Assembly (NCBI GenBank): GCA_016699995.1
Contig: CP064996.1
Coordinates: 10,357-74,356 of the forward strand
DNA from: a bacterium
GTDB taxonomy: Bacteria > Patescibacteriota > Doudnabacteria > UBA920
Direction: 5' to 3'
Length of the DNA: 64,000 bases
Shown: positions 1-64,000 of the stretch, piece after piece
Layout of the letters: each line of letters starts with the position of its first letter
Numbering within the stretch: the first letter of the stretch is position 1
Position numbers and translations under genes: made by a program
Notes under the pieces: generated by a model
Told to the model about the DNA's origin: nothing
Database searches by the model: none
What the model saw: the letters and a program-made list of their open reading frames with translations, nothing else

Positions 1-1
1 C

Positions 2-2695
2 ACCGTCCAGTCTGCAACTGCGTTAACAGTTGCCCGCAGCGGAGCAGATTACGCATTGCAGGTGGACACTAATACTGCGAGTTCTGTAACCGGCTTGAAG
101 GTCACCTCTGCAGCTGCTGGTAGCGGTATTGCTTTGGCTACAATTTCTTCCGGTACTAATGAATTCATGACTATAGATGGTAAAGGAAGTGGAGAGGTAA
201 GAGTCGGGGGGATTTCTACAGGCAATATTTTGTTAGGAGGCGGTAGTGGTTCTACTGGTTGTACCGTGACGAATTCGACTGGAGCTTTTGCATGTACGGC
301 TGGTGGGTCATTCACCACAGGTACATTTAGCCCAACTGGTGCTAATAATGTATCTATAACAAATAGTACCGCATCGGGAACAGCGGGTGCTTTGAACATG
401 GTAGTAACTTCCAATTCGGACTTTGTCCCTGCTGCAAAGATTTCAATGACTCAAACTGCGACAGGCTCTCTTAATGCTAGCTACGGTTTGCAAAATAATG
501 TTTTCTCCAGTGCGGTTGTAACTGGGGGAGGAGTTGGCCAAACTCTATATGGCAGCAGTACTGCTGTAGACAAAACTGGTGCGGATACGGCGACAGGCAC
601 CTATACAGTTTACGGAGATTACATTACAGCTAGTAATACAGGTCGTACCAATGTTGGTACGGTTGATACTTATGGCTCTCGCGTCATTGTTACAGGAGAC
701 ACTGCTGGCGCATCCACAACATATGGGTTGCATGTAGCAGCAAGCGGTGCGGATAATAATTACGCCATTATCACCAACGGTGGCAATGTAGGTATTGGTG
801 ATACCACTCCGGCGTCGTTGCTGACCGTTGGTAGCGGCGATGCTTTTCAGGTAAACTCTTCCGGTGCAATTGCTGCAGCAACTGGAATCACATCTTCTGG
901 TACCATCACATTGTCTGGTCTTGGCGGCGGGGGAACGCAGTGTGTAAGAACTGATAACTCCGGCGTGCTATCTGCAGCAGCTTGTGGTGGTGCATTAACT
1001 CCCTGGACTTCGAATGTAGATGCTGATGGTTATGCATTACAAGACGCTTTGAACATTGAATTTAGAACAGCAGCAGGATCTGCTCCAGCAGGAACAGTAG
1101 TAGCGTTATTCCAAGACAACTCAGGCGACCTAACAGCCAATGTTCTTACAGGAAAAACCTTTAACATTGCAGTTAACGGTACTGATGAATACAACTTCTC
1201 ATCAACTGCTCTTGCCATGAATTCAAACAACATTACAGGAGTAGGCACAGCAATTACTGGTGCTGCTGGCTTAACTCTTTCTTCAACATCAGCCAACCTT
1301 GCCCTTGCAACGAATACTTCTGGCAACATTACCTTAGCTCCTGCTTCTACTGGTTCTGTACAGATCACTTCTGGTGTAACTACAGGAACAGGAACTTCCT
1401 CTGGTTTGTCTTTAGTCGCTAACTCATTGACTACCGGTGTCGGCATGAACCTTTCTTCTAGCTCGCTTTCTTCCGGGTCGCTAGTCAATTTGGCTGTAAC
1501 AGGTACAGCCGCCGCATCAAGCACTCAGACAGTCTTAAACGTTTCCACTAGCGGGGCTAATTCAAACTCCGGACAGCTTACAGCAGGAGCAAGATTCTCG
1601 AACACTCATACTGGAACCACCTCTAATAACTATGGTGCTTTGTTTGACGCAAGCGGTGGAGATTTTAACTTCGGTAGTCAATTTACTACTAGTGGCGCTG
1701 GGACCGCTAATTATGGAATTCGAGTATATGCATCTGGCGCAACAGATAACTATGCAGCCGCATTTGTGACAGGTCAGGTATTGGTGGGAGCCAATTCTAA
1801 TGTTGGATTCACCGACCAATTATTACTAGTCGGTGATCAGCGTATATATAATGGAAACCTTCGCGTCACGACTACGAACACAACCCAAACAACGACATCT
1901 TCCGCAATAGCGCTAAATGCCAACTCCGTTACATCAGGAACCGCTGCTTATATTGCATCGTCCGGCCTAACTTCTGGGAAGCTGTTGGATCTTCAATCTA
2001 ATGGCACTGCCGCTGCTGCTAGTCAGACTGGCTTGAACATTTCTCTGCAGGGCACCAATGCTACTAGCGGCATCACGACTTACGGCGCACAAATTTCTAA
2101 TGCTCATGCCGGCACAACCTCAACTAATGTGGCGCTGCAGCTTTCTGCTACCAATGGCACTACTGCTAACTACGCGTTAATTACAAACGGTGGCAACGTC
2201 GGTATTGGTGATACCACACCAAATTCTCTGTTTACAGTAGGTTCCGGAGATTTGTTCCAGATTAATTCTTCGGGACAGATTGGCTCGCAGCAAGCTCCGG
2301 TTTCTGACTACTTGTTTGCGTTGTCAGGCAACACAACCAACGACAACTCAAGGATTATTGACATTGTGCATGCAAATGACGCTGCCGAAGACTCTGATTC
2401 CATTAAAATCGTCAATACGGTAAACAGAGGCACGCTTGATGCCGACCAAGGTATTGTCACGGCCTTTAATAGTACCTTAACTCCAACCGCTACAGTGTCC
2501 GGAACCATTAACCAAGGGATGCTCGATGTGTATGGTCTTTCTCAAACTGTAAACACTTCCAATGTTACTATCGGCAGTGACTCTTCTGGTGACGTGTGGT
2601 TAAATACAAACGGCATATATAGCCAAGTGGTTGCAGCTCCGACCATTAATGATGCCGCAGGAAGACGGGTATTTACTCCATATCTGCAGGCTTGA
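2..2695 (+). CDS. Tail-fibre-like Thr/Gly/Ser-rich repeat surface protein. It is 5'-partial: the reading frame is open to the window edge.
   Basis: Single 879-aa ORF that stays open upstream to nt 2. It carries repeated NY(A/G)xxxxxG(N/G)VGIG(D/E)TTP(x)SL(F/L)TVG modules (nt ~757-880 and ~2161-2290). These match the N-VGIGTTSP-AKL-V repeat signature of bacterial and phage tail-fibre-domain proteins. Confidence 0.6.
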   Translation, partial: TVQSATALTVARSGADYALQVDTNTASSVTGLKVTSAAAGSGIALATISSGTNEFMTIDGKGSGEVRVGGISTGNILLGGGSGSTGCTVTNSTGAFACTAGGSFTTGTFSPTGANNVSITNSTASGTAGALNMVVTSNSDFVPAAKISMTQTATGSLNASYGLQNNVFSSAVVTGGGVGQTLYGSSTAVDKTGADTATGTYTVYGDYITASNTGRTNVGTVDTYGSRVIVTGDTAGASTTYGLHVAASGADNNYAIITNGGNVGIGDTTPASLLTVGSGDAFQVNSSGAIAAATGITSSGTITLSGLGGGGTQCVRTDNSGVLSAAACGGALTPWTSNVDADGYALQDALNIEFRTAAGSAPAGTVVALFQDNSGDLTANVLTGKTFNIAVNGTDEYNFSSTALAMNSNNITGVGTAITGAAGLTLSSTSANLALATNTSGNITLAPASTGSVQITSGVTTGTGTSSGLSLVANSLTTGVGMNLSSSSLSSGSLVNLAVTGTAAASSTQTVLNVSTSGANSNSGQLTAGARFSNTHTGTTSNNYGALFDASGGDFNFGSQFTTSGAGTANYGIRVYASGATDNYAAAFVTGQVLVGANSNVGFTDQLLLVGDQRIYNGNLRVTTTNTTQTTTSSAIALNANSVTSGTAAYIASSGLTSGKLLDLQSNGTAAAASQTGLNISLQGTNATSGITTYGAQISNAHAGTTSTNVALQLSATNGTTANYALITNGGNVGIGDTTPNSLFTVGSGDLFQINSSGQIGSQQAPVSDYLFALSGNTTNDNSRIIDIVHANDAAEDSDSIKIVNTVNRGTLDADQGIVTAFNSTLTPTATVSGTINQGMLDVYGLSQTVNTSNVTIGSDSSGDVWLNTNGIYSQVVAAPTINDAAGRRVFTPYLQA

Positions 2696-3586
2696 ACGCT
2701 ACTGTAAGCGGAGCGCCGACCATAACCAGTATCACCAGCCTGTTCGACATGTATAGCTATGGCGCTCTGTTGAACAATACTACTTCGTCAGCAGGTCACG
2801 CATCACTGTTTAACACCGCTTATGGAGTTTCTGCTCTGCAACCGGTAATCTTACAACAACAGGTGGTACGTCTCATTACGGCGGCCACTTCACCGCAAGT
2901 GGGACCGCAGACACAAACTATGGTATTTATGCCACAGCTTCCCGGAGCTACAAATAACTATGCGGCTGTATTTGCTAATGGCAATGTAGGAATCGGGGAG
3001 ACTACCCCAGACGCCAAGCTTCACGTAGTGGGTACGGTGACTACTTCGGGCGCAGGCGCCATTGCCGGCATCTTTACCGAACACACTATGAACAACAGCA
3101 CTGGGTCTGGCTTCCAGTACGGTAACCGTTCCATCAGCACTATTAGTAGTAGTACCGCCGGAACTCATGTTGGTCAATTCATTCGTATGATCGACAACAC
3201 CTCGTTAGACAGTGGTCAAAACGTCCGAGGTTTAGAAGTACAAGCATTTTCTGGTACTAACGTTAATGGTGCCAATACCGGTATCGCCAGCTTCTGGTTA
3301 TACCTTTGGTATTCAGGCTACCACTACTTCACAGGCTGCAGCGCAAGCCTCGCCAGCTGCTATTTTTGCCGACCTAGATAACGGCACCGATTCTACTACC
3401 AAAACTCGTGGTAATGCCATTCGTGCTTATACTAACGACGCGACAAGTGCGGATATGGTTTATATCTATCAAGAAACGTCTGCGTACACAGGCAATGCTT
3501 TGCTTATGGATTTGGGCAATACTGGTGGTTCGTTTGCATCTGGCAACTTTATTAACCTAAAGAATGCTGGTAAGAAAGCACTGTAA
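2692..3586 (+). pseudogene. Frameshifted continuation of the tail-fibre-like gene. At least three frame changes are visible, near 2843, 2943 and 3290, and the stretch ends at a stop at 3586.
   Basis: Repeat-consistent protein text switches frame. 'SYGALLNNTTSSAGHASLFNTAYGVSA' is in frame B. 'GNLTTTGGTSHYGGHFTASGTADTNYGIYATAS' is in frame C (2844-2948). 'NNYAAVFANGNVGIGETTPDAKLHVVG' is back in frame B. 'ASGYTFGIQATTTS...NAIRAYTNDATSADMVYIYQ' is in the 3266 frame. Confidence 0.5.
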
Positions 3587-3652
3587 CCCAGACTGTATTC
3601 GCTATCGAATCCGAACTACAGCAAATGGCCAAGGCGCCGACACGGTTAAAGC

Positions 3653-4415
3653 TCACTTCGAGGCAGATGGCAGCTTGTTCATCTCTCTCACCAGGCACCC
3701 AAACGACCAACGGGTTGTGTCATGCTAATACTGGCCAGAACTAATAACGACGAAATTGTAGACTGTAGCGGCGCTCCTTCGGACGTAGCTGAATATTTTG
3801 GCAGCGAAGACCCTACTCTAACTGCTGGAGAACTAGTAGTAGTAGGGAAGGCTGCCGAACAGATTCACTTAGACGGTTATCATACTTCTAAAGCATGGGT
3901 CGCTCGATCCTCTAAGGCTTACCAATCTACTTTGATGGGTGTAGTTTCTACAGCTCCAGCAGTAGCATATGGTGATGAAATCTTTGCTCCATCCGAAAAT
4001 CCAAGACCAATTGCTTTGTCTGGTCGCGTCCCGGTTAAAGGTAAACACAGAAAATGGTCCTATTATGCCAGGAGACTTCTTAACAGCTTCTTCTACGCCT
4101 GGTGCGGCCATGAAAGCTATAAAAGCTGGGCCGGTGATCGGTCAGGCTTTAGAAAATTATGAAGGGGGCTTTGGCCAAGTTGGAAATGTAACGTTCTTCG
4201 TGAAGGCAGCCAACTATAGTGGTGCATCTATTAGCGAAGAATTACTGGCTTGGTGTTTGATTACCGACACAGATCAAGTTCAAAGCGCAGCTCAAACTTC
4301 AGTACAAATCTTAGAACACCTGCTTAGCCAGCTAGCCAGCTTAGACGAAAATAATATTTCTCAAATCCGCACCGATATAGTGATTGCGGGCGCCGAAGTG
4401 GTAACCCAAGCGTAA
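3653..4415 (+). pseudogene. Frameshifted C-terminal globular domain of the tail-fibre-like protein. The frameshift lies near nt 4043.
   Basis: ORF 3722..4162 reads '...IALSGRVPVKG' and then turns to junk. ORF 3969..4415 continues as 'VNTENGPIMPGDFLTASSTPGAAMKAIKAGPVIGQAL' in another frame. A single-nucleotide indel around 4040-4046 would join them. The resulting domain resembles the C-terminal intramolecular-chaperone-type domains of tail fibres; that similarity is recalled, not searched. Confidence 0.4.
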
Positions 4416-4484
4416 CTACTCAAACTTTGAGGACAGACTTCTTATCTTCTGCAACAGCAGAGGTAGGCTTGGCAGTCTCATCCG

Positions 4485-4946
4485 GTGGCCATCTTCAATG
4501 GGGGGTTGCTAGTAGACTCAATCGGCTCGGTCGGAGGACTCCTGAGCTTCACAGGTGATGTAGAATTCTTCGGTACCCCATATTTCACTTCCGATACCGC
4601 AGGCTTTGCTGTAGTAAAGGCAGGGGTCCAAGTGGTTGAAGTTAAGTTTACTCGCGAATATCTTGCTCAACCGATTGTGAATGCTTCCTTTAGCTTCGAG
4701 CAGGATGCAGATCTAAGTGGTTTAGACGAAGCAACTATAGCTGCAATGCAAGCTGCTCAAGTAGCTAGTGCCCAAGCTTTCTTAGCGGAAGGCGTGACTT
4801 ACGCTGTTACTAATAAGAGTAAATATGGCTTCACTATTGTATTAAACAAACCAGCCACTACCGACGTGAAGTTTAGCTGGACTGCCTTAGCTGTACGCAA
4901 TGCTACTACCTTTATGAGCTTAGACGCTCCAGTTAGTAGAGGGTGA
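4485..4946 (+). CDS. Hypothetical protein with a GTG start.
   Basis: 153-aa ORF with no recognisable motif. Immediately downstream (4938-5056) lies a Gly/Asp-rich run (GDGSGDIAGDFSPGSGDEVTGEGTGDSDGE) in another frame. Confidence 0.3.
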   Translation: MAIFNGGLLVDSIGSVGGLLSFTGDVEFFGTPYFTSDTAGFAVVKAGVQVVEVKFTREYLAQPIVNASFSFEQDADLSGLDEATIAAMQAAQVASAQAFLAEGVTYAVTNKSKYGFTIVLNKPATTDVKFSWTALAVRNATTFMSLDAPVSRG

Positions 4947-5073
4947 TGGTTCTGGTGATATTGCTGGTGATTTTAGTCCTGGTTCTGGTGATGAGGTAAC
5001 TGGAGAGGGAACAGGCGATAGTGATGGCGAGACCCCTCCTTCAACTGAAGAATAGGTAGAGTTAGAAATAACC

Positions 5074-5102
5074 TTGATAAAATAATTAAAATGTGCTATA
5101 AT
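5074..5102 (+). promoter_or_regulatory. Sigma70-type promoter, TTGATA-17nt-TATAAT.
   Basis: TTGATA at 5074-5079, an exact 17-nt spacer, TATAAT at 5097-5102. The predicted TSS is about 5109. The ATG at 5091 lies inside the spacer. Confidence 0.6.
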
Positions 5103-5177
5103 AACTATAAGTTAAAACTTGTAGTTAGCACTAAAGCTAACGTGACTGAAACAAAAATACAATTTAATATAAAAAGC

Positions 5178-8100
5178 TTGCAAACAAAACCAAAAAACAT
5201 TTTGGAGTCGCTTTATAAATACAAATACTTAACCTTTGTAGGGGTTTTTGTATTTGTTGGCCTGCTCGCGTTTGGTAGTTTGGCAGGAAAAGCTTCGGCA
5301 GACACACAGGGGCCATATAGTACGACAAATGGTTACACAAACATTGTTGGATGTGGGGATAACGGTGATTGGAGTGATATTAACCAAGCAAGCGGTAGTG
5401 ATGATGCATACGCCAGCTCCAGCTTAAAGTCAGACTGGTGCAGTTACTTTTTATATTTAGATGGTTTTGGTTTTAATATTCCAGCCGGAGCGACTATTGA
5501 TGGTATCGAAGTGGGTATCGAAAGAAGAGCCGAGTTTGCTGGTGATTTAGTTGAGCAGTATGTGAGCATGCTCGATGCAGGATCACCTGTTGGCTCAAAC
5601 TATGCCGATTCAAATTACTGGCAAGATTATGACGATACTGTGTATTATGGTAGCTCCTCAGATTTATGGGGTAACAGCTGGAGTCCTGGAATGATTAATG
5701 ACACTGGTTTTGGTATTATATTGTATGCGCTGGCGGGTACAGAAGGCTCCGATGCATTCATCGACGATGTTTTTATAACTGTTCATTACACTCCCGCTAG
5801 TAATACTTGTCAATCTATTTCTAGTGGTAGTGGTAACTGGAATAGTGCTGGTACTTGGACTAACTGTGGCGGGGGAGTACCGGGGTCTGCGGATACAGCA
5901 ATCATTAATGGAACAGCTAATATTACAGTTACGGCCAGCACAACTGTTGCCAGTCTAAATTTTGGGACTACAGCCGCCGCGGCGACAAATGCCACTCTAA
6001 CGATTAATAGCTCGCAAACTTTAACTGTTACCGGTGTCACAACCATGACAGGCACGGCGGGAACGGCTACGCAGGGGACTGTTACTGGAAGCGGAACTTT
6101 GACGACCACCTATCTTTACATTGGTGCTGCCGTTACACCTTCGTCGACGGTGACAAATAAATTAATCTCTACGATTACCGCATTGAACGTTACTGGTTAC
6201 GTCACACTTAATGGTTATTCCAATGGCGGTAGTTACAACAACCCCGCTTTTGAAATACAGTCTGGTACTGCAGATATATGGGGGATTAATACCACCTTAG
6301 CTCATGCCAGCAATACTGCCACCATAAGCTTACAAACCGGTGCTCAATCGGGTACCCTTAAAATGAGCACTTCTTCTCCGTGGGTGATTAGCGGTACTGG
6401 TACCACAACTACTAGTTTAAACGGTACCACCAGCACCGTGGAGTACTCCGGACTTAACCAAACTTTTTTAAATACTACTTATAAAGGACTTAAAGTGAGT
6501 GGTAACGCGGGGACAACTGCTCAGAATGTAACGGTTTCTGGAGTTTTAAATGTGACTGGTACACTAAGCCCGTCATCTGGAACAATAGTACTGTCTGGTA
6601 CCGGCACTCCGTTAACTGTTTCTGGTACTTTTAATCCTTCCACTACCAGCGTTGTTCAGTACACAGGTTCAACAGCCACAGTTACTGCAACAACTTTTAA
6701 TACTTTAACGGTTGGTGGTACTGGCACCTATACGTTCCCAGCCAGTGGGTGGACCATTAAACGCAATCTTACTATTACATCTGGTGCAACTGTCACTAAG
6801 GGTGCAGGAACAATAACTTTTAACACAGCAGGTCAAAACTGTACGATCACTGGTAATGCAACCAACAGTGATTTAGGAACTATTTCTATCGGTAATGGTT
6901 CGGAAGCAAAATCTTGTGGGTTGGGCAGCTCAGTAAAATTTACGGCAGTGACGATTACAACTGGAGCTGGGTTGGATATGGTCAGTAGTTATACTATGAC
7001 CCTAACTGGCTCTGGTACGCCATTAACTGCAACTGGCGCCTTTACTAAAGCTACAGGTACTGTTGAATACACTTCTGCTTCAGGAGTAACTGCATTGTCG
7101 TCCGTTGCTATGACTAGCTCGAAAAGTTATTATAACTTGATCATCAACGGCAGCGGAACTTTCTCTATGGGATCTGCTTTTGATGTAGCCAATGATTTAA
7201 CCGTAACTTCTGGAACATTATCTAGTTCTGCTAGTACCACTACTAATGGGGTAGTGAGTGTAACTGGCACGATGACATATGCTGGATCCTCTACCTTTAC
7301 TCATAGTACAACATCTTCTAAAAACTTTGGCGGTAACGGCAATCTGAGTTTCTATGCCCTCACGTTTAGCGGTGGGGGAGGTACTACAGTAGCAACCGGC
7401 TCAGGAACTGTCACAGTAACAAATGTTTTAACCAATAGCCATGCTTTTAATGCTGGTAGTAAGACATGGATTCTAACAGGCTCAGGTACGCCGTTTAGCG
7501 GTGGGATTGATACACCGGGTACTTCTACTTTTAGCTATCGTAGTACAACTGGAGCCACGGTCAATAGTAACATTACTTATAATAACTTAGATATCTCTCC
7601 TGCCTCGGGAACTAACCCAACTTTTTTGGTTAATGCGACTAATAAGACCATAAATGGAAACTTAACAGTTTCTGGTGTTTCAGGAACATCGTTGAATTAT
7701 AATAATATCGTTTCTTATCTAATTTTAGGTGGAAATTTAACTATTAATGCGGGCAACACGCTCGTCGCACCGCCAAGCGGAGCGACATTTACAATTGCTG
7801 GCAGTCTAGCTAACTCCGGAACTTTTACTCACAACAGTGGTAATATAACTTTCAGCTCAACTTCTACAGGCAGAACCATCGCTACAAACGGCAGCTCGTT
7901 GAATAATGTTATTTTCAATGGTGCTGGCGGTGGTTGGTCTCCCAGCGGTGGCGCCATGACCTTAGCAGGGGATTTGACCATGACTGCGGGAACGCTTTCT
8001 GGCTCCCAAAACGTAACAGTAAATGGCGGTGATGTAACAGGTAACGGCACGATTAACATGAGTAGCGGTACTTTCTTAGTAGACGGTACCTCGGGCACTG

Positions 8101-11100
8101 GCTTTGGTGGTAGCACTAACTGGACGTTTAGTGCCTTAACCTTTGGGGATGGTAGTGGTAGTACTACTATCAGCTCGACTGGTAGTGGTAGTATTACTAC
8201 TTCGACTCTTACCATAGCAGCTAGCCAGACTTATAACGCAGGTGCAAAAACTTATGTTTTATCAGGCACTGGCACGCCATTAACCGTTACGGGAACCTTT
8301 AATTCGGAATCCAGCACTGTTCAGCATACTGGCGCAACAGCTACGGTTAGAGCAACAACTTATTACACTTTGCATTTGGGAATCAGTAGTGGTACCTACA
8401 CTATGCCCTCTACGACCATAACCATAAAAGGTAATTTAGTTATTCCTAGCGGCGTAACTGTAACCAAAGGCGCAGGTACAATTGTTTTTTCTGGAACTGG
8501 TAATCAACTCATCACTGATAGTAATGATACAAAGCAAGATCTAGGTGCGGTGCAAATTTCTAATACAGCCGATAACTGGTGCTCTGCTGGACAATGTAAT
8601 TACAATTGGCTAAGTCGCCGTAAAATTACTTTTAATAACTCTGATTTGAGTGGTAATTTAACAAACTTTCCAGTATTGGTTTCTTTAACTGGGCTTACAA
8701 TTGATTACGCTAAAACCAAAAACTCCGGTGAAGACATTCGGTTTGTAGATCCCGACGGTACTGTGTTGAATCATGAAATCGAAAAATGGGATGAGTCTGG
8801 CACCTCTTTGGTTTGGGTGAAAATCCCAACATTGAGCAATAATGCGACTGACTACGTTTACATGTACTACAATAACCCCCAGGCTGTAGATATTCAAGCG
8901 CCTACAAATGTTTGGGATAGTAATTATAAAGCAATTTATCACTTGCCAAACGGAACGACTTTGAGGGCTCTAGACTCCACTGGTGTAAATAATGCAAATA
9001 TTACATCAGCAACAGCAACAACTGGAAAAGTTGGTGGGGGAGCTAGTTTTAATGGTACTTCCGCTAAAATAATTGCTCCAGCTACTTCAAGTTTAGATGT
9101 CAGCTCTGGTGCTGGAATTACTGTTGATGGATGGTTTAATCCTACCGACATGACTGGTATGAGACCTTTAATAGAATGGGGAAATAGTGGCGCGTATGGT
9201 GTTCATATGTGGAATTATCCATCAAGCGGGAAAATTTATGTGAATGTTGTTGAGTCCAATGGAGCTAATCATACTTTTCAAACAACAGGGACCCCTTTGA
9301 CTCTTAGTACTTGGCAACATGTTGCTTTTACCTACAATAAATCCACTGGTGCGGTTGCCTTGTATTATAACGGGGTAGCCCAGTCTTTGGACACAGGAAA
9401 CATCGGTGCATTTACACCTAAGACTAACCTCGATTTCAATATCGGACATCGGCCGAATACTGGTGGAGTGTATTATTATAATGGATCTCAGGACGAAATT
9501 AGAGTCTCGAATGTTGTGCGAACAGCCGACTGGATGAAGGCTTCATATAACTCTTCGAACAGTAGTATGAATAGTTTTGGCAGCGAAGAGGTTTATGGTG
9601 GCACGAGCGTGGCCATGGGGTCGCCCTTAAAAATGACTAGCCTGACTATAGATTCTGGCAGAACTTTTGGAGTTAATGGTTCCAATACCCTAACCTTAAC
9701 AGGCAATGGAGCTTCGGTATTTGTAGTCTCTGGCAACTTTATTGCCTCTACAGGTACTGTTGAGTATGTGTCCACGGCCACAACCGGAACGACTGTAGCT
9801 TCTACAACTTATTATAATTTAGTAGTTAACAGGGCTAGTAATACTTTTACCATGCCAGGAGAAATGTACGTTAATAATAATTTTACTATCAGTGCCGGCA
9901 ACTTCTCCATCACAGCAGAATCATTAATTTTGGGTGGGGACTTCACAAACAATGGTACTTTTACACCAAATGAGGGTAGTGTTGTTATGCAGCCGTTAAA
10001 TAGTACAAAAACATCACAGATTTTAGGTTCATCAAATACATCACTTGGTTACTTCCAAGCGATGACCCCGGGGAGTACTATTAAATTCCAAGCCGGACGA
10101 ACATATACTTGGCTTGAGCTAACAGTTGTAGGGTCTGAAGCAGAACCCGTTACATTTTCTAGTACTTCAGCTGGTTCGCAGTGGAATGTAACTTTGACAG
10201 ACACAAATTACATTCAATACTTAAGAGTAAAGGATAGTGCCTGTGTAGGTGACACGTATACTTTTCCAAGGGACAATCCTGATTTATACAACTTAGGTAA
10301 TAATGGTACTTGCTGGGGGTTTATTGTTCAGGTTGATCCTGGTGGTCCTAGCGGTGGTGGTTCTGGATCAAGTGGAGCTTCTAGTTCGACCTCTCAAATC
10401 TTTACAACTTCTGGAACATGGACTGCTCCAGTGGGGATCACATCTGTAGATGTTGAAGTATGGGGCGGCGGTGCAGGCGGTTCTTACTACGGTGGCGGCG
10501 GCGGAGGCGGTGGAGCATATTCCAGAAAAAATTCTATAACAGTAACTCCGTTTAGTACTTATACGGTCACAGTCGGTGCTGGCGGCAACGAGGCAGTCGG
10601 TGGTGACTCTTGGTTCCTTTCTACGGGGACAGTCTTAGCCAAAGGCGGTAGTTTGGGAGTATATGGTTTTGGGGGCGGCGGTCCGCCATGTACTGGTGGT
10701 ACTGGTGGGGCAACAGCTGCCGGAGTTGGTGATGTTAAGTATGCTGGAGGAAACGGTGGTACAGGCCAGTGTTATGGTGGTACTGGTGGCGGCGGTGGTG
10801 CAGGTGCTAGTAGTACTGCAAATGGCGCTAATGGTAGTGGCACAACTGCTGGTGCAAGTTCTGGACAAGGCGGCCGGGGTGGTACCGGTTCTGGGTTTGA
10901 TATATCTCCTCCTGCTGGTAGTTGGGGTGAAGCCATTGGCGGCGGTGGCGGCGGTTGGACATGGTATGAACCTTCTATTCATCCTCGAGGTGCTCGCGGA
11001 GAGGTGCGAATTTACTATAACGGTGCTGGTGGTGGTAGTGGCGGTAGTGGTAGTTCGGGTGGTAGTGGCGGTAGTGGTGGTGGAAGCAGTTGTACAACCA

Positions 11101-11357
11101 CAGCAACGGGTACGGTAGACATGGAAAACGATAGGGTTGCTGGTGTGACTATAGTTTGTGGTGGCTCAGGCTACTCTTCGGCTCCCACAGTGACTTTCAT
11201 TGGCGGCGGCGGTAGCGGCGCATCTGCTACAGCTGTATTAACCAACGGAGTCGTAACTTCCGTGACTATTAATTCAGGCGGCGAGGGGTACGATTTACCT
11301 TCAGTCACATTCTCTGCACCTGGCCAAGGTGGCGGCGGCGGCGGAGCTTCTCCTTAG
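5178..11357 (+). CDS. Giant secreted surface protein of about 2060 aa. It has a signal peptide, roughly 80-aa Thr/Gly repeats, a DUF2341-like plus LamG/ConA-like core, and a glycine-rich C-terminus with tandem terminal repeats. The start is assigned to the in-frame TTG at 5178; the alternatives are GTG 5142 and TTG 5202.
   Basis: Single 2088-codon frame. The signal peptide is YKYKYLTFVGVFVFVGLLAFGSLAGKASA|DTQ. The repeated module reads 'SGTGTPLTV(S/T)GTF..ST..VQ(Y/H)TG.TATV.ATT(F/Y).TL..G..GTYT.P....I...L.I.SG.TVTKGAGTI.F'. The DUF2341-like segment reads 'FPVLVSLTGLTIDYAKTKNSGEDIRFVDPDGTVLNHEIEKWDESGTSLVWVKIP...YVYMYYNN'. The LamG-like segment reads 'GGASFNGTSAKIIAP...GITVDGWFNP'. The Gly-rich block reads 'TTSGTWTAPVGITSVDVEVWGGGAGG...GGGGGGGAYS'. 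Confidence 0.8.
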   Translation: MQTKPKNILESLYKYKYLTFVGVFVFVGLLAFGSLAGKASADTQGPYSTTNGYTNIVGCGDNGDWSDINQASGSDDAYASSSLKSDWCSYFLYLDGFGFNIPAGATIDGIEVGIERRAEFAGDLVEQYVSMLDAGSPVGSNYADSNYWQDYDDTVYYGSSSDLWGNSWSPGMINDTGFGIILYALAGTEGSDAFIDDVFITVHYTPASNTCQSISSGSGNWNSAGTWTNCGGGVPGSADTAIINGTANITVTASTTVASLNFGTTAAAATNATLTINSSQTLTVTGVTTMTGTAGTATQGTVTGSGTLTTTYLYIGAAVTPSSTVTNKLISTITALNVTGYVTLNGYSNGGSYNNPAFEIQSGTADIWGINTTLAHASNTATISLQTGAQSGTLKMSTSSPWVISGTGTTTTSLNGTTSTVEYSGLNQTFLNTTYKGLKVSGNAGTTAQNVTVSGVLNVTGTLSPSSGTIVLSGTGTPLTVSGTFNPSTTSVVQYTGSTATVTATTFNTLTVGGTGTYTFPASGWTIKRNLTITSGATVTKGAGTITFNTAGQNCTITGNATNSDLGTISIGNGSEAKSCGLGSSVKFTAVTITTGAGLDMVSSYTMTLTGSGTPLTATGAFTKATGTVEYTSASGVTALSSVAMTSSKSYYNLIINGSGTFSMGSAFDVANDLTVTSGTLSSSASTTTNGVVSVTGTMTYAGSSTFTHSTTSSKNFGGNGNLSFYALTFSGGGGTTVATGSGTVTVTNVLTNSHAFNAGSKTWILTGSGTPFSGGIDTPGTSTFSYRSTTGATVNSNITYNNLDISPASGTNPTFLVNATNKTINGNLTVSGVSGTSLNYNNIVSYLILGGNLTINAGNTLVAPPSGATFTIAGSLANSGTFTHNSGNITFSSTSTGRTIATNGSSLNNVIFNGAGGGWSPSGGAMTLAGDLTMTAGTLSGSQNVTVNGGDVTGNGTINMSSGTFLVDGTSGTGFGGSTNWTFSALTFGDGSGSTTISSTGSGSITTSTLTIAASQTYNAGAKTYVLSGTGTPLTVTGTFNSESSTVQHTGATATVRATTYYTLHLGISSGTYTMPSTTITIKGNLVIPSGVTVTKGAGTIVFSGTGNQLITDSNDTKQDLGAVQISNTADNWCSAGQCNYNWLSRRKITFNNSDLSGNLTNFPVLVSLTGLTIDYAKTKNSGEDIRFVDPDGTVLNHEIEKWDESGTSLVWVKIPTLSNNATDYVYMYYNNPQAVDIQAPTNVWDSNYKAIYHLPNGTTLRALDSTGVNNANITSATATTGKVGGGASFNGTSAKIIAPATSSLDVSSGAGITVDGWFNPTDMTGMRPLIEWGNSGAYGVHMWNYPSSGKIYVNVVESNGANHTFQTTGTPLTLSTWQHVAFTYNKSTGAVALYYNGVAQSLDTGNIGAFTPKTNLDFNIGHRPNTGGVYYYNGSQDEIRVSNVVRTADWMKASYNSSNSSMNSFGSEEVYGGTSVAMGSPLKMTSLTIDSGRTFGVNGSNTLTLTGNGASVFVVSGNFIASTGTVEYVSTATTGTTVASTTYYNLVVNRASNTFTMPGEMYVNNNFTISAGNFSITAESLILGGDFTNNGTFTPNEGSVVMQPLNSTKTSQILGSSNTSLGYFQAMTPGSTIKFQAGRTYTWLELTVVGSEAEPVTFSSTSAGSQWNVTLTDTNYIQYLRVKDSACVGDTYTFPRDNPDLYNLGNNGTCWGFIVQVDPGGPSGGGSGSSGASSSTSQIFTTSGTWTAPVGITSVDVEVWGGGAGGSYYGGGGGGGGAYSRKNSITVTPFSTYTVTVGAGGNEAVGGDSWFLSTGTVLAKGGSLGVYGFGGGGPPCTGGTGGATAAGVGDVKYAGGNGGTGQCYGGTGGGGGAGASSTANGANGSGTTAGASSGQGGRGGTGSGFDISPPAGSWGEAIGGGGGGWTWYEPSIHPRGARGEVRIYYNGAGGGSGGSGSSGGSGGSGGGSSCTTTATGTVDMENDRVAGVTIVCGGSGYSSAPTVTFIGGGGSGASATAVLTNGVVTSVTINSGGEGYDLPSVTFSAPGQGGGGGGASP

Positions 11358-11374
11358 ATAAATTATAAATAATA

Positions 11375-11401
11375 AAGGTGACCCTTGAACGGTCACCTTT
11401 T
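11375..11401 (+). terminator. Rho-independent terminator.
   Basis: AAGGTGACC / GGTCACCTT form a perfect 9-bp stem with a 7-nt loop, followed by TTTAAA. Confidence 0.7.
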
Positions 11402-11419
11402 AAACGTTAAACTAAAGAT

Positions 11420-11974
11420 ATGTTTGAATCCGATAACTCCAGACCACCTAAAATTCGCGTATCCCAGACTGATCATCGCCCGACGAGAGATAAGTTGGGT
11501 AATCTAATGGAAGAAGTGGTCCGAAACAGAAATAAACCCAGTAATCGTAAAATGTGGATTATTATTGCCATATCAGTCGCTGTAGTCGCTGTTATAGGTT
11601 TTTTTCTAATCCGAGCTCAGATGCAATTGAAGGAGTTGCAAAATGGAGCGGATACAGGTTCTCAGAATGATCCAGCTGCTCAGCTGCAAGAAGACAATAA
11701 AAAACTAATCGAGCAGGTTCGCAAGCTGATAATTTTACCGGATGACGAAGAGCCAACTATTGCCACGGTTAATGATTTAAGCAAGCTCCAAGGTCAGCCG
11801 TTTTTTGCCAAGGCGCAACTTGGCGATAAGGTCTTGATCTACAATAAAGCGCGTAAAGCGATATTGTTCCGGCCGAGCGATAATCAGATTATCGAATTGG
11901 CGCCTTTGGTGGATCCTTCGGCTTCTTCCCCTGCGGATGGTTCAGCAGGCCAAACGCCGGCATCTGGCCAGTAA
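11420..11974 (+). CDS. Hypothetical membrane-anchored protein with one TM helix.
   Basis: 184-aa ORF. The TM segment is IIIAISVAVVAVIGFFLI and the N-terminus is basic. Confidence 0.5.
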   Translation: MFESDNSRPPKIRVSQTDHRPTRDKLGNLMEEVVRNRNKPSNRKMWIIIAISVAVVAVIGFFLIRAQMQLKELQNGADTGSQNDPAAQLQEDNKKLIEQVRKLIILPDDEEPTIATVNDLSKLQGQPFFAKAQLGDKVLIYNKARKAILFRPSDNQIIELAPLVDPSASSPADGSAGQTPASGQ

Positions 11975-12025
11975 TGGCTTCAATTTTCGGTGTTGTGATA
12001 CTAATCTAGTCGATAAAAGATACTA

Positions 12026-13213
12026 ATGAAACTAAAACCAGAAAAGTGGACGCATAATCATTCGCATCGCCTGTACCATATGTCGATGGGTGTTTGTTTT
12101 GGCTTTATTTCTCTTGCTGTAGTCGGCGTAATGGCGACTGTCTGGATGAACGCTGGCGCAGAAGACGTTAACATCACAGCGTTAGTAGAAGGCGTTAATC
12201 CTGGGCCCATCATTGGCGGCGGCGGAGGACCTGCACCTGTGCCAACTCCAAACCCAACTATTAATATGGTCGCCGAGCCGCAAGGGCAGATAGCACAGCG
12301 GCCTATCAATACGCCAGAAGGTTTACGAGCAGCTGACGTGTTTCCGGGCAGGCCAAGCTACTCGGGAACTACCTCTGTCGGCGGAGGTTTGATTTTCATC
12401 AGTGTGTCTGGGACAAGCTCGTTCAATAGCACAGCTCAGGCCGATGCAACAGGTAAGTGGCTATGGCAATCTCCCGTCGAGCTCATAGAGGGCACGTATT
12501 CGATTACAGCTTCCGTGTATGATTCTTACGATTTAACTCGTTCCGGATCTACAAAGAGGTATTTTATAGTAGAGTTTCCTAAGGAGCCGGTCCCAGTAGA
12601 TCCTGGCCAACCCGGACAGCCTGGGCAACCTGGCGGACCAGGAACGCAGCCTGGAACTGGAACAGGTACAGGTAAGCCTTCCACTCCGGGAGGCCCTTCT
12701 ATTCCAACTCTTCCTCCAGTGGAAGTTCCGGCCGGGCCTTCTCAATTTGGAATATTTATTTCGATTGTTGATGATTATCGGTATGTTAATGCCGGGGAAA
12801 AAGTTATTGCCAGATTGATGTTGGTTAGTAGTACCGGCCAGCAAGTAGTGGCGCAGGATATTGATTACAAAATTATTTCGCCCGCAGGCAAAGTTATCTT
12901 AGAGACTACAGATACAGTATCATTTAGCAAGCAATCTCAATTCCTAAAGACCTTTACCACTGCCCCAGAAACTCCGGCAGGAGAATATACCATACAGGTT
13001 TCTAGCCGGCACAATGGCATTACTTCTCAGGCGCAGGCAAAGTTTAATCTGCTAGCCAATCCGGCATCGGCCGGTACGGTGCAGCCCCAAGGGCCGGTTG
13101 TAATTTGGTCTTTGTTGATATTACTGTGGCTGCTATTTGTCGTGCTGTTGATCATTGCCTATAGGCAGGTCATGCACCATCACGAGGAGATAAAAAATAA
13201 TCCCACTTACTAA
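12026..13213 (+). CDS. Hypothetical surface protein with N- and C-terminal TM segments and a Pro/Gly-rich linker.
   Basis: 395-aa ORF. It has two beta-rich domains separated by PGQPGQPGQPGGPGTQPGTGTGTGKPSTPGGPSIPTLPP, and a C-terminal TM VIWSLLILLWLLFVVLLIIAY. Confidence 0.55.
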   Translation: MKLKPEKWTHNHSHRLYHMSMGVCFGFISLAVVGVMATVWMNAGAEDVNITALVEGVNPGPIIGGGGGPAPVPTPNPTINMVAEPQGQIAQRPINTPEGLRAADVFPGRPSYSGTTSVGGGLIFISVSGTSSFNSTAQADATGKWLWQSPVELIEGTYSITASVYDSYDLTRSGSTKRYFIVEFPKEPVPVDPGQPGQPGQPGGPGTQPGTGTGTGKPSTPGGPSIPTLPPVEVPAGPSQFGIFISIVDDYRYVNAGEKVIARLMLVSSTGQQVVAQDIDYKIISPAGKVILETTDTVSFSKQSQFLKTFTTAPETPAGEYTIQVSSRHNGITSQAQAKFNLLANPASAGTVQPQGPVVIWSLLILLWLLFVVLLIIAYRQVMHHHEEIKNNPTY

Positions 13214-13238
13214 AACCGCTTAATTTAAGCGGTTTTTT
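13214..13238. terminator. Intrinsic terminator between convergent genes.
   Basis: AACCGCTTA / TAAGCGGTT form a 9-bp stem with a 3-nt loop and a T-run on the + strand. Confidence 0.6.
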
Positions 13239-13284
13239 GCAGTTAGAAATTAAGCTCAGCCCATCGGTTAGGCTGGCCCCGGGC

Positions 13285-15525
13285 CTATTGTTCTGGCCAA
13301 TGTGCAACCATTAACTGTTTTTCGTTAACTAAGCCTTCGGATGTCAGCTCTTGCCACAATACTTCTGTTAGGAACGGCATATATGGGTGTAGCAATTTTA
13401 AGCTTGTTGTTAACACATGCAGTAAAATTAGCTGGGTGTTTTGCTTTTGCTCCTGGTCTGCCAGTTGAGCCTTGGAGGCCTCTATGTAGACGTCGGCAAA
13501 GTCGCGCCACACGAAGTCATATAAGCTTTGAGCCGCCTCGTGCAAACGAAACTTCTCTAAGTGTTCATTTACAGCTTTAATCGTGCTTGTCAGCTGCTCT
13601 AATATTATTCTGTCGGCTTCAGTAATAGCTTGAGGTGATTTGTATTGGTCCTCAGTAATCGCTTCATCTAAGCTCAGCAGCGCATATCGGGTAATATTCC
13701 ATAACTTGTTCCCAAAGTGCTTCATGCCTTTTACTTTTTGTTCATCGAACAGCGTATCATTGCCGGCGGCGGCATTGAATACCAACGCTAAGCGTAAAGC
13801 ATCGGTTCCGTATTTATCCGCCATTTCGATCGGGTCAATTCCATTGTTGAGTGATTTGCTAAATTTGCGTCCTTGCTTGTCGCGAACAATACCGTGCAAA
13901 TAGATTCTTTGGAAAGGTATTTGTCCAAGGTGGTAGCCAGTCATTAAGATCATGCGTGCTACCCAGAAGAATAAGATTTCGTAGCCCGGCGCTATTACGG
14001 AAGTTGGATGGAAGCTTTTTAAGTCCTCAGTTTGGTTTGGCCATCCTAACGTAGAGAAAGTCCACAAGCCAGACGAAAACCAGGTATCCAGAGTATCTTC
14101 GTCCTGCACCCATTCGTTTGCGTTGTTCCTTCCTGCGTTTTTGTCCGGAGCTTCAATCCCACAGTACTCATCTGTCATGCCGGTGCTGTTATCGGTGCGG
14201 TACCAAACAGGGATCTGATGGCCGAACCATAGCTGGCGGGAAATGCACCAGTCGCGAAGGTTATCGATCCAGTGGAAGTAAGTCTTAGAAAAATGTTCTG
14301 GAATAATTTCGATCTGACCGCTTTGGACTACGTGACGCATCAACTGTTTTAGAGTTACTTCTTGGCCGGTTTTAATGCCTTTGATTTTTGAATCTCTCAC
14401 TAAAAATGGCTTATTTACAGCCAAAAACCATTGAATTTTAGGCAGGGGTTCTATTATTCCGCCCGAACGTTCGGCAGTGGAAACATTTTGCTTGATAACT
14501 TCTTCCTTCTCGATTAACTCGTTTGCCTTCAGCCAGGCCACCACCATTTCTCTAGCTTCTGTGGTTTTCTTCCCCTTGAGATCTACTCCAGCTTGGTCGC
14601 TCCCAACTGTCATTCTGGCGAACTCATTTATTACCGGCTTGGTTTCCAAATTATGGCGTTGCGCAATTTCGGCATCAATAGTGCTGTGCGCCGGGGTAAC
14701 GCCAAGTGCGCCAGTACCAAATTCTTTGTCTACGCTTTCATCTGCAATAACCTTAATATGAATTGGCACTCCAGCAAATGCAATATCGTATTCCTTGCCA
14801 ACAAATTCTTTATAGCGCTCATCGTCGGGATGGACCGCAACAGCTGTATCACCAACCTTGGTTTCTGGGCGAGTTGTAGAAATTGCGATAGGGAAATCTT
14901 TGCTGTACTTAAATGTATACAGTACAGCTTCGCGTTCCTGGTAGATGATTTCATCATCAGAAATAACAGTCTGCCCTTTAGGATCCCAGTTTACTACTTT
15001 GTAGTCGCGATAGATCAGGCCATCGTCGTACATAGCTTTAAACGCGGTGCGTACTGCCAGGCTTCGGGCTTCGTCTAATGTGTAAGCTTCGCGGCTCCAG
15101 TCTAGCGAAGCACCCATTCTTTTAAGCTGATTGATGATCGTATCGTGGCTGTCTTGTGCGAATTTGTTTACGCGTTCCAAAAATGCCGCTCGGCCCAAGT
15201 CGGTTTTACGTTTTCCTTCTTCTTTCTCTAAAATTTTCTCAACTTTGCTTTGGGTGGCAATTGCGGCATGGTCTGTTCCTGGTAGCCAAAGGGTTCTACG
15301 TCCCTGCATTCGCCGAAAACGAATCAGAATATCCTGGATAGTGTCTTCGAATGCATGCCCTAAGTGCAGAGTGCCCGTTACATTCGGCGGCGGCAGGATA
15401 ATTGTAAAAGGCTCGCCGTTTTTATTTGGCAAATTATCCGGGTTAAAGTACCCGGAATCCAGCCAGAGTTTGTATATGTCGGATTCGTACTTGGAAGCGT
15501 CATAGGATTTGTCTAGTTCTTTCAT
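13285..15525 (-). CDS. valS: Valyl-tRNA synthetase.
   Basis: Carries PPPNVTGTLHLGHA (ValRS-type HIGH) and KFSKS (KMSKS). The start is set at ATG 15525 (MKELDKSYD..., the typical ValRS N-terminus). The GTG at 15600 used by the ORF track lies inside the leader terminator. Confidence 0.9.
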   Translation of the reverse strand: MKELDKSYDASKYESDIYKLWLDSGYFNPDNLPNKNGEPFTIILPPPNVTGTLHLGHAFEDTIQDILIRFRRMQGRRTLWLPGTDHAAIATQSKVEKILEKEEGKRKTDLGRAAFLERVNKFAQDSHDTIINQLKRMGASLDWSREAYTLDEARSLAVRTAFKAMYDDGLIYRDYKVVNWDPKGQTVISDDEIIYQEREAVLYTFKYSKDFPIAISTTRPETKVGDTAVAVHPDDERYKEFVGKEYDIAFAGVPIHIKVIADESVDKEFGTGALGVTPAHSTIDAEIAQRHNLETKPVINEFARMTVGSDQAGVDLKGKKTTEAREMVVAWLKANELIEKEEVIKQNVSTAERSGGIIEPLPKIQWFLAVNKPFLVRDSKIKGIKTGQEVTLKQLMRHVVQSGQIEIIPEHFSKTYFHWIDNLRDWCISRQLWFGHQIPVWYRTDNSTGMTDEYCGIEAPDKNAGRNNANEWVQDEDTLDTWFSSGLWTFSTLGWPNQTEDLKSFHPTSVIAPGYEILFFWVARMILMTGYHLGQIPFQRIYLHGIVRDKQGRKFSKSLNNGIDPIEMADKYGTDALRLALVFNAAAGNDTLFDEQKVKGMKHFGNKLWNITRYALLSLDEAITEDQYKSPQAITEADRIILEQLTSTIKAVNEHLEKFRLHEAAQSLYDFVWRDFADVYIEASKAQLADQEQKQNTQLILLHVLTTSLKLLHPYMPFLTEVLWQELTSEGLVNEKQLMVAHWPEQ

Positions 15526-15584
15526 GTGATTTATGTTAATTGGTTTTGAGTCTACGTGCACATCTGTCTGGGATAGCGCCGTGC

Positions 15585-15863
15585 CAAAAATAAAAAACAC
15601 CCGCCATTGCTGGGGTGTCTAGAGCGCTGCCAAGCTGGTGAGCACGCCGCGCGGTACCATCTAGATTTATAGCTTAATTATGCCTATTTTCGGAGGCTCC
15701 GGCAGGTTCTACTAGCATCAGCCAGTGCTTTTCGCGCTTTGAGCGAGGCGGCAGCTCTATGCTTTCTTCCTGCGCCACTGCAGTGACAGCTGCAGTATTG
15801 GCTTCGATTAATCAAAGTATAAGACAAAGTCATCAATTTGTAAACATCTTCTCGCTGGAACTG
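15585..15863 (-). promoter_or_regulatory. T-box riboswitch leader of valS, with a promoter, an antiterminator carrying the UGGUACC bulge, and an intrinsic terminator.
   Basis: The minus-strand RNA reads ...AAUCUAGA-UGGUACC-GCGC(21 nt)GCGC-UCUAGA-CACCC cagcaauggc GGGUGUUUUUUAUUUUU. It matches the T-box core (GGUGGNACCGCG). The terminator AGACACCC/GGGUGUUU overlaps the 3' strand of A1. An upstream TTTACA-17-TATACT promoter sits at about 15805-15833. Confidence 0.6.
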
Positions 15864-16367
15864 TTATAGAGGGTTGTCTCTCAACTTGAGCTTGTATCCA
15901 CTGTAGGCCATGATTGGCTGGGCAATCAAGGTTAAAATTACTCCAGCAACAACAATGCTTAACGACTCCAGCCCTAAAGCATAAAAAATTATGCCGGTTA
16001 GTATAATCGAATCACCATGATCAACTATTGGAACATACTGGCCGCGGGGAATATTGAATCGGCGCTTAGTAAAGCTTCCTAATGCATGGCCGGCGTATAC
16101 TGCGAGACCTTTAAGCAGGCCAATCTCTGGAGTGCTTAAAAAGCTTTCGATTATTGCCCCGGAAAGCAACGCTATTGGCAATCCGACCCAGGTGGTCGAA
16201 TTGCCTAGTATGCGATAACCGTCAAAAAAGTTTTTGTTTAGATCCAGTGCCGCGTCATATTTAAGAATTTTTGGATAGCGCATTTTGAGCAAGTACCATA
16301 AATTCAGAGTGACGTTAATCAGCCAGCACGGAACCGTATAGCTTAAAAGGTGAATTGCGAATGTCAT
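15864..16367 (-). CDS. CTP-transferase-1 family small membrane protein, CDP-archaeol synthase/DUF46-like.
   Basis: 167 aa with 4-5 TM helices. The C-terminal 'GSFTKRRFNIPRGQYVPIVDHGDSII' resembles the CdsA/CarS signature. The family assignment is from memory. Confidence 0.4.
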   Translation of the reverse strand: MTFAIHLLSYTVPCWLINVTLNLWYLLKMRYPKILKYDAALDLNKNFFDGYRILGNSTTWVGLPIALLSGAIIESFLSTPEIGLLKGLAVYAGHALGSFTKRRFNIPRGQYVPIVDHGDSIILTGIIFYALGLESLSIVVAGVILTLIAQPIMAYSGYKLKLRDNPL

Positions 16368-17809
16368 TGCTCGTCCTGGATATTACTGATGAAAAATGTC
16401 TGCGCGCCCGACTTTTGGATAAGCCTTTCGATTATATTCAACGGCCTGGGCCCGCACGGGCGCATGGCCATTCTAACTTTGTAGCTGTGCCAGTCCTTAA
16501 CCATGCCTTGTTCGTTGAAAGCTAAGTCGATAAACCTACTGTTAGCAACTCTATCTTTAATAGGCTGTACTGTAAGCAAGTCAAATGTGCTTTCTTTGTA
16601 TTCGTTCATTGGCAAGCAGTTGTACCAAGGTACTTTTACCGGACCGATGTTGTCCAATAAATTATTCTTATCAATTAATTGTTGAACGGTAAAAGGTTCC
16701 TCGGTTTTGTATTCGTAGATTTTTAGATCCTCGATCTGCTCAATTAGCTCATAGTGCTCCGACCTCACTTCTTTTAAAACTCCCACGTAGGCAGGACCTT
16801 CGCTTATTGGCTTGTTAGCTGTACGGTACATGTTTTTGGCGTGCGAAACCGGCCAATATAACAACAGCGCGCACATGATGATCAATAATATCCCACCGCG
16901 GTTGACCTTTCTTATCGCTAAATAATATAGCATCGAGCCCAGTAATGCTCCTAAGGTCAAACCCTGAAATATTAGCGCCCACTGTTCTGACCACGGGAGG
17001 CCCTGACTAAGGTTAATTAACGAGACTATTACAAAGTATCCTAAAACAGGGGATAATCGCCATAATATCCCTCTTTTTGTGTATCTGGTGGGGTCGATAG
17101 GGAACATTATAAATAGCAGAGCCGCCAAAGCGAACGGGGTTTCCCGATTTAAGATTCCTCCGTCTATAAAATTTTTCACCAAGCTAAAGCTAACAATACT
17201 AAATAGAAGGACATACAGAACCTGCCATCGCCCCGGCGTTTGATTTTTGAATAGCTCTTTGTATTTGTGCAGAAATAGCAAAACCATTCCGCTAAAACTG
17301 GTTCCAACCAGAAACAATCCAACAACTAAGATTATAGGATGAATCAGACCGATGTAAGCCAGTCCCCCATCCACATTTTCCAAAACTCCTACGCCCAACC
17401 ATTGCAGAGCTGCGGCAATTATCCCTTTGAGGACATGGATATGCTTGATAGTTGTGGTAGAGAGCTCCTGATTATTAAATATTATGACAAAGTCGGTAAG
17501 CTTTAACCCTAAATTTTTTATAAGAATGATATGGACCAATAATCCATAACCATAGGTTGCTAAGATAACTCCAGTTAAAGTCTTTAAGTATTCGAATTTA
17601 GGTCTAAGAGGCTGAATAAGTAAGAGGCAAAGCATTGCAGTATACAAAAAGAAACCGAAAATCTTCGCAATACTACGACCGCTGGCAAAAAGATTTACTA
17701 ATTCATGAACCAGCAGCTCTAAAGGCGGAAAAAATTTGATAGCAAAACAAAACGCCAGCATTAGGCCAGCGGTAAAAAGCAATACTTTTTTTTGAGTAAT
17801 AATACCCAT
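16364..17809 (-). CDS. Polytopic membrane protein with a C-terminal soluble domain, and a candidate pilin-modification or ligase-like protein. Its start overlaps the pilin stop region and its end overlaps the next gene by 4 nt.
   Basis: 481 aa. About 10 TM helices sit in the first 310 aa, followed by a ~160-aa hydrophilic domain. It lies in an operon directly downstream of the type IV pilin gene. Confidence 0.6.
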   Translation of the reverse strand: MGIITQKKVLLFTAGLMLAFCFAIKFFPPLELLVHELVNLFASGRSIAKIFGFFLYTAMLCLLLIQPLRPKFEYLKTLTGVILATYGYGLLVHIILIKNLGLKLTDFVIIFNNQELSTTTIKHIHVLKGIIAAALQWLGVGVLENVDGGLAYIGLIHPIILVVGLFLVGTSFSGMVLLFLHKYKELFKNQTPGRWQVLYVLLFSIVSFSLVKNFIDGGILNRETPFALAALLFIMFPIDPTRYTKRGILWRLSPVLGYFVIVSLINLSQGLPWSEQWALIFQGLTLGALLGSMLYYLAIRKVNRGGILLIIMCALLLYWPVSHAKNMYRTANKPISEGPAYVGVLKEVRSEHYELIEQIEDLKIYEYKTEEPFTVQQLIDKNNLLDNIGPVKVPWYNCLPMNEYKESTFDLLTVQPIKDRVANSRFIDLAFNEQGMVKDWHSYKVRMAMRPCGPRPLNIIERLIQKSGAQTFFISNIQDEQ

Positions 17810-17816
17810 TTATAAT

Positions 17817-18401
17817 TTAGAAAGAATTTCCTATACTGTAAGTTTTAAAGCCGAAAGTCGGCACCCCTTTGTATGTTGAGGTGTAGTCTGTATCTGCCAC
17901 TTCCATAACTCCGGCAAAAACTGCATAGTGGCCGTTAAGCTGGGCGTTGGTTAAGGGGCATCCGTAATTTTGACACAGACTAGCTACAGTTGCAGGGGGG
18001 TTGTAATAAATCATGGCCCATCGGCCTGAAGAGCCATCTCCTGTGTTACAAGATTGGCCGCAGGGGTCTGTAGGTAGTTTTGTCAGATAAGGCTGCAATT
18101 CTGCCTGGAGCGCGGCCCATTGTGTAGGCTTGTTTACGCTCGTTACGCATCCACCTGGGTCAGTATTGGTGGAATTACAGTTCAGCGCTCCTACATATGG
18201 CGCATGGCCATTGTCATTGATATAGAATTCTATGGCGCTGTTCAGCTGGCGCAGGTCTGCTGTGCGCTTAGCATCACGGGCAAGCTTACGCACGCCGGTA
18301 AAGGTCGTTAAGACGATTCCCGATAGTAGGCCGATAATGGCCACTACTACCAGCATTTCCATTAATGTAAACCCTTGTTGTTTGGATAACGCTTTAATCA
18401 T
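17817..18401 (-). CDS. Type IV pilin / pseudopilin.
   Basis: Class III signal 'MIKALSKQQG|FTLMEMLVVVAIIGLLSGIV' (prepilin peptidase site G/FTLxE). The C-terminal half is cysteine-rich. Confidence 0.85.
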   Translation of the reverse strand: MIKALSKQQGFTLMEMLVVVAIIGLLSGIVLTTFTGVRKLARDAKRTADLRQLNSAIEFYINDNGHAPYVGALNCNSTNTDPGGCVTSVNKPTQWAALQAELQPYLTKLPTDPCGQSCNTGDGSSGRWAMIYYNPPATVASLCQNYGCPLTNAQLNGHYAVFAGVMEVADTDYTSTYKGVPTFGFKTYSIGNSF

Positions 18402-18406
18402 ATAAA

Positions 18407-18649
18407 TTAGTTCTGGGTTGTTGCGGGCGCAGTTGGCTTGGCGGGCTCAGGCGGGCGGGTGAGCATGTAGACTGCAATTTGAATAATAACTAAAATTACT
18501 ATAATTGTCCCATAAATATAGTATTTGCGTTTAAGTTTTTTGTTTTGTTTCGCTTGTGCAGAACCATCATTTTTGGGCAAATTAGCCTTGTTTTTCTCAA
18601 AGAACTTGCTAAAGTCTGCTTCTTGGTCCTGTGGATTGTAATTAGGCAT
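18407..18649 (-). CDS. Small hypothetical membrane protein.
   Basis: 80 aa with one TM helix (YIYGTIIVILVIIQIAVYML). It lies between tsaD and the pilin gene. Confidence 0.4.
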   Translation of the reverse strand: MPNYNPQDQEADFSKFFEKNKANLPKNDGSAQAKQNKKLKRKYYIYGTIIVILVIIQIAVYMLTRPPEPAKPTAPATTQN

Positions 18650-18686
18650 TTGGTAACCTTATTGTTGTTACTATTATACCAAATTT

Positions 18687-19775
18687 CTAGTGAATTTCCC
18701 AAGCTGGGTCGGCCTTTACTCTCGCTGGCAAAACGGCTTTACCTTTGTTGTATAAACGAAAGTACGCGGCTAAGGCTATCATTTGGGCGTTGTCGGTGCA
18801 AAGTTCGAAGTCGGGAACTATAAAGTTTATTTTTTCCGCCTGGCAAACGCGGCTAAGACTTTCTCTTAGCGGCCGGTTGGCAGCTACGCCGCCCGATAAA
18901 GCTACCGTTTTGCACTTGTATTGTTTACAGGCTCTCAGCGCCTTGGTTGTGAGCACATCAACCACCGCATTCTGGAATGACATTGCTATGTCTGCCTTGT
19001 CCTGAGTATAAAGGGCAACTTTTCCGTTTTTGGTTTTCTTGTCTATGTAATAGAGTACCGCCGTCTTTAACCCCGAAAAGGAAAAATCGTAGTTTGCCGC
19101 ACTCATCATCGGTCGTGGAAAGTTTAAATCGGTTTTTCCTCTCAAAGCCAATTTAGATATTTCCGGGCCTCCGGGATAGGGAAGCTTGAGCAGCCTGGCA
19201 ATCTTGTCGAAAGCTTCTCCAGCGGCATCATCGACAGTAGAGCCAATTACTTTGTAGTCTTTGTAATTGCGCATAAGGACAAGCATAGTATGACCGCCGG
19301 ATACTATTATAGACAGCACTGGGAATTTAATCTTTTCTGGGTGGAGACTAAAAGCAGAGTACAAATGGCCTTCCATATGGTTCGTGGGAAGAAGCGGTTT
19401 GCCCGTGGCCATAGACAATCCTTTGGCAAACTCTGTTCCTACTATTAAAGACACCACTAATCCAGGGCCAGATGTAACAGCAATATAGTCCATATCTGTT
19501 AATTTCGCTTTGGCATCGACAAGAGTCTTATTTACTACCGGCATAATGCTTGTCATGTGAGCTCGGGCTGCAACCTCCGGTACCACGCCGCCGGTTTTTT
19601 TATGAATAGCGATTTGCGATTTAACAACGGATGATAGAAATCTATAGTCTGGCTTTGCGCTGTGAGGGTTGCCAATTAAAACAGCGCCAGCAGTTTCGTC
19701 GCAGCTGGTTTCTATGGCTAATATTTTTACTTTGCGAGAGCGGCTAGGCAGCTTACTCATTTTGTGCTTTTTCAT
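18687..19775 (-). CDS. tsaD: tRNA N6-adenosine threonylcarbamoyltransferase TsaD.
   Basis: Carries ILAIETSCDETAGAV, HMEGHLYSAF (HxEGH metal site) and ALSGGVAANRPLR. Confidence 0.9.
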   Translation of the reverse strand: MKKHKMSKLPSRSRKVKILAIETSCDETAGAVLIGNPHSAKPDYRFLSSVVKSQIAIHKKTGGVVPEVAARAHMTSIMPVVNKTLVDAKAKLTDMDYIAVTSGPGLVVSLIVGTEFAKGLSMATGKPLLPTNHMEGHLYSAFSLHPEKIKFPVLSIIVSGGHTMLVLMRNYKDYKVIGSTVDDAAGEAFDKIARLLKLPYPGGPEISKLALRGKTDLNFPRPMMSAANYDFSFSGLKTAVLYYIDKKTKNGKVALYTQDKADIAMSFQNAVVDVLTTKALRACKQYKCKTVALSGGVAANRPLRESLSRVCQAEKINFIVPDFELCTDNAQMIALAAYFRLYNKGKAVLPARVKADPAWEIH

Positions 19776-19856
19776 AATTCAAAGTATAGCTAAATTTGGG
19801 GAAAACAAAAACCGCCTGGGATAACGCCAAAAGCGGCTTTGCGTATTTATATAAAA

Positions 19857-20075
19857 TTACATGCTAGATGAGTTGCTGCTGCCTTTCATGCTGCCAAACG
19901 CAACCAAAATAGCGGACAAGCCTACTAATACGTAGATGATTCTTTCTACAGCTTCCATGCTGCCAAAGATGGCATCTACAAGGTTGAAATCGAAAGCGCC
20001 GACTAAGCCCCAGTTAAGGCCGCCAACAACTACCAAAATCATTGCTAAAGTGTTGATAAATTTCAATGCACTCAC
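19857..20075 (-). CDS. DUF378 family small membrane protein.
   Basis: 72 aa. 'NTLAMILVVVGGLNWGLVGAFDFNLVDAIFG' is the DUF378 hallmark. Confidence 0.75.
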   Translation of the reverse strand: MSALKFINTLAMILVVVGGLNWGLVGAFDFNLVDAIFGSMEAVERIIYVLVGLSAILVAFGSMKGSSNSSSM

Positions 20076-20198
20076 CCCCTTTCGGGTATAATTTTCCTGC
20101 TTTGATTATACCATCAATTGGCAGCTTAAAAAAGCGAACTAAGAAAAAAATACAAATAAAAAAGGGGAATGATGAGTTGTGTCGTGTATAATGTATAT

Positions 20199-20558
20199 AT
20201 GAAAAAACTATCAATTCTAGTTGTAGCTTTTGCTCTCTTAGCTGCGGGATGCAACAGTACAGAAACAACTATCACTCAAGACAGCAGCACAAACAATAAT
20301 CAAAGCACAGAACAAACCGCTACTGGTTATACTATGGCTGATGTATCAGCGGCTAATTCTGGGTCAAAGTGTTACTCTGCAATTAATGGATCCGTATACG
20401 ATCTAACAGAATGGATCCCTCTGCATCCGGGCGGTGCGGCAAAGATTCAGGCTTTGTGCGGCAAGGATGGAAGCAGTTTCTTTAACGGGCAGCATGGCGG
20501 TCAGGCGCAGCAGGAATCAGCTTTGGCAAAATATAAGATCGGTACATTACAACAGTAA
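20199..20558 (+). CDS. Lipoprotein with a cytochrome b5-like heme-binding domain.
   Basis: Lipobox MKKLSILVVAFALLAAGC. 'VYDLTEWIPLHPGG' is the b5 HPGG motif. Start 20199 is preferred over 20169, which lies inside an extended -10 (TGTATAAT at 20185-20192). Confidence 0.7.
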   Translation: MKKLSILVVAFALLAAGCNSTETTITQDSSTNNNQSTEQTATGYTMADVSAANSGSKCYSAINGSVYDLTEWIPLHPGGAAKIQALCGKDGSSFFNGQHGGQAQQESALAKYKIGTLQQ

Positions 20559-20566
20559 TTATAAAA

Positions 20567-20590
20567 AGCGTTCTAAAGAGAACGCTTTTT
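20567..20590. terminator. Bidirectional intrinsic terminator.
   Basis: AGCGTTCT / AGAACGCT form an 8-bp stem with loop AAAG, A-rich upstream and T-rich downstream. Confidence 0.7.
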
Positions 20591-20593
20591 AAT

Positions 20594-20857
20594 TTAACAA
20601 CTTGCTAGTGGCCTGGGTTCTTTGGTTATCTCACACCCGCACGACCAGCAGTGAGTGTGATTGTCCTGGAAACCAGCTCCGCAGGCGCAACAGTTTTTAA
20701 TAACCTGTTTCTTTACGCCACAGTTAGGGCAAAAATTGTGGGACCGTTCAAATTTATGCCCGCAAAACCCGCAGTATGTAAGAAGCAGCAGAGGAATCCG
20801 CACTCCAAAGATTACTTTGTTGCCGTCAAAATCTGCAGAATTATTCCGATTTGCCAT
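20594..20857 (-). CDS. Zinc-ribbon domain protein.
   Basis: 87 aa with CxxC pairs (CGFCGHKF..CPNC; CCACGAGF..CWSCGC). Confidence 0.5.
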   Translation of the reverse strand: MANRNNSADFDGNKVIFGVRIPLLLLTYCGFCGHKFERSHNFCPNCGVKKQVIKNCCACGAGFQDNHTHCWSCGCEITKEPRPLASC

Positions 20858-20910
20858 TTGTGTATTCCTCCTTTTAGAATCTATGTTCTGCCGCTCACTT
20901 CAAGCGGTGG

Positions 20911-21276
20911 TTATGAAAGGATCGCAATCACAGCTATCGTCAGTATATGAAAGATTTGGTCTACTATGACGTTTAACCACCAATCATTTTTGATCGACTT
21001 TTCGCTGCTTCGCATTATTTTCCTTCTCCACCAGATAATAAACGCCCGGCGATCCAACACGTAATGTGTCGCGAAGATCCAGACTATCCACCAGTAAGAA
21101 GCTCCGCACCACGCAATCGCCAAGCCCACGCACACCGTGTATTTAACGACATGAATCAGTAGCGCCCAGTTAAAGAAGCTTCCCTTCGGTTTATTGCTCG
21201 CCTCGTATTCGGTCTGGATCAGGTAGTCTCCGACTAAGTGGGCGAGAAAAGCAAAGATAAACAATTCAATATTCAT
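20911..21276 (-). CDS. DUF3307-like membrane protein.
   Basis: 'FLAHLVGDYLIQTEYEA' matches the HxxxDxxxQ signature. AGGAG lies 5 nt upstream of ATG 21276. Confidence 0.6.
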   Translation of the reverse strand: MNIELFIFAFLAHLVGDYLIQTEYEASNKPKGSFFNWALLIHVVKYTVCVGLAIAWCGASYWWIVWIFATHYVLDRRAFIIWWRRKIMRSSEKSIKNDWWLNVIVDQIFHILTIAVIAILS

Positions 21277-21421
21277 ATTTTCTCCTTTATAAGCTCTAGG
21301 TTTTTGACCCCCAGCTATTCTCAAAGATCCACCTCTATGATAATCTAGAACAGGGGTTTTTACATTAAAAAATGACTAGTTTTTCGTCACTTTTTAAAAG
21401 AAATATTGCTTATATTTATCA

Positions 21422-22162
21422 ATGAAATCCGATTTAGTATCTAAAATTGAGTTACTGGGCTTTTCCCAACGGGCTGCGCAGATGTACTTAACTACTTTGA
21501 AGCTTGGAGGTGGCGTAATGCAGGATATCGCCAAACATAGCAAGGTGCCTAGAACCAGCTTATATTACACGCTTGAGGAGCTTCTTAGCGCCGGGGCGTT
21601 GGTTGAGTCCAGGCTGGGCAAGCGCAATTATTACCAGGCTGTGCCACCTCGCCAGTTAATTGCCATTTCTAAAGACCGCTTAAGCGAAGCGGAAGAAAGT
21701 TTGCCTGACTTAGAATTGGAAGCCGGAAGAGGCAAGAGCTCTAGTGTAGAAATTTTACATGGGCCACAGGGTTTTAAGGTTGCCTGGGAAGGTTTGCTGC
21801 AGGCCAAGGATAAAGAATTTCGAATCATAACTTCTGGCGAATCCTTTTTGGATTATGTGCGCGAGAAGTACGTTATAAAAACGATTATCGGCCGCAAAAA
21901 GATGCTAAAGGTAAAAAGCTATCAGCTTATTCCCGATACTGCTTATGCCAGAGAAATAGTGAGTAAGGATAATCAGGAAAACCGTCAATCTAGATTTTTG
22001 CCAGCCAGCGTGCAGCTGCCTTATACAATAGTTTTTTCCAAAGAAAAAGTTTTAATGATTTCATCGCGAAGCGAAAATGTAGTAACGGTTTGGAATAGTC
22101 CTAAATTGTCTATGACGATGCGTTCGATGTTTGAAGAATTATGGAGGAATAGCGAGTCGTAA
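21422..22162 (+). CDS. TrmB-family transcriptional regulator.
   Basis: N-terminal wHTH 'IELLGFSQRAAQMYLTTLKLGGGVMQDIAKHSKVPRTSLYYTLEELLSAGALV'. Confidence 0.55.
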   Translation: MKSDLVSKIELLGFSQRAAQMYLTTLKLGGGVMQDIAKHSKVPRTSLYYTLEELLSAGALVESRLGKRNYYQAVPPRQLIAISKDRLSEAEESLPDLELEAGRGKSSSVEILHGPQGFKVAWEGLLQAKDKEFRIITSGESFLDYVREKYVIKTIIGRKKMLKVKSYQLIPDTAYAREIVSKDNQENRQSRFLPASVQLPYTIVFSKEKVLMISSRSENVVTVWNSPKLSMTMRSMFEELWRNSES

Positions 22163-22214
22163 AAATCTTTCGAGTAAAAAACACCGCGGAACGGCGTATT
22201 TTTATTTTTCGCTT

Positions 22215-22904
22215 TTACAGGCCCAGTACTACTTTCGGGTCCATCCAGGCACTGAGCGCGGCTTTGCCTTGAACGTAACCGCGGATGTCGACGCTTGTAC
22301 CGACATGAATGCTTAAATGAAGATGTTTGCGTTCGTTGCTGGTTTCATTTGAATATCCGGTTCCTAGAACTCCGATTTTTTCACCGGCTGTTAGAGTGTT
22401 GCCTACTTTCGCACTGATGCTAGATAGGCGCATATGCCCATAGACGACAGTTACTGCTTTGCCTTCAATGTTGCATGACTGTAGAGCATAACCTCCGTAT
22501 CCCGTGGCAGTAGTCTTGCGCAGCAATTCGCCGTCGCAAATAGCATTAACATCTACATCGGTATTCGCTTCGGTATCAAAAACTTCAAAGTCCGCTCCTG
22601 TATGATATCCGGTGAATACTTCGGGACTAACCGGCGAGTTTTGCGGCGTAACATAAGTCCCATAAGATTTTTTTGTTATTCTCTGCTCGGCTTGGGAAAT
22701 GGGCATGGCAATTTCTGGTCTTGTCGAACTTTGCGTCGGCTCATTTTCGGGTGAGGGTGAGGTGGTAAATTGGTTTTCTTCTGTTGGGGCAGCTTGGTTA
22801 GTGGCAATGCTCTCTAATGGGTCTGGGCGTGTTTGAGAATACACCAGATAGCCCAGAAGTGCCGCTAAAACCACAGTTAAAATTATGATATTTCCCTTGT
22901 TCAT
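22215..22904 (-). CDS. M23 family metallopeptidase, membrane-anchored.
   Basis: N-terminal TM helix. Carries 'HTGADFEV' (HxxxD) and 'HLHLSIH' (HxH). Confidence 0.75.
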   Translation of the reverse strand: MNKGNIIILTVVLAALLGYLVYSQTRPDPLESIATNQAAPTEENQFTTSPSPENEPTQSSTRPEIAMPISQAEQRITKKSYGTYVTPQNSPVSPEVFTGYHTGADFEVFDTEANTDVDVNAICDGELLRKTTATGYGGYALQSCNIEGKAVTVVYGHMRLSSISAKVGNTLTAGEKIGVLGTGYSNETSNERKHLHLSIHVGTSVDIRGYVQGKAALSAWMDPKVVLGL

Positions 22905-22967
22905 ATTGGTATTATCCCTTTGTTAAATGAATCGCGTTGCTAAATTAAAAGTTACAGAAAACCAGCG

Positions 22968-24428
22968 TTAAGCTGGTTTTTTTGATGTTTTTGCGCGACG
23001 CTTATGGTAAGACGGTTTACTTTGTTTATTTTTCACTCGGTTATCCTGCGGGTCAAATATAGAAGCGGGCACTTTTTGACCGGACAGATGCTGGGAGATC
23101 TTCGAGCCGCCATAGATAGATGGCAGCAGTCCCACTCCATTGCAGCCCAAGTTATAGTAGAGGATAGGATTGCATGGTTCTGGTCCAATTAGCCGCACCC
23201 CATTCGGGGTAAAGCCCATTAGGCCATGCCATAAGAACTTGTAGCTCACCTTGTCCTTTGGCGCGTGTTTGTACGTGTAGCGGAGAAAGTTATCGATCTG
23301 TGTTTTAGCCTCGTCTGGGTAAACGTGTTCTGGATTGTAATTATTAGTATCATCCATTAATGCTTCCGGTCCGCCCACGCAGATTAAATTATGTTTGGTA
23401 TGAGGCTCTTCGTTATACGGCCGTCGGGTGAGATAAAAGTATGGTTCTTCATCAAAAATATCTTTGCCATGAACGGATTTTTTAGGGAGGTAGCTAATTT
23501 CTACAGGCGGTTTGCTCATTTCTTCCGTGTATCCTGCCATATAGCCGACTATTCCGCGAACTAAATGGTGGAATTTTTCATTTACCGAAGGGCCAGCAGT
23601 GTTCACTATATTTATATTTTCGAAGCCGTTCGTGCAGAGAACGATCTGTTTGGCACTGATCTTTTTTCCCTTGCCTACATCTAGTACGCCGTGGTTCTCT
23701 TTTAAAACTAATCGTCGAACTTTGGTATTTTCGGCCAAGGTAAATCTGTCGGGGTATGCAGCGAGCAGGTAGCCAATAAGTTCTTCGCAAAATACAGCGC
23801 TGTTCATGCAGCCTTTTCGTTCGGGGAGGATGGCGATGTAATCTTCGTTCTCGGTTTCGAGCAGATTTAAAATATCCTGCTTGGGAAGAATAGAATAAAG
23901 GTCCTTGTAAATCTCGGGAATATCGGGCAATCCTGGAGCCTCTTCGGAAATCATCATCGGTAAAGAAGATAAGCCTGCTTTAAGTTTGAGTGCATTATTT
24001 TCTAAATGAACCAGAACCTCTTCCATGGTTACGCAAGCAGCGTAGCCGGTAAATTGCCACATCGGCGTTTGTAGGTTGGCTTCCTGGCGAATCTCGTCTA
24101 GTAGAGTCCAGCTGGATTCCATTGCCTGTTGGCCGCTGGCCGCTTGTTTCAATCCAAATTCTGCAACCAAACCCGAAAAACTGCGTTCAAAATAACTAGC
24201 TAAAAAACCGCCGTTGTGTCCAGTGGCGCCGTGGGCAATCTTATCAGCTTCAACTAAAATTATTTGTTTGTCTGTATTTTTTAGTGCGTAGTAAGCAGTT
24301 GCTGTGCCGGCTATGCCTCCGCCGATAATCGCGACATCAGTGTGATGGTCGCTTTCGAGCAGAGCTATTGGCCGTTGCCTGTTTAATTGATGAATCCAAG
24401 GGGAGTGATTAGAAAGCATTTTATTCAT
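22968..24428 (-). CDS. FAD-dependent oxidoreductase.
   Basis: 'DVAIIGGGIAGTATAYY' is a Rossmann GxGxxG. Length 486 aa with a C-terminal Lys/Arg-rich tail. Confidence 0.6.
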   Translation of the reverse strand: MNKMLSNHSPWIHQLNRQRPIALLESDHHTDVAIIGGGIAGTATAYYALKNTDKQIILVEADKIAHGATGHNGGFLASYFERSFSGLVAEFGLKQAASGQQAMESSWTLLDEIRQEANLQTPMWQFTGYAACVTMEEVLVHLENNALKLKAGLSSLPMMISEEAPGLPDIPEIYKDLYSILPKQDILNLLETENEDYIAILPERKGCMNSAVFCEELIGYLLAAYPDRFTLAENTKVRRLVLKENHGVLDVGKGKKISAKQIVLCTNGFENINIVNTAGPSVNEKFHHLVRGIVGYMAGYTEEMSKPPVEISYLPKKSVHGKDIFDEEPYFYLTRRPYNEEPHTKHNLICVGGPEALMDDTNNYNPEHVYPDEAKTQIDNFLRYTYKHAPKDKVSYKFLWHGLMGFTPNGVRLIGPEPCNPILYYNLGCNGVGLLPSIYGGSKISQHLSGQKVPASIFDPQDNRVKNKQSKPSYHKRRAKTSKKPA

Positions 24429-24499
24429 TATATCATTAGCATTGACTCAAACTGATAATTCCTCTATTATATAAGGTAAAAATTTAGGAGGAAATATAA

Positions 24500-25744
24500 A
24501 TGTCTGCACTAACCTTGGCAACAAGCAACGGCCAGTTTGTCGGTTTTGATCCGGCTACAATACCGCAAAGCTATCTCCGACAGCTGCGCATAGAAATCAT
24601 CCAGGAAATAGTTCGTGACGGAGCGAACGAAGCTTCGATTAAGCTTCGTTCAGAAATGACCGAAGCGGAAAACTCAGATCCCGTTCTTCAATTTGTGATG
24701 AAGCTGATCGTAGAATCGTGGCTCATCTCTCATGGCTACAGAATGATCCCGGACGGCTCTGTAAGTTCATCAATCCGACTGCAGATGGAGCAGCAAGCCA
24801 AGCGGCGCAATTCTAGCATGTGGGTTAGGGTCATAGACGCTATTCGTGAGACAGGCGAAAAGACCCGCACCGAACTCATCGAGCAGAACGAAGCCCTGGC
24901 AGCTATAAACGAAGCTTTAAAAACTGAAAACTCCCGCTTAGAGCTCGATAATGCAGCCTCAAGGGCTCAGGCAGCCGGTATAATCAATACAGCATCCGAA
25001 AAATCTACAGATATTATTGCTAATGCTACAGAGAAGGCGGATTCGATCCTTTCTAAAACACGAAAGGAAAGCAGCGCCATTATATCCACTGCCCAGAGTT
25101 CGTCTCAGCAGCTGGTAGCAGGCGCAATGCAAAATCGTCAGATGATTTTGGAAGAAATAACCAGGCTGGAAGATAAATTGCTAAATCTTAAAGCGGAGGT
25201 TGGGCAAAAGCAGAATATTCTCAGCGACCTAGATGCCAACCCAGAGGTTGTTGCTGTCTATCAACGCCTTAATTCGAATGATTCTGGTATCAAAGATGTT
25301 ATTATGAGCCAGATTGAGAAGATTAAGTATGATTTTCAGAATATACCAGATGGGTATTATTCCGCCCCGAGAAATTTGGAGAGCATTAAACTTAAGGTGG
25401 TTTTAGTTTCGCTCTACGGTTTTCAGCAGAACATTTTGATGAAGCTTTGTGAATACGAAACTATCCACGGGGCTGCAAAAAGAGTATTGCTTATGCCTAG
25501 TATCATCACTGGGCTAGCAAAAGCATCGGGCAGTTATGCGACATTGCGGGTAGGCAAGGCGACATTTAGCAAGACTGTATTTAGCCGCAGTCTGCGGTGT
25601 CTGCTAGATGAAAACCAGTCTCCCAACGAACTGCTTTTGAGATTTAATGATCTCAGCGGGTCTGTTTGGGCTGATCCATCCGTTGACCCGAATGATAATA
25701 GGTTTATTACCATTTTTGCCAATTTGGAAAAGCTGACTAAATAA
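24500..25744 (+). CDS. Hypothetical coiled-coil protein.
   Basis: 414 aa. Central heptad-rich region (EALAAINEALKTENSRLELDNAASRAQAAG...). AGGAGG lies 8 nt upstream of the ATG. Confidence 0.5.
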   Translation: MSALTLATSNGQFVGFDPATIPQSYLRQLRIEIIQEIVRDGANEASIKLRSEMTEAENSDPVLQFVMKLIVESWLISHGYRMIPDGSVSSSIRLQMEQQAKRRNSSMWVRVIDAIRETGEKTRTELIEQNEALAAINEALKTENSRLELDNAASRAQAAGIINTASEKSTDIIANATEKADSILSKTRKESSAIISTAQSSSQQLVAGAMQNRQMILEEITRLEDKLLNLKAEVGQKQNILSDLDANPEVVAVYQRLNSNDSGIKDVIMSQIEKIKYDFQNIPDGYYSAPRNLESIKLKVVLVSLYGFQQNILMKLCEYETIHGAAKRVLLMPSIITGLAKASGSYATLRVGKATFSKTVFSRSLRCLLDENQSPNELLLRFNDLSGSVWADPSVDPNDNRFITIFANLEKLTK

Positions 25745-25773
25745 CAAAACCGAGAAAATATTCTCGGTTTTTA

Positions 25774-26316
25774 TTATTGTACAGTGAATTGAACCACGAA
25801 CTTTTCGTCATAGCATTTGCAAGTCTGGCTGTATAATGGCAAAATTTTGTCTTTAGTTTTATCGAAGATGCGGTCGCCATCGTCTTCGTATAGCTGGCCG
25901 AAGTAAGTTCCCTTTTTGAAGGCAGTTGTGTCAACAATGTTTTCGTAGTAGCGGCCTGGATCAATTATGCCTAATACTTCGGACAGGACATTATTAGGTT
26001 CGTCATTTTTGACATCGGAAAGAATGATGAAACCGCTCTTTTCAAAAAATGCTCCCTCTATTTGCAACCCGAATCTAGTCACGTCTGCTGATGTCTGATC
26101 TTTAATATAGAGGGAGTTTCGGTTTTCGGTATCAAAAGCATAGTCGGAGCGGGGGATGGCCGGCGCCTGGGGTTGTTCCGTTGGTTCGGTAAGTGGAATA
26201 GTGTTGCTGTCCTCATATACAGGCTCCGCTTGCGGTTTGGTGGAGTTATATAAGTATACTCCGGAGCCGATTGCCCCCAGGATAATGAGTATAAGAAGGA
26301 CGCTGTATTTGCTCAT
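25774..26316 (-). CDS. Hypothetical membrane-anchored protein.
   Basis: 180 aa with an N-terminal TM helix LLILIILGAIGSGVYLY. Confidence 0.45.
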   Translation of the reverse strand: MSKYSVLLILIILGAIGSGVYLYNSTKPQAEPVYEDSNTIPLTEPTEQPQAPAIPRSDYAFDTENRNSLYIKDQTSADVTRFGLQIEGAFFEKSGFIILSDVKNDEPNNVLSEVLGIIDPGRYYENIVDTTAFKKGTYFGQLYEDDGDRIFDKTKDKILPLYSQTCKCYDEKFVVQFTVQ

Positions 26317-26431
26317 GTCTAAAATAATTAATTACTCTATACATATGGTAACGCTTGCTGGCGGAAAAAGTAACAGTTGACAGAGAGAATTACTTGATAT
26401 ATACTTTACTAGTCAAGTAATTATCAAATAT

Positions 26432-26842
26432 ATGAAGAAGTTGAGCAATAAATTGGAGTTTTTAATGAATTTATCCAAAGCACAGGCAATTATTTCCAGA
26501 AAATTGCACGGACAGGGATTGGGTTTTGGTGATTTGGTGGTGTTAAATGCAATCAGCCAGGCGGACGGTGGAAAAATTCGTCGCGTAGATTTGGCCGAAC
26601 AGGTGGGCCTAACTGCCTCCGCTGTAACCCGTATACTCATACCGTTAGAAAAGATCGGTGTAGTTAAGCGCGAGAGCGGCGAGCATGATGCGCGAGTCGG
26701 GTACACTAGCCTCACTACTGCCGGAAAAGAACTATTCGAAGACACTATAAAGTGGACCAGCTTAAAATGTGAGGATCTGCTGTCGGGTCAGAATGAAAAG
26801 GATCTTGCGCAAATGTCCGAAGTACTGAAGACTATTAGCTAA
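26432..26842 (+). CDS. MarR family transcriptional regulator.
   Basis: Winged-helix 'DLVVLNAISQADGGKIRRVDLAEQVGLTASAVTRILIPLEKIGVVKRE'. Confidence 0.75.
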   Translation: MKKLSNKLEFLMNLSKAQAIISRKLHGQGLGFGDLVVLNAISQADGGKIRRVDLAEQVGLTASAVTRILIPLEKIGVVKRESGEHDARVGYTSLTTAGKELFEDTIKWTSLKCEDLLSGQNEKDLAQMSEVLKTIS

Positions 26843-26862
26843 ATATTAATTTAAGCAATGTT

Positions 26863-27297
26863 ATGAAAATACATGAATTAGGCCATGTTGTGTTGTATGT
26901 TACAGATTTAGAACGGTCAGCCAGTTTTTATAAAGATATATTGGGTTTCCGTCAGATTGCGCGTCGTACTGGGATGGCGATTTTTTCCGGAGGCAGGACT
27001 CACCATGAAATGCTATTAATCGAAGTTGGCGGTGAGGTGCGTGCTAAAGGAGTTGAGCCTGGGCTTTATCATATCGGGTTTAAGATAGGCGATTCGCCTC
27101 AGGATATAAAGGATGCCTACCGGGAATTAGTTGCTAAGGGTGTGCAGATAATCGGGGCTACCGATCACCATGTTACTCACAGTTTGTATATAATGGATCC
27201 AGACGGTAACGAGTTAGAGCTGTACGCCGATGTTAACGACGAATGGAAAACTGATCCTGAAGCTGTATTGGCGCCGCCTAAACCCCTAGCCTTGTAG
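26863..27297 (+). CDS. VOC / glyoxalase-bleomycin resistance family protein.
   Basis: 'LGHVVLYVTDLERSASFYKDILGF' is the VOC beta-alpha-beta-beta-beta start. Confidence 0.75.
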   Translation: MKIHELGHVVLYVTDLERSASFYKDILGFRQIARRTGMAIFSGGRTHHEMLLIEVGGEVRAKGVEPGLYHIGFKIGDSPQDIKDAYRELVAKGVQIIGATDHHVTHSLYIMDPDGNELELYADVNDEWKTDPEAVLAPPKPLAL

Positions 27298-27343
27298 GGG
27301 TTTTTTGGTTATAATTCTAAAATCATTAAGTTATTATCCCAGA

Positions 27344-28348
27344 ATGGAAAAAGAGAATGCAATAGTTATAGAGAACTTAACCAAATCTTATAAAGACGTG
27401 GAGGTTCTTAAAGGAGTTAACTTGGCAGTAGAAAAGGGCACTATGCTGGCTCTGCTTGGCCCGAATGGTGCCGGAAAAACTACTATCGTTAGAATCCTTT
27501 CGACCTTGCTGAGCAAGGATGGCGGCAATGTTAAGGTGAACGGTTACGACGTAGATAAGGACAGCTCCAGGGTACGTGAAAGCATCGGTTTGACCAGCCA
27601 GTATGCTGCACTGGACGAATTTTTGTCTGGCCGCGAAAATTTAATTATGATGGGACGTTTGTTTAAGCTCAGTAAGGAAGACGCCAAGAAGCGTGCCCAG
27701 CAGTTATTGGAGCAATTTGATCTAGTGGACGCAGCAGAACGAGCAGTAAAAACTTATTCTGGCGGTATGAAGCGTCGTTTGGACTTGGCTGTAAGCTTAA
27801 TTCCAACCCCACCGATTATTTATTTGGACGAACCAACTACTGGACTCGACCCGCGCAGCCGTTTGGCGATGTGGGATGTGATAAAAAAGCTGGTAGAAGC
27901 TGATGTAACCATTTTGCTTACCACACAGTATCTTGAGGAAGCCGATCAGTTGGCAGATAAAATTGCCGTAATCGACGGTGGTAAAGTCATTGCCGAAGGA
28001 ACGGCGGATGAGCTCAAGAAAAGTGTTGGGACTGAGCGCTTAGAGCTTGTCTTAAAGACTCCAGAGGATTTTAACAAAACTGCGGATGTGATGAATGGTT
28101 ACAGTTTGCAAAAGAACGAGAAGAATCACAGCGTGAGTGTAGCCGTGAGTGATGGTGTGGGTGAAATTTCCAAAATCTTGCAGCTATTGCAGAGCAATAA
28201 TGTGTCGATCGACTCGTTATCGCTTCATAAGCCGACCCTGGACGATGTATTTATGCAATTAACAGGGCATCATGCCGAAATGCCTGGAGAAGAAAGCGAA
28301 GAAGATACGGGTTCTGCCGGGAGCGCAACACAGAAAGGAGCTAAATAA
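27344..28348 (+). CDS. ABC transporter ATP-binding protein, ABC-2/DrrA-like.
   Basis: Walker A GPNGAGKTT, signature LSGGMKRRLDLA, Walker [13 protein letters not shown]. Confidence 0.9.
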   Translation: MEKENAIVIENLTKSYKDVEVLKGVNLAVEKGTMLALLGPNGAGKTTIVRILSTLLSKDGGNVKVNGYDVDKDSSRVRESIGLTSQYAALDEFLSGRENLIMMGRLFKLSKEDAKKRAQQLLEQFDLVDAAERAVKTYSGGMKRRLDLAVSLIPTPPIIYLDEPTTGLDPRSRLAMWDVIKKLVEADVTILLTTQYLEEADQLADKIAVIDGGKVIAEGTADELKKSVGTERLELVLKTPEDFNKTADVMNGYSLQKNEKNHSVSVAVSDGVGEISKILQLLQSNNVSIDSLSLHKPTLDDVFMQLTGHHAEMPGEESEEDTGSAGSATQKGAK

Positions 28349-28349
28349 C

Positions 28350-29195
28350 ATGACACAATCACACGAACACTTGGAGACACTACAAGACACAGCTTTTGTA
28401 GGAACTATTAAGCCGCAGAAGCACTCTGCTGTTGGAGGCGTCTTAAATGACGCCTGGGTTTTCATCTTACGCAGCTTAAAGCTGATCTTTAAGAGCCCGG
28501 ATCAATTGATCGGCTTGATTGTCCAGCCGATTATGTTTATGCTCCTATTCCGCTATGTGTTTGGCGGGGCGATTAACACCGGCAGTACCAGTTACGTAAA
28601 CTTTTTAGTGGCTGGTATCTTGGTGCAAATGGCAGCTTTCGGCGCATTGACTACGTCTTTTTCTGTGGCAATTGACATGCAGAAGGGTGTTATTGACCGG
28701 CTTAAGTCTTTTCCGATTGCCAGCTGGGCTGTATTGGTCGGCCACGTAGTCGGTGACTTGGTGCGCAACGTATTGTCTTCTCTAATTTTGATAGGCGTGG
28801 CGATGGTGGTTGGGTTTCGGCCGAACGCCGGTGTTAAGGAATGGATCTTGATTACACTGATAGTCTTGTTGTTTACCTTTGCCGTATCGTGGGTGTCTGC
28901 CATCTTAGGGTTGATTGCTAAGACCGTAGAGGCTGTGCAGTGGATGGGGTTCTTCCTAGTTTTTCCGCTAACATTCGCCAGCGCTGCATTTGCGCCAACA
29001 GAAACTATGGCCAAGGGTATTCGCGTGTTTGCCCAGAACCAGCCTGTGACTCATGTAATCGAAGCGATTCGCGCATTGATGATTGGCACTCCGATCGGGA
29101 ATCACGCCACGCTTGCAGTTATTTGGTGCGTGGGAATTATAGTAGTGGCTATTCCTTTGGCTGCCTATCTATTTAAAAAACAAATTACAAAATAA
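28350..29195 (+). CDS. ABC-2 family transporter permease.
   Basis: About 6 TM helices. ATG 28350 follows AAAGGAG and is separated by 1 nt from the ATPase stop, so the two genes are translationally coupled. Confidence 0.8.
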   Translation: MTQSHEHLETLQDTAFVGTIKPQKHSAVGGVLNDAWVFILRSLKLIFKSPDQLIGLIVQPIMFMLLFRYVFGGAINTGSTSYVNFLVAGILVQMAAFGALTTSFSVAIDMQKGVIDRLKSFPIASWAVLVGHVVGDLVRNVLSSLILIGVAMVVGFRPNAGVKEWILITLIVLLFTFAVSWVSAILGLIAKTVEAVQWMGFFLVFPLTFASAAFAPTETMAKGIRVFAQNQPVTHVIEAIRALMIGTPIGNHATLAVIWCVGIIVVAIPLAAYLFKKQITK

Positions 29196-29305
29196 TTATT
29201 TTCTGATCTCAAGAATACCTTTGACAGAAAGTGTTTTTTCTTTACCAAAAGTCGAGTACTTATTAAAGCCATCTTGAACACACTTGTGTAAATATTACTT
29301 TACGT

Positions 29306-29377
29306 GGGCTGGGCCAGTAGTGGTAGAAATGGATCACCACCCTTTCGTAGCGGGTGCAACTCCCGTCCAGTCCGCCA
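29306..29377 (+). ncRNA. tRNA-like element or degenerate tRNA, 72 nt. It has a 7-bp acceptor, a T-arm and an encoded GCCA, but no recognisable anticodon arm.
   Basis: GGGCUGG pairs with CCAGUCC (one G-U). The T-stem GCGGG/CCCGU carries loop UGCAACU. The element ends G-CCA. The D-like region is 'CC-AGUAGUGGUAGAA-AUGG'. No 5+7+5 anticodon hairpin can be formed. Confidence 0.35.
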
Positions 29378-29605
29378 CTCTTGTAAGAGAGTTCATATGC
29401 ATGGTATGATATGCATGGTGATCCGTTTCTAGAAAGCCACTGATGGCTCGAAACAAAGCCGCCCAGACGGGCGGCTTTCACTTATCCACTTGCGCGGTGC
29501 TTAGGCTGATGGTATCTTTATAAAAATGCGTAGTCACATAAACAACTTCAACCGCATTCCACGAGCGGGGCAGCAATTGTCTCCGCGAGTAATATTTAGT
29601 TTCTA

Positions 29606-29630
29606 ACTTCCCGTTTGGGAAGTTTTTTTA
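29606..29630 (+). terminator. Rho-independent terminator.
   Basis: ACTTCCC / GGGAAGT form a 7-bp stem with loop GTTT, followed by TTTTTTT. Confidence 0.75.
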
Positions 29631-29672
29631 TAAGTAACGAACTGTTAGTTTTTAATCCGGCACATAGTTATT

Positions 29673-30563
29673 ATGTCTGGCGGCGACCGACAGTTCGGAG
29701 AAAGAAAGCATATGATTAATAACTATCGAGGAGCCGAAGATTCCGTCCTCTATAGCCAGGTAGTAACCAAGCTGCGCCAGTTCTTTTTGCAGCGGGGATA
29801 TACCGAGGTCCATACTCAGGACCGCTTGAGCATTTTGGCGGCCTGCGAAGATCCCTCGACTATTGCCACCTTTAACTATGGTGGGGAATTGTGGCCATTG
29901 CCGCAGACTGGCCAGATGTGGCTTGAATATGAGTTGTTAACAAAGCCGGAATTGCCCGGCGTTTTTTGTGTCTCTACCAGTTACCGCAACGAACCGAATC
30001 CGATCCCTGGACGGCATAAAATTTTGTTTCCGATGTTTGAGTTCGAGTCGCGCGGGTCTATAGATGATTTGCGCAAGCTGGAAGAAGACATGTTGGTGCA
30101 CTTAGGATTTGGTTTGCCGGGCACCTTCGTTCATAAAACGTATGACGCTATGGCTAATTTTTACGGGACCTCAGACTTAATGAGCGCGCATGAAAATAAT
30201 ATGAAGATCGACTTTGGCAATGTCGTCTTCCTCGAACGTTTCCCGCAGCATACTTCACCCTTTTGGAATATGAAGAAAGATGGTGATTATGCCAACAAGA
30301 TTGATGTGATAATTAATGGTCAGGAAACTATAGGCAGTGCCGAACGTAGCACTAACCCAGAAGAAATGCGCGAATTATTCCATACAATCAGCGAAGGCGA
30401 CTATGCCGGCAAGCTTTATGATTTATTTGGAAAAGAGAGGGTAGAGAAGGAACTGGAAGAATTTTTATCTCTTGATTTCTTCCCGCGATTTGGTGGCGGC
30501 ATAGGGTTAACCCGATTAATGAGCGCCATGGCGGAGTTGCAAAAAGTTCCTGTAATGCAATAA
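29673..30563 (+). CDS. Class-II aaRS-like catalytic-core protein, consistent with an archaeal-type asparagine synthetase A (AsnRS paralog).
   Basis: Motif 2 'YRNEPNPIPGRHKILFPMFEFE' and motif 3 'GGGIGLTRLMSAM'. About 290 aa with no anticodon-binding domain. Possible alternative start at ATG 29712. Confidence 0.5.
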   Translation: MSGGDRQFGERKHMINNYRGAEDSVLYSQVVTKLRQFFLQRGYTEVHTQDRLSILAACEDPSTIATFNYGGELWPLPQTGQMWLEYELLTKPELPGVFCVSTSYRNEPNPIPGRHKILFPMFEFESRGSIDDLRKLEEDMLVHLGFGLPGTFVHKTYDAMANFYGTSDLMSAHENNMKIDFGNVVFLERFPQHTSPFWNMKKDGDYANKIDVIINGQETIGSAERSTNPEEMRELFHTISEGDYAGKLYDLFGKERVEKELEEFLSLDFFPRFGGGIGLTRLMSAMAELQKVPVMQ

Positions 30564-30792
30564 GCCAGATTTAAACAATTTCGGAGGGGGAATAAAGATA
30601 TAGACATCCAAGAAGAACAAGAGTTATCTGCAAAGAGGGAGAGAAAAATTAAGCGATTGGAACAGGAAGCTTTCTGGGAGTGTGAGAACAGCGGCTTATT
30701 GGGAGCTTACTTAGAAGCTGTGTTCAGGCAAAATTCGGAAAAGTTGGGTAAAGAAAAAGGTTCGATTTATTTAGCCGACTTTCTTTAGGAAA

Positions 30793-31059
30793 ATGCAACG
30801 AGCCAAGATGCCAGATAAGGCGTATAGATTTTTTCTCCAGCAGTATTGCGGGGTTCTAGAGTTTTTTGAATACCGCGACGTGATTTTGATTACTGCAAAT
30901 GGCGAACCCAAAGCATTTTGTCCAAGAAAGGAATTACTTAATTGGGAAAAGCTAGGTACACCTTTGGAACAACAGCATAACCAAATCAGGGCCCGATCTT
31001 CTGAATTCGAAAACGAATCCTGGTTGGAGAAGAGGCCGTTACGGGTATGCCCCTGTTAA
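30793..31059 (+). CDS. Hypothetical small protein.
   Basis: 88-aa ORF supported only as an open frame. Confidence 0.2.
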   Translation: MQRAKMPDKAYRFFLQQYCGVLEFFEYRDVILITANGEPKAFCPRKELLNWEKLGTPLEQQHNQIRARSSEFENESWLEKRPLRVCPC

Positions 31060-31130
31060 TTCAAAGTTGTTTAAAGAGGAGCTTCGCAAACCGTCGAAAG
31101 GCGCTTTCGATTTAGGTTGATATGAAATAA

Positions 31131-31157
31131 ACCGCACCATGTACAGTGCGGTTTTTA
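31131..31157. terminator. Bidirectional intrinsic terminator.
   Basis: ACCGCAC / GTGCGGT form a 7-bp stem with an 8-nt loop, AAATAA upstream and TTTTTATTAT downstream. Confidence 0.65.
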
Positions 31158-31163
31158 TTATGT

Positions 31164-32603
31164 TTACGTTGCAGGCACAGGTTCTGGATTATTCGGCTTG
31201 TCTTTGAGCATATAAGACAAGATCGGCGGCGTGAGCAGGGTGGTAAGGATAACCATGATCAGGATTACAGAGAATACGGTATCTGGAACCACGCCCAGCT
31301 GTTTGCCGATGGTGGCAAAGATCAGTCCTACCTCGCCTCGAGGCACCATTCCGAATCCGACCAAAGATTTACTCACCTTGCCGGCAACTGCACCGGCGAT
31401 AATCTTTCCGGCAAAAGCCGCAATGGTAATGCCTAGCCCTGCTAGCAGGATCTTAGGATCAAATAGGGTTTCCAAGTTTACGCTCATACCTGTCATCACG
31501 AAAAACACAGGAACTAGGAACACTGCAACCGGCTCTATCAGCTCTTCGATATGCTTGTCGCTGTGATGCTTGGCTTTAGCTAACAACTTTTCTTTATGAC
31601 TGTCATCGCTGGAAGATTCCGCATACTTGGCAAGGTCGGCCGCTGCAGCTGGCTTGGAGAAATAGTCAAAATGGACCGGGTCCAATACCAGACCGGCGGC
31701 AAAGGCTCCCACAATTGGAGCCAGACCGATTAGTCCGGCCAGCGCGGCAAATACCAAAGCAAAACTTATGGCGATAGTAAACTTCATGCCAATTCCGGTA
31801 TGGATCTTGGACATGAACTTTCCTATATATGGAGCTATCAACTGTCCGACCACTATTGCTCCAACCAGGAAAGCGAGAGACTTTCCAAATATAATAGCCA
31901 CCGTGGCTAAACTCACACTACCGGATGACACCAATGCAGAGACTACTGCCAGGATGATTAATCCAATAACATCGTCGATCACAGCCGCACCTAAAACAAT
32001 CTTTGCTTCTGAGGTGTTAAGCTTGCCCATATCCTTAAAGACCCGTGCGGTAATACCTACGGAAGTTGCTGTGAGAGCTGCTCCTAAAAAGAGGTAAGTG
32101 TTATTCTCGAGACCTGGCAACAGCCATGGGCCGACCACCCAGGTTCCTAAAACGAACGGGGCTACGACTCCAACGATAGCAACTAAAAAAGCGCGCCATC
32201 CTACTTTACGCATCTCAGAAATGTTAGATTCTAACCCAACCTGAAACAGCAAGATGATTACACCAAGCTCCGCTAGGAATGGAAGAAAGGTGTCCGTTTT
32301 GATCGGATCAAACAGATGGATTCCCACCAGCGCTAAATTTCCCAAGACGATACCGATGATCAGTTCTCCTAATACTGCCGACTGCCCGAACCGTTCTACT
32401 AAGCTTGCCAGCTTCGCTGCTATCAAGATTACTGCCAGCCATAACAAAGTCATTACAGCTCCGTGGGCTCCGCCTTCACTCCCGCCTCCGGCAGCTTGCA
32501 CAACAGGGGATAGTGCCAAAATTATAAGTCCCATAAAAGCGATGAACTTAACGCGCAGTTTGGGCAAATTGAAGTTCGGCAGATTCAGAATGTTTTGCAA
32601 CAT
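31164..32603 (-). CDS. Cation:proton antiporter, CPA2 / Na+/H+ exchanger family.
   Basis: 479 aa with 12-13 TM helices and typical Kef/NhaP-like Gly-rich TM segments. Confidence 0.7.
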   Translation of the reverse strand: MLQNILNLPNFNLPKLRVKFIAFMGLIILALSPVVQAAGGGSEGGAHGAVMTLLWLAVILIAAKLASLVERFGQSAVLGELIIGIVLGNLALVGIHLFDPIKTDTFLPFLAELGVIILLFQVGLESNISEMRKVGWRAFLVAIVGVVAPFVLGTWVVGPWLLPGLENNTYLFLGAALTATSVGITARVFKDMGKLNTSEAKIVLGAAVIDDVIGLIILAVVSALVSSGSVSLATVAIIFGKSLAFLVGAIVVGQLIAPYIGKFMSKIHTGIGMKFTIAISFALVFAALAGLIGLAPIVGAFAAGLVLDPVHFDYFSKPAAAADLAKYAESSSDDSHKEKLLAKAKHHSDKHIEELIEPVAVFLVPVFFVMTGMSVNLETLFDPKILLAGLGITIAAFAGKIIAGAVAGKVSKSLVGFGMVPRGEVGLIFATIGKQLGVVPDTVFSVILIMVILTTLLTPPILSYMLKDKPNNPEPVPAT

Positions 32604-32878
32604 AAATATTAAATTTTCCCTCCGACTTAATTGGATATTAATTTTTCGACTAAAGTATTGTAGCTGAGCAGGGTATTTTTTTCAATCTACTTTGTAAGGA
32701 GTATTAATTATCACGCAGGTTACTATCTATTGGGCAGGACGTAAAAGTAACTGGAATATCCTGTTAGGGAATAACAATAAATATATATTGACAAACGATA
32801 AATAGGCATTTATACTAATATCGGTTAATTACATGTTTACTAAGTTTATTCAAAATTAATTTTTTTATTCGGATACTT

Positions 32879-33346
32879 ATGAAGAAGGGTTCAACTTTGT
32901 TTCTTAAGCTGGTTATCATTTTTATGGGCTTAGTGGCTCTGGGGGTGATTGGGGTCGCTATACCTATCGCCTTTATAACGGGCGAACGCACGAATGAATA
33001 CGTGCCGTTTTGGATTCTGATTTATCTAACAGCCATCCCGTTTTTTATGGCCTTATTAGAAGGAATGAGATTGTTAGGTTTCATCGATAAAAATACTGCC
33101 TTTTCCAATAATTCTGTGGCAGCCCTGGGTAAGATTAAAATTTATGCCATCGTAATGACCGTATTGTATTTAGCATGCTTGCCATGGGTGTTTAAAGCAG
33201 CGGATGCGGATGATTCTCCTGGTATGGTTTTAATGTGGACCGCATTTAGCTGTGCTCCACTCGTGATCGCCGTGTTTGCGGCATTGTTAAAAACTTTGCT
33301 TAAGAATGTGATCGATATCAAAGCAGAAAATGATCTAACTGTTTAA
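32879..33346 (+). CDS. DUF2975-like small membrane protein, partner of a YozG-type regulator.
   Basis: 155 aa with 4 TM helices, located immediately upstream of the HTH gene. Confidence 0.45.
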   Translation: MKKGSTLFLKLVIIFMGLVALGVIGVAIPIAFITGERTNEYVPFWILIYLTAIPFFMALLEGMRLLGFIDKNTAFSNNSVAALGKIKIYAIVMTVLYLACLPWVFKAADADDSPGMVLMWTAFSCAPLVIAVFAALLKTLLKNVIDIKAENDLTV

Positions 33347-33354
33347 GGAGAAAT

Positions 33355-33564
33355 ATGGGAATTATTATCAACATCGATGTCATGCTGGCTAAAAGAAAGA
33401 TGAGCGTTACAGAGCTTACCGAAAAAGTGGGGATTACGATGGCAAATCTTTCTATTTTAAAGAATGGCAAGGCTAGAGCAATTCGATTTTCTACTCTGGA
33501 AGCGATCTGCAAGGCTCTGGATTGCCAGCCTGGAGACATTTTAGAATATAAAACTAAAAAATAA
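33355..33564 (+). CDS. Cro/C1-type HTH transcriptional regulator, YozG-like.
   Basis: 'MSVTELTEKVGITMANLSILKNGKARAIRFSTLEAICKALDCQPGDIL'. Confidence 0.8.
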   Translation: MGIIINIDVMLAKRKMSVTELTEKVGITMANLSILKNGKARAIRFSTLEAICKALDCQPGDILEYKTKK

Positions 33565-33577
33565 TTAACCAATAATT

Positions 33578-35044
33578 ATGAATTTTACGCTATCGAAAAC
33601 TCTATACACCTTACTGGCCAGCCTCGGCCTGGCCATAGTCTTTAACTTTTTGTTTTTTTACAACCAAGTGGGAATTTCGGTGTTTATTTTTGTGGCAGTC
33701 TTGCTTGGGGTGGTATTTGTGTTCGGCCGCAGCCAGCAGCTCGTAGCTAAGGATGCTCTGCAAAACAGCTGGTGGCTGATTGCGTTGATTGGGCTCTTTT
33801 CATTAATGCCGGCCGTAAGAGCGAACGGTTTTCTGGCATTCCTAAACATAGTAACTGTGTTTGGCCTGCTGATGGTGCTTGCATATCACTTAGTTGGCGT
33901 ACCGGCTTTCATGATGAAGCTGCGCGATTATGTAGTACTAGCTATGTTGGTGCCATTTAGGATGTTGGCTAGAATGTTTGCTTCCATCTCCTTTATCAGC
34001 CAAGTGCGCAGCAATGTAAAGCACCGCGACGTTTGGATCCGGGTACTTAAAGGCATAATCATGGCTGTGCCAGTTTTGATTGTATTTGCCCTGCTATTTT
34101 CTAATGCGGATTTGGCTTTTTCCCAATTTCTTAACAGCGTAATTGATATCCAGGTAGAAGAGGTGACTATGCAGTACCTGGCTTTGTTGGGTTTTGCTTT
34201 CATAGCCGGTTTGAGCTATTTGTCTTTTATTTTTTTCCCTAAGCCTCAGGCCAGCCCTATTGCGCAGCCAGCAGATAGTGCGGCTAAAGAAGGCAAGGCG
34301 GTCGAAGTAATGGTCTTTCTCGGCCTTATTGCTACTTTGTTTATAGTATTTATCGGCTTTCAGGTTACCTACTTATTTGGGGGAGAAGCTAATATCATCA
34401 ACGCGGGGTTTACTTACGCGGAATATGCCCGACGGGGTTTTTGGGAGTTACTGGCCGTATCTATCATATCCTTGGTTGTGTTGTTTGCGGCAGAAAAATA
34501 TTCTGGCAGCGAGCGAAAGCGACATAGCCGTTTTTTGGTCCCGGCTCTTATATTGATCGGTGAGGTGGTGATTATTATAGTTTCCGCGTTTAAGCGTCTG
34601 TCGCTATATATAGATGCTTATGGCATTACTACCCAACGTTTTTATGTGGCGAGCTTTATTGCTCTGCTGTTGGTGCTATTTGTATTGCTTGCTGTAAAAT
34701 TTGTCAGGTCCAAGCGTGAGCAATTTTTTTCTTTCGGTGCATTGCTAACCTTCGCTGGTTTTCTGGCTGTAATAAATATTATCAATCCTGACGGGTTCAT
34801 AATGAAGTCTAATATTAAGCATTATGAAAAAACCGGCAAGGTTGATGTTCTTTATACAGAAGAGCTTTCTGTTGATGCTCTGCCTTATAAGTTGGAACTG
34901 TACGACAGGCTCCATGGAGAAGAAAAGGAAGTGCTAAGGAATTCCATACTGAACCATAAAGCTGGGTTATCTAGTGGCAGCTCCGAGTGGCAGGCCGCAA
35001 ACCTTTCTCGATCTCAGGCCTTAAATATACTTAGAGATTTTTAG
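33578..35044 (+). CDS. Large polytopic membrane protein of unknown function.
   Basis: 488 aa with about 12 TM helices and a C-terminal soluble domain. It forms an operon with the HTH/DUF2975 pair. Confidence 0.55.
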   Translation: MNFTLSKTLYTLLASLGLAIVFNFLFFYNQVGISVFIFVAVLLGVVFVFGRSQQLVAKDALQNSWWLIALIGLFSLMPAVRANGFLAFLNIVTVFGLLMVLAYHLVGVPAFMMKLRDYVVLAMLVPFRMLARMFASISFISQVRSNVKHRDVWIRVLKGIIMAVPVLIVFALLFSNADLAFSQFLNSVIDIQVEEVTMQYLALLGFAFIAGLSYLSFIFFPKPQASPIAQPADSAAKEGKAVEVMVFLGLIATLFIVFIGFQVTYLFGGEANIINAGFTYAEYARRGFWELLAVSIISLVVLFAAEKYSGSERKRHSRFLVPALILIGEVVIIIVSAFKRLSLYIDAYGITTQRFYVASFIALLLVLFVLLAVKFVRSKREQFFSFGALLTFAGFLAVINIINPDGFIMKSNIKHYEKTGKVDVLYTEELSVDALPYKLELYDRLHGEEKEVLRNSILNHKAGLSSGSSEWQAANLSRSQALNILRDF

Positions 35045-35051
35045 CGATCAG

Positions 35052-36398
35052 CTAAGACTGTTGGCTAATAATGCGCGAAGTGAGTTGCAAAAATCTAATT
35101 AACGGATTGCGCTTTTTCCATTGATCGTAATTTTGCTCTTGCGAAAGTTCCAGGTCTTTGACAAAAATATCAGAAAGCTGCTGAGCGAGACCGGCATCGA
35201 ATATAGCCATGGCGTTTTCTTCATCCAGTCGGCGAGAGCGCGAGTTTAAATTAGGAGAGCCGATTACAGACATTTTGTCGTCTACTACAAAAAACTTGCT
35301 GTGAAGGAAGGTAGGCTGGTATTCGTAAACTTTAACTCCGGCTTCCAGCAAGTCCTGGTAGTAGTTTTGCGCTCCCCAGCGCACCATTTTATTGTCGATG
35401 TTTTTACCGGGCAGCATTAATCGGACGTCGACACCGTTGTGCGCCTTATGCCTAAGAACTTCCATCAGGTCGGTATCGCCGACAAAATAAGGCGTGGCTA
35501 TATATAATTTTTCTTTTGCCGCGAGCATGGGCAGGAGCAGGAATTTAGGCATGGGTTGGGAATCGTCAGCGGGGGAGCTGGCAATATGCACGAACTTAAT
35601 TTCTGAACCTGGTTGTTCGAAAGCAGTCGGATAAATATCTTCTCCTAGCAAAATTTCCCCAGAGGAGCTGGCCCAATGGTCGACGAAGGCGTCCTGCAGG
35701 CTGCGAGCCATAGGGCCGCTAACTTTAAACATCATATCTCTCCAGTGCTTCGGGCTTTGGGCATTTCCCAGCCACGAGTCGGACACGGCCATGCCGCCCG
35801 TGAAGCCGACTTTTCCATCTATCACTATCGAACGCCTATGGTTTCGGCGATGGTAGCGGGTAAGTTTGCCGAAAGTCGCCGTTCGGTAGCTCTCCACTTT
35901 AGCGCCGGATGCTTTTAGCTCTTCGAAGAGATCATCAGGCGCGTTTTTGCTGCCTAATCCGTCTAGCAGGACCCGTACCTGCACTCCCTGTTTTTGCTTT
36001 TCTAGTAATACTGGCAGGATCATGTCGCTGGCTTCGCCGTCTTCCCAAATGTATACAGAAAAATTGATGGTCTTCTTAGCATCCCGGAAGCTATCTAACA
36101 GCGCCGGATAGAAGCCGTCTCCGTTATTCAAAATTTCCACAGAGCCACCTTCTTCTAAGCCGGCATTAACCGTGTGAGCCAGATTGATAGGGAAGTCTAA
36201 GGAATCTACAGCTGGTACCGGGCCGTTGGTGTAATGGTATTTTGGACTAGAACCCTTGGCAAAGAACAACGCCCCGATAATGCTTAGTACGCTCACGACG
36301 CCGATGATAAAAAACGCAACTTGCCACCAACGGTAAGCAGTCAAAGCACTCGCCGCATATTGGAATAAATTTTTCATGGTCTTTATGAATTTTTTCAT
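35052..36398 (-). CDS. cls: Cardiolipin synthase / phospholipase D family protein.
   Basis: Two PLD motifs: 'HRRSIVIDG' (H-x-R variant) and 'HSKFFVVDD' (HKD). N-terminal TM helix. Confidence 0.75.
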   Translation of the reverse strand: MKKFIKTMKNLFQYAASALTAYRWWQVAFFIIGVVSVLSIIGALFFAKGSSPKYHYTNGPVPAVDSLDFPINLAHTVNAGLEEGGSVEILNNGDGFYPALLDSFRDAKKTINFSVYIWEDGEASDMILPVLLEKQKQGVQVRVLLDGLGSKNAPDDLFEELKASGAKVESYRTATFGKLTRYHRRNHRRSIVIDGKVGFTGGMAVSDSWLGNAQSPKHWRDMMFKVSGPMARSLQDAFVDHWASSSGEILLGEDIYPTAFEQPGSEIKFVHIASSPADDSQPMPKFLLLPMLAAKEKLYIATPYFVGDTDLMEVLRHKAHNGVDVRLMLPGKNIDNKMVRWGAQNYYQDLLEAGVKVYEYQPTFLHSKFFVVDDKMSVIGSPNLNSRSRRLDEENAMAIFDAGLAQQLSDIFVKDLELSQEQNYDQWKKRNPLIRFLQLTSRIISQQS

Positions 36399-36515
36399 AG
36401 CATTCAGTTATAAATTAAATATAAGCGGATTTGTATTTTGAGTATAACAGCTGGGAAGGAAGTTTTCACTTTTAAAACCAAACTAAAAACCCCATTCAGG
36501 GAATGAGGTTGTTAG

Positions 36516-36590
36516 TGGTAGCGCTACGGGGAATTGAACCCCGGTTTGGCGGATGAAAACCGCCTGTCCTAACCACTAGACGATAGCGCC
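36516..36590 (-). tRNA. tRNA-Glu (UUC).
   Basis: Cloverleaf: acceptor GGCGCUA/UAGCGCU, D-loop AGUGGUUAG, anticodon stem GGCGG/CCGCC with loop UUUUCAU, T-loop UUCAAUU, CCA encoded. Downstream lie an 8-bp hairpin and U5 (36489-36515). Confidence 0.85.
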
Positions 36591-36749
36591 ATAATGTTAT
36601 GGAAACGAATTTAACTTTCAAATTTTAACATAAACCTGGAATTTTTTCAAGCTCTAACGATAGCCAAAATTGATTTAAAATAACAAAAAAACAGCAATAA
36701 AAAAGAAAACTGCTCACTATGTTTAGTGGGCAGTTTTAATATTCGGCGG

Positions 36750-36965
36750 CTATGCTAACTCTTCGTTTTCATGGCCGTGCGACTTGGTGGCGAACCAGGC
36801 TCCGAATACCACCAGGGCTAGCAATACATGCTGCCATTTAAGGTGGCTGGCTACTCTTCCGATCTCTGATGCATGGGCGATCACGATGACCGCCCCGACA
36901 AAATGATGGGCGTAGCTCTTAGTATTGTGCCGTAATTTGCGCAATACTTTTGAAGAGATGAACAT
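36750..36965 (-). CDS. Hypothetical small membrane protein.
   Basis: 71-aa ORF with two hydrophobic segments. Confidence 0.3.
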   Translation of the reverse strand: MFISSKVLRKLRHNTKSYAHHFVGAVIVIAHASEIGRVASHLKWQHVLLALVVFGAWFATKSHGHENEELA

Positions 36966-37120
36966 AGCATCCTTTCTACCTGCGATATATCCGCAGGATT
37001 CCTCCGTTAATTTTCCGGTTGTTCTAATGCCTCTTTGGCATTCGGAACGCTCCGGACGCTACGGTATACTCCTAAATAAGGGTTTTGTCAAGGGTGTTTG
37101 GGGTGGGAGAGAATAAACAT

Positions 37121-37176
37121 TTGACATGCTAGTGATGAGGGGATAGTATAAATAAGTACCCCCCCATGGGGGGTTA
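37121..37176 (+). promoter_or_regulatory. Promoter (TTGACA-17-TAGTAT) plus a CsoR-type GC-rich palindromic operator.
   Basis: TTGACA at 37121-37126 and TAGTAT at 37144-37149. The palindrome TACCCCCCCATGGGGGGTTA at 37157-37176 lies at about +1 to +20. Confidence 0.55.
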
Positions 37177-37191
37177 TAATAATCAATATAT

Positions 37192-37470
37192 ATGGCAAAA
37201 TCAATTACCGATGCACAAATCAATATTATTAAGCGCATCAAAACTGCTCAGGGTCACTTAGGCGCCGTGGCCAAAATGGTCGAAAAAGACAATTACTGCA
37301 TGGATATTATCAATCAAAACCACGCGGTTATCGAAGCGCTCCGCAAAGTTAACGAACTCATCTTGGAAGGATATTTAGGGGAGTGCGCTTTGGATGCCGT
37401 AGCGAGCAAAAGCGCTGCGCGCCGCAAGGAAGCCGTAAAAGAGCTATTAAAGATTTATTCGAAGAAGTAA
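37192..37470 (+). CDS. csoR: CsoR/RcnR/FrmR family metal-sensing repressor.
   Basis: 92 aa. 'GHLGAVAKMVEKDNYCMDIINQNHAVIEALRKV...ECAL' carries the C-H-C W-X-Y-Z signature. Confidence 0.8.
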   Translation: MAKSITDAQINIIKRIKTAQGHLGAVAKMVEKDNYCMDIINQNHAVIEALRKVNELILEGYLGECALDAVASKSAARRKEAVKELLKIYSKK

Positions 37471-37541
37471 CAATCATAACTGCTGTAGAGAAGCTTGCGT
37501 AAGCTGGATATCCGCTTCAGCAGATAAAAAGAAAGGTAAGT

Positions 37542-38474
37542 ATGAACGAAACACACAAAGTTATTATCATCGGCTCCGGTCCAGCCGGTTTAACAGCAGG
37601 ATTATATGCTGGTCGGGCAGAGCTCCAACCACTATTATTTGCAGGCAGCCAGCCTGGCGGGCAGTTAACTATTACCACAGACGTCGAAAACTTCCCTGGT
37701 TTTCCGGAGGGTATTCAGGGCCCAGAATTGATGGACAAAATGACTAAGCAAGCCGAAAGGTTTGGCACAAAAGTTATTCAGGAAAGCGTTACTAGCGTGG
37801 ATTTTTCTTCCAAGCCTTACAAAGTTAAAACCGAACAAAATGAGTACCAAACTCACAGCGTTATTATTGCTACCGGTGCAGAAGTTAAATGGCTGGGGTT
37901 GGAAAACGAAAGCCGGCTCCGCGGCCATGGGGTCACTGCGTGCGCAACCTGCGACGGCTTCTTCTTTAAAGGATTGGATGTTGTAGTTATTGGCGGCGGC
38001 GATAGTGCTATGGAAGAAGCTACTTTCTTAACCAAGTTTGCCAAGAGCGTGACTATTATTCACCGCCGTGACGAATTTAAAGCATCGAAGATCATGCTTA
38101 AGCGTGCACAAGAGAATGAGAAGATTAGTTTTATTACCAATGTAACAGTAGTAGATATTTTAGGTGAAGATTCTATGACCGGCATAGTGGTAAAAGATAA
38201 TAACACCGGCGAAGAGCGCACTATAGAAGCACAGGGTTACTTTGTGGCTATTGGTCATGCGCCGGCGGTTACTGTTTTTAAAGATGCTGGCGTAGAGCTG
38301 GACGATAAAGGCTATATTGCGCAAAAGCGTTTTACCGAAACTAATATTCCTGGAGTGTTCGTGGCTGGCGATGTGCACGATCACCGTTATCGCCAGGCGG
38401 TCAGTAGCGCAGGAGAAGGCTGTAAAGCTGCACTGGATGCAGAAAAATACTTAACCGAAACTTTAGGAGAATAA
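37542..38474 (+). CDS. trxB: Thioredoxin-disulfide reductase.
   Basis: IIIGSGPAGLTAG (FAD), CATCDGFFF (redox CxxC), VIGGGDSAMEEA (NADPH). Confidence 0.9.
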   Translation: MNETHKVIIIGSGPAGLTAGLYAGRAELQPLLFAGSQPGGQLTITTDVENFPGFPEGIQGPELMDKMTKQAERFGTKVIQESVTSVDFSSKPYKVKTEQNEYQTHSVIIATGAEVKWLGLENESRLRGHGVTACATCDGFFFKGLDVVVIGGGDSAMEEATFLTKFAKSVTIIHRRDEFKASKIMLKRAQENEKISFITNVTVVDILGEDSMTGIVVKDNNTGEERTIEAQGYFVAIGHAPAVTVFKDAGVELDDKGYIAQKRFTETNIPGVFVAGDVHDHRYRQAVSSAGEGCKAALDAEKYLTETLGE

Positions 38475-38478
38475 ATAT

Positions 38479-39717
38479 ATGACAAACAATCCATTCGAAT
38501 CAGCTAAAGCTCAATTGGCGCAAGCCGCTAAAGTTGCCGGTCTCGACTTAAAAAAGGTTGATCAGCTTAACAGTCCGGACCGTTATATAGAAGTCAGTAT
38601 TCCTGTACAGATGGATGACGGCTCTCAGCGCATCTTTACCGGTTTTCGCAGTCAGCACAACAATGCGCGCGGTGCATATAAAGGCGGCATTCGTTATCAT
38701 CAGGATGTAAATTTAGATGAGGTACGCGCCTTAAGTTTTTGGATGACATTTAAAAATGCAGTTATCGACGTGCCTTTTGGTGGCGGCAAAGGCGGTATTA
38801 TTGTTAATCCCAAAGAACTTTCCGAAGCCGAATTGGAGCGCTTGTCTCGCGGCTATATGAAGCAAATGTGGCGTAATTTCGGTCCGGAGGTGGACGTGCC
38901 TGCACCTGACGTAAATACTAACGGCCAGATTATGGCATGGATGCGAGATGAGTTTGAAAAGATCACAGGCACCAGCGCTCCGGGTGTTATCACTGGCAAG
39001 GCAGTGGAAAATGGCGGCAGCGAGGGCCGTACAGAGGCAACTGGTTTTGGTGGTGGTTACGTGCTGCGTGAGGCGTTGAAAGCCGGATTAGTCGCCGGCG
39101 CCACGGAAGATAGTGGCCGCAAAACAATTGCGATTCAAGGATTTGGAAACGTCGCAACTTATTTGGCTGAATATGTCAAAGAACACGGGTTTAAGATTGT
39201 GGCTCTGTCCGACAGTAAAGGCGGTGTGTACAGCGAAGATGGGATTGATGTTGGTGCAGCCGAAGCGCATAAAAAGAGCAATGGTAGCTTGGCTGGCTTA
39301 GAGGGTACAACAGAAATTACTAATGAGCAATTGCTAGAATTAGATGTGGATGTGTTAGTTCCTGCAGCATTAGAAAATGTGTTAACCGCTGATAATGCAG
39401 AAAAGGTAAGAGCTAAATTTATTTTGGAAATGGCCAATGGCCCAACTACTCCGGAAGCAGATGAAATTTTTGCAAAGAATGGCGTTGCCGTGGTTCCTGA
39501 CATCTTGGCAAACAGCGGAGGGGTATGCGTGAGCTATTTTGAATGGTATCAAAACCAGAACAATGAGAAATGGAGCAAGGACGATGTCCTTAAAAAGCTG
39601 GATGAACATATAGTTGCTGCGTTCAAGGCTGTGAGAGAAGCGCAAGAAAAGTACTCGACCACTATGCGAACCGCGGCTTATATTGTGGCTAGTCAGAGGA
39701 TCATAGAAAAGATGTAA
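38479..39717 (+). CDS. gdhA: Glutamate dehydrogenase, Glu/Leu/Phe/Val dehydrogenase family.
   Basis: 'KGGIRYHQDVNLDEVRALSFWMTFKNAVIDVPFGGGKGGI' catalytic lysine region. Confidence 0.9.
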   Translation: MTNNPFESAKAQLAQAAKVAGLDLKKVDQLNSPDRYIEVSIPVQMDDGSQRIFTGFRSQHNNARGAYKGGIRYHQDVNLDEVRALSFWMTFKNAVIDVPFGGGKGGIIVNPKELSEAELERLSRGYMKQMWRNFGPEVDVPAPDVNTNGQIMAWMRDEFEKITGTSAPGVITGKAVENGGSEGRTEATGFGGGYVLREALKAGLVAGATEDSGRKTIAIQGFGNVATYLAEYVKEHGFKIVALSDSKGGVYSEDGIDVGAAEAHKKSNGSLAGLEGTTEITNEQLLELDVDVLVPAALENVLTADNAEKVRAKFILEMANGPTTPEADEIFAKNGVAVVPDILANSGGVCVSYFEWYQNQNNEKWSKDDVLKKLDEHIVAAFKAVREAQEKYSTTMRTAAYIVASQRIIEKM

Positions 39718-39774
39718 AAAAAGAAGCGCACAAGCAACTGCTTGTGCGCTTTATTATATTGATGACGGTCATGG

Positions 39775-39969
39775 CTAAATAATGCCGCCATTATAGAATC
39801 TCTTCGACCTTCTAAAGCCCCCTCTGGCTTTAAATGCCGTTCGCTGCTGGATGGTTCCGCAGGTAGACTGCTTCATGGCTTGGTCAGCGATAGCGACTTC
39901 TTCGTCGTGCTTTGTTTGCTCACTGGTTCTCTGATTTTTACCCTGGGTGTCCTCGGTTTTATGATTCAT
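39775..39969 (-). CDS. Hypothetical small basic protein.
   Basis: 64-aa ORF between gdh and the second trxB. Weak support. Confidence 0.2.
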   Translation of the reverse strand: MNHKTEDTQGKNQRTSEQTKHDEEVAIADQAMKQSTCGTIQQRTAFKARGGFRRSKRFYNGGII

Positions 39970-40041
39970 TGGGCCTCCTTGTAGGTTCAGAAATAATAGC
40001 TTATATAAGCAAATAAATCAACCCCATGATATAATTACCCT

Positions 40042-40956
40042 ATGTATGACACTATAATCATCGGCGCCGGCCCGGCTGGAATGACAGCAGCGATCTACAC
40101 GGCGCGTCGAAAATTAAAAACGTTGGTGATTTCAAAAAATATCGGCGGGCAGATGGTTTGGAGTGCGGATGTAGAAAACTATAGTGGCTTCTCAGTGATC
40201 GCCGGGGCCGATTTGACTTTAAAATTTGAAAAGCATATGGAGAGCTTAAAAGATGATTTGGAGATCAAGCTCGATACGGAAGTGGTTCATATAGAAAAGA
40301 ATATCACCAGCTTTAATGTCACCGATAAATTTGGCAATGTTTATTATGCAAAAACTATAATCATCGCCGCAGGAAAGGAGCCTAAGCACTTGGGTGTACC
40401 GGGGGAGAAGGAATTGTTTGGTAAGGGAGTGGCTGTATGCGCTACTTGTGACGCTCCTTTATATAAGGATAAAAGGGTGGCTGTGGTAGGAGCGGGAAAT
40501 TCCGCCATGGATGCTATTTACGCTCTTTCAAAAGTTGCCAAGCAAGTGTTTGTAATGAATATCAATGAAGATTTTAGCGGAGAAGAGGCTTTAAAGGATA
40601 GAATTTTGAACATGCCGAATGTGAAGTTATATCAGAATACTAAAGTTACAAAGATTGTGGGCGACAAGAAAGTAAAGGCCATTGGCATTGCCACTTACGG
40701 AAAAGATGAAGAAGAGCTAGCAGTAGATGGGGTTTTTATAGAAATAGGCTACGAGCCGAGCGTTGAGTTTGCCGACCTCGTAGATAAGAATGATAAAAAT
40801 GAGATTAAGGTAAATGGCGATTTGGCGACAAATATCCCTGGAATCTTTGCTGCAGGTGACATTAACGACGCATGGGGCGAGCAGATCATCATTGCCGCCG
40901 GCGAAGGCGCTAAGGCAGCCATGGCCGTAAGTAATTATTTAAACAAGATAAAATAA
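40042..40956 (+). CDS. Second thioredoxin reductase-like FAD/NAD(P) oxidoreductase.
   Basis: IIIGAGPAGMTAA, VCATCDAPLY, VVGAGNSAMDA. Confidence 0.75.
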   Translation: MYDTIIIGAGPAGMTAAIYTARRKLKTLVISKNIGGQMVWSADVENYSGFSVIAGADLTLKFEKHMESLKDDLEIKLDTEVVHIEKNITSFNVTDKFGNVYYAKTIIIAAGKEPKHLGVPGEKELFGKGVAVCATCDAPLYKDKRVAVVGAGNSAMDAIYALSKVAKQVFVMNINEDFSGEEALKDRILNMPNVKLYQNTKVTKIVGDKKVKAIGIATYGKDEEELAVDGVFIEIGYEPSVEFADLVDKNDKNEIKVNGDLATNIPGIFAAGDINDAWGEQIIIAAGEGAKAAMAVSNYLNKIK

Positions 40957-41077
40957 TGTGTACACCAAGCAGTTTAAGGACGAGCTTTAATCCGCTTCCA
41001 AGAGTTCTTGGTACATTCTTAAGAGGTTTTGACTTTACCACCGGCTTGTTGTAGAATACACAGTTACAGGAGGAAAT

Positions 41078-41482
41078 ATGAATTCGGAAAAAGATTTAAA
41101 TACTGCTTCGGATTGGCATGGCCATCTTTATAGGTATAGAGGTCAGTTTTTAGTTTCATTCGCCCTCTCAATGCTGCTTATGAATTTCATAGCATTCGGA
41201 GCATATGCCGCCAGATGGAACGTGCTGTTTTACGCTTTTGCCTTTCTCTGTTTTGTAGGTATTGCCAATAAGATCAATGAGGTTATGGCTAATAAGCATG
41301 GGGCTGTGATAGTCCATGGCTATGTTTCGGTTTTTCTCACCGGCCTTATTATTCTAAGCTTCGTAATGTTTGGCAGCAGTGATTCGCCGCTGCTGAACAC
41401 CTTCATTTGGTCCATACCGGCTTCCGGGTTTGCAATCTGGGTCTTTACCTGTGTTTCTCACAAAAGAGTATCAGTAAAATAA
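41078..41482 (+). CDS. Hypothetical membrane protein.
   Basis: 134 aa with 4 TM helices. A terminator hairpin follows at 41483-41510. Confidence 0.45.
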   Translation: MNSEKDLNTASDWHGHLYRYRGQFLVSFALSMLLMNFIAFGAYAARWNVLFYAFAFLCFVGIANKINEVMANKHGAVIVHGYVSVFLTGLIILSFVMFGSSDSPLLNTFIWSIPASGFAIWVFTCVSHKRVSVK

Positions 41483-41523
41483 ACTCCTCGTTTAGAGGAG
41501 TTTTTTATATTGCTTTAACTGAA

Positions 41524-42084
41524 TTATGAATTTACGCGTTCGACATAAGCGCCATCTCGGGTATCGATTTTAACCACTTCGCCTTCTTTAATGAACATCG
41601 GAGCTTGCACTACTAATCCGGTTTCTAATTTGATTGGCTTAGTAACATTGCCGCCGCTGTTACCAGTGATCCCAGGAGGGGATTCAACAACTTTAAGATC
41701 GACTTTGATTGGCAATTCTATGGATACCGGCTTGCCGTTAAAGCGCAAAACCATAACCTTGGTACCTTCTATTAAAAAAGGTTCCTGTTCGGCAGTGATT
41801 TCTTTGGCAAAGTCGATGGTCTCGAAAGTTTCGTTGTTCATGAAGTGGGTGCCTTCTGCGTCGGCGTACAAAAAGTTGGCGTTCTCTCGGGTCACATCGG
41901 CAGCTTCGACTTTTTCTCCAAACTTGAAGTTGTACTCCAGTACTTTGCCGGTAATGACATTGCGAAGCTTGGCTTGCATTACTGGCTTGCGTTGAGCAGT
42001 GCGCATGCGGTTAGACCAGATAACCTGGAAAGGCTCTTTGTTTAACAGCACAACTGCCCCTAATTTTACGTCGTTTAAATCCAT
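41524..42084 (-). CDS. efp: Elongation factor P.
   Basis: 186 aa. KOW-like N-terminal domain; 'GITGNSGGNVTKP' corresponds to the GDTAGGxxKPA motif. Confidence 0.9.
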   Translation of the reverse strand: MDLNDVKLGAVVLLNKEPFQVIWSNRMRTAQRKPVMQAKLRNVITGKVLEYNFKFGEKVEAADVTRENANFLYADAEGTHFMNNETFETIDFAKEITAEQEPFLIEGTKVMVLRFNGKPVSIELPIKVDLKVVESPPGITGNSGGNVTKPIKLETGLVVQAPMFIKEGEVVKIDTRDGAYVERVNS

Positions 42085-42133
42085 GTGTGTTTATGTTAAT
42101 TCAATAGCCGCGCGGGAACCGCGCGGCTGAGTG

Positions 42134-42391
42134 TTAAGCTGCTACGAAAGGCAACAGCGCCATGTGGCGTGCGCGCTTGAGAGCAGTAGTGATCATGCGC
42201 TGGTGCTTAGGGCAAGAACCGGTGCGGTTGCGGCCCATAATCTTGGCATGAGGGGACATAAAGCGTCGCAGAGTCTGCGCATCTTTGTAGTCTACGGTGC
42301 TAATTTTGTTGGAGCAAAAGTAGCAAACCTTCTTCATAACTGGAGCGTCGTTGCGCTTGTCGTTACGGCGGTTGTTATTTTCTCTTGGCAT
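42134..42391 (-). CDS. rpsR: 30S ribosomal protein S18.
   Basis: 'KVCYFCSNKISTVDYKDAQTLRRFMSPHAKIMGRNRTGSCPKHQRMITTALKRAR'. Confidence 0.9.
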   Translation of the reverse strand: MPRENNNRRNDKRNDAPVMKKVCYFCSNKISTVDYKDAQTLRRFMSPHAKIMGRNRTGSCPKHQRMITTALKRARHMALLPFVAA

Positions 42392-42445
42392 TAGATAATT
42401 AGTGATTAGTTATTAGTGAGCCGCTGGTTGATAGGCGGCAGGGGA

Positions 42446-42940
42446 TTAAAAGGGAATGTCGTCGACATTAATGTCTTCGCCTTGTTGAATAGTAGGTAGT
42501 TCTTCGGTAGGGAAGGACTGGTCGTTTGTGTTGGCTGCCGGGCGGTTGTAACCGCTGGCCATTGGGTTTCCAGCGTTATTGTTTCCCTGGCTGCTATTGC
42601 CGCCGCTTCCGCCGTCTAGCATGATCATGTTGTCGGCGATAATCTCGGTCTTATAATTCTTTTTTCCAGTTTGCTGGTCGTCCCAAGAACGGGTCTGGAG
42701 GCGGCCTTCGATGTATACGCGCTGGCCTTTTTTAAGGTACTGCGCTGCGATTTCACCCAGCTTACGCCATAAGACAATGTTGTGGTATTCGACATTTTCT
42801 ACTTTTTGGCCAGTCTGTTGATTGTTGTAAACGAAGTTAGTCGCTAAGCCTAGCTGGCACACGCTGGCTCCGGCTGGAGTGGTGCGCAATTCTGGATCAC
42901 GGGTTAGGCGGCCAATGATCATTACTTTGTTTAAGTCCAT
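42446..42940 (-). CDS. ssb: Single-stranded DNA-binding protein.
   Basis: OB fold. Gly/Asn-rich linker and C-terminal DDIPF tail. Confidence 0.9.
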   Translation of the reverse strand: MDLNKVMIIGRLTRDPELRTTPAGASVCQLGLATNFVYNNQQTGQKVENVEYHNIVLWRKLGEIAAQYLKKGQRVYIEGRLQTRSWDDQQTGKKNYKTEIIADNMIMLDGGSGGNSSQGNNNAGNPMASGYNRPAANTNDQSFPTEELPTIQQGEDINVDDIPF

Positions 42941-43005
42941 ATTTTTAGTTTAGATTCTGCCGCAGTCATCCTTTGGCTATTTAATAATAATTCGAACCTC
43001 TACTT

Positions 43006-43476
43006 TTACTGAACTTCTTCGCTCAAAGCCTTTTCGATTTCTTCATCAAGCTGCTCGTTGCTTACTGGAGCAGTCTTTTTGGTTGGCTTTGGTTTGCTTT
43101 CGGCAGTTGGAGCTGCGACAGTTTCTTCCGGAGGGCGGCGCTTAATTTTAGACTGAACAACTCGATCTTTTTCCAGTCGTTCCAAGTGCTCATCTATATT
43201 GATAACTAAATGGCGGATAATAGTATTCTTCTGGGTGCGAATCTTAGCTTCTAAAGCAGCTAAGTCTTTGCCTTCCATATCGAAATTGATCACGCCATAG
43301 TGACCGTTGCGAGTCTTACCAATTTGGTAAGCTAATTTTTTCTTACCCAACAATTCGTGGTTAAGATTGTTACCACCGAAGTCAGAAACAGTTTGTTCAA
43401 TCTGTTTAGAGGTTTCGGGTACCTGATCGTCAGATACGCTAGACGCGAGAATATACATTAACTCGTATCGCGGCAT
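43006..43476 (-). CDS. rpsF: 30S ribosomal protein S6.
   Basis: 'MPRYELMYILASSV'. AAGGAG lies 9 nt upstream of ATG 43476. Long charged C-terminal tail. Confidence 0.85.
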   Translation of the reverse strand: MPRYELMYILASSVSDDQVPETSKQIEQTVSDFGGNNLNHELLGKKKLAYQIGKTRNGHYGVINFDMEGKDLAALEAKIRTQKNTIIRHLVINIDEHLERLEKDRVVQSKIKRRPPEETVAAPTAESKPKPTKKTAPVSNEQLDEEIEKALSEEVQ

Positions 43477-43625
43477 AAGGATAGGCTCCTTATCTCTATA
43501 CCCCAATCGGCATAGAGAATATTAATAATGATTTATTCTTTTGAGATCTCAGGCTTATTCTATATGTGTTGGCATCAAGGCCAAGTAAAGAAAATACCAG
43601 TTTTCTTCAAAATTTCCTTAATTTT

Positions 43626-43652
43626 AGCTCAAATAGAGGAATTTGGCAAGGG

Positions 43653-43654
<2 letters not shown>
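43626..43654 (-). promoter_or_regulatory. Promoter of the rpsF-ssb-rpsR operon, TTGCCA-17-TAAAAT.
   Basis: The minus strand reads cTTGCCAaattcctctatttgagcTAAAATt. This gives an untranslated leader of about 145 nt before rpsF. Confidence 0.5.
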
Positions 43655-44771
<1,117 letters not shown>

Positions 44772-44873
44772 AAGCTATATTGTACTGTATTTGACGGATT
44801 CTGTCGATTGGCATAGAATCTGGTTAGCTCAGCAGTTTGAGCGATCCCAACAAAAAAGAGGTACATACAAAAT

Positions 44874-45290
44874 ATGACAGTTAACGGCGGCGGACCCAAC
44901 GGGTCCAATATTTTGACCACTCATCCAAAGCGAAAGAAGCTCGGGTTTGCAGACAAGCAGCCTAAGAAAAACTTTCTTCCTGAAAAGGAGGAAGTTGCAA
45001 ATTCGCAGGAATCCAGTTCCAGGGAACGAGACCGAGTATATAGGCTCGCAGATCTCCCGGCAACTGTAAGAAATGCGTTTCTGAGCAATCTTATCGATGC
45101 TCACAGTCATCGCATTGACGATATAAACTCCGAAGACATTGCAACGGCTTTTAAATCGTTGCCAGATGTTAGGGGTTTGCCTCTCAAGACCAAGGATGAG
45201 AACAATGCGCCAATCGTAATTGTTCGCCTTGCCGATCGCAAGGCAAAAACGATCATAACTGTTGAAGACACGCTGCAGTACTTGCAGTAA
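44874..45290 (+). CDS. Hypothetical protein.
   Basis: 138-aa ORF with no recognisable motif. Confidence 0.4.
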   Translation: MTVNGGGPNGSNILTTHPKRKKLGFADKQPKKNFLPEKEEVANSQESSSRERDRVYRLADLPATVRNAFLSNLIDAHSHRIDDINSEDIATAFKSLPDVRGLPLKTKDENNAPIVIVRLADRKAKTIITVEDTLQYLQ

Positions 45291-45403
45291 GAATAAACAC
45301 CGCGCCAGGCCAGCAACACTGGACGCGGTTTTTTTATGCAGGATCAACCCTCGCGTCTTCTGATTGCTAAGATGGTATAATAAAAGAAAGTCTTGGAGGA
45401 GAC

Positions 45404-45769
45404 ATGCACATACCCAAAAAACTGAACCCTAATTACACCCCTGTTGTCGATTTTTTTAGGATTGTGGAAGACGGAGAAGGCGAGTACGCAGAAAAAATGC
45501 GCCGATTGGCCATTGATATCGGAAACTCTTTATGGAAAGTTAGCCGCAAGCCTGACAAGTGGCTGATGAGAAACCTCAAAAAATTCTTCCTAAAATCCCA
45601 ATGGTTTAGGAAGGTTCGCATTATTCGTCGACGCTTGTATCTGTTTCGCCGCAAAGGCCGCTTCGCTATTGTTCTCACTCGGGGACAGATTTATAATCTT
45701 AAGCTCATGGCTAAAGATGCCAAGCAGGAAGCGCGGCAAGCCCGCGAGCTCCGCCTGCAAAGTGCGTAA
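45404..45769 (+). CDS. Hypothetical basic protein.
   Basis: 121 aa, Lys/Arg-rich. Confidence 0.4.
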   Translation: MHIPKKLNPNYTPVVDFFRIVEDGEGEYAEKMRRLAIDIGNSLWKVSRKPDKWLMRNLKKFFLKSQWFRKVRIIRRRLYLFRRKGRFAIVLTRGQIYNLKLMAKDAKQEARQARELRLQSA

Positions 45770-45830
45770 AATTACGCACTTTTTATATTTGCTATAATAC
45801 GTATACACATTTGATAAGTTAGAAAATTTT

Positions 45831-46631
45831 ATGAAAGTCACTAATTTTAAAAAGCTTAAACCAAAGAAATTATTTGTGTTCGACCTTGACGATACTTTAG
45901 CCGAATCCAAGACACCTATGGATGCGGAAATGGCCGGGCTGATTCAGGAATTATTAAAGAGCCACAAAATGGCAGTAATCGGGGGTGGGAAATATGAGAT
46001 TTTTAAATGGCAGTTTATAAAAGAGCTCAAGGCTCCCGCGAAGCTGCTTAAAAATTTGTATTTATTCCCAACCTGCGGCAGCGCTTTTTATAGATACAAT
46101 AGCGGCTGGAAAAAGGTCTACGCGCACTTGCTGTCTACTAAAGAAAAGCAGCAGGTTCGCAAAGCTTTTGATGATGTCTACGAAGAAATGAATTATAAGC
46201 ATCCGAAAAAGGTTTATGGGGAAATTCTAGAAGATCGCAAATCGCAAATGAGCTGGTCGCCGTTGGGGCAAGAGATAGCGACGGTACTAGGTAAGAAAGG
46301 CGTACAGCTGAAAGCGCAATGGCGTTCTAAGTATGATCATGTGCGCATGGAAATGGCTAAACGCCTTGCTAAGCACCTTCCTAATTTAGAAGTCCGTGTT
46401 GGTGGCATAACTACTATCGACGTAACAATGAAAGGAATCGATAAAGCCTACGGAGTAAGGCAAATGGAGAAGCAGCTCAAAGTAAAAGTAAAAGACATGG
46501 TCTACACTGGCGACGCAATTTTCCCTGGCGGTAACGACTATTCCGCTTTAAAGACTGGAATCGATTATATCAAAGTAAAAGGCCCAGAAGACACCAAAAA
46601 AGTTATCCGTGCCTTATTAGAAAATCGATAA
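45831..46631 (+). CDS. HAD-superfamily hydrolase, subfamily IIB / phosphomannomutase-like.
   Basis: 'LFVFDLDDTLAESKTP' DxDxT motif I. About 260 aa. Confidence 0.5.
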   Translation: MKVTNFKKLKPKKLFVFDLDDTLAESKTPMDAEMAGLIQELLKSHKMAVIGGGKYEIFKWQFIKELKAPAKLLKNLYLFPTCGSAFYRYNSGWKKVYAHLLSTKEKQQVRKAFDDVYEEMNYKHPKKVYGEILEDRKSQMSWSPLGQEIATVLGKKGVQLKAQWRSKYDHVRMEMAKRLAKHLPNLEVRVGGITTIDVTMKGIDKAYGVRQMEKQLKVKVKDMVYTGDAIFPGGNDYSALKTGIDYIKVKGPEDTKKVIRALLENR

Positions 46632-46652
46632 TTAGGTATAAATAAAACCGGA

Positions 46653-47633
46653 CTAAAGTAGTCCGGTTTTTTCTTTAACTTCGAGCATGGTCTGCTCCGC
46701 CAGCTGGCGGGCTTTGGCTGCTCCGTCGGCCAGAATTTGAGCCAGTTTGGCCTTGTCATCTAACAGCTCTTTCTTCTTGGCTCTAAAATCCGCAAAGTAG
46801 TTAGCGATGCTGTCGGCCAGTGTAGACTTTAACTCGCTGTACTTGATGCTGCCGTCTTTTATCGCGCCTCGGAATTCGCTGGCTACCGCTTTATCTCCGA
46901 ACTGTTCTAGCAAGTAGATGAGATTATCCACGCCTGCTCCGCCTTCGCCGCCGCTGGCGGTTACAGCCTTCTTGAGTTTCGCCTGTATTTCGTTGGGTGA
47001 GTCGTCCATATAGATCGGATCGTCGCCTGTCTTGCTCATTTTCTTAGCCGGGTCCTTTAGGCTCATGATTCGCAGCGGCTTTCTTACAAACGGTTTTGGT
47101 TCCGGGAAGGTTTGCCCAAATTGTTTGTTGAATTTGCGAGCGATGGTGCGGGATAGTTCGATATGCTGAACTTGGTCATCGCCAACCGGTACGAAGTTTG
47201 GCTTATACAGCAAGATGTCTGCCGCCATCAAAGCAGGGTAGGTGAGCAGTCCTGCGTTTACGGCATCCTTTTGGCTTCGGCCTTTGTCTTTGTATTGCGT
47301 CATTCGTTCCAGCTCGCCAACCGGTACAATGCAGTTAAAGATCCAGGCTAGCTCGGCGTGTTCCAAAACGTGGTTTTGGATGAAGATGACCGATTTCTCC
47401 GGGTCTAATCCTGCTGCGATGTATTCGGCCACAACTTCTAGAGTATCCTGGCGAAGCTTTTTAGGATCGCGCGGTACTGTGAGAGCATGAAGGTCGGCTA
47501 CAAAGAAGTAGCATTGCAGCTTACCTTCATTCTGAATGTCCACAAATTGCTTTAAAGCCCCCAGATAGTTGCCGACATGCATTCTGCCTGTTGCCTGTAC
47601 GCCTGATAAGATTGTTTCTTTTTTCATATTCAT
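46653..47633 (-). CDS. trpS: Tryptophanyl-tRNA synthetase.
   Basis: 'ILSGVQATGRMHVGNYLGAL' (HIGH) and 'KMSKTG' (KMSKS). 326 aa. Confidence 0.9.
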   Translation of the reverse strand: MNMKKETILSGVQATGRMHVGNYLGALKQFVDIQNEGKLQCYFFVADLHALTVPRDPKKLRQDTLEVVAEYIAAGLDPEKSVIFIQNHVLEHAELAWIFNCIVPVGELERMTQYKDKGRSQKDAVNAGLLTYPALMAADILLYKPNFVPVGDDQVQHIELSRTIARKFNKQFGQTFPEPKPFVRKPLRIMSLKDPAKKMSKTGDDPIYMDDSPNEIQAKLKKAVTASGGEGGAGVDNLIYLLEQFGDKAVASEFRGAIKDGSIKYSELKSTLADSIANYFADFRAKKKELLDDKAKLAQILADGAAKARQLAEQTMLEVKEKTGLL

Positions 47634-47648
47634 AGTATATCAAACTCC

Positions 47649-48443
47649 TTAGTTAGAATTGAGGTATAGTACGCCTGTGTCTGTTTCTTTGTACCACGGG
47701 TTGTCCGTGGGAGTGAAATCAGAGATCAAGCAATTACGGGATTTGGCATAGCGGCCCAGTACCAGAAAGTATGATGATTTTCTGATGCTGCGCGCATAAG
47801 CTTGCTCCCATGTGATGTTTGGATAAATTTTTTGGTAAAAACTCATCCTAGCCAGAGTTTCGGTTGTAAGCCGATTCTCGAATTGCGGACTGTTGAGGAT
47901 AAACGATTCCTCTTCCCGGCATTTTGTTTCCAGGTCTGCTATCAGCGCTGTCATAATCTCAGATTTCCAGCCGTAGCCTTTTACAACCTCTCTCGTTTTG
48001 TTTGCGCTGGATATAACTTTGCTTACAAAATTTGACTGATTGGTGCCGCTGTAAGTTAATAGCAGGGGATCGCTGCGATCCTGGTCTGGATAAACTATAG
48101 TAGCCTTAACGGGTACGCCTAAGCTTATCAGGTTTCCCAGAAAACCGATCTGACTCTTTGCCAAGCCGGATATGCCATCTCCTAATCCTTTTAACAATCC
48201 TTCGCTGCCCGGCTTATTGCTCCAATCCGGGCAGGCCGGGGCAATAATTTTAACTTCGCCTGCGTCCAATATTGTTTGGCCGATACGGAACGCGGATTTT
48301 TTATTATCCGCATTGCTTTTGCAAAGGCCGATTATGGCTGGCAGCCAATTTAAAACAGTGGGCAGGAAGTCTAAGGACCCTGTCTGCTGAGCGTACTGCC
48401 TAAGCGCGCTTTCGAGCTTTTTGCGATAAAAATCGTAGTTCAT
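47649..48443 (-). CDS. Hypothetical protein.
   Basis: The start is set at ATG 48443, which is preceded by AGGAGGaaaa. No recognisable motif. Confidence 0.5.
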   Translation of the reverse strand: MNYDFYRKKLESALRQYAQQTGSLDFLPTVLNWLPAIIGLCKSNADNKKSAFRIGQTILDAGEVKIIAPACPDWSNKPGSEGLLKGLGDGISGLAKSQIGFLGNLISLGVPVKATIVYPDQDRSDPLLLTYSGTNQSNFVSKVISSANKTREVVKGYGWKSEIMTALIADLETKCREEESFILNSPQFENRLTTETLARMSFYQKIYPNITWEQAYARSIRKSSYFLVLGRYAKSRNCLISDFTPTDNPWYKETDTGVLYLNSN

Positions 48444-48679
48444 TTTTCCTCCTAAGATAACAAAAAACACCTTCCGCAAAAGTCTAGAAGGTGCTTAGTT
48501 TATATGTATTAGATCAAACTTAAGCTAGACTTCGCGGTTAGGCAAAGTCCACCATGCAGAGTTAGCAAATTGGCGCTTAATTTGATTCATGCCTGTATAA
48601 TATTCCCTGGTGTTGACTATGTCAAGCTTTTGGTATAATATTTTTAGTCAGAGAGAAAAGTCTAGGAGGAAAACCAATA

Positions 48680-48895
48680 ATGATAGTAGAGTGCATTGTC
48701 TGTGGCATGAAGGTTAGGGTGGACCCTGATACTAAGCTCATTAGCAGACATCCCCAAGGCGAAAGTCCTGATTTATGCCCAGCATCCGATAAACTATTTT
48801 CCCAAAGAGTTGAGGACATAAACGAATCGAGCGGTCCGGTAGTTGCTCCTCACATGGGTTTCCCGCCGAATGATCGGCACGGGTTTGGCAGGTAA
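48680..48895 (+). CDS. Small zinc-ribbon-like protein.
   Basis: 71 aa. 'CIVCGMKV...C' preceded by AGGAGGaaaaccaataATG. An upstream TTGACT / TGgTATAAT promoter lies at 48613-48639. Confidence 0.45.
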   Translation: MIVECIVCGMKVRVDPDTKLISRHPQGESPDLCPASDKLFSQRVEDINESSGPVVAPHMGFPPNDRHGFGR

Positions 48896-48909
48896 GCAAA
48901 AATTGAAAA

Positions 48910-48937
48910 GCGTTACGAAATTCGTAACGCTTTTATT
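48910..48937. terminator. Bidirectional intrinsic terminator.
   Basis: GCGTTACG / CGTAACGC form an 8-bp stem with a 5-nt loop, flanked by A- and T-runs. Confidence 0.7.
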
Positions 48938-48946
48938 ATTTTATCC

Positions 48947-49408
48947 TTAAACTCTCACTCCGTTCACTACACGGATTCCAGGTTTCGAGTTTTCAAGTTC
49001 TCTGCTTAGCCGTTCCAGAGAGGCCTTCCAATGCTTGCATCGCGGGTTTTCTGCTTGGGTTAATACCACAGCTTCGAACATGGCTGCCCGCAACTTTAGA
49101 TATAGTTCGTACTCTTTGGTCAGAAAGAGCAGTCTGATTTTGTACATTTCTTTGTCCGTCAGTTCGTCGCACTTGGTATAGCCGCTGGCTGCGCACGCTT
49201 TCTCGTGTTCTACCCAAAAGCTTCTAAACCCTGGCGGAACATCTTCGGAAACCGCATAAATATTCGAAGCCGGATCGGCAATTGCAAAATAGGGGATCTG
49301 CATTGCCTGTGGGTGAAAATCTCGCGGCATGACCAGGTAATTAATTCCAGAGCGAGTCTTTGCGCGGGACTGAGCATTGTTTATTACATATTGGATAAAC
49401 TTCTTCAT
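48947..49408 (-). CDS. Hypothetical protein.
   Basis: 153-aa ORF. Confidence 0.4.
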   Translation of the reverse strand: MKKFIQYVINNAQSRAKTRSGINYLVMPRDFHPQAMQIPYFAIADPASNIYAVSEDVPPGFRSFWVEHEKACAASGYTKCDELTDKEMYKIRLLFLTKEYELYLKLRAAMFEAVVLTQAENPRCKHWKASLERLSRELENSKPGIRVVNGVRV

Positions 49409-49494
49409 GTATTTTTATTGCTCCTCCTTAGAATAAAATACATATCAGTATAATGTAAAAAACTCCTCTGGTCAAGGGTGTGGCAGTTTTGGGA

Positions 49495-49522
49495 ATAAAA
49501 AAACCGGCTTACGCCGGTTTTA
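49495..49522. terminator. Bidirectional intrinsic terminator.
   Basis: A6-AACCGGC-ttac-GCCGGTT-T4. Confidence 0.7.
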
Positions 49523-49540
49523 ATTATTTGAATTGGGTAA

Positions 49541-51517
49541 TTACACTTCGATAACAACTGGTAGAATCATTGGACGTCGTTGGGTCTTTTGGAAAAGATA
49601 TTCTCCAACTTCGTCACGGATCTGTTGGCGGAGGTTAGCCCAGTTAGGCTCGCCTTTGCCTTTATTGCCGCTTTCAATAATTTTGCGGATTTCATGCTTC
49701 ACTTCGCGAAGCAAGTCTTCGTTGTTCTTCATGTATACGAATCCGCGAGATAGAATTTCTGGCGGGCTGGTGAGCTTGTTAGCGTGACGGTCGATAGTCG
49801 CAATGATTACGAACATACCGTCTTGAGCCATCGCCTGGCGGTCGCGGATAACCACTTCGCCTACGTCACCAATTCCTAAACCGTCTACGAATACGTATCC
49901 GGCTGGAACTTTCTCGTTAAGAAGCTTGGCTGTTCCCTTTTGGTCGATAGTTAAAATCGAACCATTTTCCAAAACGAAGCAGCGGTCTTCGGTAATGCCA
50001 ATGCTTTGCGCTAGCTTAGCGTGGGCTGCAAGCATGTGGTGTTCGCCATGAATTGGGATGAAGAATTTTGGCTTGGTAAGCTGCATCATCAGTTTCAGTT
50101 CTTCCTGCTGACCATGACCACCGGTGTGAATGTCTAGAATTTTGTTATAAATAACGTTAGCGCCAAGGCGGGTAAGGTTATCGATAACAGTTACAATAGA
50201 GCGTTCGTTGCCAGGAATGGTAGAAGCAGAAATTACGACTGTATCTTCCTTTTTAACTTTAATGAAGCGATGCTCGCCGCGGGACATGCGAGCTAGCTGC
50301 GAGCTTTCTTCGCCTTGTCCGCCAGTGGTTAGGACAACAATACTGCTGTCTGGGTAGCGACTGGCTTGTTCAGACTTGATGATAATCTTCGGCTGAATGC
50401 GCAAGTAGCCCATAGAGATTGCTAGTTCTAACGTGCTTACAATAGAACGGCCGGTAACAATAATCTTGCGATTATGCTTGGCTGCAATATCTAATACCTG
50501 TTGGATGCGGGGGATTAAAGAAGAGAAGCTGGTAAAGATAATACGGCCTTTGGCTTCGGAAAAGATTTGATCAATTTTTTTACCGATCTCCCGTTCGGAT
50601 ACGGAATATCCTGGTTTAACGGCATTAGTGGAGTCACTAAGCAAAGCTAATACGCCTTCGCTGCCAAATTGAGCGATTTTGTTGAATTCTGCTGGTGTTT
50701 CGTTAATTGGGGTATGGTCAATTTTCCAGTCACCGGTATGAAGTACCTGTCCAATAGGCGTGCCAATAGAGATACCGACTGAGTCAGGAATGTTGTGGTT
50801 TACAGCAAAGAAACGAATGCGGAAATTGCCGAGAGGAACCATGTCATCTCGTCCGACAACGTTAATTTTAGTGCGGTCTGCTAAGTTGAATTCTTCTAAG
50901 CGTTTCTTGATCATGCCGGCAGACAGCTTCATGGTATAGATCGGAGGATCGCCTAGCTTTGACATAATATAAGGCAAGGCACCGATGTGGTCCATGTGCC
51001 CGTGAGTAATGATGATACCGCGAATATTTTTTTTCTTATCTTCCAAATATTTAGTTTCCGGAATGATGTAGTCGATTCCTGGCGTGGTTTCGTCTGGAAA
51101 TGAAAAACCAGCGTCGACAATAACAATGTCATCGCCAAATTCATAAGCCATCATATTAGCACCTACTTCTTCGAGTCCTCCCAACGGGATGATGCGAAGA
51201 GTATCGCGGGATACGGTATAGGCACTGTTAGAGCCGCTTGGCGGCTGTGGTAACGGCGTTAAGCTGCTTTCGTGAGAACGAGTTGGCAGCGGACGCATGC
51301 CGGATCGCGAGCGGGAACCGCTGCGATTAGCTGGACCACGACCTGCTGGCCTGCTGTTCGCCGGGCCGCGGTTTGGAGTAGTTTTGCGGGCAGTTGCTGC
51401 TCGCGGGGTGGAGCTTTTGTTAGAAGCTGCGCTCGCAGGTGTGCGAGTTGGTTTTTTGATCATATTTTCTCTATTACAAGACGGAGTCTTCGTACGCAGT
51501 CTTGTTGTCATCAGCAA
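49541..51517 (-). CDS. rnj: Ribonuclease J with a ~110-aa Arg/Ser/Pro-rich N-terminal extension.
   Basis: 'IIITHGHMDHIGALPYI' metallo-beta-lactamase HxHxDH. beta-CASP domain and C-terminal domain. Confidence 0.9.
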   Translation of the reverse strand: MLMTTRLRTKTPSCNRENMIKKPTRTPASAASNKSSTPRAATARKTTPNRGPANSRPAGRGPANRSGSRSRSGMRPLPTRSHESSLTPLPQPPSGSNSAYTVSRDTLRIIPLGGLEEVGANMMAYEFGDDIVIVDAGFSFPDETTPGIDYIIPETKYLEDKKKNIRGIIITHGHMDHIGALPYIMSKLGDPPIYTMKLSAGMIKKRLEEFNLADRTKINVVGRDDMVPLGNFRIRFFAVNHNIPDSVGISIGTPIGQVLHTGDWKIDHTPINETPAEFNKIAQFGSEGVLALLSDSTNAVKPGYSVSEREIGKKIDQIFSEAKGRIIFTSFSSLIPRIQQVLDIAAKHNRKIIVTGRSIVSTLELAISMGYLRIQPKIIIKSEQASRYPDSSIVVLTTGGQGEESSQLARMSRGEHRFIKVKKEDTVVISASTIPGNERSIVTVIDNLTRLGANVIYNKILDIHTGGHGQQEELKLMMQLTKPKFFIPIHGEHHMLAAHAKLAQSIGITEDRCFVLENGSILTIDQKGTAKLLNEKVPAGYVFVDGLGIGDVGEVVIRDRQAMAQDGMFVIIATIDRHANKLTSPPEILSRGFVYMKNNEDLLREVKHEIRKIIESGNKGKGEPNWANLRQQIRDEVGEYLFQKTQRRPMILPVVIEV

Positions 51518-51956
51518 TAGCCTCTAAATTTAAAATGCTTAAGCTTTGCTTTGATTTCAACAATTAGTTTATCCGGAACTCGTTTTGCGATATGCAAAGA
51601 ACGAAGTACAGAAGACTCAACTCTTGTTAATTATTGTTTTGTGTCGAAAGTGAATTTTGCAGATAAAGTTATGATTGGCAAATAAAAAACTGTGGCCAAA
51701 TAAAATTATTTGAATATTCAGTTGAATCAGGGAAGTGGCTTCCGGGGCCGCCTTCGGCTGATTTATTACGCTTCAATTTGCGTAATTAACACATGAATTT
51801 TTACTTTCTTTTGAAAGGAAATAAAATCTCATCTGTTCTCAATTTCTTTTGTTAGGATAGAACCAGATCTTATTGAGTAAATTCAGTATATCAGGAATAG
51901 GTTATTTTGTCAAACCATTTTGCCCAAAAATGGCTTATTTATAGGTTATTATGGGG

Positions 51957-52343
51957 TTACTTTTCGTAGATTTCTATAGGCAGACCGTCAGGATCGGCAA
52001 AGAAAAAGAATTGCTTATTGGCGGTTTCGTCAGTGCGGATTTCTTCCGCTTCTACATTTTTAGAAATCAGTTCATTCCGGACTTTAGATATCGAATCAGC
52101 CGAAAAGGCGATGTGCCTTAAGCCGGCAGCTTCCGGATAACTGGGTCGGGATGGGGGATTGGGAAAAGAGAATAATTCAATCTGGGTTTGGTTGTTAACT
52201 ACCAGATCTAGCTTATAAGAATTGCGCTCCGATCGGTAGGTTTCATTGATAATTTTAAAGCCCAGAACTTCTGTGTAGAACTTTTTGGACTTCTCGTAGT
52301 CGGAGACGATTATTGCAATATGGTGAACTGAATTTAAATTCAT
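51957..52343 (-). CDS. VOC / glyoxalase family protein.
   Basis: 'VHHIAIIVSDYEKSKKFYTEVLGF'. Confidence 0.75.
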   Translation of the reverse strand: MNLNSVHHIAIIVSDYEKSKKFYTEVLGFKIINETYRSERNSYKLDLVVNNQTQIELFSFPNPPSRPSYPEAAGLRHIAFSADSISKVRNELISKNVEAEEIRTDETANKQFFFFADPDGLPIEIYEK

Positions 52344-52350
52344 AAAGATT

Positions 52351-52437
52351 TGGTGCCGCGGGAGGGACTTGAACCCTCACGACCTTGCGGTCATACGCAC
52401 CTGAAGCGTACGTGTATGCCAATTTCACCACCGCGGC
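52351..52437 (-). tRNA. tRNA-Leu (CAG), class II with a long variable arm.
   Basis: Acceptor GCCGCGG/CCGCGGC, anticodon loop UUCAGGU, variable arm UGACCGCAAGGUCGUG, T-loop UUCAAGU, CCA encoded. An upstream TTGAAA-17-TATAAT promoter sits at 52452-52480 (minus). Confidence 0.85.
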
Positions 52438-52539
52438 AGATTAACTTTGTGATTATAGCTGTTTATCTCGAGTTTTTCAATCGCATTGACATAAGGAGGA
52501 TTGCCCAGTATCTTAAGGTAAACATCTTTGGAGGAATAT

Positions 52540-53205
52540 ATGTTAGGTAGACTTATTTTTTTGATCGCTATGTCGTTTGCCTTGGCTGGGATTACAAATT
52601 ATTCCTATGCCCAAGCAAGTCCGACTCCTACCCCTTCTCCCACAGCGACTGTGGCAGCTAGTCCAAGCCCTTCCCCAACAGCGACGCCGGTAAAAAACAA
52701 TACCGGCTACCCTATTTGGAAAACTATCACTATAGGTAACTTTAAAACCAAGTCCGAGTTGCTTGCCGCTCTTCAAAAAGCAGGGGTTACCGCCTTGTCG
52801 TCGAATTTAATTGAAGGAAACTCTTTTGCGTTGTCAGCAGAGCCGGTGCAGATAAATTTGGTGCGGGTTAAAGTTAAAGATTTCCAGATAGACAGGTATG
52901 GAGCTTATCGCAAAGAATTTTTTGCCAAAGCCTTATCTAAAGGTCTGGCCTTATGCCCTTTGGAGGTGGGTCCGCAGCTGAGATTGCAGTACACTGGCCA
53001 GCCGAATAACGAACTCCTGCGAGTTGCCAGCGAACCAATTATGGATGCGGGTTATCTAAACTTCTTTTCTCTGGAGCAATGGCCGGGGTTTAAGCCCTGG
53101 CTATACGCTCGAAACAGAAGGCCGACAGAAGATTTTTGGTACGATGAGGATGAGTGGGTATTTATGCTTCCGCCCCCGATCAAGAAAGTCCTAGAGAATA
53201 AATAA
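52540..53205 (+). CDS. Hypothetical secreted protein with a signal peptide and a Pro/Thr-rich linker.
   Basis: ATG 52540 follows GGAGGaatat. The signal is LIFLIAMSFALAGITNYSYA|QA. The linker is PTPTPSPTATVAASPSPSPTATP. Confidence 0.55.
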   Translation: MLGRLIFLIAMSFALAGITNYSYAQASPTPTPSPTATVAASPSPSPTATPVKNNTGYPIWKTITIGNFKTKSELLAALQKAGVTALSSNLIEGNSFALSAEPVQINLVRVKVKDFQIDRYGAYRKEFFAKALSKGLALCPLEVGPQLRLQYTGQPNNELLRVASEPIMDAGYLNFFSLEQWPGFKPWLYARNRRPTEDFWYDEDEWVFMLPPPIKKVLENK

Positions 53206-53225
53206 GCACAGCAGAGCTGTGCTTT

Positions 53226-54980
53226 TTAATTTTTTTGGAACACCCGTTTGGTATCCAGGTACCAATAGCGGAGGTTGTAGAAGCGGGCGGTTTCGTCCGG
53301 CAGGCTGTGGATGTTGAAGCCTTTAATTTCATCGGAAATTGCGTAAGTATACACCGACTGCACTAAGAAGATAGCCGGCAAGTCTTGTTTGATAATGTCA
53401 TGGATTTGCAAATACAACGCGTCCCGTTCGGTTTTGTTGGTGCTGGCACGAGCTTCACTCATCAGTCCGTCTACCTTTGTGTTGGAATAATTCGACAGGT
53501 TTAAGCCGGGGGATTTGGTCTGGCTAGAATGCCAAAATACAAACGGGTCAGGGTCAGCGCCAAGTTTTTGGGCAAACAGCAGCATGTCGTAGTTGCGCGG
53601 CTTAATGACAGACTCGTTTAATTCGCGGGTCGGCAGTGTATTAAGAGTTACGTTTACTCCAATAGCTTTCCAGGCTTCTATTAAAATCTCCGCACTGCGG
53701 ACATTGATGCCGGAGTCATTGGTGGCCATGGTAAATTTAAGTTCATTGGCGCCTTTTTTCCTAATATTTGTCATAGGATCTAGTGTCCAGCCGGCTTGGT
53801 CCAGAAGGCTGTTGGCTGCAGCCAGGTCTGTATTGAGGTTTAGTTCCGGTAGATTAGAAACGTGCTGAGTTAAAATCGGACTGTCGATTAATAAGCCTTG
53901 CCCTTCGAATACTTCATTTAATACCCGCGTTTTATCTGCCGTCATATTCAAGGCTTGTCGTACTCGGTTATCGCCCAAAGATTTCTGCGCAGTGTTAATA
54001 AACACAGCCTGGTACTGCGGCATTGGAATTTGGTGAATCTCTAAATTCTTGGCAGACTGCTTAATGCTTATGCGCTGTTCAAATTGGCTGAAGCCAAAAC
54101 CGTCAATCTGGTTGCCAAGCATGGCTTTGAGCAGATCGTCGCTGGTTTCGTAAAAATTTAATTTTACTATGCTGATATAAGCTGGTTGAGGGGTAAAGTT
54201 TTGGAACGATTCCAAAGTTAAAGTTTGAATCTTGCCTTCGTTAGTCTTCTTTACTTCTTTAACGCGATAAGGACCGCTGCCAATTGCTTCTATATTTGCG
54301 ATCGAGTTTAAGAATACTTCCGGAGTTTCTTTGCCGCGGACCACTTCGCTTATTAATGGCAAGGTTAAGTTGTTTAGGAATGGGCCAGAAGCGCTTTTGA
54401 GTTTGAACACTACGGTTTTTTCGTCCGGAGTTTCTACGGTGGTCGATAGCCACTCGCTGCGGCGGGGACTGTTGAATTCGGCATTTTGCAATGTGCGAAT
54501 AGTAAAGGCTACATCCGCCGATGTTACAGGCAAACCGTTATGCCACTGCGCATCGCGGAGTTTTACAGTATAAGTTTTACCGTCGTCAGTAACTTCTGGA
54601 AAACCGGCAGCCAGGTCGGCAACTACATTACCGTCTTCATCAAAGCGGTATAACCCGGAATAAATGAGATCCACCAAAGCCTTATCGGTGTTAGTAGTAG
54701 CATAGAGGGGGTTGAGGAATCTTGGCTGCCCAAGAACGCCTTCGATGTACATGCCACTTTGCGCAGGAATAACCGCAGTGTATTGCTGAACTAATTTTGC
54801 ACTGCTATATCCAAAGCTTACAAAAGCAACCACTACTAAGAAAAGAAACACGTATTTTTCCCGTTTTCCCATTAATGAAAAAACTCTCCGCAGAACGGAA
54901 AGTCTGATGTGGCGCAGAGCGCGGATTCCTTGAAAGAAACGTTTACTTTGCGACTTGGATTGTAAAGATAATGAGTTCAC
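53226..54980 (-). CDS. ABC transporter substrate-binding protein, family 5 (peptide/nickel type), orphan.
   Basis: 'YSGLYRFDEDGNVVADLAAGFPEVTDDGKTYTVKLRDAQWHNGLPVTSADVAFTI' is a typical SBP_bac_5 core. N-terminal TM/signal anchor. No adjacent permease gene. Confidence 0.65.
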   Translation of the reverse strand: MNSLSLQSKSQSKRFFQGIRALRHIRLSVLRRVFSLMGKREKYVFLFLVVVAFVSFGYSSAKLVQQYTAVIPAQSGMYIEGVLGQPRFLNPLYATTNTDKALVDLIYSGLYRFDEDGNVVADLAAGFPEVTDDGKTYTVKLRDAQWHNGLPVTSADVAFTIRTLQNAEFNSPRRSEWLSTTVETPDEKTVVFKLKSASGPFLNNLTLPLISEVVRGKETPEVFLNSIANIEAIGSGPYRVKEVKKTNEGKIQTLTLESFQNFTPQPAYISIVKLNFYETSDDLLKAMLGNQIDGFGFSQFEQRISIKQSAKNLEIHQIPMPQYQAVFINTAQKSLGDNRVRQALNMTADKTRVLNEVFEGQGLLIDSPILTQHVSNLPELNLNTDLAAANSLLDQAGWTLDPMTNIRKKGANELKFTMATNDSGINVRSAEILIEAWKAIGVNVTLNTLPTRELNESVIKPRNYDMLLFAQKLGADPDPFVFWHSSQTKSPGLNLSNYSNTKVDGLMSEARASTNKTERDALYLQIHDIIKQDLPAIFLVQSVYTYAISDEIKGFNIHSLPDETARFYNLRYWYLDTKRVFQKN

Positions 54981-55006
54981 GAAAACACCTAATGAGTTAT
55001 GAGAAA

Positions 55007-55234
55007 CTATTTACCTAGCAAAACGATGGTTAAGCTCAGGCCGGCAAAAAGTACGCCCAAAACAATTGTGACAAAAAACAGCCACTTGTCTGCACCGCGG
55101 CGGGTGGTAACTACGCCACCGCCACCAAAAATATTGGAAAGGCCGGCAGATTTGTTCTGTAATGCCACAGAGACTACGAGTAGTACCATTACGACCATAT
55201 CAATTATGGTCAAGATATAGGAGAGATTTCTCAT
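55007..55234 (-). CDS. secG: Preprotein translocase subunit SecG.
   Basis: 75 aa with two TM helices and the central 'LQNKSAGLSNIFGGGG'. Confidence 0.75.
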   Translation of the reverse strand: MRNLSYILTIIDMVVMVLLVVSVALQNKSAGLSNIFGGGGVVTTRRGADKWLFFVTIVLGVLFAGLSLTIVLLGK

Positions 55235-55333
55235 AAATTAGTTTAAATTTAGCTCAATTATTATAGTAAGATTGGCGTGTTGTGTCAATCTGGGCGGGAT
55301 ATTATAATAAGAAAAAGATATTTTGGAGGATTG

Positions 55334-55729
55334 ATGATGATTGTTAAAAGAGGTGTTAATTTGTTAGTTCGAGATGTGGAAGTGATTTCTGAAGCCGGGA
55401 CTTGGGTTGTGTTATGCGCCTATCCGATTCCTCGTCAGACAACCTCTCCTGCTCTACCACTATTTTTGAAACTAAAACCTGATTATAAGGTAGCTGTCGG
55501 AGATAAGATATCTGACAGAGATGATGATATAGTGATTGGCGGGTCAATGTATACAACCTTTAATTTTTGGGAAGTGGCAAAAATAATCGATGACAAGCCA
55601 ACCATTCAGCTGTTGGATACGATTTGGGAAATTAGCCTAACAGTCAATACTGGGGATGATAGCCTCTGGAAAAAGTTTCAAGAACTTATTTGGGATGCCC
55701 CTGGCTTTGCTATTGCAAATTTGATTTAA
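55334..55729 (+). CDS. Hypothetical protein; the start is uncertain (55277 or 55334).
   Basis: ORF with no motif. It overlaps the 3' end of uvrC by 20 nt. Confidence 0.35.
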   Translation: MMIVKRGVNLLVRDVEVISEAGTWVVLCAYPIPRQTTSPALPLFLKLKPDYKVAVGDKISDRDDDIVIGGSMYTTFNFWEVAKIIDDKPTIQLLDTIWEISLTVNTGDDSLWKKFQELIWDAPGFAIANLI

Positions 55730-57530
55730 CTATCTGCGCCTTGGTTTTACCTAATAACTGTTCCAACTCTTCAATCGGTGCGCGTCGAATCTGTTCGACC
55801 GTGCCGATTTTTTGTTTGAGCAACTTTTTAGTTTTTGGGCCAATGCCTGGAATTGTATCCAAAGCTGACCTTACAGCTTGCTTGCTACGCAGGCTCTTGT
55901 GGAAAGTGATGCCGAAGCGGTGGGCTTCATCGCGCAGGCGCTGGAGCATTTGCAGAACCGGGTTGTCGTGGGGTAGTGCAATTGGATCTGAGCTATGAGG
56001 CAGGAAAATTTCTTCGATGCGCTTGGCTAAGCCAATGACAGGAATATCCAATTTCTTTTGCTTCAAAACTTCCACTACGACGCCTAGCTGGCCTTTGCCG
56101 CCGTCGATTACCAGCAGGTCGGGGATAGGCCATGCATCCTTTTCGTTATCGGGTTTTATTCTGGACAGGCGCCGCTCCAGCATTTCACGCATCATCAAGA
56201 AATCATCCGGAGTCTGCTTGCGGGTGATTTTAAATTTGCGGTACTCGCTTTTGGCCGGCTGCCCGTCTTTAATGACCACCATGCTGCCTACCGGATTAGT
56301 GCCTTGGGTGTTGCTGATATCATAGCCCTCTATGCGCCTGGGCGTATTAGGCAGCTTAAGAAGTTTCTTTAGTTCTTCCAGGGTTTCTTTGATAGCGTCC
56401 ACATTTGTTGCCTGATTGCGCTGCCATTTGAGCAGGAACTCTTCGGCATTGACCTTCCCCAGGTTGATCAGCTTTAATTTTGGCCCCCGGGTCGGCAGGC
56501 ATAAAATTACTTTTTTCTTGGAGCGCGACTGCAGCAGCTTGGAGACAATGCCGCTGTCGTTTGGTTCGGTTTGAATATATATCTCGGTTGGCAAATCCGT
56601 AGCCTGGGCGTAATAGTTTTCTAAAAAGCTTTGCATAATCGCCTGAGCCCGATATTCCGGATTGAACCCTAAAATGTTGTCGAAGATGAATTGTTCATTG
56701 TCTTTTAGTTTTCCTTCACGAACTTTAAATAAATTGACGGCGGCAGACAAGTCATTGCTGAATATAGAGATAAAGTCCCACGACACCTTTTTAGCAAACA
56801 TGGTAATTTGTTTTTCATCCAAAATTTCGATGGCTTGATATTGGTCACGCAAGCGGGCCGCTAGTTCAAAACGCTTGCCGCGCGCGGCTTGTTTCATTTG
56901 GCTTTGCAATTCTTTTTTGATCGGGGCGGTTTTGCCCGACAAAAAAGTCGAGATCCGTTCCAGTTGCTGTTTATATTCCTGCAGGCTTATTTCGCCAATA
57001 CACACTCCCGGACAACGGTGCAAAAAGTAATAAAAGCACGGCCGTTTGCCCACTTGGCTGTTAGAGCAGAACGGGAAAATTTTGCGGGTCAGGTCCAGAG
57101 TCTGTCGAATTTTTTTAGCAGAAGAGTATGGGCCGAAGAATTTGGACTTTTTGTCTGTAGTAACTTTGCGGGCGTAGGTAATCTGGGGGATCTCGCAGGA
57201 GTAGTCAATTTGAATAAAGGCGTAGTTCTTATCGTCGCGCAGCATAATGTTGTATGCCGGCATATGCTCTTTAATAAGCGTGTTCTCTAAAAACAAGCTC
57301 TCCAGTTCGGTGCCTACTATTATATAGTCAAAGTCTGCCGCTTCGGCGATTAAATAGGGGAGCTGCACGCGCGTGTCATGACCAGAAAAATACTGCCCCA
57401 AACGCACGCGCAGGTTTTTTGCTTTGCCCACGTATAAAACAACCCCGTCTTTATCGAGGAATTTATACACCCCGGGCTTGCGGGGCACATCACTAAGCTT
57501 GTCTTTGAGCTTGGTTTCTACTTTTGCCAT
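55710..57530 (-). CDS. uvrC: Excinuclease ABC subunit C.
   Basis: GIY-YIG 'GVYKFLDKDGVVLYVGKAKNLRVRLGQYF', a UvrB-interacting region, and an RNaseH-like plus (HhH)2 C-terminus. Confidence 0.9.
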   Translation of the reverse strand: MAKVETKLKDKLSDVPRKPGVYKFLDKDGVVLYVGKAKNLRVRLGQYFSGHDTRVQLPYLIAEAADFDYIIVGTELESLFLENTLIKEHMPAYNIMLRDDKNYAFIQIDYSCEIPQITYARKVTTDKKSKFFGPYSSAKKIRQTLDLTRKIFPFCSNSQVGKRPCFYYFLHRCPGVCIGEISLQEYKQQLERISTFLSGKTAPIKKELQSQMKQAARGKRFELAARLRDQYQAIEILDEKQITMFAKKVSWDFISIFSNDLSAAVNLFKVREGKLKDNEQFIFDNILGFNPEYRAQAIMQSFLENYYAQATDLPTEIYIQTEPNDSGIVSKLLQSRSKKKVILCLPTRGPKLKLINLGKVNAEEFLLKWQRNQATNVDAIKETLEELKKLLKLPNTPRRIEGYDISNTQGTNPVGSMVVIKDGQPAKSEYRKFKITRKQTPDDFLMMREMLERRLSRIKPDNEKDAWPIPDLLVIDGGKGQLGVVVEVLKQKKLDIPVIGLAKRIEEIFLPHSSDPIALPHDNPVLQMLQRLRDEAHRFGITFHKSLRSKQAVRSALDTIPGIGPKTKKLLKQKIGTVEQIRRAPIEELEQLLGKTKAQIVKSNLQ

Positions 57531-57587
57531 GCATTAATTATATCTTGTTTGCTTATTGAACGCATCCTGGTAAATGAGTTTTACATA

Positions 57588-57613
57588 AGAGACTTGATAG
57601 TCTCTTTTTTTTA
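57588..57613 (+). promoter_or_regulatory. Palindrome / terminator-like hairpin in the uvrC-uvrA divergent region (uvrA leader).
   Basis: AGAGACT-tgat-AGTCTCT forms a 7-bp stem followed by T8. It lies 40 nt upstream of the uvrA ATG. Confidence 0.4.
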
Positions 57614-57652
57614 TGCTAGCGTTATTAAAGTTCACTTAAATTATCATTTACC

Positions 57653-60556
57653 ATGCCTACTAAAGCAACAAAGAAACCAACAACGAAAGTCGCTAAAAAT
57701 TCCGCCAAGGTAAGCGCTAATAACGAGCACAAAATTGTGATTCGCGGTGCCAGAGTTCATAACTTAAAAAATGTGGACCTAGATCTCCCGCGTCATAAAT
57801 TAATTGTAATGACCGGATTATCCGGCAGCGGCAAGTCGTCTTTAGCTTTCGATACTATTTATGCAGAAGGCCAGCGCCGCTACGTTGAGTCTCTTTCTGC
57901 TTATGCGCGCCAGTTTATCGGCTTAATGGATAAGCCGGATGTAGACAAGATCGAGGGTCTGTCTCCGGCGATTTCTATCGACCAGAAATCCGCTTCGCAT
58001 AATCCGCGCTCTACTGTGGGAACCGTAACCGAAATTTATGACTACATGCGCTTGCTTTACGCGCGCATCGGTATTCCGCACTGTCCGGAATGCGGCAAGA
58101 AAGTAGAAGGCCAGACTTTACAATCTATTGTCGACCAGTTATTGGAAATGCCGGAAGGCACCCGGGTGATGCTTTTGGCTCCGTTGATCCGCGATCAAAA
58201 AGGGGAACATAAACTTGTGTTTGAACAACTAAAGAAGAGCGGCTTCTCCCGAGTGCGCGTAGATGGCACCATTATGGATCTTAACGAAGCCCAGACTTTA
58301 AGTTTGGATAAGCAAAAGAAGCATAATATAGAAGTTATTGTCGACCGTTTGGCGATTAGCAAAGACGATCGTGCTCGCTTGTCTGAGAGCTTGGAAAAAA
58401 CTTTGGACTATGGCGACCAGTTGTCGCTTGTGTTGGTAATGGATGGCGATAAGGTCAAAAAGGAAATTCCATTTTCTCAAAAGTTCTCCTGCCCTAACGG
58501 TCATGCTATTAGCCTAACCGAACTTGATCCGCGCGAATTTTCTTTTAATAGCCCGCACGGCGCTTGTCCCGACTGTAAAGGCTTAGGCACCAAGCTCACG
58601 GTAGAACCAGATTTAATCATTCCTAACCCCCGCTTAACTTTAGCCGAAGGCGCAATTCGCCCTTGGAGCAAAACCACTGCGCGCGTGACTTGGTATTCTC
58701 GAGTACTGGAGATTTTAGCTCAGGAATACGGCTTTTCTGTAAGCGTTCCTGTAAAGGATTTGCCTAAGAAAGCGCTGGACGTTATTTTGTACGGCACTGC
58801 TGGCAAGCGTATTACTATGCCCACAGAAAGCGGTCGCACCTACCAGGCTAATTTCGAAGGCGTTATTGCGAACTTGGAACGTCGTTACCGTGAGACTGAA
58901 TCTGAGTACATGCGCAGTGAGATTGAAAATTACATGCGCATCCGCAAATGTACTACTTGCGGCGGCAAGCGCTTAAAGCCGGAAGTTTTGTCTGTCACTG
59001 TTGGCGGGGAAAGTATTGTAGACGTTTCTTGCAAGTCTATTGAAGACGCTGCAGAATTTTTCGAAACGTTGCCAAAGCAATTGAACGCCAAAGAAATGGC
59101 GATTGCCAAGCTTATTTTTAAAGAAATCACAGCGCGTCTTCAGTTTTTACTAGACGTGGGCTTGTCTTATCTGTCTTTAGATCGCGGCGCGGACACTTTA
59201 TCCGGCGGCGAAGCGCAGCGCATTCGTCTAGCGACCCAAATCGGTTCCGGCTTAACTGGTGTACTTTACATTCTTGACGAACCATCTATCGGGCTGCACC
59301 AGCGCGATAATACCCGCCTGTTAACTACGCTTAAAAATCTCCGCGACTTAGGTAATACGGTAATTGTAGTAGAGCACGACGAGGAAACTATCCGCGAAGC
59401 GGACTATGTAGTCGACATCGGTCCTGGCGCCGGCAAGCATGGCGGAGAGATTATCGCCGAAGGTTCACCAGACGACATTTTAAAATCAAAAGACTCCATC
59501 ACCGGCCAGTTTTTATCTGGCAAAGACGAAATTGCTGTGCCAAAACGCCGCCGTGCCGGTAACGGTAAGAAATTGCAGATCGTGGGTGCGACCGAAAATA
59601 ATTTGCAAAACGTTAATGCCGACATTCCCTTGGGCAAGTTTGTCTGCATCACCGGCGTATCCGGCAGCGGCAAATCTACTTTACTGAATGATATTTTGGC
59701 GAAGTATTTGTCTAAATATTTTTGGAATAGCAAAGATGAACCAGGCGAATTTAAAAAGATTGTGGGTGTTGAACATATTGATAAGATGATTAACATTGAC
59801 CAGTCGCCAATCGGGCGCACTCCGCGTTCTAACCCGGCAACCTATACCGGCATTTTCACTTATATCCGAGACCTTTTTGCAGATACCCGCGAAGCAAAAA
59901 TGAAAGGCTACAAAGCTGGCCGCTTTAGCTTTAATGTCAAGGGTGGGCGCTGTGAAAAGTGTCAGGGTGACGGCGTAATCAAGGTAGAAATGAACTTTTT
60001 GCCTGATGTGTACATTACTTGTGAAGAGTGTAATGGCAAGCGCTATAACCGCGAAGCTTTGGAGATTCATTACAACGGTAAAACTATTAGCGATGTTTTG
60101 GAGATGACGGTTGACGAAGCTAAAATCTTCTACGCTAATGTTCCTGCAGTAGCCCGCAAACTGGAAACTCTTTCCCAGGTGGGCTTGGGTTATATGCACC
60201 TTGGCCAGAACGCCACAACACTTTCGGGGGGTGAGGCGCAGCGCATTAAATTGGCAACAGAACTTTCCCGCGCTCAGACCGGACGCACTTTGTATATTTT
60301 GGATGAGCCGACCACCGGCTTGCATTTTGCCGATGTAAAGCGTTTAGTACAAGTGCTTAACCAGCTCGTAGAGAAGGGAAACACGGTGGTTGTAATCGAA
60401 CACAACTTAGACATGATCAAAACTGCCGACTGGATTGTCGATATGGGTCCGGAAGGCGGGGATAAGGGCGGGCAGGTAGTAGCATCCGGGACTCCGGAAG
60501 ATGTCGCGAAGATTAAAAACAGCCACACTGGGCAGTACTTGAAAAAGATGTTATAG
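57653..60556 (+). CDS. uvrA: Excinuclease ABC subunit A.
   Basis: 967 aa. Two ABC ATPase modules ([12 protein letters not shown] and [12 protein letters not shown]; [13 protein letters not shown] and [13 protein letters not shown]) and zinc-finger CxxC pairs. Confidence 0.95.
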
Positions 60557-60610
60557 GTTGGTACGATAATGCATCCACTAAGGGATGCATTTTTGTATAA
60601 GGGAGGAAAA

Positions 60611-61144
60611 ATGGAGCTAACTATCATGAAAGCTACTCCGGAACATGCAGCAGGTATTTGCCGTGTTCATAACTTAACTTGGCAGGATACTTACCCTAAT
60701 CAAGAGTTGGGCATTACCATTGATGATATTAAGGCAATGGATTTAGCTAGTGACCAGAAAGTCGCTGACCGAAAAAAGTTTTTAAGCAACATTGCTGATG
60801 ATGCCTGCATCTTTGTCGCTTTGCTGGCAGGAAATGTAGGAGGGTTTTGTCTTGGTACAAAGTTTGTCGAATACAATAAAGTTAATTCATTGTATGTCCT
60901 GCCTGATTGGCACGGACGAGGGATTGGTACGAAACTCATTGATCACATTTTTGGGTGGTTTGATGAGCCAAAAAACTGTTTTCTGAAAGTTGCCGCCTAT
61001 AATGATAAAGCAATAAGTTTTTATCGCAGGCATGGCTTTGCTTCTACAGGGGTAATTCAGAATTTTTCCAGACATCCCCATGGAAAACAAATTCCCGGGC
61101 TAATTATGCGCAGAGACAAAGAGCAATTTGAGGTGAAGGGATGA
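60611..61144 (+). CDS. GNAT family N-acetyltransferase.
   Basis: 'VLPDWHGRGIGTKLIDHIF' acetyl-CoA-binding motif A. AGGGAGGaaaa precedes ATG 60611. Confidence 0.7.
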   Translation: MELTIMKATPEHAAGICRVHNLTWQDTYPNQELGITIDDIKAMDLASDQKVADRKKFLSNIADDACIFVALLAGNVGGFCLGTKFVEYNKVNSLYVLPDWHGRGIGTKLIDHIFGWFDEPKNCFLKVAAYNDKAISFYRRHGFASTGVIQNFSRHPHGKQIPGLIMRRDKEQFEVKG

Positions 61145-61557
61145 TAATATTTATTATTTGCAGCAAAAGGTTTTATGGTGAAATTCCGGCCATCCAGGAA
61201 TTTTTGGCAAGCCGCGGGCATGAAATTATTCTGCCTAACCATTACGACGATCCTAGTTCAGAAGACAGGGTAAGAGCATTAGGCGAAGACGAGCACAGGC
61301 TTTGGAAAGCCGAAGCTATCCGTATGAGCTATGGGAAAGTAGAAGCCTGTGATGCGGTATTGGTCATTAACATGACCAAAGAAGGCGATGAAAACTATAT
61401 CGGCGGCGCTACATTTCTGGAAATGTACGATGCATTCAAGCTCGGTAAGAAAATTTATCTTTACAATTGTTTGCCTCATAGCATTTTGCGCGATGAAATC
61501 ATTGGCTTTAATGTGGTGTGCTTGCATCAGGAATTAAGCCGTATTGGCGTCATGTAA
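61141..61557 (+). CDS. Nucleoside 2-deoxyribosyltransferase-like protein.
   Basis: 138 aa, overlapping the GNAT stop (ATGA). 'YIGGATFLEMYDAFKLGKKIYLY' resembles the NDT family nucleophile region. The assignment is weak. Confidence 0.35.
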   Translation: MIIFIICSKRFYGEIPAIQEFLASRGHEIILPNHYDDPSSEDRVRALGEDEHRLWKAEAIRMSYGKVEACDAVLVINMTKEGDENYIGGATFLEMYDAFKLGKKIYLYNCLPHSILRDEIIGFNVVCLHQELSRIGVM

Positions 61558-61566
61558 AAAAATATA

Positions 61567-61593
61567 AACCGTTCATTGAGTGAACGGTTTTTT
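61567..61593 (+). terminator. Rho-independent terminator.
   Basis: AACCGTTCA / TGAACGGTT form a 9-bp stem with a 5-nt loop and T6. Confidence 0.75.
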
Positions 61594-61680
61594 ATTATGT
61601 ATACTCACGAACAATCTTAGCAATTTTTTTAGTTCAGTCAGACTTCTTCCCTCCTTGTAAAGACTAAGACTAGCAGACGA

Positions 61681-62736
61681 TTAATTGAAAGTAAAACTGA
61701 ATACGCTCACGCCGCCCTTAGGGAATTCTACCTCCATGGTGTGATTGGCAGGGGCCGATGATTCGTATAAAGGATATAGATCAGAGTTTATAATGGTCAC
61801 TCCTTTTTGGAGTTTGCCGTCTACATATATTTTTATTGTATTAGCCTCCGTGCTTTCGGCAACCATAAACACTTTGGCTGCGTTAAAATTGATCCTGATT
61901 CTTCCAAAGCCCTGCGTATGAACCGCAGCCTCTTGTTCAATTTTCCATTTGCCTTCTAGGGCGAATCGGTTTTTAGCCAGATTCTTAGGGAAAGCATAGA
62001 TTTGTTCGTTGCTGCTTGGAGTCTCACTGCCCCCAAAATTATTCCAGCGGATTGATCCCAAGTAAGTTGTAGGCGTGCCGGCCTGGCTCGGTGTTTCTGG
62101 AGTAGGAGGCTGGAATTCGCCTTCGAGACCCATAACCTTGCGGATAGCTTTTTCTGTTATCTCATACGAGCCTTCGCCGAAGTGGGTGTAAACAATGTCT
62201 CCTTTCTTATCTATTAAATAACGCGCCGGCCAGAATTGGTTGTTATAAGCGCTCCAGGTTTTGTAATTATTGTCCTGCGCAATTGGGTAATTAATTTTAT
62301 AACGCTTAAGTGCGGCTTCTACATTGTTAGTGACTTTTTCAAAAGCAAATTCCGGTGTATGAACGCCGACTATTGCAAAGCCCTGATCCTTGTATTCCTG
62401 ATACCACTTGTTCAGATGGGGGAATGAGTTAATGCAATTGATGCAGGAGTACGTCCAGAAATCTATTAATACAACCTTTCCTGCCAGGTCCGCCATCCTA
62501 ATCGGTTCCGTATTGAACCATTTTGTTATGCCTGCAAATTCCGGGGCAGGCCCCAGGTTTTTAAACACAGGTTCAACCGGCTGCTCCTCTTTTTCATTTT
62601 GAGTAGCGATTCTTTCTTTGGAATTAAAAAACGGCGCAACAATAGATTGCCCTTGGTTAAACTTTGGCCAAAGCAGAACTACGGCCGCGCTTGCTAGTAT
62701 AATTGCTATTAAAATAAAGAAAACCACACGTTTCAT
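61681..62736 (-). CDS. Thioredoxin-fold redoxin (TlpA/ResA-like) with a C-terminal beta-domain, membrane-anchored.
   Basis: N-terminal TM helix. 'LIDFWTYSCINCINSFPHL' is the CxxC of TlpA-like thiol-disulfide oxidoreductases. Confidence 0.7.
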   Translation of the reverse strand: MKRVVFFILIAIILASAAVVLLWPKFNQGQSIVAPFFNSKERIATQNEKEEQPVEPVFKNLGPAPEFAGITKWFNTEPIRMADLAGKVVLIDFWTYSCINCINSFPHLNKWYQEYKDQGFAIVGVHTPEFAFEKVTNNVEAALKRYKINYPIAQDNNYKTWSAYNNQFWPARYLIDKKGDIVYTHFGEGSYEITEKAIRKVMGLEGEFQPPTPETPSQAGTPTTYLGSIRWNNFGGSETPSSNEQIYAFPKNLAKNRFALEGKWKIEQEAAVHTQGFGRIRINFNAAKVFMVAESTEANTIKIYVDGKLQKGVTIINSDLYPLYESSAPANHTMEVEFPKGGVSVFSFTFN

Positions 62737-62843
62737 AGCTGATAGCAGTATAGTAGTTTGAATCCTTAAAGTCGAGCTGGGCGTTGCGTTGTTGGCGCGG
62801 ATTTTGTTATCATATTATCAATGCAAATTTGAGGAGGTTTGAT

Positions 62844-63416
62844 ATGTTTGGATATATGGCTGGTGCAGTATCAATTCCTATGTGGTGGAAAATCATTATT
62901 GTCGGACTTGCCGGAAAGAAACCCTCGTACAAGCTTTTTTCATCCGAAGACACAACAGAGACTCGGATCGAGCCGGTTCAGAAAGCAAATTTTCAGACAG
63001 CTTATAAGCTTGCCCAGGGTTATGCCCGCAGCTATCAGCAGCGCTACGATCTGGTGCAGATGCCTCGTATTATCGTAATACAGGTCCCTAAGCCGGTCGT
63101 AACCAATACGGACGACCTTCATAAGGTGGTGGACAATTTCGTTTCCGGTTACATGAACACTGGGTTTGTAGAATTGATGCGAAGCTTCTACTGGAAAAAG
63201 GCGATAGAGTCCAATCCGGAAATCGATAAGCGGCTCGCGCTCGGATATTCTGTTTTTAAATCTATGCTTGCCAAGGATTTAGCCGGCTGGGAAGCATTCA
63301 GAAACGAATATTCCACTAAGATCGACGCTTTGGAGCTGATCCTCAAGGATATCTTCGAAAGCCATTACCGGTGGTATCACGAGTCTCATCACCCGGCCGT
63401 TGCACAAGCCAATTAA
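62844..63416 (+). CDS. Hypothetical membrane-anchored protein.
   Basis: GAGGAGG lies 6 nt upstream of ATG 62844. The N-terminal TM is AVSIPMWWKIIIVGLAG. Confidence 0.5.
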   Translation: MFGYMAGAVSIPMWWKIIIVGLAGKKPSYKLFSSEDTTETRIEPVQKANFQTAYKLAQGYARSYQQRYDLVQMPRIIVIQVPKPVVTNTDDLHKVVDNFVSGYMNTGFVELMRSFYWKKAIESNPEIDKRLALGYSVFKSMLAKDLAGWEAFRNEYSTKIDALELILKDIFESHYRWYHESHHPAVAQAN

Positions 63417-63421
63417 CATTA

Positions 63422-63460
63422 TTAGCACTCCCCTTGACAGAGTGCTAATTTTTTTATATC
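63422..63460 (+). promoter_or_regulatory. CIRCE operator (TTAGCACTC-N9-GAGTGCTAA) overlapping a TTGACA / TATATC promoter.
   Basis: A perfect 9-bp inverted repeat at 63422-63430 and 63440-63448. The spacer CCCTTGACA contains the -35, and the -10 TATATC sits at about 63455-63460, 30 nt before hrcA. Confidence 0.85.
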
Positions 63461-63490
63461 TTAAAACTATAGGAAAATATCAGCAAATAT

Positions 63491-64000
63491 ATGAAAAAAA
63501 CATCTGATTCTGATTTCTCGCCGGGCGGCCAAATTACGCACCGGCAAGCCAAGGTTTTGGCCTGTATTGTAAAAATTCATTCCGAGACAGGGAAGCCGGT
63601 AGCCTCAAAGGATCTAATCGATAAAGGTTTTTTTGATGTCAGCGGCGCTACTTTGCGCAATGAGATGCAGGCGTTGGAAGAAGCCGGGCTGATTACTCAT
63701 CCGCATACTTCCAGCGGACGCATCCCAACCGACGAAGGTTTTCGTTACTTTGTGAATCAGTTAATGGATCATGTACAGCTGTCGATGCGCGAACAGCAGG
63801 CGCTGAAGAAAGAGATCATTAAGCTGCAGGCGGTGAATGCCGAAATCGGCCGCCGCTTGGCAAAGATGCTAGCGATGCATTCGTCGCAGGCATCATTTGC
63901 GATTTTGCCGGAAGAAGTTTCTTCGGTGGGTCTCTCCAATATTTTAAATAGCGACCAAATGCTGCCGGATGATGCCAAAGAAATTGCCAGATTCTTTGAT
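63491..64000 (+). CDS. hrcA: Heat-inducible transcription repressor HrcA, 3'-partial at the window end.
   Basis: 'LTHRQAKVLACIVKIHSETGKPVASKDLIDK...SGATLRNEMQALEEAGLITHPHTSSGRIPTDEGFRYFV' is the typical HrcA N-terminus. This frame is not in the ORF track because it has no stop in the window. Confidence 0.8.
   Translation, partial: MKKTSDSDFSPGGQITHRQAKVLACIVKIHSETGKPVASKDLIDKGFFDVSGATLRNEMQALEEAGLITHPHTSSGRIPTDEGFRYFVNQLMDHVQLSMREQQALKKEIIKLQAVNAEIGRRLAKMLAMHSSQASFAILPEEVSSVGLSNILNSDQMLPDDAKEIARFFD

What the first reader, a model, noticed from the sequence alone, without database searches (positions are those of the whole stretch)
5074..11357. Giant 2,000+ aa secreted protein whose annotated ATG lies inside its own promoter
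A TTGATA-17-TATAAT promoter at 5074-5102 places the TSS near 5109, downstream of the ORF-track ATG at 5091, so the gene cannot start there. Between the TSS and the signal peptide (YKYKYLTFVGVFVFVGLLAFGSLAGKASA|D) the only in-frame starts are GTG 5142, TTG 5178 and TTG 5202, none with a Shine-Dalgarno sequence. This suggests SD-independent initiation at a non-ATG codon. The protein combines about 80-aa Thr/Gly-rich repeats (at least 6 copies), a DUF2341-like plus LamG-like lectin core, a glycine-rich block (TWTAPVGITSVDVEVWGGG...GGGGGGGG) and two tandem C-terminal ~35-aa repeats (VTIVCGGSGYSSAPTVTF / VTINSGGEGYDLPSVTF). This architecture resembles the giant adhesins used by episymbiotic bacteria for host attachment.
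Basis: partly seen in the sequence, partly recalled or inferred. Interest (0 to 1): 0.6.

Follow-up and report, generated by a model that had tools for sequence, protein, structure and literature searches.

The report
Giant surface-protein gene missing its start codon
A 2,000-residue secreted surface protein gene of an ultra-small (Patescibacteria) bacterium has a conserved promoter that excludes the first ATG, and the ATG its relatives use as start codon reads TTT here, so it must start at a rare non-ATG codon or be poorly translated.

Summary
TTGATA-17-TGcTATAAT (5074-5102) is the best promoter match in the region, and ATG 5091 lies in its spacer. The in-frame GTG 5142, TTG 5178 and TTG 5202 have no Shine-Dalgarno sequence. 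DUF2341, Laminin_G_3 and Gly_rich_2 are real Pfam hits.

Eleven related giant-gene loci from other Patescibacteria metagenomes (nine distinct once near-identical copies are merged) settle most of the question. All carry the same cassette:
- a TTGNNA-17-TG(c/a)TATA(A/C)T promoter;
- a likely transcription start at a conserved AAG 7 nt downstream (window about 5109);
- a 30-90 nt leader ending in an unpaired A-rich element, GAAACAAAAA..CAA;
- then ATG AAT.

The window has the element (5148-5162), but the codon after it is TTT (5163-5165). So ATG 5091 is not the start. Lack of a Shine-Dalgarno sequence is normal for this family and genome. The non-ATG start is a local consequence of losing the family's ATG. 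TTG 5178, the GenBank start (QQS22956.1), is the most likely replacement; weak or no translation is the main rival.

The protein is a Sec-exported, beta-rich surface protein of a known kind. The adhesin role is plausible but untested. The repeats are modules 135-262 aa apart, not 80-aa repeats.

The parts
5074..5079 (+). -35 hexamer TTGATA
   Evidence: The aligned hexamer is TTGAAA, TTGCAA or TTGACA in all 11 related loci.
5094..5102 (+). Extended -10 box TGcTATAAT, 17 nt after the -35 hexamer
   Evidence: TG(c/a)TATA(A/C)T with a 17-nt spacer is present in every related locus.
5091..5093 (+). ATG that opens the longest ORF. It lies in the promoter spacer and is very probably not transcribed as part of the mRNA.
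   Evidence: It is not conserved. L086 has GTG here, followed by TAA after 7 codons. L091 has GTG out of frame with the ORF, and an in-frame stop lies between promoter and ATG.
5109..5111 (+). Predicted transcription start (AAG, 7 nt after the -10 box)
   Evidence: An AAG or AAA begins 6-8 nt after the -10 hexamer in 10 of the 11 related leaders; L094 has AAC. Inferred; not mapped experimentally.
5124..5141 (+). Leader hairpin GTTAGC-actaaa-GCTAAC
   Evidence: L095 has the same stem and L091 nearly the same. Other relatives have stems of different sequence at the same place. Statistical support is weak singly; the combined Fisher p is 0.005.
5142..5144 (+). In-frame GTG, an alternative start candidate 7 codons before the ancestral start position
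   Evidence: An in-frame GTG exists at a comparable place only in L086, L089 and L090, and not in the other relatives.
5148..5162 (+). Conserved A-rich leader element GAAACAAAAATACAA, predicted unpaired
   Evidence: It is the only match in the window. In the related loci the same element, with or without a 6-nt insert, directly precedes ATG AAT and a giant ORF of 1636-3394 codons. It is unpaired in every predicted fold.
5163..5165 (+). TTT at the position of the family's start codon ATG
   Evidence: BLASTP aligns M1 of P0032 with residue 25 of the ORF, which is this codon.
5178..11357 (+). Coding sequence as in GenBank QQS22956.1 (2059 aa), starting at TTG 5178. This is the most likely present start.
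   Evidence: TTG 5178 is the nearest start-type codon after the A-rich element (15 nt) and corresponds to Leu6 of P0032.
5202..5204 (+). In-frame TTG, a third start candidate
   Evidence: It corresponds to a conserved internal Leu codon of the relatives. It lies in a weak predicted hairpin, CCAAAA/UUUUGG.
5214..5300 (+). Core of the Sec-type signal peptide (YKYKYLTFVGVFVFVGLLAFGSLAGKASA), with cleavage predicted after 5300
   Evidence: By inspection. The motif YKYKNLAxAGVFVF and an AxA site followed by xxGP are shared by relatives.
5301..5816 (+). N-terminal beta-sandwich domain with a weak likeness to carbohydrate-binding modules
   Evidence: AlphaFold model, pLDDT 90. Foldseek matches CBM4, CBM61 and CBM11 with TM 0.42-0.46 and E about 1e-3. 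It is homologous to free-standing proteins of about 180 aa.
5817..8675 (+). Thr/Gly/Ser-rich all-beta repeat region with modules starting at aa 501, 636, 795 and 1057
   Evidence: The model is all-beta but of low confidence (pLDDT 57).
8727..8915 (+). DUF2341 domain (PF10102)
9054..9530 (+). Laminin_G_3 / concanavalin A-like lectin domain (PF13385)
   Evidence: PDB sequence hits 4dqa and 4qvs fall in this region.
9603..10340 (+). Second beta-rich region containing the fifth repeat module (aa 1534)
10410..11018 (+). Gly_rich_2 domain (PF21722)
11145..11312 (+). Two C-terminal copies of VTIxxGGxGYxxxPxVTF (aa 2019-2036 and 2058-2074)
   Evidence: The last 88 aa are 73% identical to the C-terminus of P0028. 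No Pfam match.
11374..11400 (+). Hairpin 17 nt after the stop codon (AAAGGTGACC-cttgaac-GGTCACCTTT), a possible terminator or 3' stabiliser
   Evidence: The T-run on the + strand is short (4 T).

Best explanation
Transcription. The gene is a single-gene transcription unit. A sigma-70-type promoter with an extended -10 box (TTGATA-17-TGcTATAAT, 5074-5102) starts transcription at about A5109. ATG 5091 is therefore upstream of the mRNA and is not the start codon. This rests on conservation and is inferred, not mapped.

Leader. The leader is about 54 nt long. It contains a small hairpin (5124-5141) and then an unpaired A-rich element, GAAACAAAAATACAA (5148-5162). In every related giant-protein gene this element abuts the start codon ATG (ATG AAT, 'MN...'). 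The family thus initiates without a Shine-Dalgarno sequence on an unstructured A-rich leader. The conserved arrangement is shown; that the element recruits the 30S subunit, for example through protein S1, is inferred.

Start-codon loss. In this genome the ATG has become TTT (5163-5165). Translation must now begin at a nearby non-ATG codon. The most likely is TTG 5178, which lies 15 nt downstream and costs only five residues of the signal peptide's N-region. Less likely are GTG 5142 and TTG 5202. Efficiency is presumably lower than in relatives (inferred).

Product. The protein is exported by Sec and probably cleaved after ..KASA. It is a giant beta-rich surface protein with these parts in order:
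- an N-terminal CBM-like beta-sandwich;
- long Thr/Gly-rich beta modules;
- a DUF2341 plus LamG lectin-like core;
- a Gly_rich_2 domain;
- a duplicated C-terminal motif.
Its likely role is contact with other cells or glycans. That role is inferred from the architecture and the literature, and is untested.
For: Promoter:
- 11/12 match plus TG, the best in the region.
- All 7 matches of at least 11/12 in the window are intergenic and correctly oriented, against 1.2 expected. The local chance of such a match is 0.003.
- The same promoter is present in L007, L086-L095: 17-nt spacer, TG(c/a)TATA(A/C)T, scores 9-12/12.
- An AAG or AAA sits 6-8 nt after the -10 box in 10 of the 11 related leaders.

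ATG 5091 is not conserved, and in-frame stops lie between promoter and start in L086, L089, L090, L091 and L095.

The A-rich element is followed by ATG AAT and a giant ORF of 1636-3394 codons in the related loci. The window alone has TTT.

L091, L094 and L007 have no other in-frame start codon upstream, so the ATG is the family start.

M1 of P0032 aligns with residue 25 of the ORF.

The element and the start codon are unpaired in all predicted folds.

GenBank annotates TTG 5178 as the start.

The ORF is intact over 2064 codons, whereas the neighbouring upstream gene is broken into three frames. This argues that the giant gene is still under selection.

Domains and fold.

Literature: large DUF2341/FhaB proteins of Patescibacteria have been proposed to act in adhesion or host interaction (PMC11809585). 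DUF2341 is reported in pilus-associated adhesins (PMC4858521).
Against: - There is no experimental transcription start or N-terminus.
- The ORF's frame is free of stops from 5049 to 5162. The probability is 0.03-0.11 for the 23 codons after ATG 5091 and 0.005-0.015 for all 38 codons. The other two frames carry 4 and 8 stops.
- ATG 5091 lies 7 nt after TGaTAAAAT. That is the geometry of the leaderless-looking genes in this window.
- Apart from the frameshifted upstream gene, 39 of the 47 other ORFs examined open with ATG. At least five of the eight that open with GTG or TTG have an ATG 2-13 codons downstream. A TTG or GTG start would therefore be unusual here.
- TTG 5178 was already present as an ordinary Leu codon in the relative L091, so nothing marks it as an evolved start.
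- The role of the A-rich element in ribosome recruitment is inferred only.
Confidence: 0.6

Rival explanations
1. The gene has lost its start codon and is not translated, or only barely. It would be a very young pseudogene or a silenced allele of a variable surface protein, sitting next to an already decayed neighbour.
For: - The family's ATG is TTT here, which requires two substitutions.
- Non-ATG starts are not evident elsewhere in the window.
- The orthologue of the intact upstream gene of L086-L091 is split over three reading frames in the window, so the locus shows decay.
Against: - 2064 codons remain open with all domains intact, so any inactivation must be very recent.
- The promoter and leader element are perfectly preserved.
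- Usable TTG and GTG codons lie within 15-21 nt of the lost ATG.
Confidence: 0.2
2. ATG 5091 is the true start. The mRNA would be leaderless, made from the overlapping extended -10 element TGaTAAAAT (5075-5083, 7 nt before the ATG), or it would arise by read-through from the upstream gene. The protein would then carry a 45-residue N-region before the hydrophobic core.
For: - The geometry matches other leaderless-looking genes of the window. Examples: 40042 has TGaTATAAT + 6 nt + ATG; 43653(-) has TCGACA-17-TACAAT + 7 nt + ATG; 55710(-) has TATAAT + 6 nt + ATG.
- The frame is open from 5049 with P 0.005-0.1.
- ATG is the usual start codon in this genome.
- Long N-regions occur in some relatives such as P0037 and P0041.
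Against: - TGaTAAAAT has no -35 partner (1/6 matches, by inspection). It is simply the conserved -35 hexamer plus an A-rich spacer of the stronger promoter.
- The ATG is absent at this position in all relatives, and their upstream frames are closed by stops or out of frame.
- Across the ten leaders compared (window plus nine relatives), in-frame stops are not depleted: 9, against 12 and 15 in the other two frames.
- Positions 5091-5201 are 25% G+C, like the intergenic 5056-5090 (20%) and unlike the coding sequence (45%).
- Homology to relatives starts only at residue 25-36.
Confidence: 0.08
3. Translation starts at GTG 5142 (upstream of the A-rich element) or at TTG 5202 rather than at TTG 5178.
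For: - Both are in frame and inside the predicted mRNA.
- GTG 5142 lies 39 nt after the -10 box, similar to the leader lengths of other genes in the window that lack a Shine-Dalgarno sequence (26-62 nt). An in-frame GTG exists at a similar place in L086, L089 and L090.
- TTG 5202 follows the most A-rich stretch and gives the shortest, most typical signal peptide (MESLYKYKY...).
Against: - GTG 5142 directly abuts the 3' arm of the leader hairpin. It precedes the conserved element that abuts the start codon in all relatives, and it is absent in six other relatives.
- TTG 5202 is predicted to pair in a small hairpin and lies 39 nt from the ancestral start.
- Neither was chosen by the NCBI annotation.
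Confidence: 0.1
4. TTT at 5163-5165 is an assembly or consensus error, and the organism really has ATG there.
For: - Only one contig carries this sequence.
- The neighbouring upstream gene shows many frame changes, which could also be local assembly errors.
Against: - Two substitutions in one codon are not the typical error of any platform (my own knowledge).
- The surrounding 6.3 kb ORF has no frame error.
Confidence: 0.03

Closest known systems
Large DUF2341- and/or FhaB-domain proteins of Patescibacteria (noted in Dutkiewicz et al., ISME Commun 2024, PMC11809585)
   Same: Same phylum. Proteins above 2,000 aa, secreted, with a DUF2341 domain, and proposed to act in adhesion or host interaction. 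This protein is already in GenBank as 'DUF2341 domain-containing protein' (QQS22956.1).
   Different: No FhaB/TPS domain or autotransporter barrel was found here. The conserved promoter-leader cassette and the start-codon loss are not mentioned in the passages of that paper I read.
Translation initiation without a Shine-Dalgarno sequence on unstructured A-rich leaders (non-SD genes; see PMC5397173 and PMC10783764, listed; the S1-dependent mechanism is my own knowledge)
   Same: No Shine-Dalgarno sequence. An A-rich, unpaired stretch lies directly before the start codon. Shine-Dalgarno sequences are uncommon across the genome.
   Different: Here a specific 15-21 nt sequence, not just a composition, is conserved across genes whose proteins are only about 45-50% identical or have different architectures. 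It is restricted to giant surface-protein genes in the loci examined. In the window it is no longer followed by ATG.
Extended -10 (TGnTATAAT) sigma-70 promoters
   Same: -35 TTGATA, 17-nt spacer, TG at -15/-14, perfect TATAAT. The geometry is conserved in all relatives.
   Different: None in sequence terms. Activity and start site have not been measured in this phylum for this gene.
[quoted passage not shown]
   Same: DUF2341 domain, large size, presumed surface exposure. A pilin-like gene lies 6.5 kb away (17817-18401).
   Different: The gene is not in a pilus operon. It has a Sec-type AxA signal peptide and no class III (prepilin) signal.
Polymorphic-toxin-like relatives with a C-terminal PT-HINT domain (P0026, P0029, P0030, P0036)
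   Same: 48-57% identity over the N-terminal 1,700 residues, the same promoter-leader cassette and the same gene neighbourhood.
   Different: The window protein has no PT-HINT or intein-like module. It ends in the duplicated VTIxxGGxGY..VTF motif, like P0027 and P0028.
Specialised signal peptides of giant Gram-positive adhesins (YSIRK, KxYKxGKxW; my own knowledge)
   Same: A conserved sequence motif inside the signal peptide (YKYKNLAxAGVFVF) is shared by otherwise different giant surface proteins.
   Different: The motif is different. No model in NCBIfam or Pfam matches it, and a profile search found nothing significant.

Membership tests
Sigma-70-type promoter with extended -10 | -35 and -10 hexamers close to TTGACA and TATAAT, spaced 17±1 nt, with TG one base upstream of the -10 box | tested here: met
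   TTGATA-17-TGcTATAAT, 11/12 plus TG.
Sigma-70-type promoter with extended -10 | Position and sequence conserved upstream of orthologous genes | tested here: met
   All 11 related loci carry it with a 17-nt spacer, scoring 9-12/12 where scored.
Sigma-70-type promoter with extended -10 | Transcripts start 6-8 nt downstream of the -10 box | not testable with these tools
   No RNA data. Only a conserved AAG or AAA 6-8 nt after the -10 box.
Initiation led by a Shine-Dalgarno sequence | GGAGG-like motif 4-15 nt upstream of the start codon | tested here: not met
   None before ATG 5091, GTG 5142, TTG 5178 or TTG 5202, and none before the ATG of any relative. The GGAG at 5204-5207 is followed by no in-frame start codon (by inspection).
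Leaderless mRNA | ATG at the transcript's 5' end, i.e. 6-8 nt after a -10 box | tested here: inconclusive
   ATG 5091 lies 7 nt after TGaTAAAAT, but that element has no -35 partner and the ATG is not conserved. No start-type codon sits at the start site predicted for the main promoter.
DUF2341 (PF10102) | HMM score above Pfam's gathering threshold | tested here: met
   53.4 bits against 23.4, aa 1213-1275.
Laminin_G_3 (PF13385) | HMM score above Pfam's gathering threshold | tested here: met
   68.7 bits against 27.6 on the excised segment. Not reported in the full-length scan.
Gly_rich_2 (PF21722) | HMM score above Pfam's gathering threshold | tested here: met
   49.5 bits against 24.3 on the excised segment, covering 223 of 226 model positions.
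Sec (type I) signal peptide | Basic N-region, hydrophobic core of about 20 residues, small residues at -3 and -1 | tested here: met
   KYKY / LTFVGVFVFVGLLAFGSLAG / KASA|D, by inspection. The equivalent AxA site is conserved in relatives. No predictor was run.
Autotransporter or two-partner-secretion (FhaB) adhesins | C-terminal beta-barrel or N-terminal TPS domain | tested here: not met
   No such Pfam or NCBIfam hit on the whole protein or its pieces.
PT-HINT polymorphic toxins | Pretoxin HINT domain followed by a toxin module | tested here: not met
   Absent here. Present in relatives P0026, P0029, P0030 and P0036.
Host-attachment adhesin of an episymbiont | Demonstrated binding to a host cell, or a loss-of-attachment phenotype | not testable with these tools
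   Architecture only: a CBM-like fold and a LamG domain.

The most novel reading that the evidence does not exclude
The promoter, hairpin and GAAACAAAAA..CAA-ATG-AAT cassette may be a dedicated expression module for giant surface-protein genes across several Patescibacteria lineages. The A-rich element would act as a specific ribosome-recruiting or regulator-binding site that works without a Shine-Dalgarno sequence. The ATG-to-TTT change in this genome would then be a natural down-tuned or switched-off allele of a host-interaction protein.
Probability: 0.3. Interest if true: 0.65.

Novelty: new variant of a known kind. Interest (0 to 1): 0.45.

Why it matters
For annotation: longest-ORF and some gene-caller starts of these giant genes fall inside or next to their own promoters. 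This is seen here and in L092, L093 and L096. The conserved leader element gives a simple rule for placing the true start.

For biology: the cassette is a concrete, testable example of how organisms with few Shine-Dalgarno sequences mark the start of very long, probably highly expressed surface-protein genes. The TTT allele offers a natural experiment on what happens when the ATG is lost. The protein itself belongs to a class already suspected of mediating cell contact in Patescibacteria, so the gene is not new in kind.

Tried and rejected
- Protein search with the N-terminal 294 aa: it found only distant domain relatives of about 180 aa and missed the protein itself. The full-length search was needed.
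- Metagenome scan with the N-terminus: only six hits, all to the short GNWNSAGTW...ADTAIINGT motif. No orthologues.
- tblastn against the ValRS-anchored genome loci: only partial syntenic homologues, none with a conserved N-terminus. L007 later proved to carry the cassette.
- NCBIfam: no hit.
- Pfam on the N-terminal domain, the repeat region and the C-terminal repeats: no hit.
- PDB sequence search: only matches in the LamG region.
- Profile of the signal-peptide motif against the 5.8-billion-protein set: nothing at E <= 0.01.
- AlphaFold on aa 300-900 with 8 homologues: all-beta but pLDDT 57, too weak for a fold search.
- RNAalifold on a MAFFT alignment of seven leaders: no consensus structure, because the hairpin arms are out of register. 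Formal covariation could therefore not be counted.
- Whole-leader folding energy of the window is not significant (z -1.2).
- Look-up of P0025's contig: not on record.
- P0034: no DNA available.
- UGA recoding (genetic code 25) as an explanation for the broken upstream gene: rejected by inspection, because other genes and the giant ORF read through normally in code 11.
- In-frame stop depletion in leaders as a sign of translated N-terminal extensions: rejected (9, against 12 and 15 stops).

Full report
**1. What is in the window**

The ORF 5091..11357 (+) has 2088 codons. Just upstream lies TTGATA (5074-5079), a 17-nt spacer, and TGcTATAAT (5094-5102). This is the best sigma-70-type match in 3000-14000, at 11/12 plus an extended -10 TG. 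ATG 5091 sits in the spacer. In the stretch I read between 5094 and about 5260 no ATG occurs in any frame. The in-frame start-type codons are GTG 5142, TTG 5178 and TTG 5202, and none has a Shine-Dalgarno motif.

**2. Organism and genome habits**

The window is cellular DNA with 44.8% G+C, carrying a class I aminoacyl-tRNA synthetase that I treat as ValRS, UvrA, RNase J, TsaD and two tRNAs. The synthetase is 75-81% identical to those of uncultured Patescibacteria MAGs. These are labelled Saccharibacteria by an automated pipeline; Doudnabacteria score about 65%.

Canonical promoters are clearly used. There are 7 matches of at least 11/12 in the window against 1.2 expected, and all 7 are intergenic and point at a gene or tRNA. 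Only about 10-12 of about 50 genes have a Shine-Dalgarno sequence. Several genes have a -10 box 6-8 nt before the ATG, which looks leaderless. Others have 20-60 nt leaders without a Shine-Dalgarno sequence. Lack of a Shine-Dalgarno sequence is therefore the rule here, not a peculiarity of this gene.

**3. The protein is already in GenBank**

The full-length search found the protein itself: QQS22956.1, 'DUF2341 domain-containing protein', 2059 aa, on a 943-kb contig. Its N-terminus, MQTKPKNILESLYKYKY, shows that NCBI placed the start at TTG 5178. The 'annotated ATG' of the finding is only the longest-ORF start.

**4. Comparative evidence on promoter, leader and start**

I fetched the DNA of nine related giant proteins (11 loci in all) and one syntenic locus from the synthetase search:
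- L086 to L096, apart from L096, which is unclear;
- L007.

Counting the near-identical pairs L086/L090 and L087/L088 once, nine distinct loci remain. Several share the window's gene order: a big upstream gene, the giant gene, a membrane protein of about 190 aa, and in L091 also the Big_13/MG2 gene and the synthetase gene.

All of them carry the same cassette:
- TTG(A/C)(A/C)A, a 17-nt spacer, and TG(c/a)TATA(A/C)T;
- an AAG or AAA 6-8 nt after the -10 box in 10 of the 11 loci (AAC in L094), which is the likely transcription start;
- 39-93 nt between the -10 box and the start codon;
- directly before the start, GAAACAAAAA[CAAAAA]YRCAA (a one-base-shorter GAAACAAAAAACAA in L095), followed by ATG AAT.

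The element occurs once in the window, at 5148-5162. In the loci it occurs only in front of giant ORFs of 1636-3394 codons, with one evident chance hit in L071.

In L091, L094 and L007 no other in-frame start codon exists upstream, so this ATG is the family start.

The window is identical to L091 through the element (GAAACAAAAATACAA) and just after it (AAT A.A .AA AGC TTG CAA), but reads TTT where L091 reads ATG (5163-5165). BLASTP aligns M1 of P0032 with residue 25 of the long ORF.

**5. Consequences for ATG 5091**

The equivalent triplet is GTG in two relatives. In L086 it is followed by TAA after 7 codons. In L091 it is out of frame with the ORF. Five relatives have in-frame stops between promoter and start.

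Positions 5091-5201 have 25% G+C, like the intergenic DNA (20%) and unlike the coding sequence (45%).

Gene callers made the same kind of error elsewhere:
- in L092 and L093 the called ATG lies 2 nt after the -10 box;
- in L096 the called ATG directly abuts what, by inspection, looks like a -35 hexamer (TTGGAC).

Two points speak the other way. The window's frame is free of stops from 5049 (P 0.005-0.11 depending on span and shuffle model). And ATG 5091 lies 7 nt after TGaTAAAAT, a leaderless-type geometry. However, that 'element' is just the conserved -35 hexamer plus an A-rich spacer. Family-wide, in-frame stops in the ten leaders compared are not depleted: 9, against 12 and 15 in the other frames. 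I put this rival at about 0.08.

**6. Where translation starts now**

The element and the codon after it are unpaired in every predicted fold. A hairpin of varying sequence ends 0-8 nt upstream of the element in ten of the eleven leaders folded; L007 has none:
- GTTAGC/GCTAAC in the window and L095, and nearly so in L091;
- TTGGC/GCCAA in L093;
- GTGTC/GACAC in L092;
- ACAGT/ACTGT in L094;
- TCACC/GGTGA in L086 and L090, and TCATC/GGTGA with one G-U pair in L089;
- TTCGA/TCGAA in L087.

Energies against shuffles are weak singly, and the combined Fisher p is 0.005. RNAalifold on a MAFFT alignment failed. I call the hairpin suggestive only.

With the ATG gone, the candidates compare as follows:
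- TTG 5178 is the nearest start-type codon after the element, 15 nt away. It removes only five residues of the N-region and is NCBI's choice.
- GTG 5142 directly abuts the 3' arm of the hairpin, lies before the element, and is not conserved.
- TTG 5202 is further away and weakly paired.

Apart from the frameshifted upstream gene, 39 of the 47 other ORFs I examined open with ATG. At least five of the eight that open with GTG or TTG have an ATG 2-13 codons downstream. Reduced or absent translation is therefore a real possibility, at about 0.2.

Against a dead gene: 2064 codons are intact, while the upstream neighbour is broken into three frames in the window. That neighbour is intact in L086-L091.

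**7. The protein**

- Signal peptide: conserved YKYKNLAxAGVFVF-type core and an AxA site.
- aa 71-242: beta-sandwich, pLDDT 90. It shows weak Foldseek likeness to CBM4, CBM61 and CBM11 (TM 0.42-0.46). It is homologous to free-standing secreted proteins of about 180 aa.
- aa about 243-1195 and 1505-1750: Thr/Gly/Ser-rich all-beta regions with five modules, at aa 501, 636, 795, 1057 and 1534. Consecutive modules are 135-262 aa apart rather than 80 aa. The model is of low confidence.
- DUF2341 at aa 1213-1275, Laminin_G_3 at aa 1322-1480 and Gly_rich_2 at aa 1774-1976.
- Two C-terminal VTIxxGGxGYxxxPxVTF motifs, 39 aa apart.

Relatives P0028 and P0029 are 48% identical over aa 33-1745. Some relatives replace the C-terminal module with PT-HINT.

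**8. Comparison with what is known**

Large DUF2341/FhaB proteins have been noted in Patescibacteria and proposed to act in adhesion or host interaction (PMC11809585). DUF2341 is reported in pilus-associated adhesins (PMC4858521). A pilin-like gene lies at 17817-18401.

Nothing here tests binding. The gene is a new member of a known kind. The conserved promoter-leader cassette, and the loss of its ATG in this genome, are the new elements: a variant of known initiation without a Shine-Dalgarno sequence on an A-rich leader.

**9. Verdict**

Probabilities:
- The conserved promoter is real and ATG 5091 is not the start: about 0.85-0.9.
- A non-ATG codon is actually used productively: about 0.65. 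TTG 5178 specifically: about 0.45.
- Silent or weak allele: about 0.2.

Interest is moderate, at 0.45.

Noticed in passing
window 1-5055 (+): The gene upstream of the giant gene is one long intact ORF in L086-L091 (at least 705-1656 aa). In the window its orthologue is split over all three frames, with about eight frame changes between 2650 and 4945. The acidic, Pro-rich tail (4924-5052) is in a different frame from the body. It is either a pseudogene or a locally unpolished stretch of assembly.
   Followed up: partly
whole window, e.g. 40042, 43653(-), 55710(-), 18687(-), 22215(-), 35052(-): Many genes have a TATAAT-like box 6-8 nt upstream of their ATG and no Shine-Dalgarno sequence, which looks leaderless. 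Only about 10-12 of about 50 genes have a GGAGG-type Shine-Dalgarno sequence. Others (26432, 32879, 45831) have 20-60 nt leaders without one.
   Followed up: partly
L092:2501 and L093:2501; L096:1501: In related loci the gene callers' ATG lies 2 nt after the -10 box (L092, L093). In L096 it directly abuts what looks like a -35 hexamer. This gives spurious N-terminal extensions (MK[DE]LQ...ETKTQ) ahead of the conserved MN.. start.
   Followed up: partly
window 5214-5300; P0026-P0041 N-termini: A conserved signal-peptide motif, (F/I)YKYKNLA(L/F)AG(V/I)FVF, is shared by giant proteins of different architecture. It resembles the specialised signal peptides of Gram-positive adhesins. No database model matches it, and a profile search returned nothing at E <= 0.01.
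   Followed up: partly
window 11420-11974 (+): A 184-aa single-pass membrane protein with no Pfam match lies directly downstream of the giant gene. It is conserved in that position in all orthologous loci (45-67% identity), so it may be a functional partner.
   Followed up: partly
window 17817-18401 (-): A pilin-like gene with a prepilin N-terminal methylation motif (QQGFTLMEMLVVV; PF07963, E 1.8e-8) lies 6.5 kb from the giant gene.
   Followed up: no
P0026, P0029, P0030, P0036 (loci L086, L089, L090, L094): Close relatives end in PT-HINT and intein-like modules, in the manner of polymorphic toxins. The window protein, P0027 and P0028 end in the duplicated VTIxxGGxGY..VTF module instead. The C-terminus is a swappable cassette.
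   Followed up: no
window 55288..55260 (-): A perfect 12/12 consensus promoter (TTGACA-17-TATAAT) lies about 280 nt upstream of the longest-ORF start of the SBP_bac_5 gene (53226-54980). This implies a long leader, a small unannotated gene or an RNA.
   Followed up: no
leaders of window (5124-5141), L091, L095, L092, L093, L094, L086/L090, L089, L087: A hairpin with 5-7 bp stems of at least six different sequences ends 0-8 nt before the conserved A-rich element. This may be covariation, but the energies are only weakly better than shuffles (combined p 0.005), and no register-correct alignment could be made.
   Followed up: partly

Follow-up and report, generated by a model that had tools for sequence, protein, structure and literature searches.

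A putative T-box leader of reduced architecture upstream of valS in a member of the Patescibacteria

The valS locus

The window, by which we mean the whole 64-kb stretch of DNA that was analysed, carries on its minus strand a valS gene preceded by a leader that a preliminary description had read as a complete T-box riboswitch. Every sequence feature named in that description was found at the position it gave, and the diverged, small-genome lineage suspected there was borne out, the host being a CPR organism. The elements of the locus are as follows:

13285..15525, minus strand: valS (valine-tRNA ligase, 746 aa), the downstream gene predicted to be under control of the leader; identified by NCBIfam equivalog, homologue alignment and public gene call
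15586..15620, minus strand: predicted intrinsic terminator, with the hairpin AGACACCC...GGGUGUUU (15620-15595) and a U6AU5 tract to 15586; overlaps the A1 3' strand by 3 nt
15618..15665, minus strand: antiterminator (discriminator core), with helix A1 UCUAGA/UCUAGA, bulge UGGUACC and helix A2 GCGC/GCGC with a 21-nt loop
15666..15681, minus strand: linker AUAAUUAAG-CUAU-AAA, in which 4 nt replace Stem III and the flanking purine strings AAG and AAA are retained
15682..15701, minus strand: Stem IIA/B pseudoknot, with IIA CGG (15701-15699)/CCG (15693-15691) and loop GCCU (15697-15694)/AGGC (15685-15682)
15702..15773, minus strand: Stem II, with base helix GCAGG (15773-15769)/CCUGC (15706-15702)
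15774..15802, minus strand: ultrashort Stem I, defined by covariation and covariance-model match
15784..15787, minus strand: specifier GUC (15787-15785), a Val codon that pairs with the anticodon GAC, and the purine A15784
15816..15844, minus strand: sigma-70-like promoter TTTACA-17 nt-TATACT, with -35 at 15844-15839 and -10 at 15821-15816

The product of valS scored 922 bits against the NCBIfam valine-tRNA ligase equivalog (cut-off 704), and an identical 746-aa protein has been called in a public assembly. Homologues align from residue 1 when translation begins at ATG 15525, while GTG 15600 lies in the 3' arm of the terminator hairpin; the earlier proposal that the GTG is spurious and the ATG the real start was therefore correct, and the start codon of valS is in effect corrected by way of its leader. 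No other synthetase gene was found among the 19 open reading frames of at least 330 aa in the window. Likewise, a search for TGGNAYY combined with A1/A2 pairing returned only the element in front of valS.

The promoter matches at 10 of 12 positions and is predicted to start transcription a few nucleotides ahead of AAGCC. Since 22 of the 28 family members conserve a site of the form TTTACA/TTGAYA-N16-18-TAnnnT 6-21 nt ahead of the element, the start of the transcript can be placed at the element. The promoter had been recognised before, but its distance from the T-box had been put at about 170 nt, whereas the interval from the -10 box to UGG is about 157 nt.

Comparative structure of the leader

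Folded without constraints, the leader adopted a long-range structure whose energy did not stand out from that of shuffled sequences (z = -0.55). This result was uninformative and comparative structure was used instead. From 19 relatives, with the window left out, a covariance model was built that covers the first two-thirds of the leader (the 5' module). It gave a single match in the 64 kb, at 15673-15803 on the minus strand (85.2 bits, E = 1.9e-20), and it matched 27 of 44 related valS loci from Patescibacteria/CPR, each time upstream of valS and in the same orientation; seven relatives have a further gene between the two. Every helix of the leader shows compensatory changes, across ValRS proteins which are just 51-82% identical. 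The 5' module is 91.9% paired as opposed to 30-43% with slid partners, and 19 of its 22 pairs change on both sides. The conserved core is about 130 nt long, and a variable hairpin comes in addition to it. The leave-one-out match and the covarying helices bear out the proposal that a T-box leader precedes valS.

Stem I consists of a 3-bp and a 7-bp helix. In the lower one GCC (15802-15800) pairs with GGC (15776-15774), all three pairs changing on both sides; in the upper one ACUGCAG (15796-15790) pairs with CUGCAGU (15783-15777), with 93.8% pairing and changes on both sides in six of the seven pairs. The apical loop, CUGUCA (15789-15784), is 6 nt long and contains the specifier. Its GUC columns are invariant in 24 of 24 aligned sequences and are followed by A in 22 and by G in two, so the GUC with an adjoining purine that had been suggested as specifier is the right one. 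Its structural setting is different, however: it had been placed at the base of a long-range GCAGCUG/AGCUGC helix, but it is found in the apical loop of the hairpin 15796-15777. We rejected the long-range helix, since covariation favours the local hairpin and the distal Stem II region holding AGCUGC is unconserved. A second specifier candidate, AGUAG, proved to belong to the S-turn of Stem II, where it forms the 3' strand.

There is no K-turn, internal specifier loop or AG-bulge/distal-loop (elbow-binding) platform in Stem I, nor is any sequence left over that could accommodate the platform. As Stem I is ultrashort, without K-turn or platform, and as the window has no Stem III, the term "complete" does not apply to this T-box.

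Stem II is closed by a base helix that is 99.1% paired, with all five pairs changing on both sides. It contains an S-turn in which AAGAA (15768-15764) faces AGUAGAA (15713-15707); AAGA and UAGA are invariant in the family, and the distal hairpin (15763-15715) varies. An equivalent GAA/GUAGA S-turn, with its string of five purines, is known from ileS T-boxes (PMC7583486). From the specifier purine to the G of the S-turn the spacing is 18 nt, the same as between A19 and G37 in the numbering of Nocardia farcinica ileS.

The pseudoknot that follows carries the F-box-like sequence CCGAAA in the window and CCGUUA or CCGUAA in relatives. All four IIB pairs change on both sides, and the complementarity of loop and tail was 3.57 compared with 2.49 ± 0.07 for shuffled partners (104 pairs). 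In T-boxes, Stem III is flanked by purine strings (RRRxG-Stem III-AA; PMC7583486). In 19 of 28 family members the gap from AAG to UGG is only 11-13 nt, which amounts to the absence of Stem III, and the flanking purines are retained; the other nine have a hairpin at this place.

A codon-blind scan of metagenomes revealed 85 further T-boxes with the same decoding module. Here the triplet in the apical loop went with the downstream gene: AUC with ileS in 4/4 annotated cases and in 27 recognised by an N-terminal motif, GUC with valS in 2/2 annotated cases and in six recognised by motif, GAC with aspS or Asp-tRNA(Asn) ligase, and AAC with aspS.

Antiterminator and terminator

Read along the minus strand, the 3' part of the leader is AAAUCUAGA-UGGUACC-GCGC-(21 nt)-GCGC-UCUAGA-CACCCCAGCAAUGGCGGGUGUUUUUUAUUUUU. 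The strands of A1 are located at 15665-15660 (5') and 15623-15618 (3'), those of A2 at 15652-15649 and 15627-15624, and the 7-nt bulge UGGUACC at 15659-15653, with UGG.A.C invariant in the family. The sequence of A1 varies (UCUAGA, UCAAGU/ACUUGA, UUGAGA/UCUCAA, UCAAGA/UCUUGA) and the bulge-proximal pair of A2, G15652-C15624 in the window and not G·U, is GC in 16 members of the family, GU in three and UA in three. Taken together, A1 and A2 are paired in 97.7% of cells, against 11-46% when slid, and 7 of their 10 pairs change on both sides. This covariation of both helices upholds the reading of UGGUACC as a T-box bulge between A1 and A2.

In T-boxes the N of UGGN complements the discriminator base of the cognate tRNA. 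The 64-kb window contains no tRNA-Val; a tRNA-Val(GAC) with A73 is present in one related genome (L028). Among the metagenome relatives, UGGC accompanies GAC or AAC specifiers in L065, L092, L112, L107 and L144, as expected if tRNA-Asp and tRNA-Asn have G73. In two relatives, L010 and L025, however, UGGC occurs despite a GUC specifier, and UGGU stands alongside GAC or AAC in L050, L059 and L151.

The terminator hairpin was confirmed by folding; a terminator scan with a loop limit of 8 nt missed it because its loop exceeds that limit. Each of the 25 family members analysed has a hairpin with a U-tract immediately 3' of A1. Their terminators overlap A1 by 1-3 nt and A2 not at all (the exception being one off-target fold in L004). 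In the window just three nucleotides (AGA) are common to A1 and terminator. If they are withheld, the terminator loses 3.0 kcal/mol of stability and is reduced to a hairpin of 7 bp (-8.4 kcal/mol), still with U6AU5 behind it. In the family as a whole the cost of withholding the shared nucleotides is 1.2-3.0 kcal/mol, and hairpins of 5-11 bp (-5.6 to -16.6 kcal/mol) remain, with at least four U's directly after them. Moreover, the minimum free energy fold of the 3' domain (-24.5 kcal/mol) contains antiterminator and terminator together, and enforcing the full A1 gives -24.2 kcal/mol. The mutual exclusivity of the two structures that had been put forward is thus weak.

It might be asked whether the 5' arm of the terminator (RCACY) has another pairing partner; inspection of the leaders by eye found none. 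Full overlap of antiterminator and terminator does occur in the metagenome relatives L050, L063, L078, L104 and L156, so that the abutting terminator appears to be a distinct choice.

Comparison with known T-box classes

The closest counterparts are the translational ileS T-boxes (class II) of actinobacteria such as Mycobacterium and Nocardia (6UFG and 6UFM, cited in PMC7583486). They too have an ultrashort Stem I that depends on the Stem II domain and holds the specifier, with a purine next to it, in its apical loop; they lack the K-turn and the elbow-binding double T-loop platform, and have a GAA/AGUAGA S-turn in Stem II at the same 18-nt distance from the specifier purine. The IIA/B pseudoknot, an F-box-like CCGNNA and a UGGN-ACC bulge between A1 and A2 are likewise common to both. 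The valS leader differs from them in its gene, its GUC specifier and its Patescibacteria/CPR host, and in that its output element is a hairpin with a U-tract, i.e. an intrinsic terminator, rather than a Shine-Dalgarno sequestrator. Stem III, moreover, is missing from the window, as it is from 19 of 28 relatives. Translational T-boxes often have insertions in Stem III and A2 (PMC7583486), of which the valS leader has only the one in A2.

With the transcriptional T-boxes of Firmicutes (RF00230; for instance tyrS and glyQS of Bacillus subtilis) the leader shares its place ahead of a gene for an aminoacyl-tRNA synthetase, a specifier with C as its last base, the T-box sequence UGGUACCGCG, the A1/bulge/A2 antiterminator followed by an intrinsic terminator and, as predicted here, the sensing of tRNA. 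[quoted passage not shown] In contrast to the Firmicutes elements it possesses neither a long Stem I (K-turn, internal specifier loop, AG bulge, distal loop) nor Stem III, and its A2 is closed by G-C instead of the conserved G·U. A further difference concerns the terminator. In canonical T-boxes about 12 nucleotides are shared, the A1 and A2 3' strands being used again as the 5' arm of a terminator that is the more stable structure (PMC7583486), whereas in the valS family the 5' arm abuts A1 with 1-3 nt in common. The elbow-binding platform has been described as essential for transcriptional T-boxes and Stem III as indispensable, and ultrashort Stems I have so far been described for translational T-boxes (PMC7583486); both platform and Stem III are missing here.

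These differences bear on the Rfam search by which it had been proposed to verify the leader. RF00230, whose gathering score is 93 bits, gave no match, neither in the whole window at the gathering threshold nor in 15450-15950 at E<=10, and at the gathering threshold it had no match in nineteen relatives. The best sub-threshold scores in relatives were in the range of 26-29 bits (28.7 bits in L044, 26.1 bits in L008). In relatives which keep Stem III the model nonetheless aligns F-box, Stem III and antiterminator correctly, and in L044 it aligns the IIA/B block to its own F-box. For this reason we do not count the miss as a refutation: it reflects the dependence of the model on a long Stem I and Stem III, not the absence of a T-box.

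Proposed mechanism and alternatives

On comparative grounds we regard the valS leader as a real T-box, of a variant unlike the textbook form in the wiring of its terminator. Very probably it belongs to a reduced class of T-boxes and would sense uncharged tRNA-Val(GAC), thereby controlling read-through of the intrinsic terminator before valS. The comparative evidence shows GUC, in the apical loop above the 7-bp helix of Stem I, to be the specifier. The purines of the Stem II S-turn presumably clamp the anticodon-specifier duplex from the side, while the IIA/B pseudoknot would position Stem I and Stem II, an arrangement as in actinobacterial ileS T-boxes. Charge would be sensed by pairing of UGGU in the bulge with the 3' ACCA of the tRNA, a function to which the sequence and the flanking helices point; the end of an uncharged tRNA would then stack on helix A1 and lock it.

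The output is the weakest step of this scheme. Because the terminator adjoins A1 without a gap and shares only AGA with it, classical strand exchange is probably not the whole story. A tRNA-locked A1 would be a rigid, bulky helix that runs directly, with no linker between, into the terminator's 5' arm. Inside the RNA exit channel of the polymerase such a helix may prevent the hairpin from closing at its base, and it would also deprive the stem of its AGA:UUU extension. With charged tRNA or none at all, the 3' strand of A1 would be free, the full hairpin could form and transcription would stop at the U-tract. The small energy cost given above, the hairpins and U-tracts that remain and the fold holding both structures speak against this scheme, and the steric block is accordingly a tentative proposal. 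The missing platform and Stem III, the RF00230 search of the window and the UGGC of L010 and L025 also weigh against the reading as a whole.

More tentatively, the CPR leaders might constitute a third architectural class of T-boxes, transcriptional but without elbow platform or Stem III and with a terminator abutting the antiterminator. What would then decide read-through is not strand exchange but stacking or steric hindrance where A1 meets the terminator, or else a mechanism not yet described. Such a class would apparently be widespread in uncultivated bacteria (Ile, Val, Asp, Asn) and unseen by Rfam and TBDB. We consider this possible, if somewhat less than probable.

Rather unlikely, but to be taken seriously, is the classical strand exchange envisaged in the preliminary description, according to which the AGA overlap makes A1 and terminator exclusive and the loss of AGA:UUU from a marginal hairpin lowers termination. 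The shared purines (AGA, GA or AA) do pair with the first U's in 25/25 members analysed, and many of the hairpins are short, with eight full stems of 7-8 bp being reduced to 5-6 bp without the shared nucleotides. An intrinsic terminator gains strength when its U-tract pairs with an A-tract upstream, which also speaks for this explanation. Against it stand the low energy cost, the leftover hairpins with their U's straight after, and the fold of the window that holds both structures. The overlap is also far from the roughly 12 nt of canonical T-boxes (PMC7583486), and relatives with full overlap exist.

Regulation at the level of translation, as in the actinobacterial ileS class, would require the hairpin after A1 to hide the ribosome landing site without any termination. 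It would fit with the ultrashort Stem I, hitherto described for translational T-boxes (PMC7583486), and with the AUG situated just 5-12 nt past the U-tract in L016, L017, L029 and L041. In the window, however, the AUG is 61 nt past the U-tract and no Shine-Dalgarno-like sequence lies in or adjoining the hairpin or the 3' strand of A1. A GC-rich stem with 4-7 U's, usually followed by more U-rich sequence, is found in 25/25 members whatever the distance of the start codon, and in seven relatives another gene separates the element from valS. A translational mode is accordingly improbable.

That the leader is no functional tRNA sensor at all, but a T-box-like motif arisen by chance or a remnant in decay beside an ordinary constitutive terminator or attenuator, would agree with the unsuccessful RF00230 search and the unremarkable fold energy, yet it is very unlikely in view of the compensatory changes in every helix between such divergent ValRS loci, the invariance of GUC and UGG.A.C, the fit of codon and downstream synthetase across four amino acids and the leave-one-out E-value.

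Significance

A literature search found nothing relevant on T-boxes in CPR, Patescibacteria or Saccharibacteria, or on transcriptional T-boxes with a specifier in the apical loop. The leader predicts that amino-acid regulation by sensing of tRNA exists in Patescibacteria and has been missed by current annotation, as may be understood from the RF00230 gathering score of 93 bits and from the fact that the short-Stem-I model of TBDB is applied to Actinobacteria only. Reviews of T-boxes state three rules: transcriptional T-boxes require a long Stem I platform for fast capture of the tRNA, Stem III is indispensable for sensing of its 3' end, and the terminator prevails by taking up strands of both A1 and A2. 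The valS leader and its relatives break all three, yet they keep the decoding and acceptor-end motifs. If functional, they would represent a natural minimal transcriptional T-box and make it possible to test how far the canonical apparatus can be dispensed with, and they may reveal another way of coupling ligand binding to termination.

The valS leader and its gene

A T-box-like leader lies on the minus strand between the stop codon of a CarS-like gene (15864) and valS. Its parts are as set out in the preliminary description: read on the minus strand, AAAUCUAGA-UGGUACC-GCGC-21 nt-GCGC-UCUAGA is followed immediately by CACCCCAGCAAUGGCGGGUG and U6AU5. The gene 3' of the leader encodes a valine-tRNA ligase: it scores 922 bits with the NCBIfam equivalog, whose cut-off is 704, and Pfam agrees. 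The corrected valS start proposed earlier is sound, since homologue alignments begin at residue 1 of its product and an identical 746-aa product is called in a public assembly.

Features of the window
15844-15816, minus strand: promoter-like TTTACA-17-TATACT
15600, minus strand: GTG, within the 3' arm of the terminator hairpin
15525, minus strand: ATG, start of valS
15864-16367, minus strand: CarS-like gene immediately 5' of the valS promoter (Pfam CarS-like, CDP-archaeol synthase family, 62 bits)
56-2695, plus strand: 879-aa ORF, no Pfam match at E<=1e-5
5091-11357, plus strand: 2088-aa ORF
16364-17809 and 24500-25744: ORFs, likewise without a Pfam match at E<=1e-5

CarS-like proteins form an archaeal-type family of lipid enzymes; the host here is a CPR bacterium.

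Rfam searches and related loci

At gathering thresholds Rfam returned two tRNAs and nothing else in the whole window, and no T-box was found at 15450-15950, even when filters were relaxed and matches up to E<=10 admitted. The preliminary description had proposed a search with RF00230, the Rfam T-box model, and regarded a missing match as refutation; because of this negative outcome comparative evidence was sought.

Using ValRS, 44 valS loci were retrieved, one per species, with ValRS identities of 41-82%. Nearly all came from MAGs of Patescibacteria/CPR; the labels they bear are Ca. Saccharibacteria, Ca. Doudnabacteria or Patescibacteria group. Most closer relatives carried AAWUYWAGWUGGYACC, with a hairpin and a U-tract after it, 5' of valS on the same strand. 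The full leaders share a common architecture. It begins with a short hairpin with the apical loop CUGUCA and continues with GGCGCAGGAAGAA, a variable hairpin and AGUAGAMCYNGCC. There follow CGG-loop-CCG-(U/A)AA, whose loop is complementary to a tetramer further 3', and AAUUAAG, separated from AAAU by a hairpin or merely 1-4 nt. The discriminator (helix A1, the bulge and helix A2) comes next and the terminator last. None of 19 relatives reached the RF00230 gathering score of 93. Sub-threshold matches occurred in relatives that keep Stem III (L044, 28.7 bits; L008, 26.1 bits), with F-box, Stem III and antiterminator in register and Stem I unmatched.

Three valS T-boxes have the bulge UGGUAAC instead of UGGUACC (L009:2350-2400, L013:2899-2925, L030:2893-2915), altering the ACC trinucleotide that reportedly stabilises the discriminator. 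Two others combine a UGGC bulge with a GUC specifier (L010:2925-2931, L025:2869-2875), implying either that the tRNA-Val has G73 or that a mismatch is tolerated.

Several related loci showed further features. A small protein of about 106-121 aa (...IIIACWTSPFYLAWQII...), probably a membrane protein, is encoded between T-box and valS at L016:2469-2834, L017:2143-2463 and L029:1751-2116, and also in L132, where the ORF lies 34 nt past the bulge. In L018, L029, L044 and L160 the T-box-controlled unit also includes a gene for a product of about 275 aa (...KRDNGRLLI[VI]AGS...) that by eye resembles NAD(P)H-hydrate dehydratases. Downstream of valS, L021:3870-4055 contained clustered weak Rfam matches (PyrR, L10 leader, Thr leader, rli38; 22-34 bits); these are unrelated leader or sRNA families, and the region may be U-rich, terminator-like or structured.

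Covariation and the decoding module

For structure tests 24 sequences were aligned with their variable hairpins cut out. The GUC triplet was invariant and was followed by A (22 sequences) or G (two). Pairing in the 5' module (Stem I, Stem II and pseudoknot) reached 91.9%, as against 30-43% when the 3' partners were slid, and discriminator pairing 97.7% as against 11-46%; the structure was derived from the same sequences, so that slid controls flatter it somewhat. Compensatory changes are independent of this: both sides changed in 19 of 22 pairs of the 5' module (upper Stem I 6/7, Stem II base 5/5, pseudoknot 4/4) and in 7 of 10 discriminator pairs. For 104 distinct pairs of pseudoknot loop and tail the mean longest Watson-Crick run was 3.57, compared with 2.49±0.07 for shuffled partners (maximum 2.73 across 1000 shuffles).

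R1, a covariance model that represents the 5' module by 109 positions and 17 pairs, was trained on 19 relatives with the window left out. Its sole match in the 64 kb was 15673-15803 on the minus strand, at full length (85.2 bits, E 1.9e-20). R1 also matched 27 of the 44 valS loci, three of which had been missed earlier because of the bulge UGGUAAC. These comparisons show a conserved, covarying RNA with T-box motifs both for decoding and for the acceptor end.

AAGAA opposite AGUAGAA is a loop-E/S-turn with purine string, and CGG...CCG with its 3' complement is a IIA/B pseudoknot with the F-box-like CCG(U/A)(U/A)A; in the window 18 nt separate the purine after the specifier from the S-turn G. 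The same elements have been described in Stem II domains and actinobacterial ileS T-boxes, the latter with the specifier "mounted in an apical loop" (PMC7583486). The window leader has the apical-loop specifier, S-turn and IIA/B pseudoknot in common with these ileS T-boxes.

Agreement of specifier and gene

Metagenomes were scanned with TAGAMYC-N3-CGG-N5-8-CCG-N8-20-AATTAAG, a pattern that includes neither codon nor T-box bulge. At least 120 loci were found; among the 120 matches listed, 85 have UGGNACC within 200 nt downstream, and R1 matched 76 of the first 100 listed. The short Stem I loops of the loci listed contained AUC, GUC, GAC or AAC.

Specifiers and downstream genes at metagenome loci (ten downstream ORFs, annotated with NCBIfam)
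AUC: ileS (L051, L073, L102, L106)
GUC: valS (L078, L150)
GAC: aspS or Asp-tRNA(Asn) ligase (L092, L112)
GAC: archaeal-type PEP carboxylase (L059:8931-10628, OBEQ011802629.1; TIGR02751, 493 bits)
AAC: aspS (L151)

An automated tally among the matches listed gave 27 ATC/IleRS-like and six GTC/ValRS-like pairs. L151 was the one apparent mismatch: an inserted hairpin had led the parser to ATC, but on visual inspection the specifier loop has AAC, in agreement with aspS. Five of the Asp/Asn specifiers among the matches listed are accompanied by a UGGC bulge, which fits the G73 expected of tRNA-Asp and tRNA-Asn from E. coli-type identity elements. One related locus encodes a tRNA-Val(GAC) with A73; the window contains no tRNA-Val gene. 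The specifier matches the regulated synthetase for four amino acids.

In L059 a short-Stem-I T-box (loop UUGACA; GAC, Asp) stands directly 5' of a non-synthetase gene, with a UGGU bulge and A1 apparently fused with the AAUUAAG linker. Another GAC-loop T-box, in L050 (OBLY010023934.1, 216-311 and downstream), has a terminator with full overlap; it is followed by a truncated ORF (MKIVAIGGGEIGRPG..., 36 aa on the contig) whose product resembles peptidase E/cyanophycinase-type (S51) proteins.

Departures from canonical T-boxes

The leader certainly belongs to the T-box kind, and the original interpretation holds at its core. The claim of completeness fails: unlike canonical T-boxes the leader lacks the long Stem I, and therefore the K-turn and double T-loop platform. 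Its Stem I is instead a short hairpin with GUC in the apical loop, contrary to the details first given. The platform is considered essential in transcriptional T-boxes, and a short Stem I a translational feature (PMC7583486). Stem III, called indispensable (PMC7583486), is also absent from the window (AAG-CUAU-AAA) and from 19 of 28 family members, with both flanking purine strings kept. Where canonical T-boxes conserve a G·U pair as steric sensor, the window has G-C next to the bulge in A2 (GC 16, GU 3, UA 3 in the family).

The terminator, too, does not reuse the 3' strands of A1 and A2, whereas antiterminator and terminator share about 12 nt in canonical leaders (PMC7583486). It begins 0-1 nt past A1 in each of the 25 valS-family members analysed, overlapping 1-3 nt of A1 and none of A2 except in a single off-target fold (L004). 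Full overlap does occur in some members of this decoding class from metagenomes (L050, L063, L078, L104, L147, L156), so the abutting terminator is a distinct variant rather than a parsing artefact. The terminator stem base (window 15586-15620 and the equivalent site in all 25 members) is conserved as RCAC[CU]...[AG]GUG[UC], unlike the rest of the stem, which is free to vary. Sequence constraint is unusual in terminator stems, and its presence here hints at a second role.

Possible mechanism

The hairpin and U-tract are conserved, and a conserved predicted promoter (22/28) sets the transcript start at the element. By analogy with the family, uncharged tRNA-Val(GAC) would bind through an anticodon-GUC duplex clamped by the S-turn, ACCA-UGGU pairing would provide a second contact, and both together would lock A1. 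We favour the view, itself uncertain, that locked A1 blocks termination by steric exclusion: the rigid helix, carrying the tRNA and joined to the terminator 5' arm without any linker, would be kept from the mouth of the RNA exit channel, and the hairpin base would be unable to close. The AGA:UUU extension would be lost as well, reinforcing the block.

Pure competition between A1 and terminator, as originally proposed, is a weaker explanation. Withholding the shared nucleotides costs 1.2-3.0 kcal/mol and leaves hairpins of 5-11 bp (-5.6 to -16.6 kcal/mol) still followed by U's. Nor are the two structures mutually exclusive: the MFE fold of 15668-15586 holds both (-24.5 kcal/mol; -24.2 with full A1 enforced). 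With the AUG 61 nt past the U-tract and no SD-like sequence involved, a translational role is unlikely.

Significance

In the literature searched, whose coverage was incomplete, no link was made between T-boxes and CPR, Patescibacteria or Saccharibacteria, nor was an apical-loop specifier described for a transcriptional T-box. TBDB ran its short-Stem-I model on Actinobacteria only and relies on RF00230 for the rest. The variant pairs a class-II-type decoding module with an intrinsic terminator, lacks Stem III and has an expression platform that is non-overlapping; it sits in a new phylum, on valS, and appears to be undescribed. Since it contradicts the stated requirements of transcriptional T-boxes, the leader is of more interest than a standard T-box would be, the more so as it has many relatives that current annotation has overlooked.

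Follow-up and report, generated by a model that had tools for sequence, protein, structure and literature searches.

Does the 477-nucleotide gap at positions 29196-29672 encode a single structured RNA? The original prediction described it as one structured-RNA island, beginning with a tRNA-like element and ending in a strong terminator. Our analysis of the window (the whole 64-kb stretch of DNA; coordinates are on the forward strand unless stated) suggests that the gap combines two units that are independent of each other, a reading that we hold at a probability of about 0.55. Unit A (29196-29480) would be 3' untranslated sequence belonging to a MarR-glyoxalase-ABC efflux operon, with a tRNA relic inside it. 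Unit B (29482-29711) would be the conserved control region of the following synthetase-like gene, acting as a ribosome-dependent attenuator leader. The single island does not hold up: its terminator and last ~190 nucleotides are the promoter and leader of the synthetase-like gene, and conservation with relatives begins abruptly at 29482 in the alignment with locus L081. That the tRNA-like element and the synthetase-like gene are functionally linked, raised as a speculation, finds no support and was rejected, given this boundary and the finding that, in 86 loci, no uncalled CCA-bearing tRNA frame occurs near the synthetase-like gene. The gap gave no Rfam match to 6S, SRP, RNase P, Y RNA or T-box models. 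The open reading frame first noted in it (72 amino acids, reverse strand, 29263-29481) looks spurious, as had been supposed: it has no Pfam family and its sequence is unlike that of a protein.

The tRNA-like features of the 72-nt element at 29306-29377 are real and go beyond chance. The acceptor strand GGGCTGG (29306-29312) pairs with CCAGTCC (29367-29373) over 7 bp, including a G3:U70 pair. The T-arm GCGGG/TGCAACT/CCCGT (loop UGCAACU) occupies 29350-29366, the discriminator G is at 29374 and the encoded CCA at 29375-29377. We defined a tRNA frame as a 7-bp acceptor abutting a 5-bp T-stem, with a 7-nt loop of type U.C.A and a terminal NCCA. The window contains three matches to this frame, namely a tRNA-Glu, a tRNA-Leu and the element itself, against an average of 0.005 (1 in 200) in Markov-random 64-kb sequences. 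The top half is thus non-random, and of the identities first offered for the element, a tRNA-derived one stands. The window's own tRNAs encode CCA as well.

The interior of the element is another matter, since all 7 acceptor pairs and all 5 T-stem pairs are intact while what they enclose is degenerate. The 37 nucleotides that separate acceptor from T-arm hold a D-loop-like AGUAGUGGUAGA followed by a degenerate anticodon region. The claim that no anticodon arm can form was too strong: an imperfect arm GAAAUGG/CCCUUUC, with one mismatch and a loop AUCACCA containing U33, can be drawn, but the D-stem is lost thereby. The full cloverleaf fails, as the D-stem and the imperfect anticodon stem can each be drawn from the sequence, never together. 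The element is not a standard tRNA: ARAGORN is silent at its default, 80% and 70% thresholds and in mitochondrial mode, and there is no RF00005 match at E<=10. Nor is it a tmRNA by the ARAGORN tmRNA search or the Rfam tmRNA models (E<=10). The acceptor strands lie 54 nucleotides apart, and the downstream sequence has neither an Ala-resume nor a ...LAA-type tag frame. The contrast between the complete top half and the degenerate interior could in itself mean selection on a functional top half.

Which tRNA could the element come from? Its T-loop carries G at position 55, a variant that we also found in the tRNA-Cys genes of L089 and L090. The element is collinear with these two genes at near-tRNA length, and they have the same unusual T-arm, CGGGUGCAACUCCCG. 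Its acceptor differs from theirs solely at pair 3:70, a C-G to G-U change that needs two substitutions, and an identical acceptor is present in one uncalled Ala-like gene. In alignments to 83 tRNAs, the best scores were those of tRNA-Cys (23-25.5, against a background of 11 +/- 7), a set partly preselected by the search pattern; pairwise scores of the element to tRNAs lie within the background, leaving Cys, Ala or Val-like tRNAs as candidate parents. Folded alone, the 75-nt tRNA-like piece has a z-score of -1.35.

The original prediction overlooked an inverted repeat with arms of 29 and 34 nucleotides. The left arm (29311-29339) overlaps the tRNA-like element in its D and anticodon part; the right arm, found by repeat search and in the minimum free energy (MFE) fold, lies at 29416-29449. 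A 16-nt core is paired at 16 of 16 positions as RNA, with one G-U, and the pairing extends further in the MFE fold. Together the arms form a 139-nt hairpin that competes with the tRNA-like fold and encloses the T-arm hairpin, a small hairpin at 29378-29391 and the ATGCAT repeat. The region 29300-29485 folds at -81.4 kcal/mol (z = -5.8 on the forward strand, -4.7 on the reverse). The arms differ in three places, two of them G-U compatible, though on the forward strand only. The small hairpin had been correctly placed right after the CCA (CTCTTGTAAGAGAG, as RNA CUCUUGUAAGAGAG), by sequence and MFE fold. The tandem direct repeat also exists, in the form of ATATGCATGGT occurring twice with a 14-nt period (29395-29405 and 29409-29419, overall 29395-29419) and not as a repeated 14-mer. 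The GC-rich hairpin is present too, though it must be moved from 29466-29487 to 29455-29478 (AAAGCCGCCC/GGGCGGCTTT, as a hairpin AAAGCCGCCC-AGAC-GGGCGGCUUU). The non-conserved unit ends with this hairpin, a probable terminator, of bidirectional type, of the upstream operon; in locus L003, an analogous terminator stands immediately ahead of the TTATCCAC box.

The upstream operon comprises genes for a MarR-family regulator (26432-26842), a glyoxalase/bleomycin-resistance protein (26863-27297), an ABC ATPase (27344-28348) and an ABC-2 permease (28350-29195), all assigned with Pfam and NCBIfam. The start codons of this operon (26432-29195) have ribosome-binding sites, and the tRNA-like element sits in its 3' untranslated region. 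In 81 relatives, among them one at 93% protein identity, the region upstream of the synthetase-like gene holds no counterpart of the tRNA-like part, and neither does the region downstream of the ABC permease in three relatives at 75-77% identity; these absences were checked at syntenic places and by strict exact patterns. The idea that the element moves with the ABC operon was discarded in view of the latter three homologues. More widely, 29196-29480 has no homologue in 86 Patescibacteria loci, the three permease-homologue loci, IMG/VR or phage records, and a metagenome pattern scan for the element returned solely real tRNA genes and arrays. A phage or plasmid origin was rejected, as E. coli genomes, phage records and IMG/VR pattern scans gave no matches; the sole IMG/VR match, L082, was dismissed as a chance GC hairpin. 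Lack of conservation in related genomes, combined with lack of transcription, was among the outcomes that the original prediction had named as counting against it, and conservation of the tRNA-like part was indeed not found. A search of the literature for tRNA-like RNAs in Patescibacteria returned nothing relevant.

None of the relatives examined has the element, so the most likely reading is a lineage-specific tRNA relic (a pseudo-tRNA), and not a conserved RNA gene. Such a relic would have retained the top half of a tRNA, with its 7-bp acceptor, T-arm and encoded CCA, while the bottom half, with the D and anticodon regions, would no longer fold. This bottom half would have been duplicated in inverted orientation 76 nucleotides downstream, so that the RNA could form the 139-nt hairpin rather than a cloverleaf. 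At most, the relic may help to process or stabilize the operon transcript at its end. In common with tRNA pseudogenes, it has a length of 72 nucleotides with CCA, an acceptor, a T-arm, a D-loop-like AGU.GG.UAGA and collinearity with metagenome tRNA-Cys genes. It differs from them in that decay is limited to the D/anticodon half, with 12 of 12 top-half pairs intact, and in the inverted duplication of the decayed half downstream.

Could the element still be a functional tRNA-like RNA? It would be released from the operon transcript, or made from a weak promoter of its own, by RNase P and 3' trimming, and would either be chargeable by AlaRS through G3:U70, in the manner of tmRNA and alanine minihelices, or act as a processing signal at the mRNA 3' end. 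The intact acceptor and T-stem, the U.C.A-type T-loop, the encoded CCA and the G3:U70 pair are all compatible with this, as are the two substitutions that the change at 3:70 required relative to the closest tRNA-Cys genes. A possible weak promoter, TTGAAC-16 nt-TACTTT, ends 5 nucleotides before the element with a start at ~29307-29309; it was noticed by eye and missed by the promoter scanner. However, no homologue was found wherever we searched, the discriminator is G, against the A of tRNA-Ala and tmRNA, and the cloverleaf-like fold is much less stable than the 139-nt hairpin. There is no SmpB, tag frame or other partner nearby. We therefore regard a functional RNA as doubtful.

Alternatively, the feature that matters might be the imperfect palindrome itself (29311-29449), as a small non-autonomous mobile or repeat element or a template-switch product, with a bulky 3' hairpin that stabilizes or terminates the operon transcript; the tRNA likeness would then be a remnant of its landing site. 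The 29- and 34-nt arms, the strongly negative fold z-scores on both strands and the forward-strand-only G-U compatibility of two arm differences speak for such an origin. Against it, the arms have no second copy in the 64-kb window (about 7% of the 943-kb genome) or in viral contigs, the palindrome ends carry no target-site duplication in the sequence, and the tRNA frame reaches past the palindrome (29306-29310). As regards MITE features, then, the inverted arms are present, in one copy in the window and with no end duplication. We judge this explanation rather improbable.

A more specific proposal makes the element a living top-half tRNA devoid of an anticodon. A weak promoter of its own, or RNase P cleavage of the operon RNA, would produce it; it would end in CCA and be either charged by AlaRS or used as an acceptor by the neighbouring synthetase-like enzyme, and the downstream arm would serve as a fold switch. 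G3:U70 is the AlaRS identity pair and is recognized independently of the anticodon, so AlaRS could charge such an RNA; we nonetheless consider the proposal very unlikely. Alanine minihelices and tmRNA share with the element the acceptor/T-arm stack, G3:U70, the 3' CCA and the lack of an anticodon. In contrast to tmRNA, both acceptor strands are contained here in 72 nucleotides, the discriminator is G, the models are negative, and there is no mRNA-like domain, tag frame or pseudoknot. Membership in RAGATH-21 (RF03097) was rejected, since the match reaches 19.6 bits (E = 0.71) and the gathering score is 70.3. Shared are an outer stem closed directly by a hairpin (loop UGCAAUU) and a weak full-length alignment; the internal hairpins do not match. 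Finally, an integration scar (an att remnant) at a tRNA gene, or an unusual or permuted tmRNA, is scarcely credible despite the tRNA-like 3' end, which includes a CCA, and the neighbouring cargo-like efflux cassette: there is no integrase, transposase or phage gene within about 10 kb, the 3' half is not directly repeated (a lone match at 3-19 is at chance level, E 0.63), a scar would retain the 3' part alone whereas both acceptor strands are present, and the tmRNA searches were negative with no tag-like frame in sight.

We now turn to the gene downstream of the gap. Its start had been placed at 29673; the true start is the ATG at 29712 (MINNY...), preceded by a ribosome-binding site GGAG at 29697-29700. 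The gene (29712-30563) encodes the catalytic core of a class II synthetase of the Asp/Asn/Lys subclass, with 283 amino acids and PF00152 as its sole domain (3e-18), in agreement with the earlier description of a class II paralogue devoid of an anticodon domain. It has the core features of subclass IIb, with invariant R92 and E94, GxGxGxxR, and conserved motifs 2 and 3. The AF2 model has a pLDDT of 87, and the nearest folds and solved sequences are the catalytic domains of AsnRS and AspRS (TM about 0.75, 17-23% identity). The label 'AsnA-like' is not borne out, as PRK06462 scores 25 bits against a cut-off of 389, and models for AsnRS, AspRS, EpmA and LysRS score similarly low. Homologues are 65-93% identical across the sampled Patescibacteria lineages, and our literature search on this enzyme returned nothing relevant.

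Unit B opens exactly where conservation with relatives sets in (L081), with a DnaA-box-like octamer, TTATCCAC, at 29482-29489. This is the sole TTATCCACW in the 64-kb window, and 33 of 82 loci have the motif at this promoter (background, 0.047 per 300 nucleotides). It abuts the -35 hexamer of a sigma-70-type promoter (29490-29518) composed of TTGCGC (29490-29495), a 17-nt spacer and TATCTT (29513-29518), which is kept in L081 and in L001-L004. With promoter and leader start assigned by motif, a promoter with ATG or GTG 7-8 nucleotides past the -10 was identified in 52 of 78 loci, the other 26 failing our strict motif rule. In the window, an AUG lies 7 nucleotides after the -10, at the predicted transcription start, so the short reading frame is predicted to be leaderless. 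From this codon runs a frame of 26 codons (29526-29606), MRSHINNFNRIPRAGQQLSPRVIFSF followed by a stop. The stop codon, TAA (29604-29606), overlaps the first two bases of the stem of an intrinsic terminator, AACUUCCC-GUUU-GGGAAGUU followed by U7, at 29605-29631. The strong terminator of the original prediction is thus present, as a proposed attenuator of the synthetase-like gene and not as the end of a structured-RNA gene. Within the leader frame, a small hairpin GCGGGGCA...UGUC(U)CCGC (29565-29586) was detected by RNAalifold with six relatives (6 pairs, two of them compensatory). The terminator, identified by structure search, likewise shows compensatory pairs in these six members of the window's subgroup.

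Is the leader frame likely to be translated? Among the 26 loci of the window's type, which are phylogenetically related so that the counts are not independent, none has a stop in the start frame before the terminator, as opposed to 22 and 18 in the other two frames. The median length of the start frame is 25.5 codons, versus 4 and 7, and its stop falls within 6 nucleotides of the stem base in 14 of these 26 loci. The window's NNFN is not kept even in L081, and codons for any one amino acid are not enriched in the leader over the other frames, which led us to reject a leader peptide sensing one amino acid. The start of the peptide is rich in K/R and its end in F/I/L. A purine-rich/pyrimidine-rich hairpin accounts for this composition, so part of the sequence could be constrained by RNA structure and not by coding.

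Of 82 Patescibacteria loci, 78 have a terminator no more than 135 nucleotides from the start codon, often only 12-45 nucleotides before it, which leaves no room for another promoter. In the window, the gene's ribosome-binding site lies 65 nucleotides past the terminator. No Rfam family matched the leader at gathering score in 20 related loci, and we found nothing relevant in the literature on Patescibacteria leader peptides or on this leader.

The order of elements, a promoter, a short frame, an intrinsic terminator and a gene with no intervening promoter, is present at the sequence level and looks like ribosome-dependent transcription attenuation. When no ribosome is on the leader, the terminator hairpin would form and transcription would end. 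A ribosome translating to the leader stop would sit over the terminator's 5' strand as RNA polymerase transcribes the terminator, and for this reason, we propose, transcription would read through. Expression of the enzyme would then track the coupling of translation to transcription, or translational capacity. The geometry, with the stop codon overlapping the stem base, is compatible with ribosome position deciding whether the hairpin forms. In E. coli, a terminator a few base pairs past a stop codon is repressed almost completely (PMC4824070).

A second class of leaders complicates the picture. In 26 Saccharimonadia-like loci, the frame has 9-10 codons (MHKx[K/R]xxxA-stop) and its stop, TAA, TGA or TAG, lies in the apical loop of a hairpin, H1. 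The stem sequences of H1 are divergent, and its mean z-score is -4.0 (25 of 26 below -2, by per-sequence folding). A helix between the 5' end and the region past the terminator covaries in the same 26 loci, with 90% of cells paired and A-U replaced by G-C in six sequences; this closing helix sequesters the AUG. MAFFT with RNAalifold detected the terminator alone in these leaders, and by inspection the closing helix is not consistently present in the window's own subgroup. Since the stop of the Saccharimonadia-like frame is 25-30 nucleotides from the terminator, simple masking by the ribosome is inapplicable there.

Should unit B be seen instead as an RNA that binds a ligand or protein (a riboswitch, or autoregulation by the enzyme), or as an independent gene for a small RNA or small protein lying upstream? 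The structural conservation of H1, terminator and closing helix in the Saccharimonadia-like class, with stems that diverge or covary, would suit a non-translated leader, and an RNA motif could equally well account for the N-terminal pattern M-[HCY]-K-x-R. On the other hand, loops and junctions are not conserved between the classes, so that there is no candidate ligand pocket, while the frame test and the interchange of TAA, TGA and TAG at one position favour translation. In many loci, terminator and start codon are too close together to leave space for a second promoter. We find these options quite unlikely.

How does ribosome-dependent attenuation in unit B compare with known systems? pheST, with its pheM leader, is a precedent for an attenuated synthetase operon. 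As in the trpL, pheL, pheM and hisL attenuators, a promoter, a leader peptide and a terminator precede the gene (for the pheL leader-peptide attenuator, see PMC3082878). Unlike these amino-acid attenuators, unit B has no run of codons for a single amino acid, and we found no clear antiterminator alternative. The E. coli pyrBI attenuator has in common with unit B a short leader frame translated up to or into an intrinsic terminator and a U-rich stretch before the terminator; the principle that translation to or into a terminator prevents its hairpin is presented in passages of PMC4824070 and PMC5021804. The differences from pyrBI are the predicted leaderless start (AUG at +1/+2), the synthetase-like gene, the occurrence in Patescibacteria, the DnaA-box-like motif, and the second class with its 9-10-codon frame ending in a hairpin loop and its closing helix. 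T-box leaders also place a terminator-bearing leader before a synthetase-family gene; unit B, however, measures about 80-105 nucleotides and lacks Stem I, a specifier and the T-box sequence. A T-box was accordingly rejected: RF00230 matches neither the window leader (E<=10) nor 20 related loci (gathering score), and the leader is not long enough.

The tRNA-like element is thus probably a dead end, one more decayed copy of a tRNA. It carries a caution, as an acceptor, a T-arm and a CCA can persist in sequence that is no conserved gene. The main yield of this locus is a near-universal, highly conserved synthetase-like enzyme of the Patescibacteria, situated behind a conserved leader composed of promoter, short frame and terminator. 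Patescibacteria are mostly uncultured, with reduced genomes and few known regulators. If the proposed mechanism is true, unit B would be a clear case of ribosome-dependent attenuation in this group, probably with a leaderless start, and the leader would show when the cell needs the enzyme, thereby offering a clue to the enzyme's role. The DnaA-box-like motif at the same promoter provides a second regulatory lead.

The 477-nt gap at 29196-29672, 3' of the ABC permease gene, had been presented as one island carrying a tRNA-like element and a strong terminator. These features are real, but the observation merges two objects: the element itself (29306-29377) and the terminator, which belongs to the conserved leader of a class II aminoacyl-tRNA-synthetase-like gene (29712-30563, forward strand). 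From the sequence, this terminator is probably a ribosome-dependent attenuator of that leader (probability about 0.75).

The genes upstream of the gap form one unit (MarR, glyoxalase, ABC ATPase and ABC-2 permease). The element comes 110 nt after the permease stop and before a GC-rich hairpin, found at 29455-29478 rather than the predicted 29466-29487, which is likely the terminator of the MarR/glyoxalase/ABC unit. No integrase or other mobile-element gene occurs near the element. The adjacent direct repeat had to be corrected to ATATGCATGGT, in two copies. The palindromic hexamer ATGCAT occurs twice in this tandem repeat (29395-29419) and likewise marks the 5' end and post-terminator segment of one class of leaders (class A, below) in other genomes, which is probably a coincidence.

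The tRNA-like parts are present as first described: a 7-bp acceptor stem (GGGCTGG, 29306-12, with CCAGTCC, 29367-73; the third pair is G-U), a T-arm directly 5' of the acceptor 3' strand (GCGGG-TGCAACT-CCCGT, 29350-66) and, directly 3' of that strand, a discriminator G and CCA (29374-77). To ask whether chance could explain this, we looked on either strand for frames in which a 5-bp stem with a U.C.A loop of 7 nt is immediately next to the 3' strand of a 7-bp stem and NCCA comes after that strand. Three exist in the window, namely a tRNA-Glu, a tRNA-Leu and the element, against a single one in 200 Markov-random windows; the element is therefore tRNA-derived, one of the options initially raised. 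That it is neither a standard tRNA nor a tmRNA also agrees with the detectors: ARAGORN makes no call at default, 80% or 70% thresholds, and Rfam has no match at gathering score, its sole match at E<=10 being a sub-threshold RAGATH-21 (19.6 bits versus 70.3). Two mutually exclusive partial cloverleaves can be drawn: the first has a D-arm with one mismatch (CCAGU/AAUGG) but lacks an anticodon arm, whereas the second gives up the D-stem for an anticodon-like arm, likewise with one mismatch (GAAAUGG/CCCUUUC), whose loop AUCACCA contains U33. The claim that an anticodon arm is impossible thus holds alongside the D-arm, but not without the D-stem.

Scanning metagenomes for the combination of T-arm, acceptor and CCA gave five places. 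Two (L089 and L090) are genuine tRNA-Cys(GCA) genes with the element's unusual T-arm, with which it aligns collinearly, acceptor and T-arm being nearly identical and the interior about half identical. The other three are copies of one dense tRNA array, in which an uncalled tRNA-like gene combines the element's exact acceptor with an anticodon loop of Ala type, CUGGCAG, and A as discriminator. Against 83 tRNAs, overall scores stay within background, so the parent tRNA cannot be named. Several tRNA-like genes left uncalled by both ARAGORN and Rfam sit in dense tRNA arrays on the metagenomic contigs L087 (207-364; GC 62%), L088 (1585-2318) and L091 (278-1011); they show an unusual D region, CAUGUUCC, together with a UGCAA T-loop and an encoded CCA.

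Is the element conserved? Our sample comprised 80 genome loci of the synthetase-like gene and L081, a relative with 93% protein identity. Whole-gap BLAST matches to these 81 loci are confined to the last ~190 nt; aligned with L081, the gap shows only random similarity through 29481, and identity is about 85-90% once TTATCCAC is reached at 29482 and beyond. At the three loci whose permeases are most similar (75-77%), different genes follow the permease immediately and similar DNA is absent, and five IMG/VR scans and a phage collection yielded no relative; the single IMG/VR match (L082) was rejected as a chance hairpin. Judged by the refuting condition that came with it, the originally proposed novel structured RNA, read as a conserved one, therefore fails on conservation; for the source genome itself, the comparison covers the 64-kb window. 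Near the synthetase-like gene, 0 of 86 loci carry a CCA-bearing tRNA frame that went uncalled, leaving the functional link between element and gene, first offered as speculation, unsupported.

These results bear on what the element is. Its interior (29311-29339) recurs in inverted orientation at 29416-29449, with a 16-nt core that is fully paired as RNA (one G-U). Starting at 29300, a stretch of 186 nt folds into a single long hairpin (-81.4 kcal/mol, z = -5.8), while the 75-nt tRNA-like piece by itself is unremarkable (-26.8 kcal/mol, z = -1.35). The original prediction had overlooked both the inverted repeat and the long hairpin. We lean towards a lineage-specific tRNA relic inside a large hairpin, at roughly even odds. 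There are two main rivals. A functional top-half tRNA-like RNA, to which the acceptor, T-arm and CCA would be suited, is unlikely given the conservation results. A palindromic repeat or template-switch product is somewhat less likely still, with the inverted repeat in its favour and, against it, the tRNA frame and the lack of any further copy of the arms in the window.

The synthetase-like protein (283 aa) consists of a class II catalytic core (PF00152) and, as predicted, lacks an anticodon-binding domain; its Patescibacteria family is very conserved (65-93% identical). The label 'AsnA-like' is not established: curated synthetase, AsnA and EpmA models all score far below their cut-offs, and among solved proteins the closest in sequence and fold are the catalytic domains of AsnRS and AspRS (17-23% identity; TM about 0.75 for an AF2 model with pLDDT 87). 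The name 'transposase' in public records (P0008, P0012, P0022, P0112) is a misannotation, judging from PF00152 as sole domain and the predicted fold. A tRNA-Lys (CUU/UUU; Saccharimonadia-like loci) or tRNA-Gln (UUG; other loci) lies within 3 kb of the gene in ~30 of 80 loci (among L004-L078; examples are L035:3005-3080 and L017:3971-4045), which could be clade synteny or a functional hint. In the window, a small ORF and Na+/H+ exchanger, DUF2975 and DUF4153 genes (30793-35044) separate the synthetase-like and PLD-like genes, which are adjacent in L081 (1273-1305), implying an insertion or deletion of about 4.4 kb. The window also has a single 2088-aa open reading frame (5091-11357, forward strand).

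The conserved part of the gap begins with a DnaA-box-like octamer, TTATCCAC (29482-29489), beside the -35 of a predicted promoter (TTGCGC, 17-nt spacer, -10 TATCTT). A start ATG follows 7 nt after the -10 (29526) and opens a 26-codon frame, MRSHINNFNRIPRAGQQLSPRVIFSF*, whose stop TAA (29604-06) overlaps the first two stem bases of the terminator (29605-29631); then come GGAG (29697) and the ATG at 29712, the real gene start, which had been misplaced. The terminator and an inner hairpin (29565-86) keep their pairing through compensatory changes in the window's subgroup. The octamer, the only TTATCCACW in the 64-kb window, occurs right beside the -35 in either orientation as TTATCCAC or GTGGATAA, sometimes TTTTCCAC, in 33 of 82 loci (the window, L001-L020, L023, L028-L034, L045, L050, L051, L056, L062, L074 and L081) against a background of 0.047 per 300 nt. 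The Saccharimonadia-like class lacks it.

A terminator-like hairpin with a U-run lies within 135 nt of the start codon in 78 of 82 loci. The distance is often just 12-45 nt, too little to fit a further promoter. A promoter (TTGnnn-16/18-TAnnnT) is recognisable in 52 of the 78, with ATG or GTG 5-10 nt (mostly 8) after the -10. Rfam has no family for the leaders in 20 loci. Two tandem terminator-like hairpins lie between leader frame and gene start at several loci (L005, L016, L019, L020, L023, L029).

The general arrangement thus runs from promoter through a start-proximal reading frame and a terminator to the gene; the frame is preserved, and its stop holds a fixed position relative to the terminator or a hairpin loop. 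Two classes can be distinguished. In the window-type (26 loci), the frame from the promoter-proximal start ends before the terminator in 0 of 26 loci: 14 stop <=6 nt from the stem base, 10 enter or pass the stem and 2 have no stop, whereas in the two alternative frames an early stop occurs at 22 and 18 of the 26 loci (median open length 25.5 codons versus 4 and 7). The Saccharimonadia-like class (class A, 26 loci) has a 9-10-codon frame, MHKx[K/R]xxxA*, whose stop (TAA, TGA or TAG) sits in the apical loop of a hairpin, H1, with stem sequences varying by locus (mean z -4.0; 25 of 26 below -2). The 5'-terminal 10 nt of these leaders, AUG included, form a helix with the 10 nt after the terminator U-run; 90% of cells in this closing helix are paired versus 38-51% in slid controls, with an A-U to G-C exchange in six sequences. 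In alignment A3 of the class A leaders (L021-L080), AAUGCAUAAA (columns 1-10), which includes the start codon, pairs with UUUAUGCAUU (columns 88-97) and the pairing shows covariation. In read-through transcripts the closing helix would form a three-way junction hiding the short frame's AUG.

We propose that ribosomes translate the leader frame, the mRNA probably being leaderless or nearly so, and that a ribosome at the end of the frame would mask the 5' strand of the terminator and allow read-through, the same logic as in the E. coli pyrBI attenuator. This agrees with two published findings: a terminator placed a few bp after a stop codon is itself repressed almost fully in E. coli (PMC4824070), and transcription-translation coupling helps prevent terminator hairpins (PMC5021804). 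Simple masking cannot work in the Saccharimonadia-like class, since 25-30 nt separate the stop from the terminator downstream; in that class the ribosome would open H1 and keep the closing helix from forming. Relative to other frames, the leader peptides show no enrichment of any amino acid, so we do not propose sensing of a single amino acid; the purine-rich and pyrimidine-rich arms of a hairpin account for their K/R-rich start and F/I/L-rich end. The leader is of greater interest than the tRNA-like element, being a known kind of control in a new form, within a group, the Patescibacteria, for which almost no regulation has been described so far.
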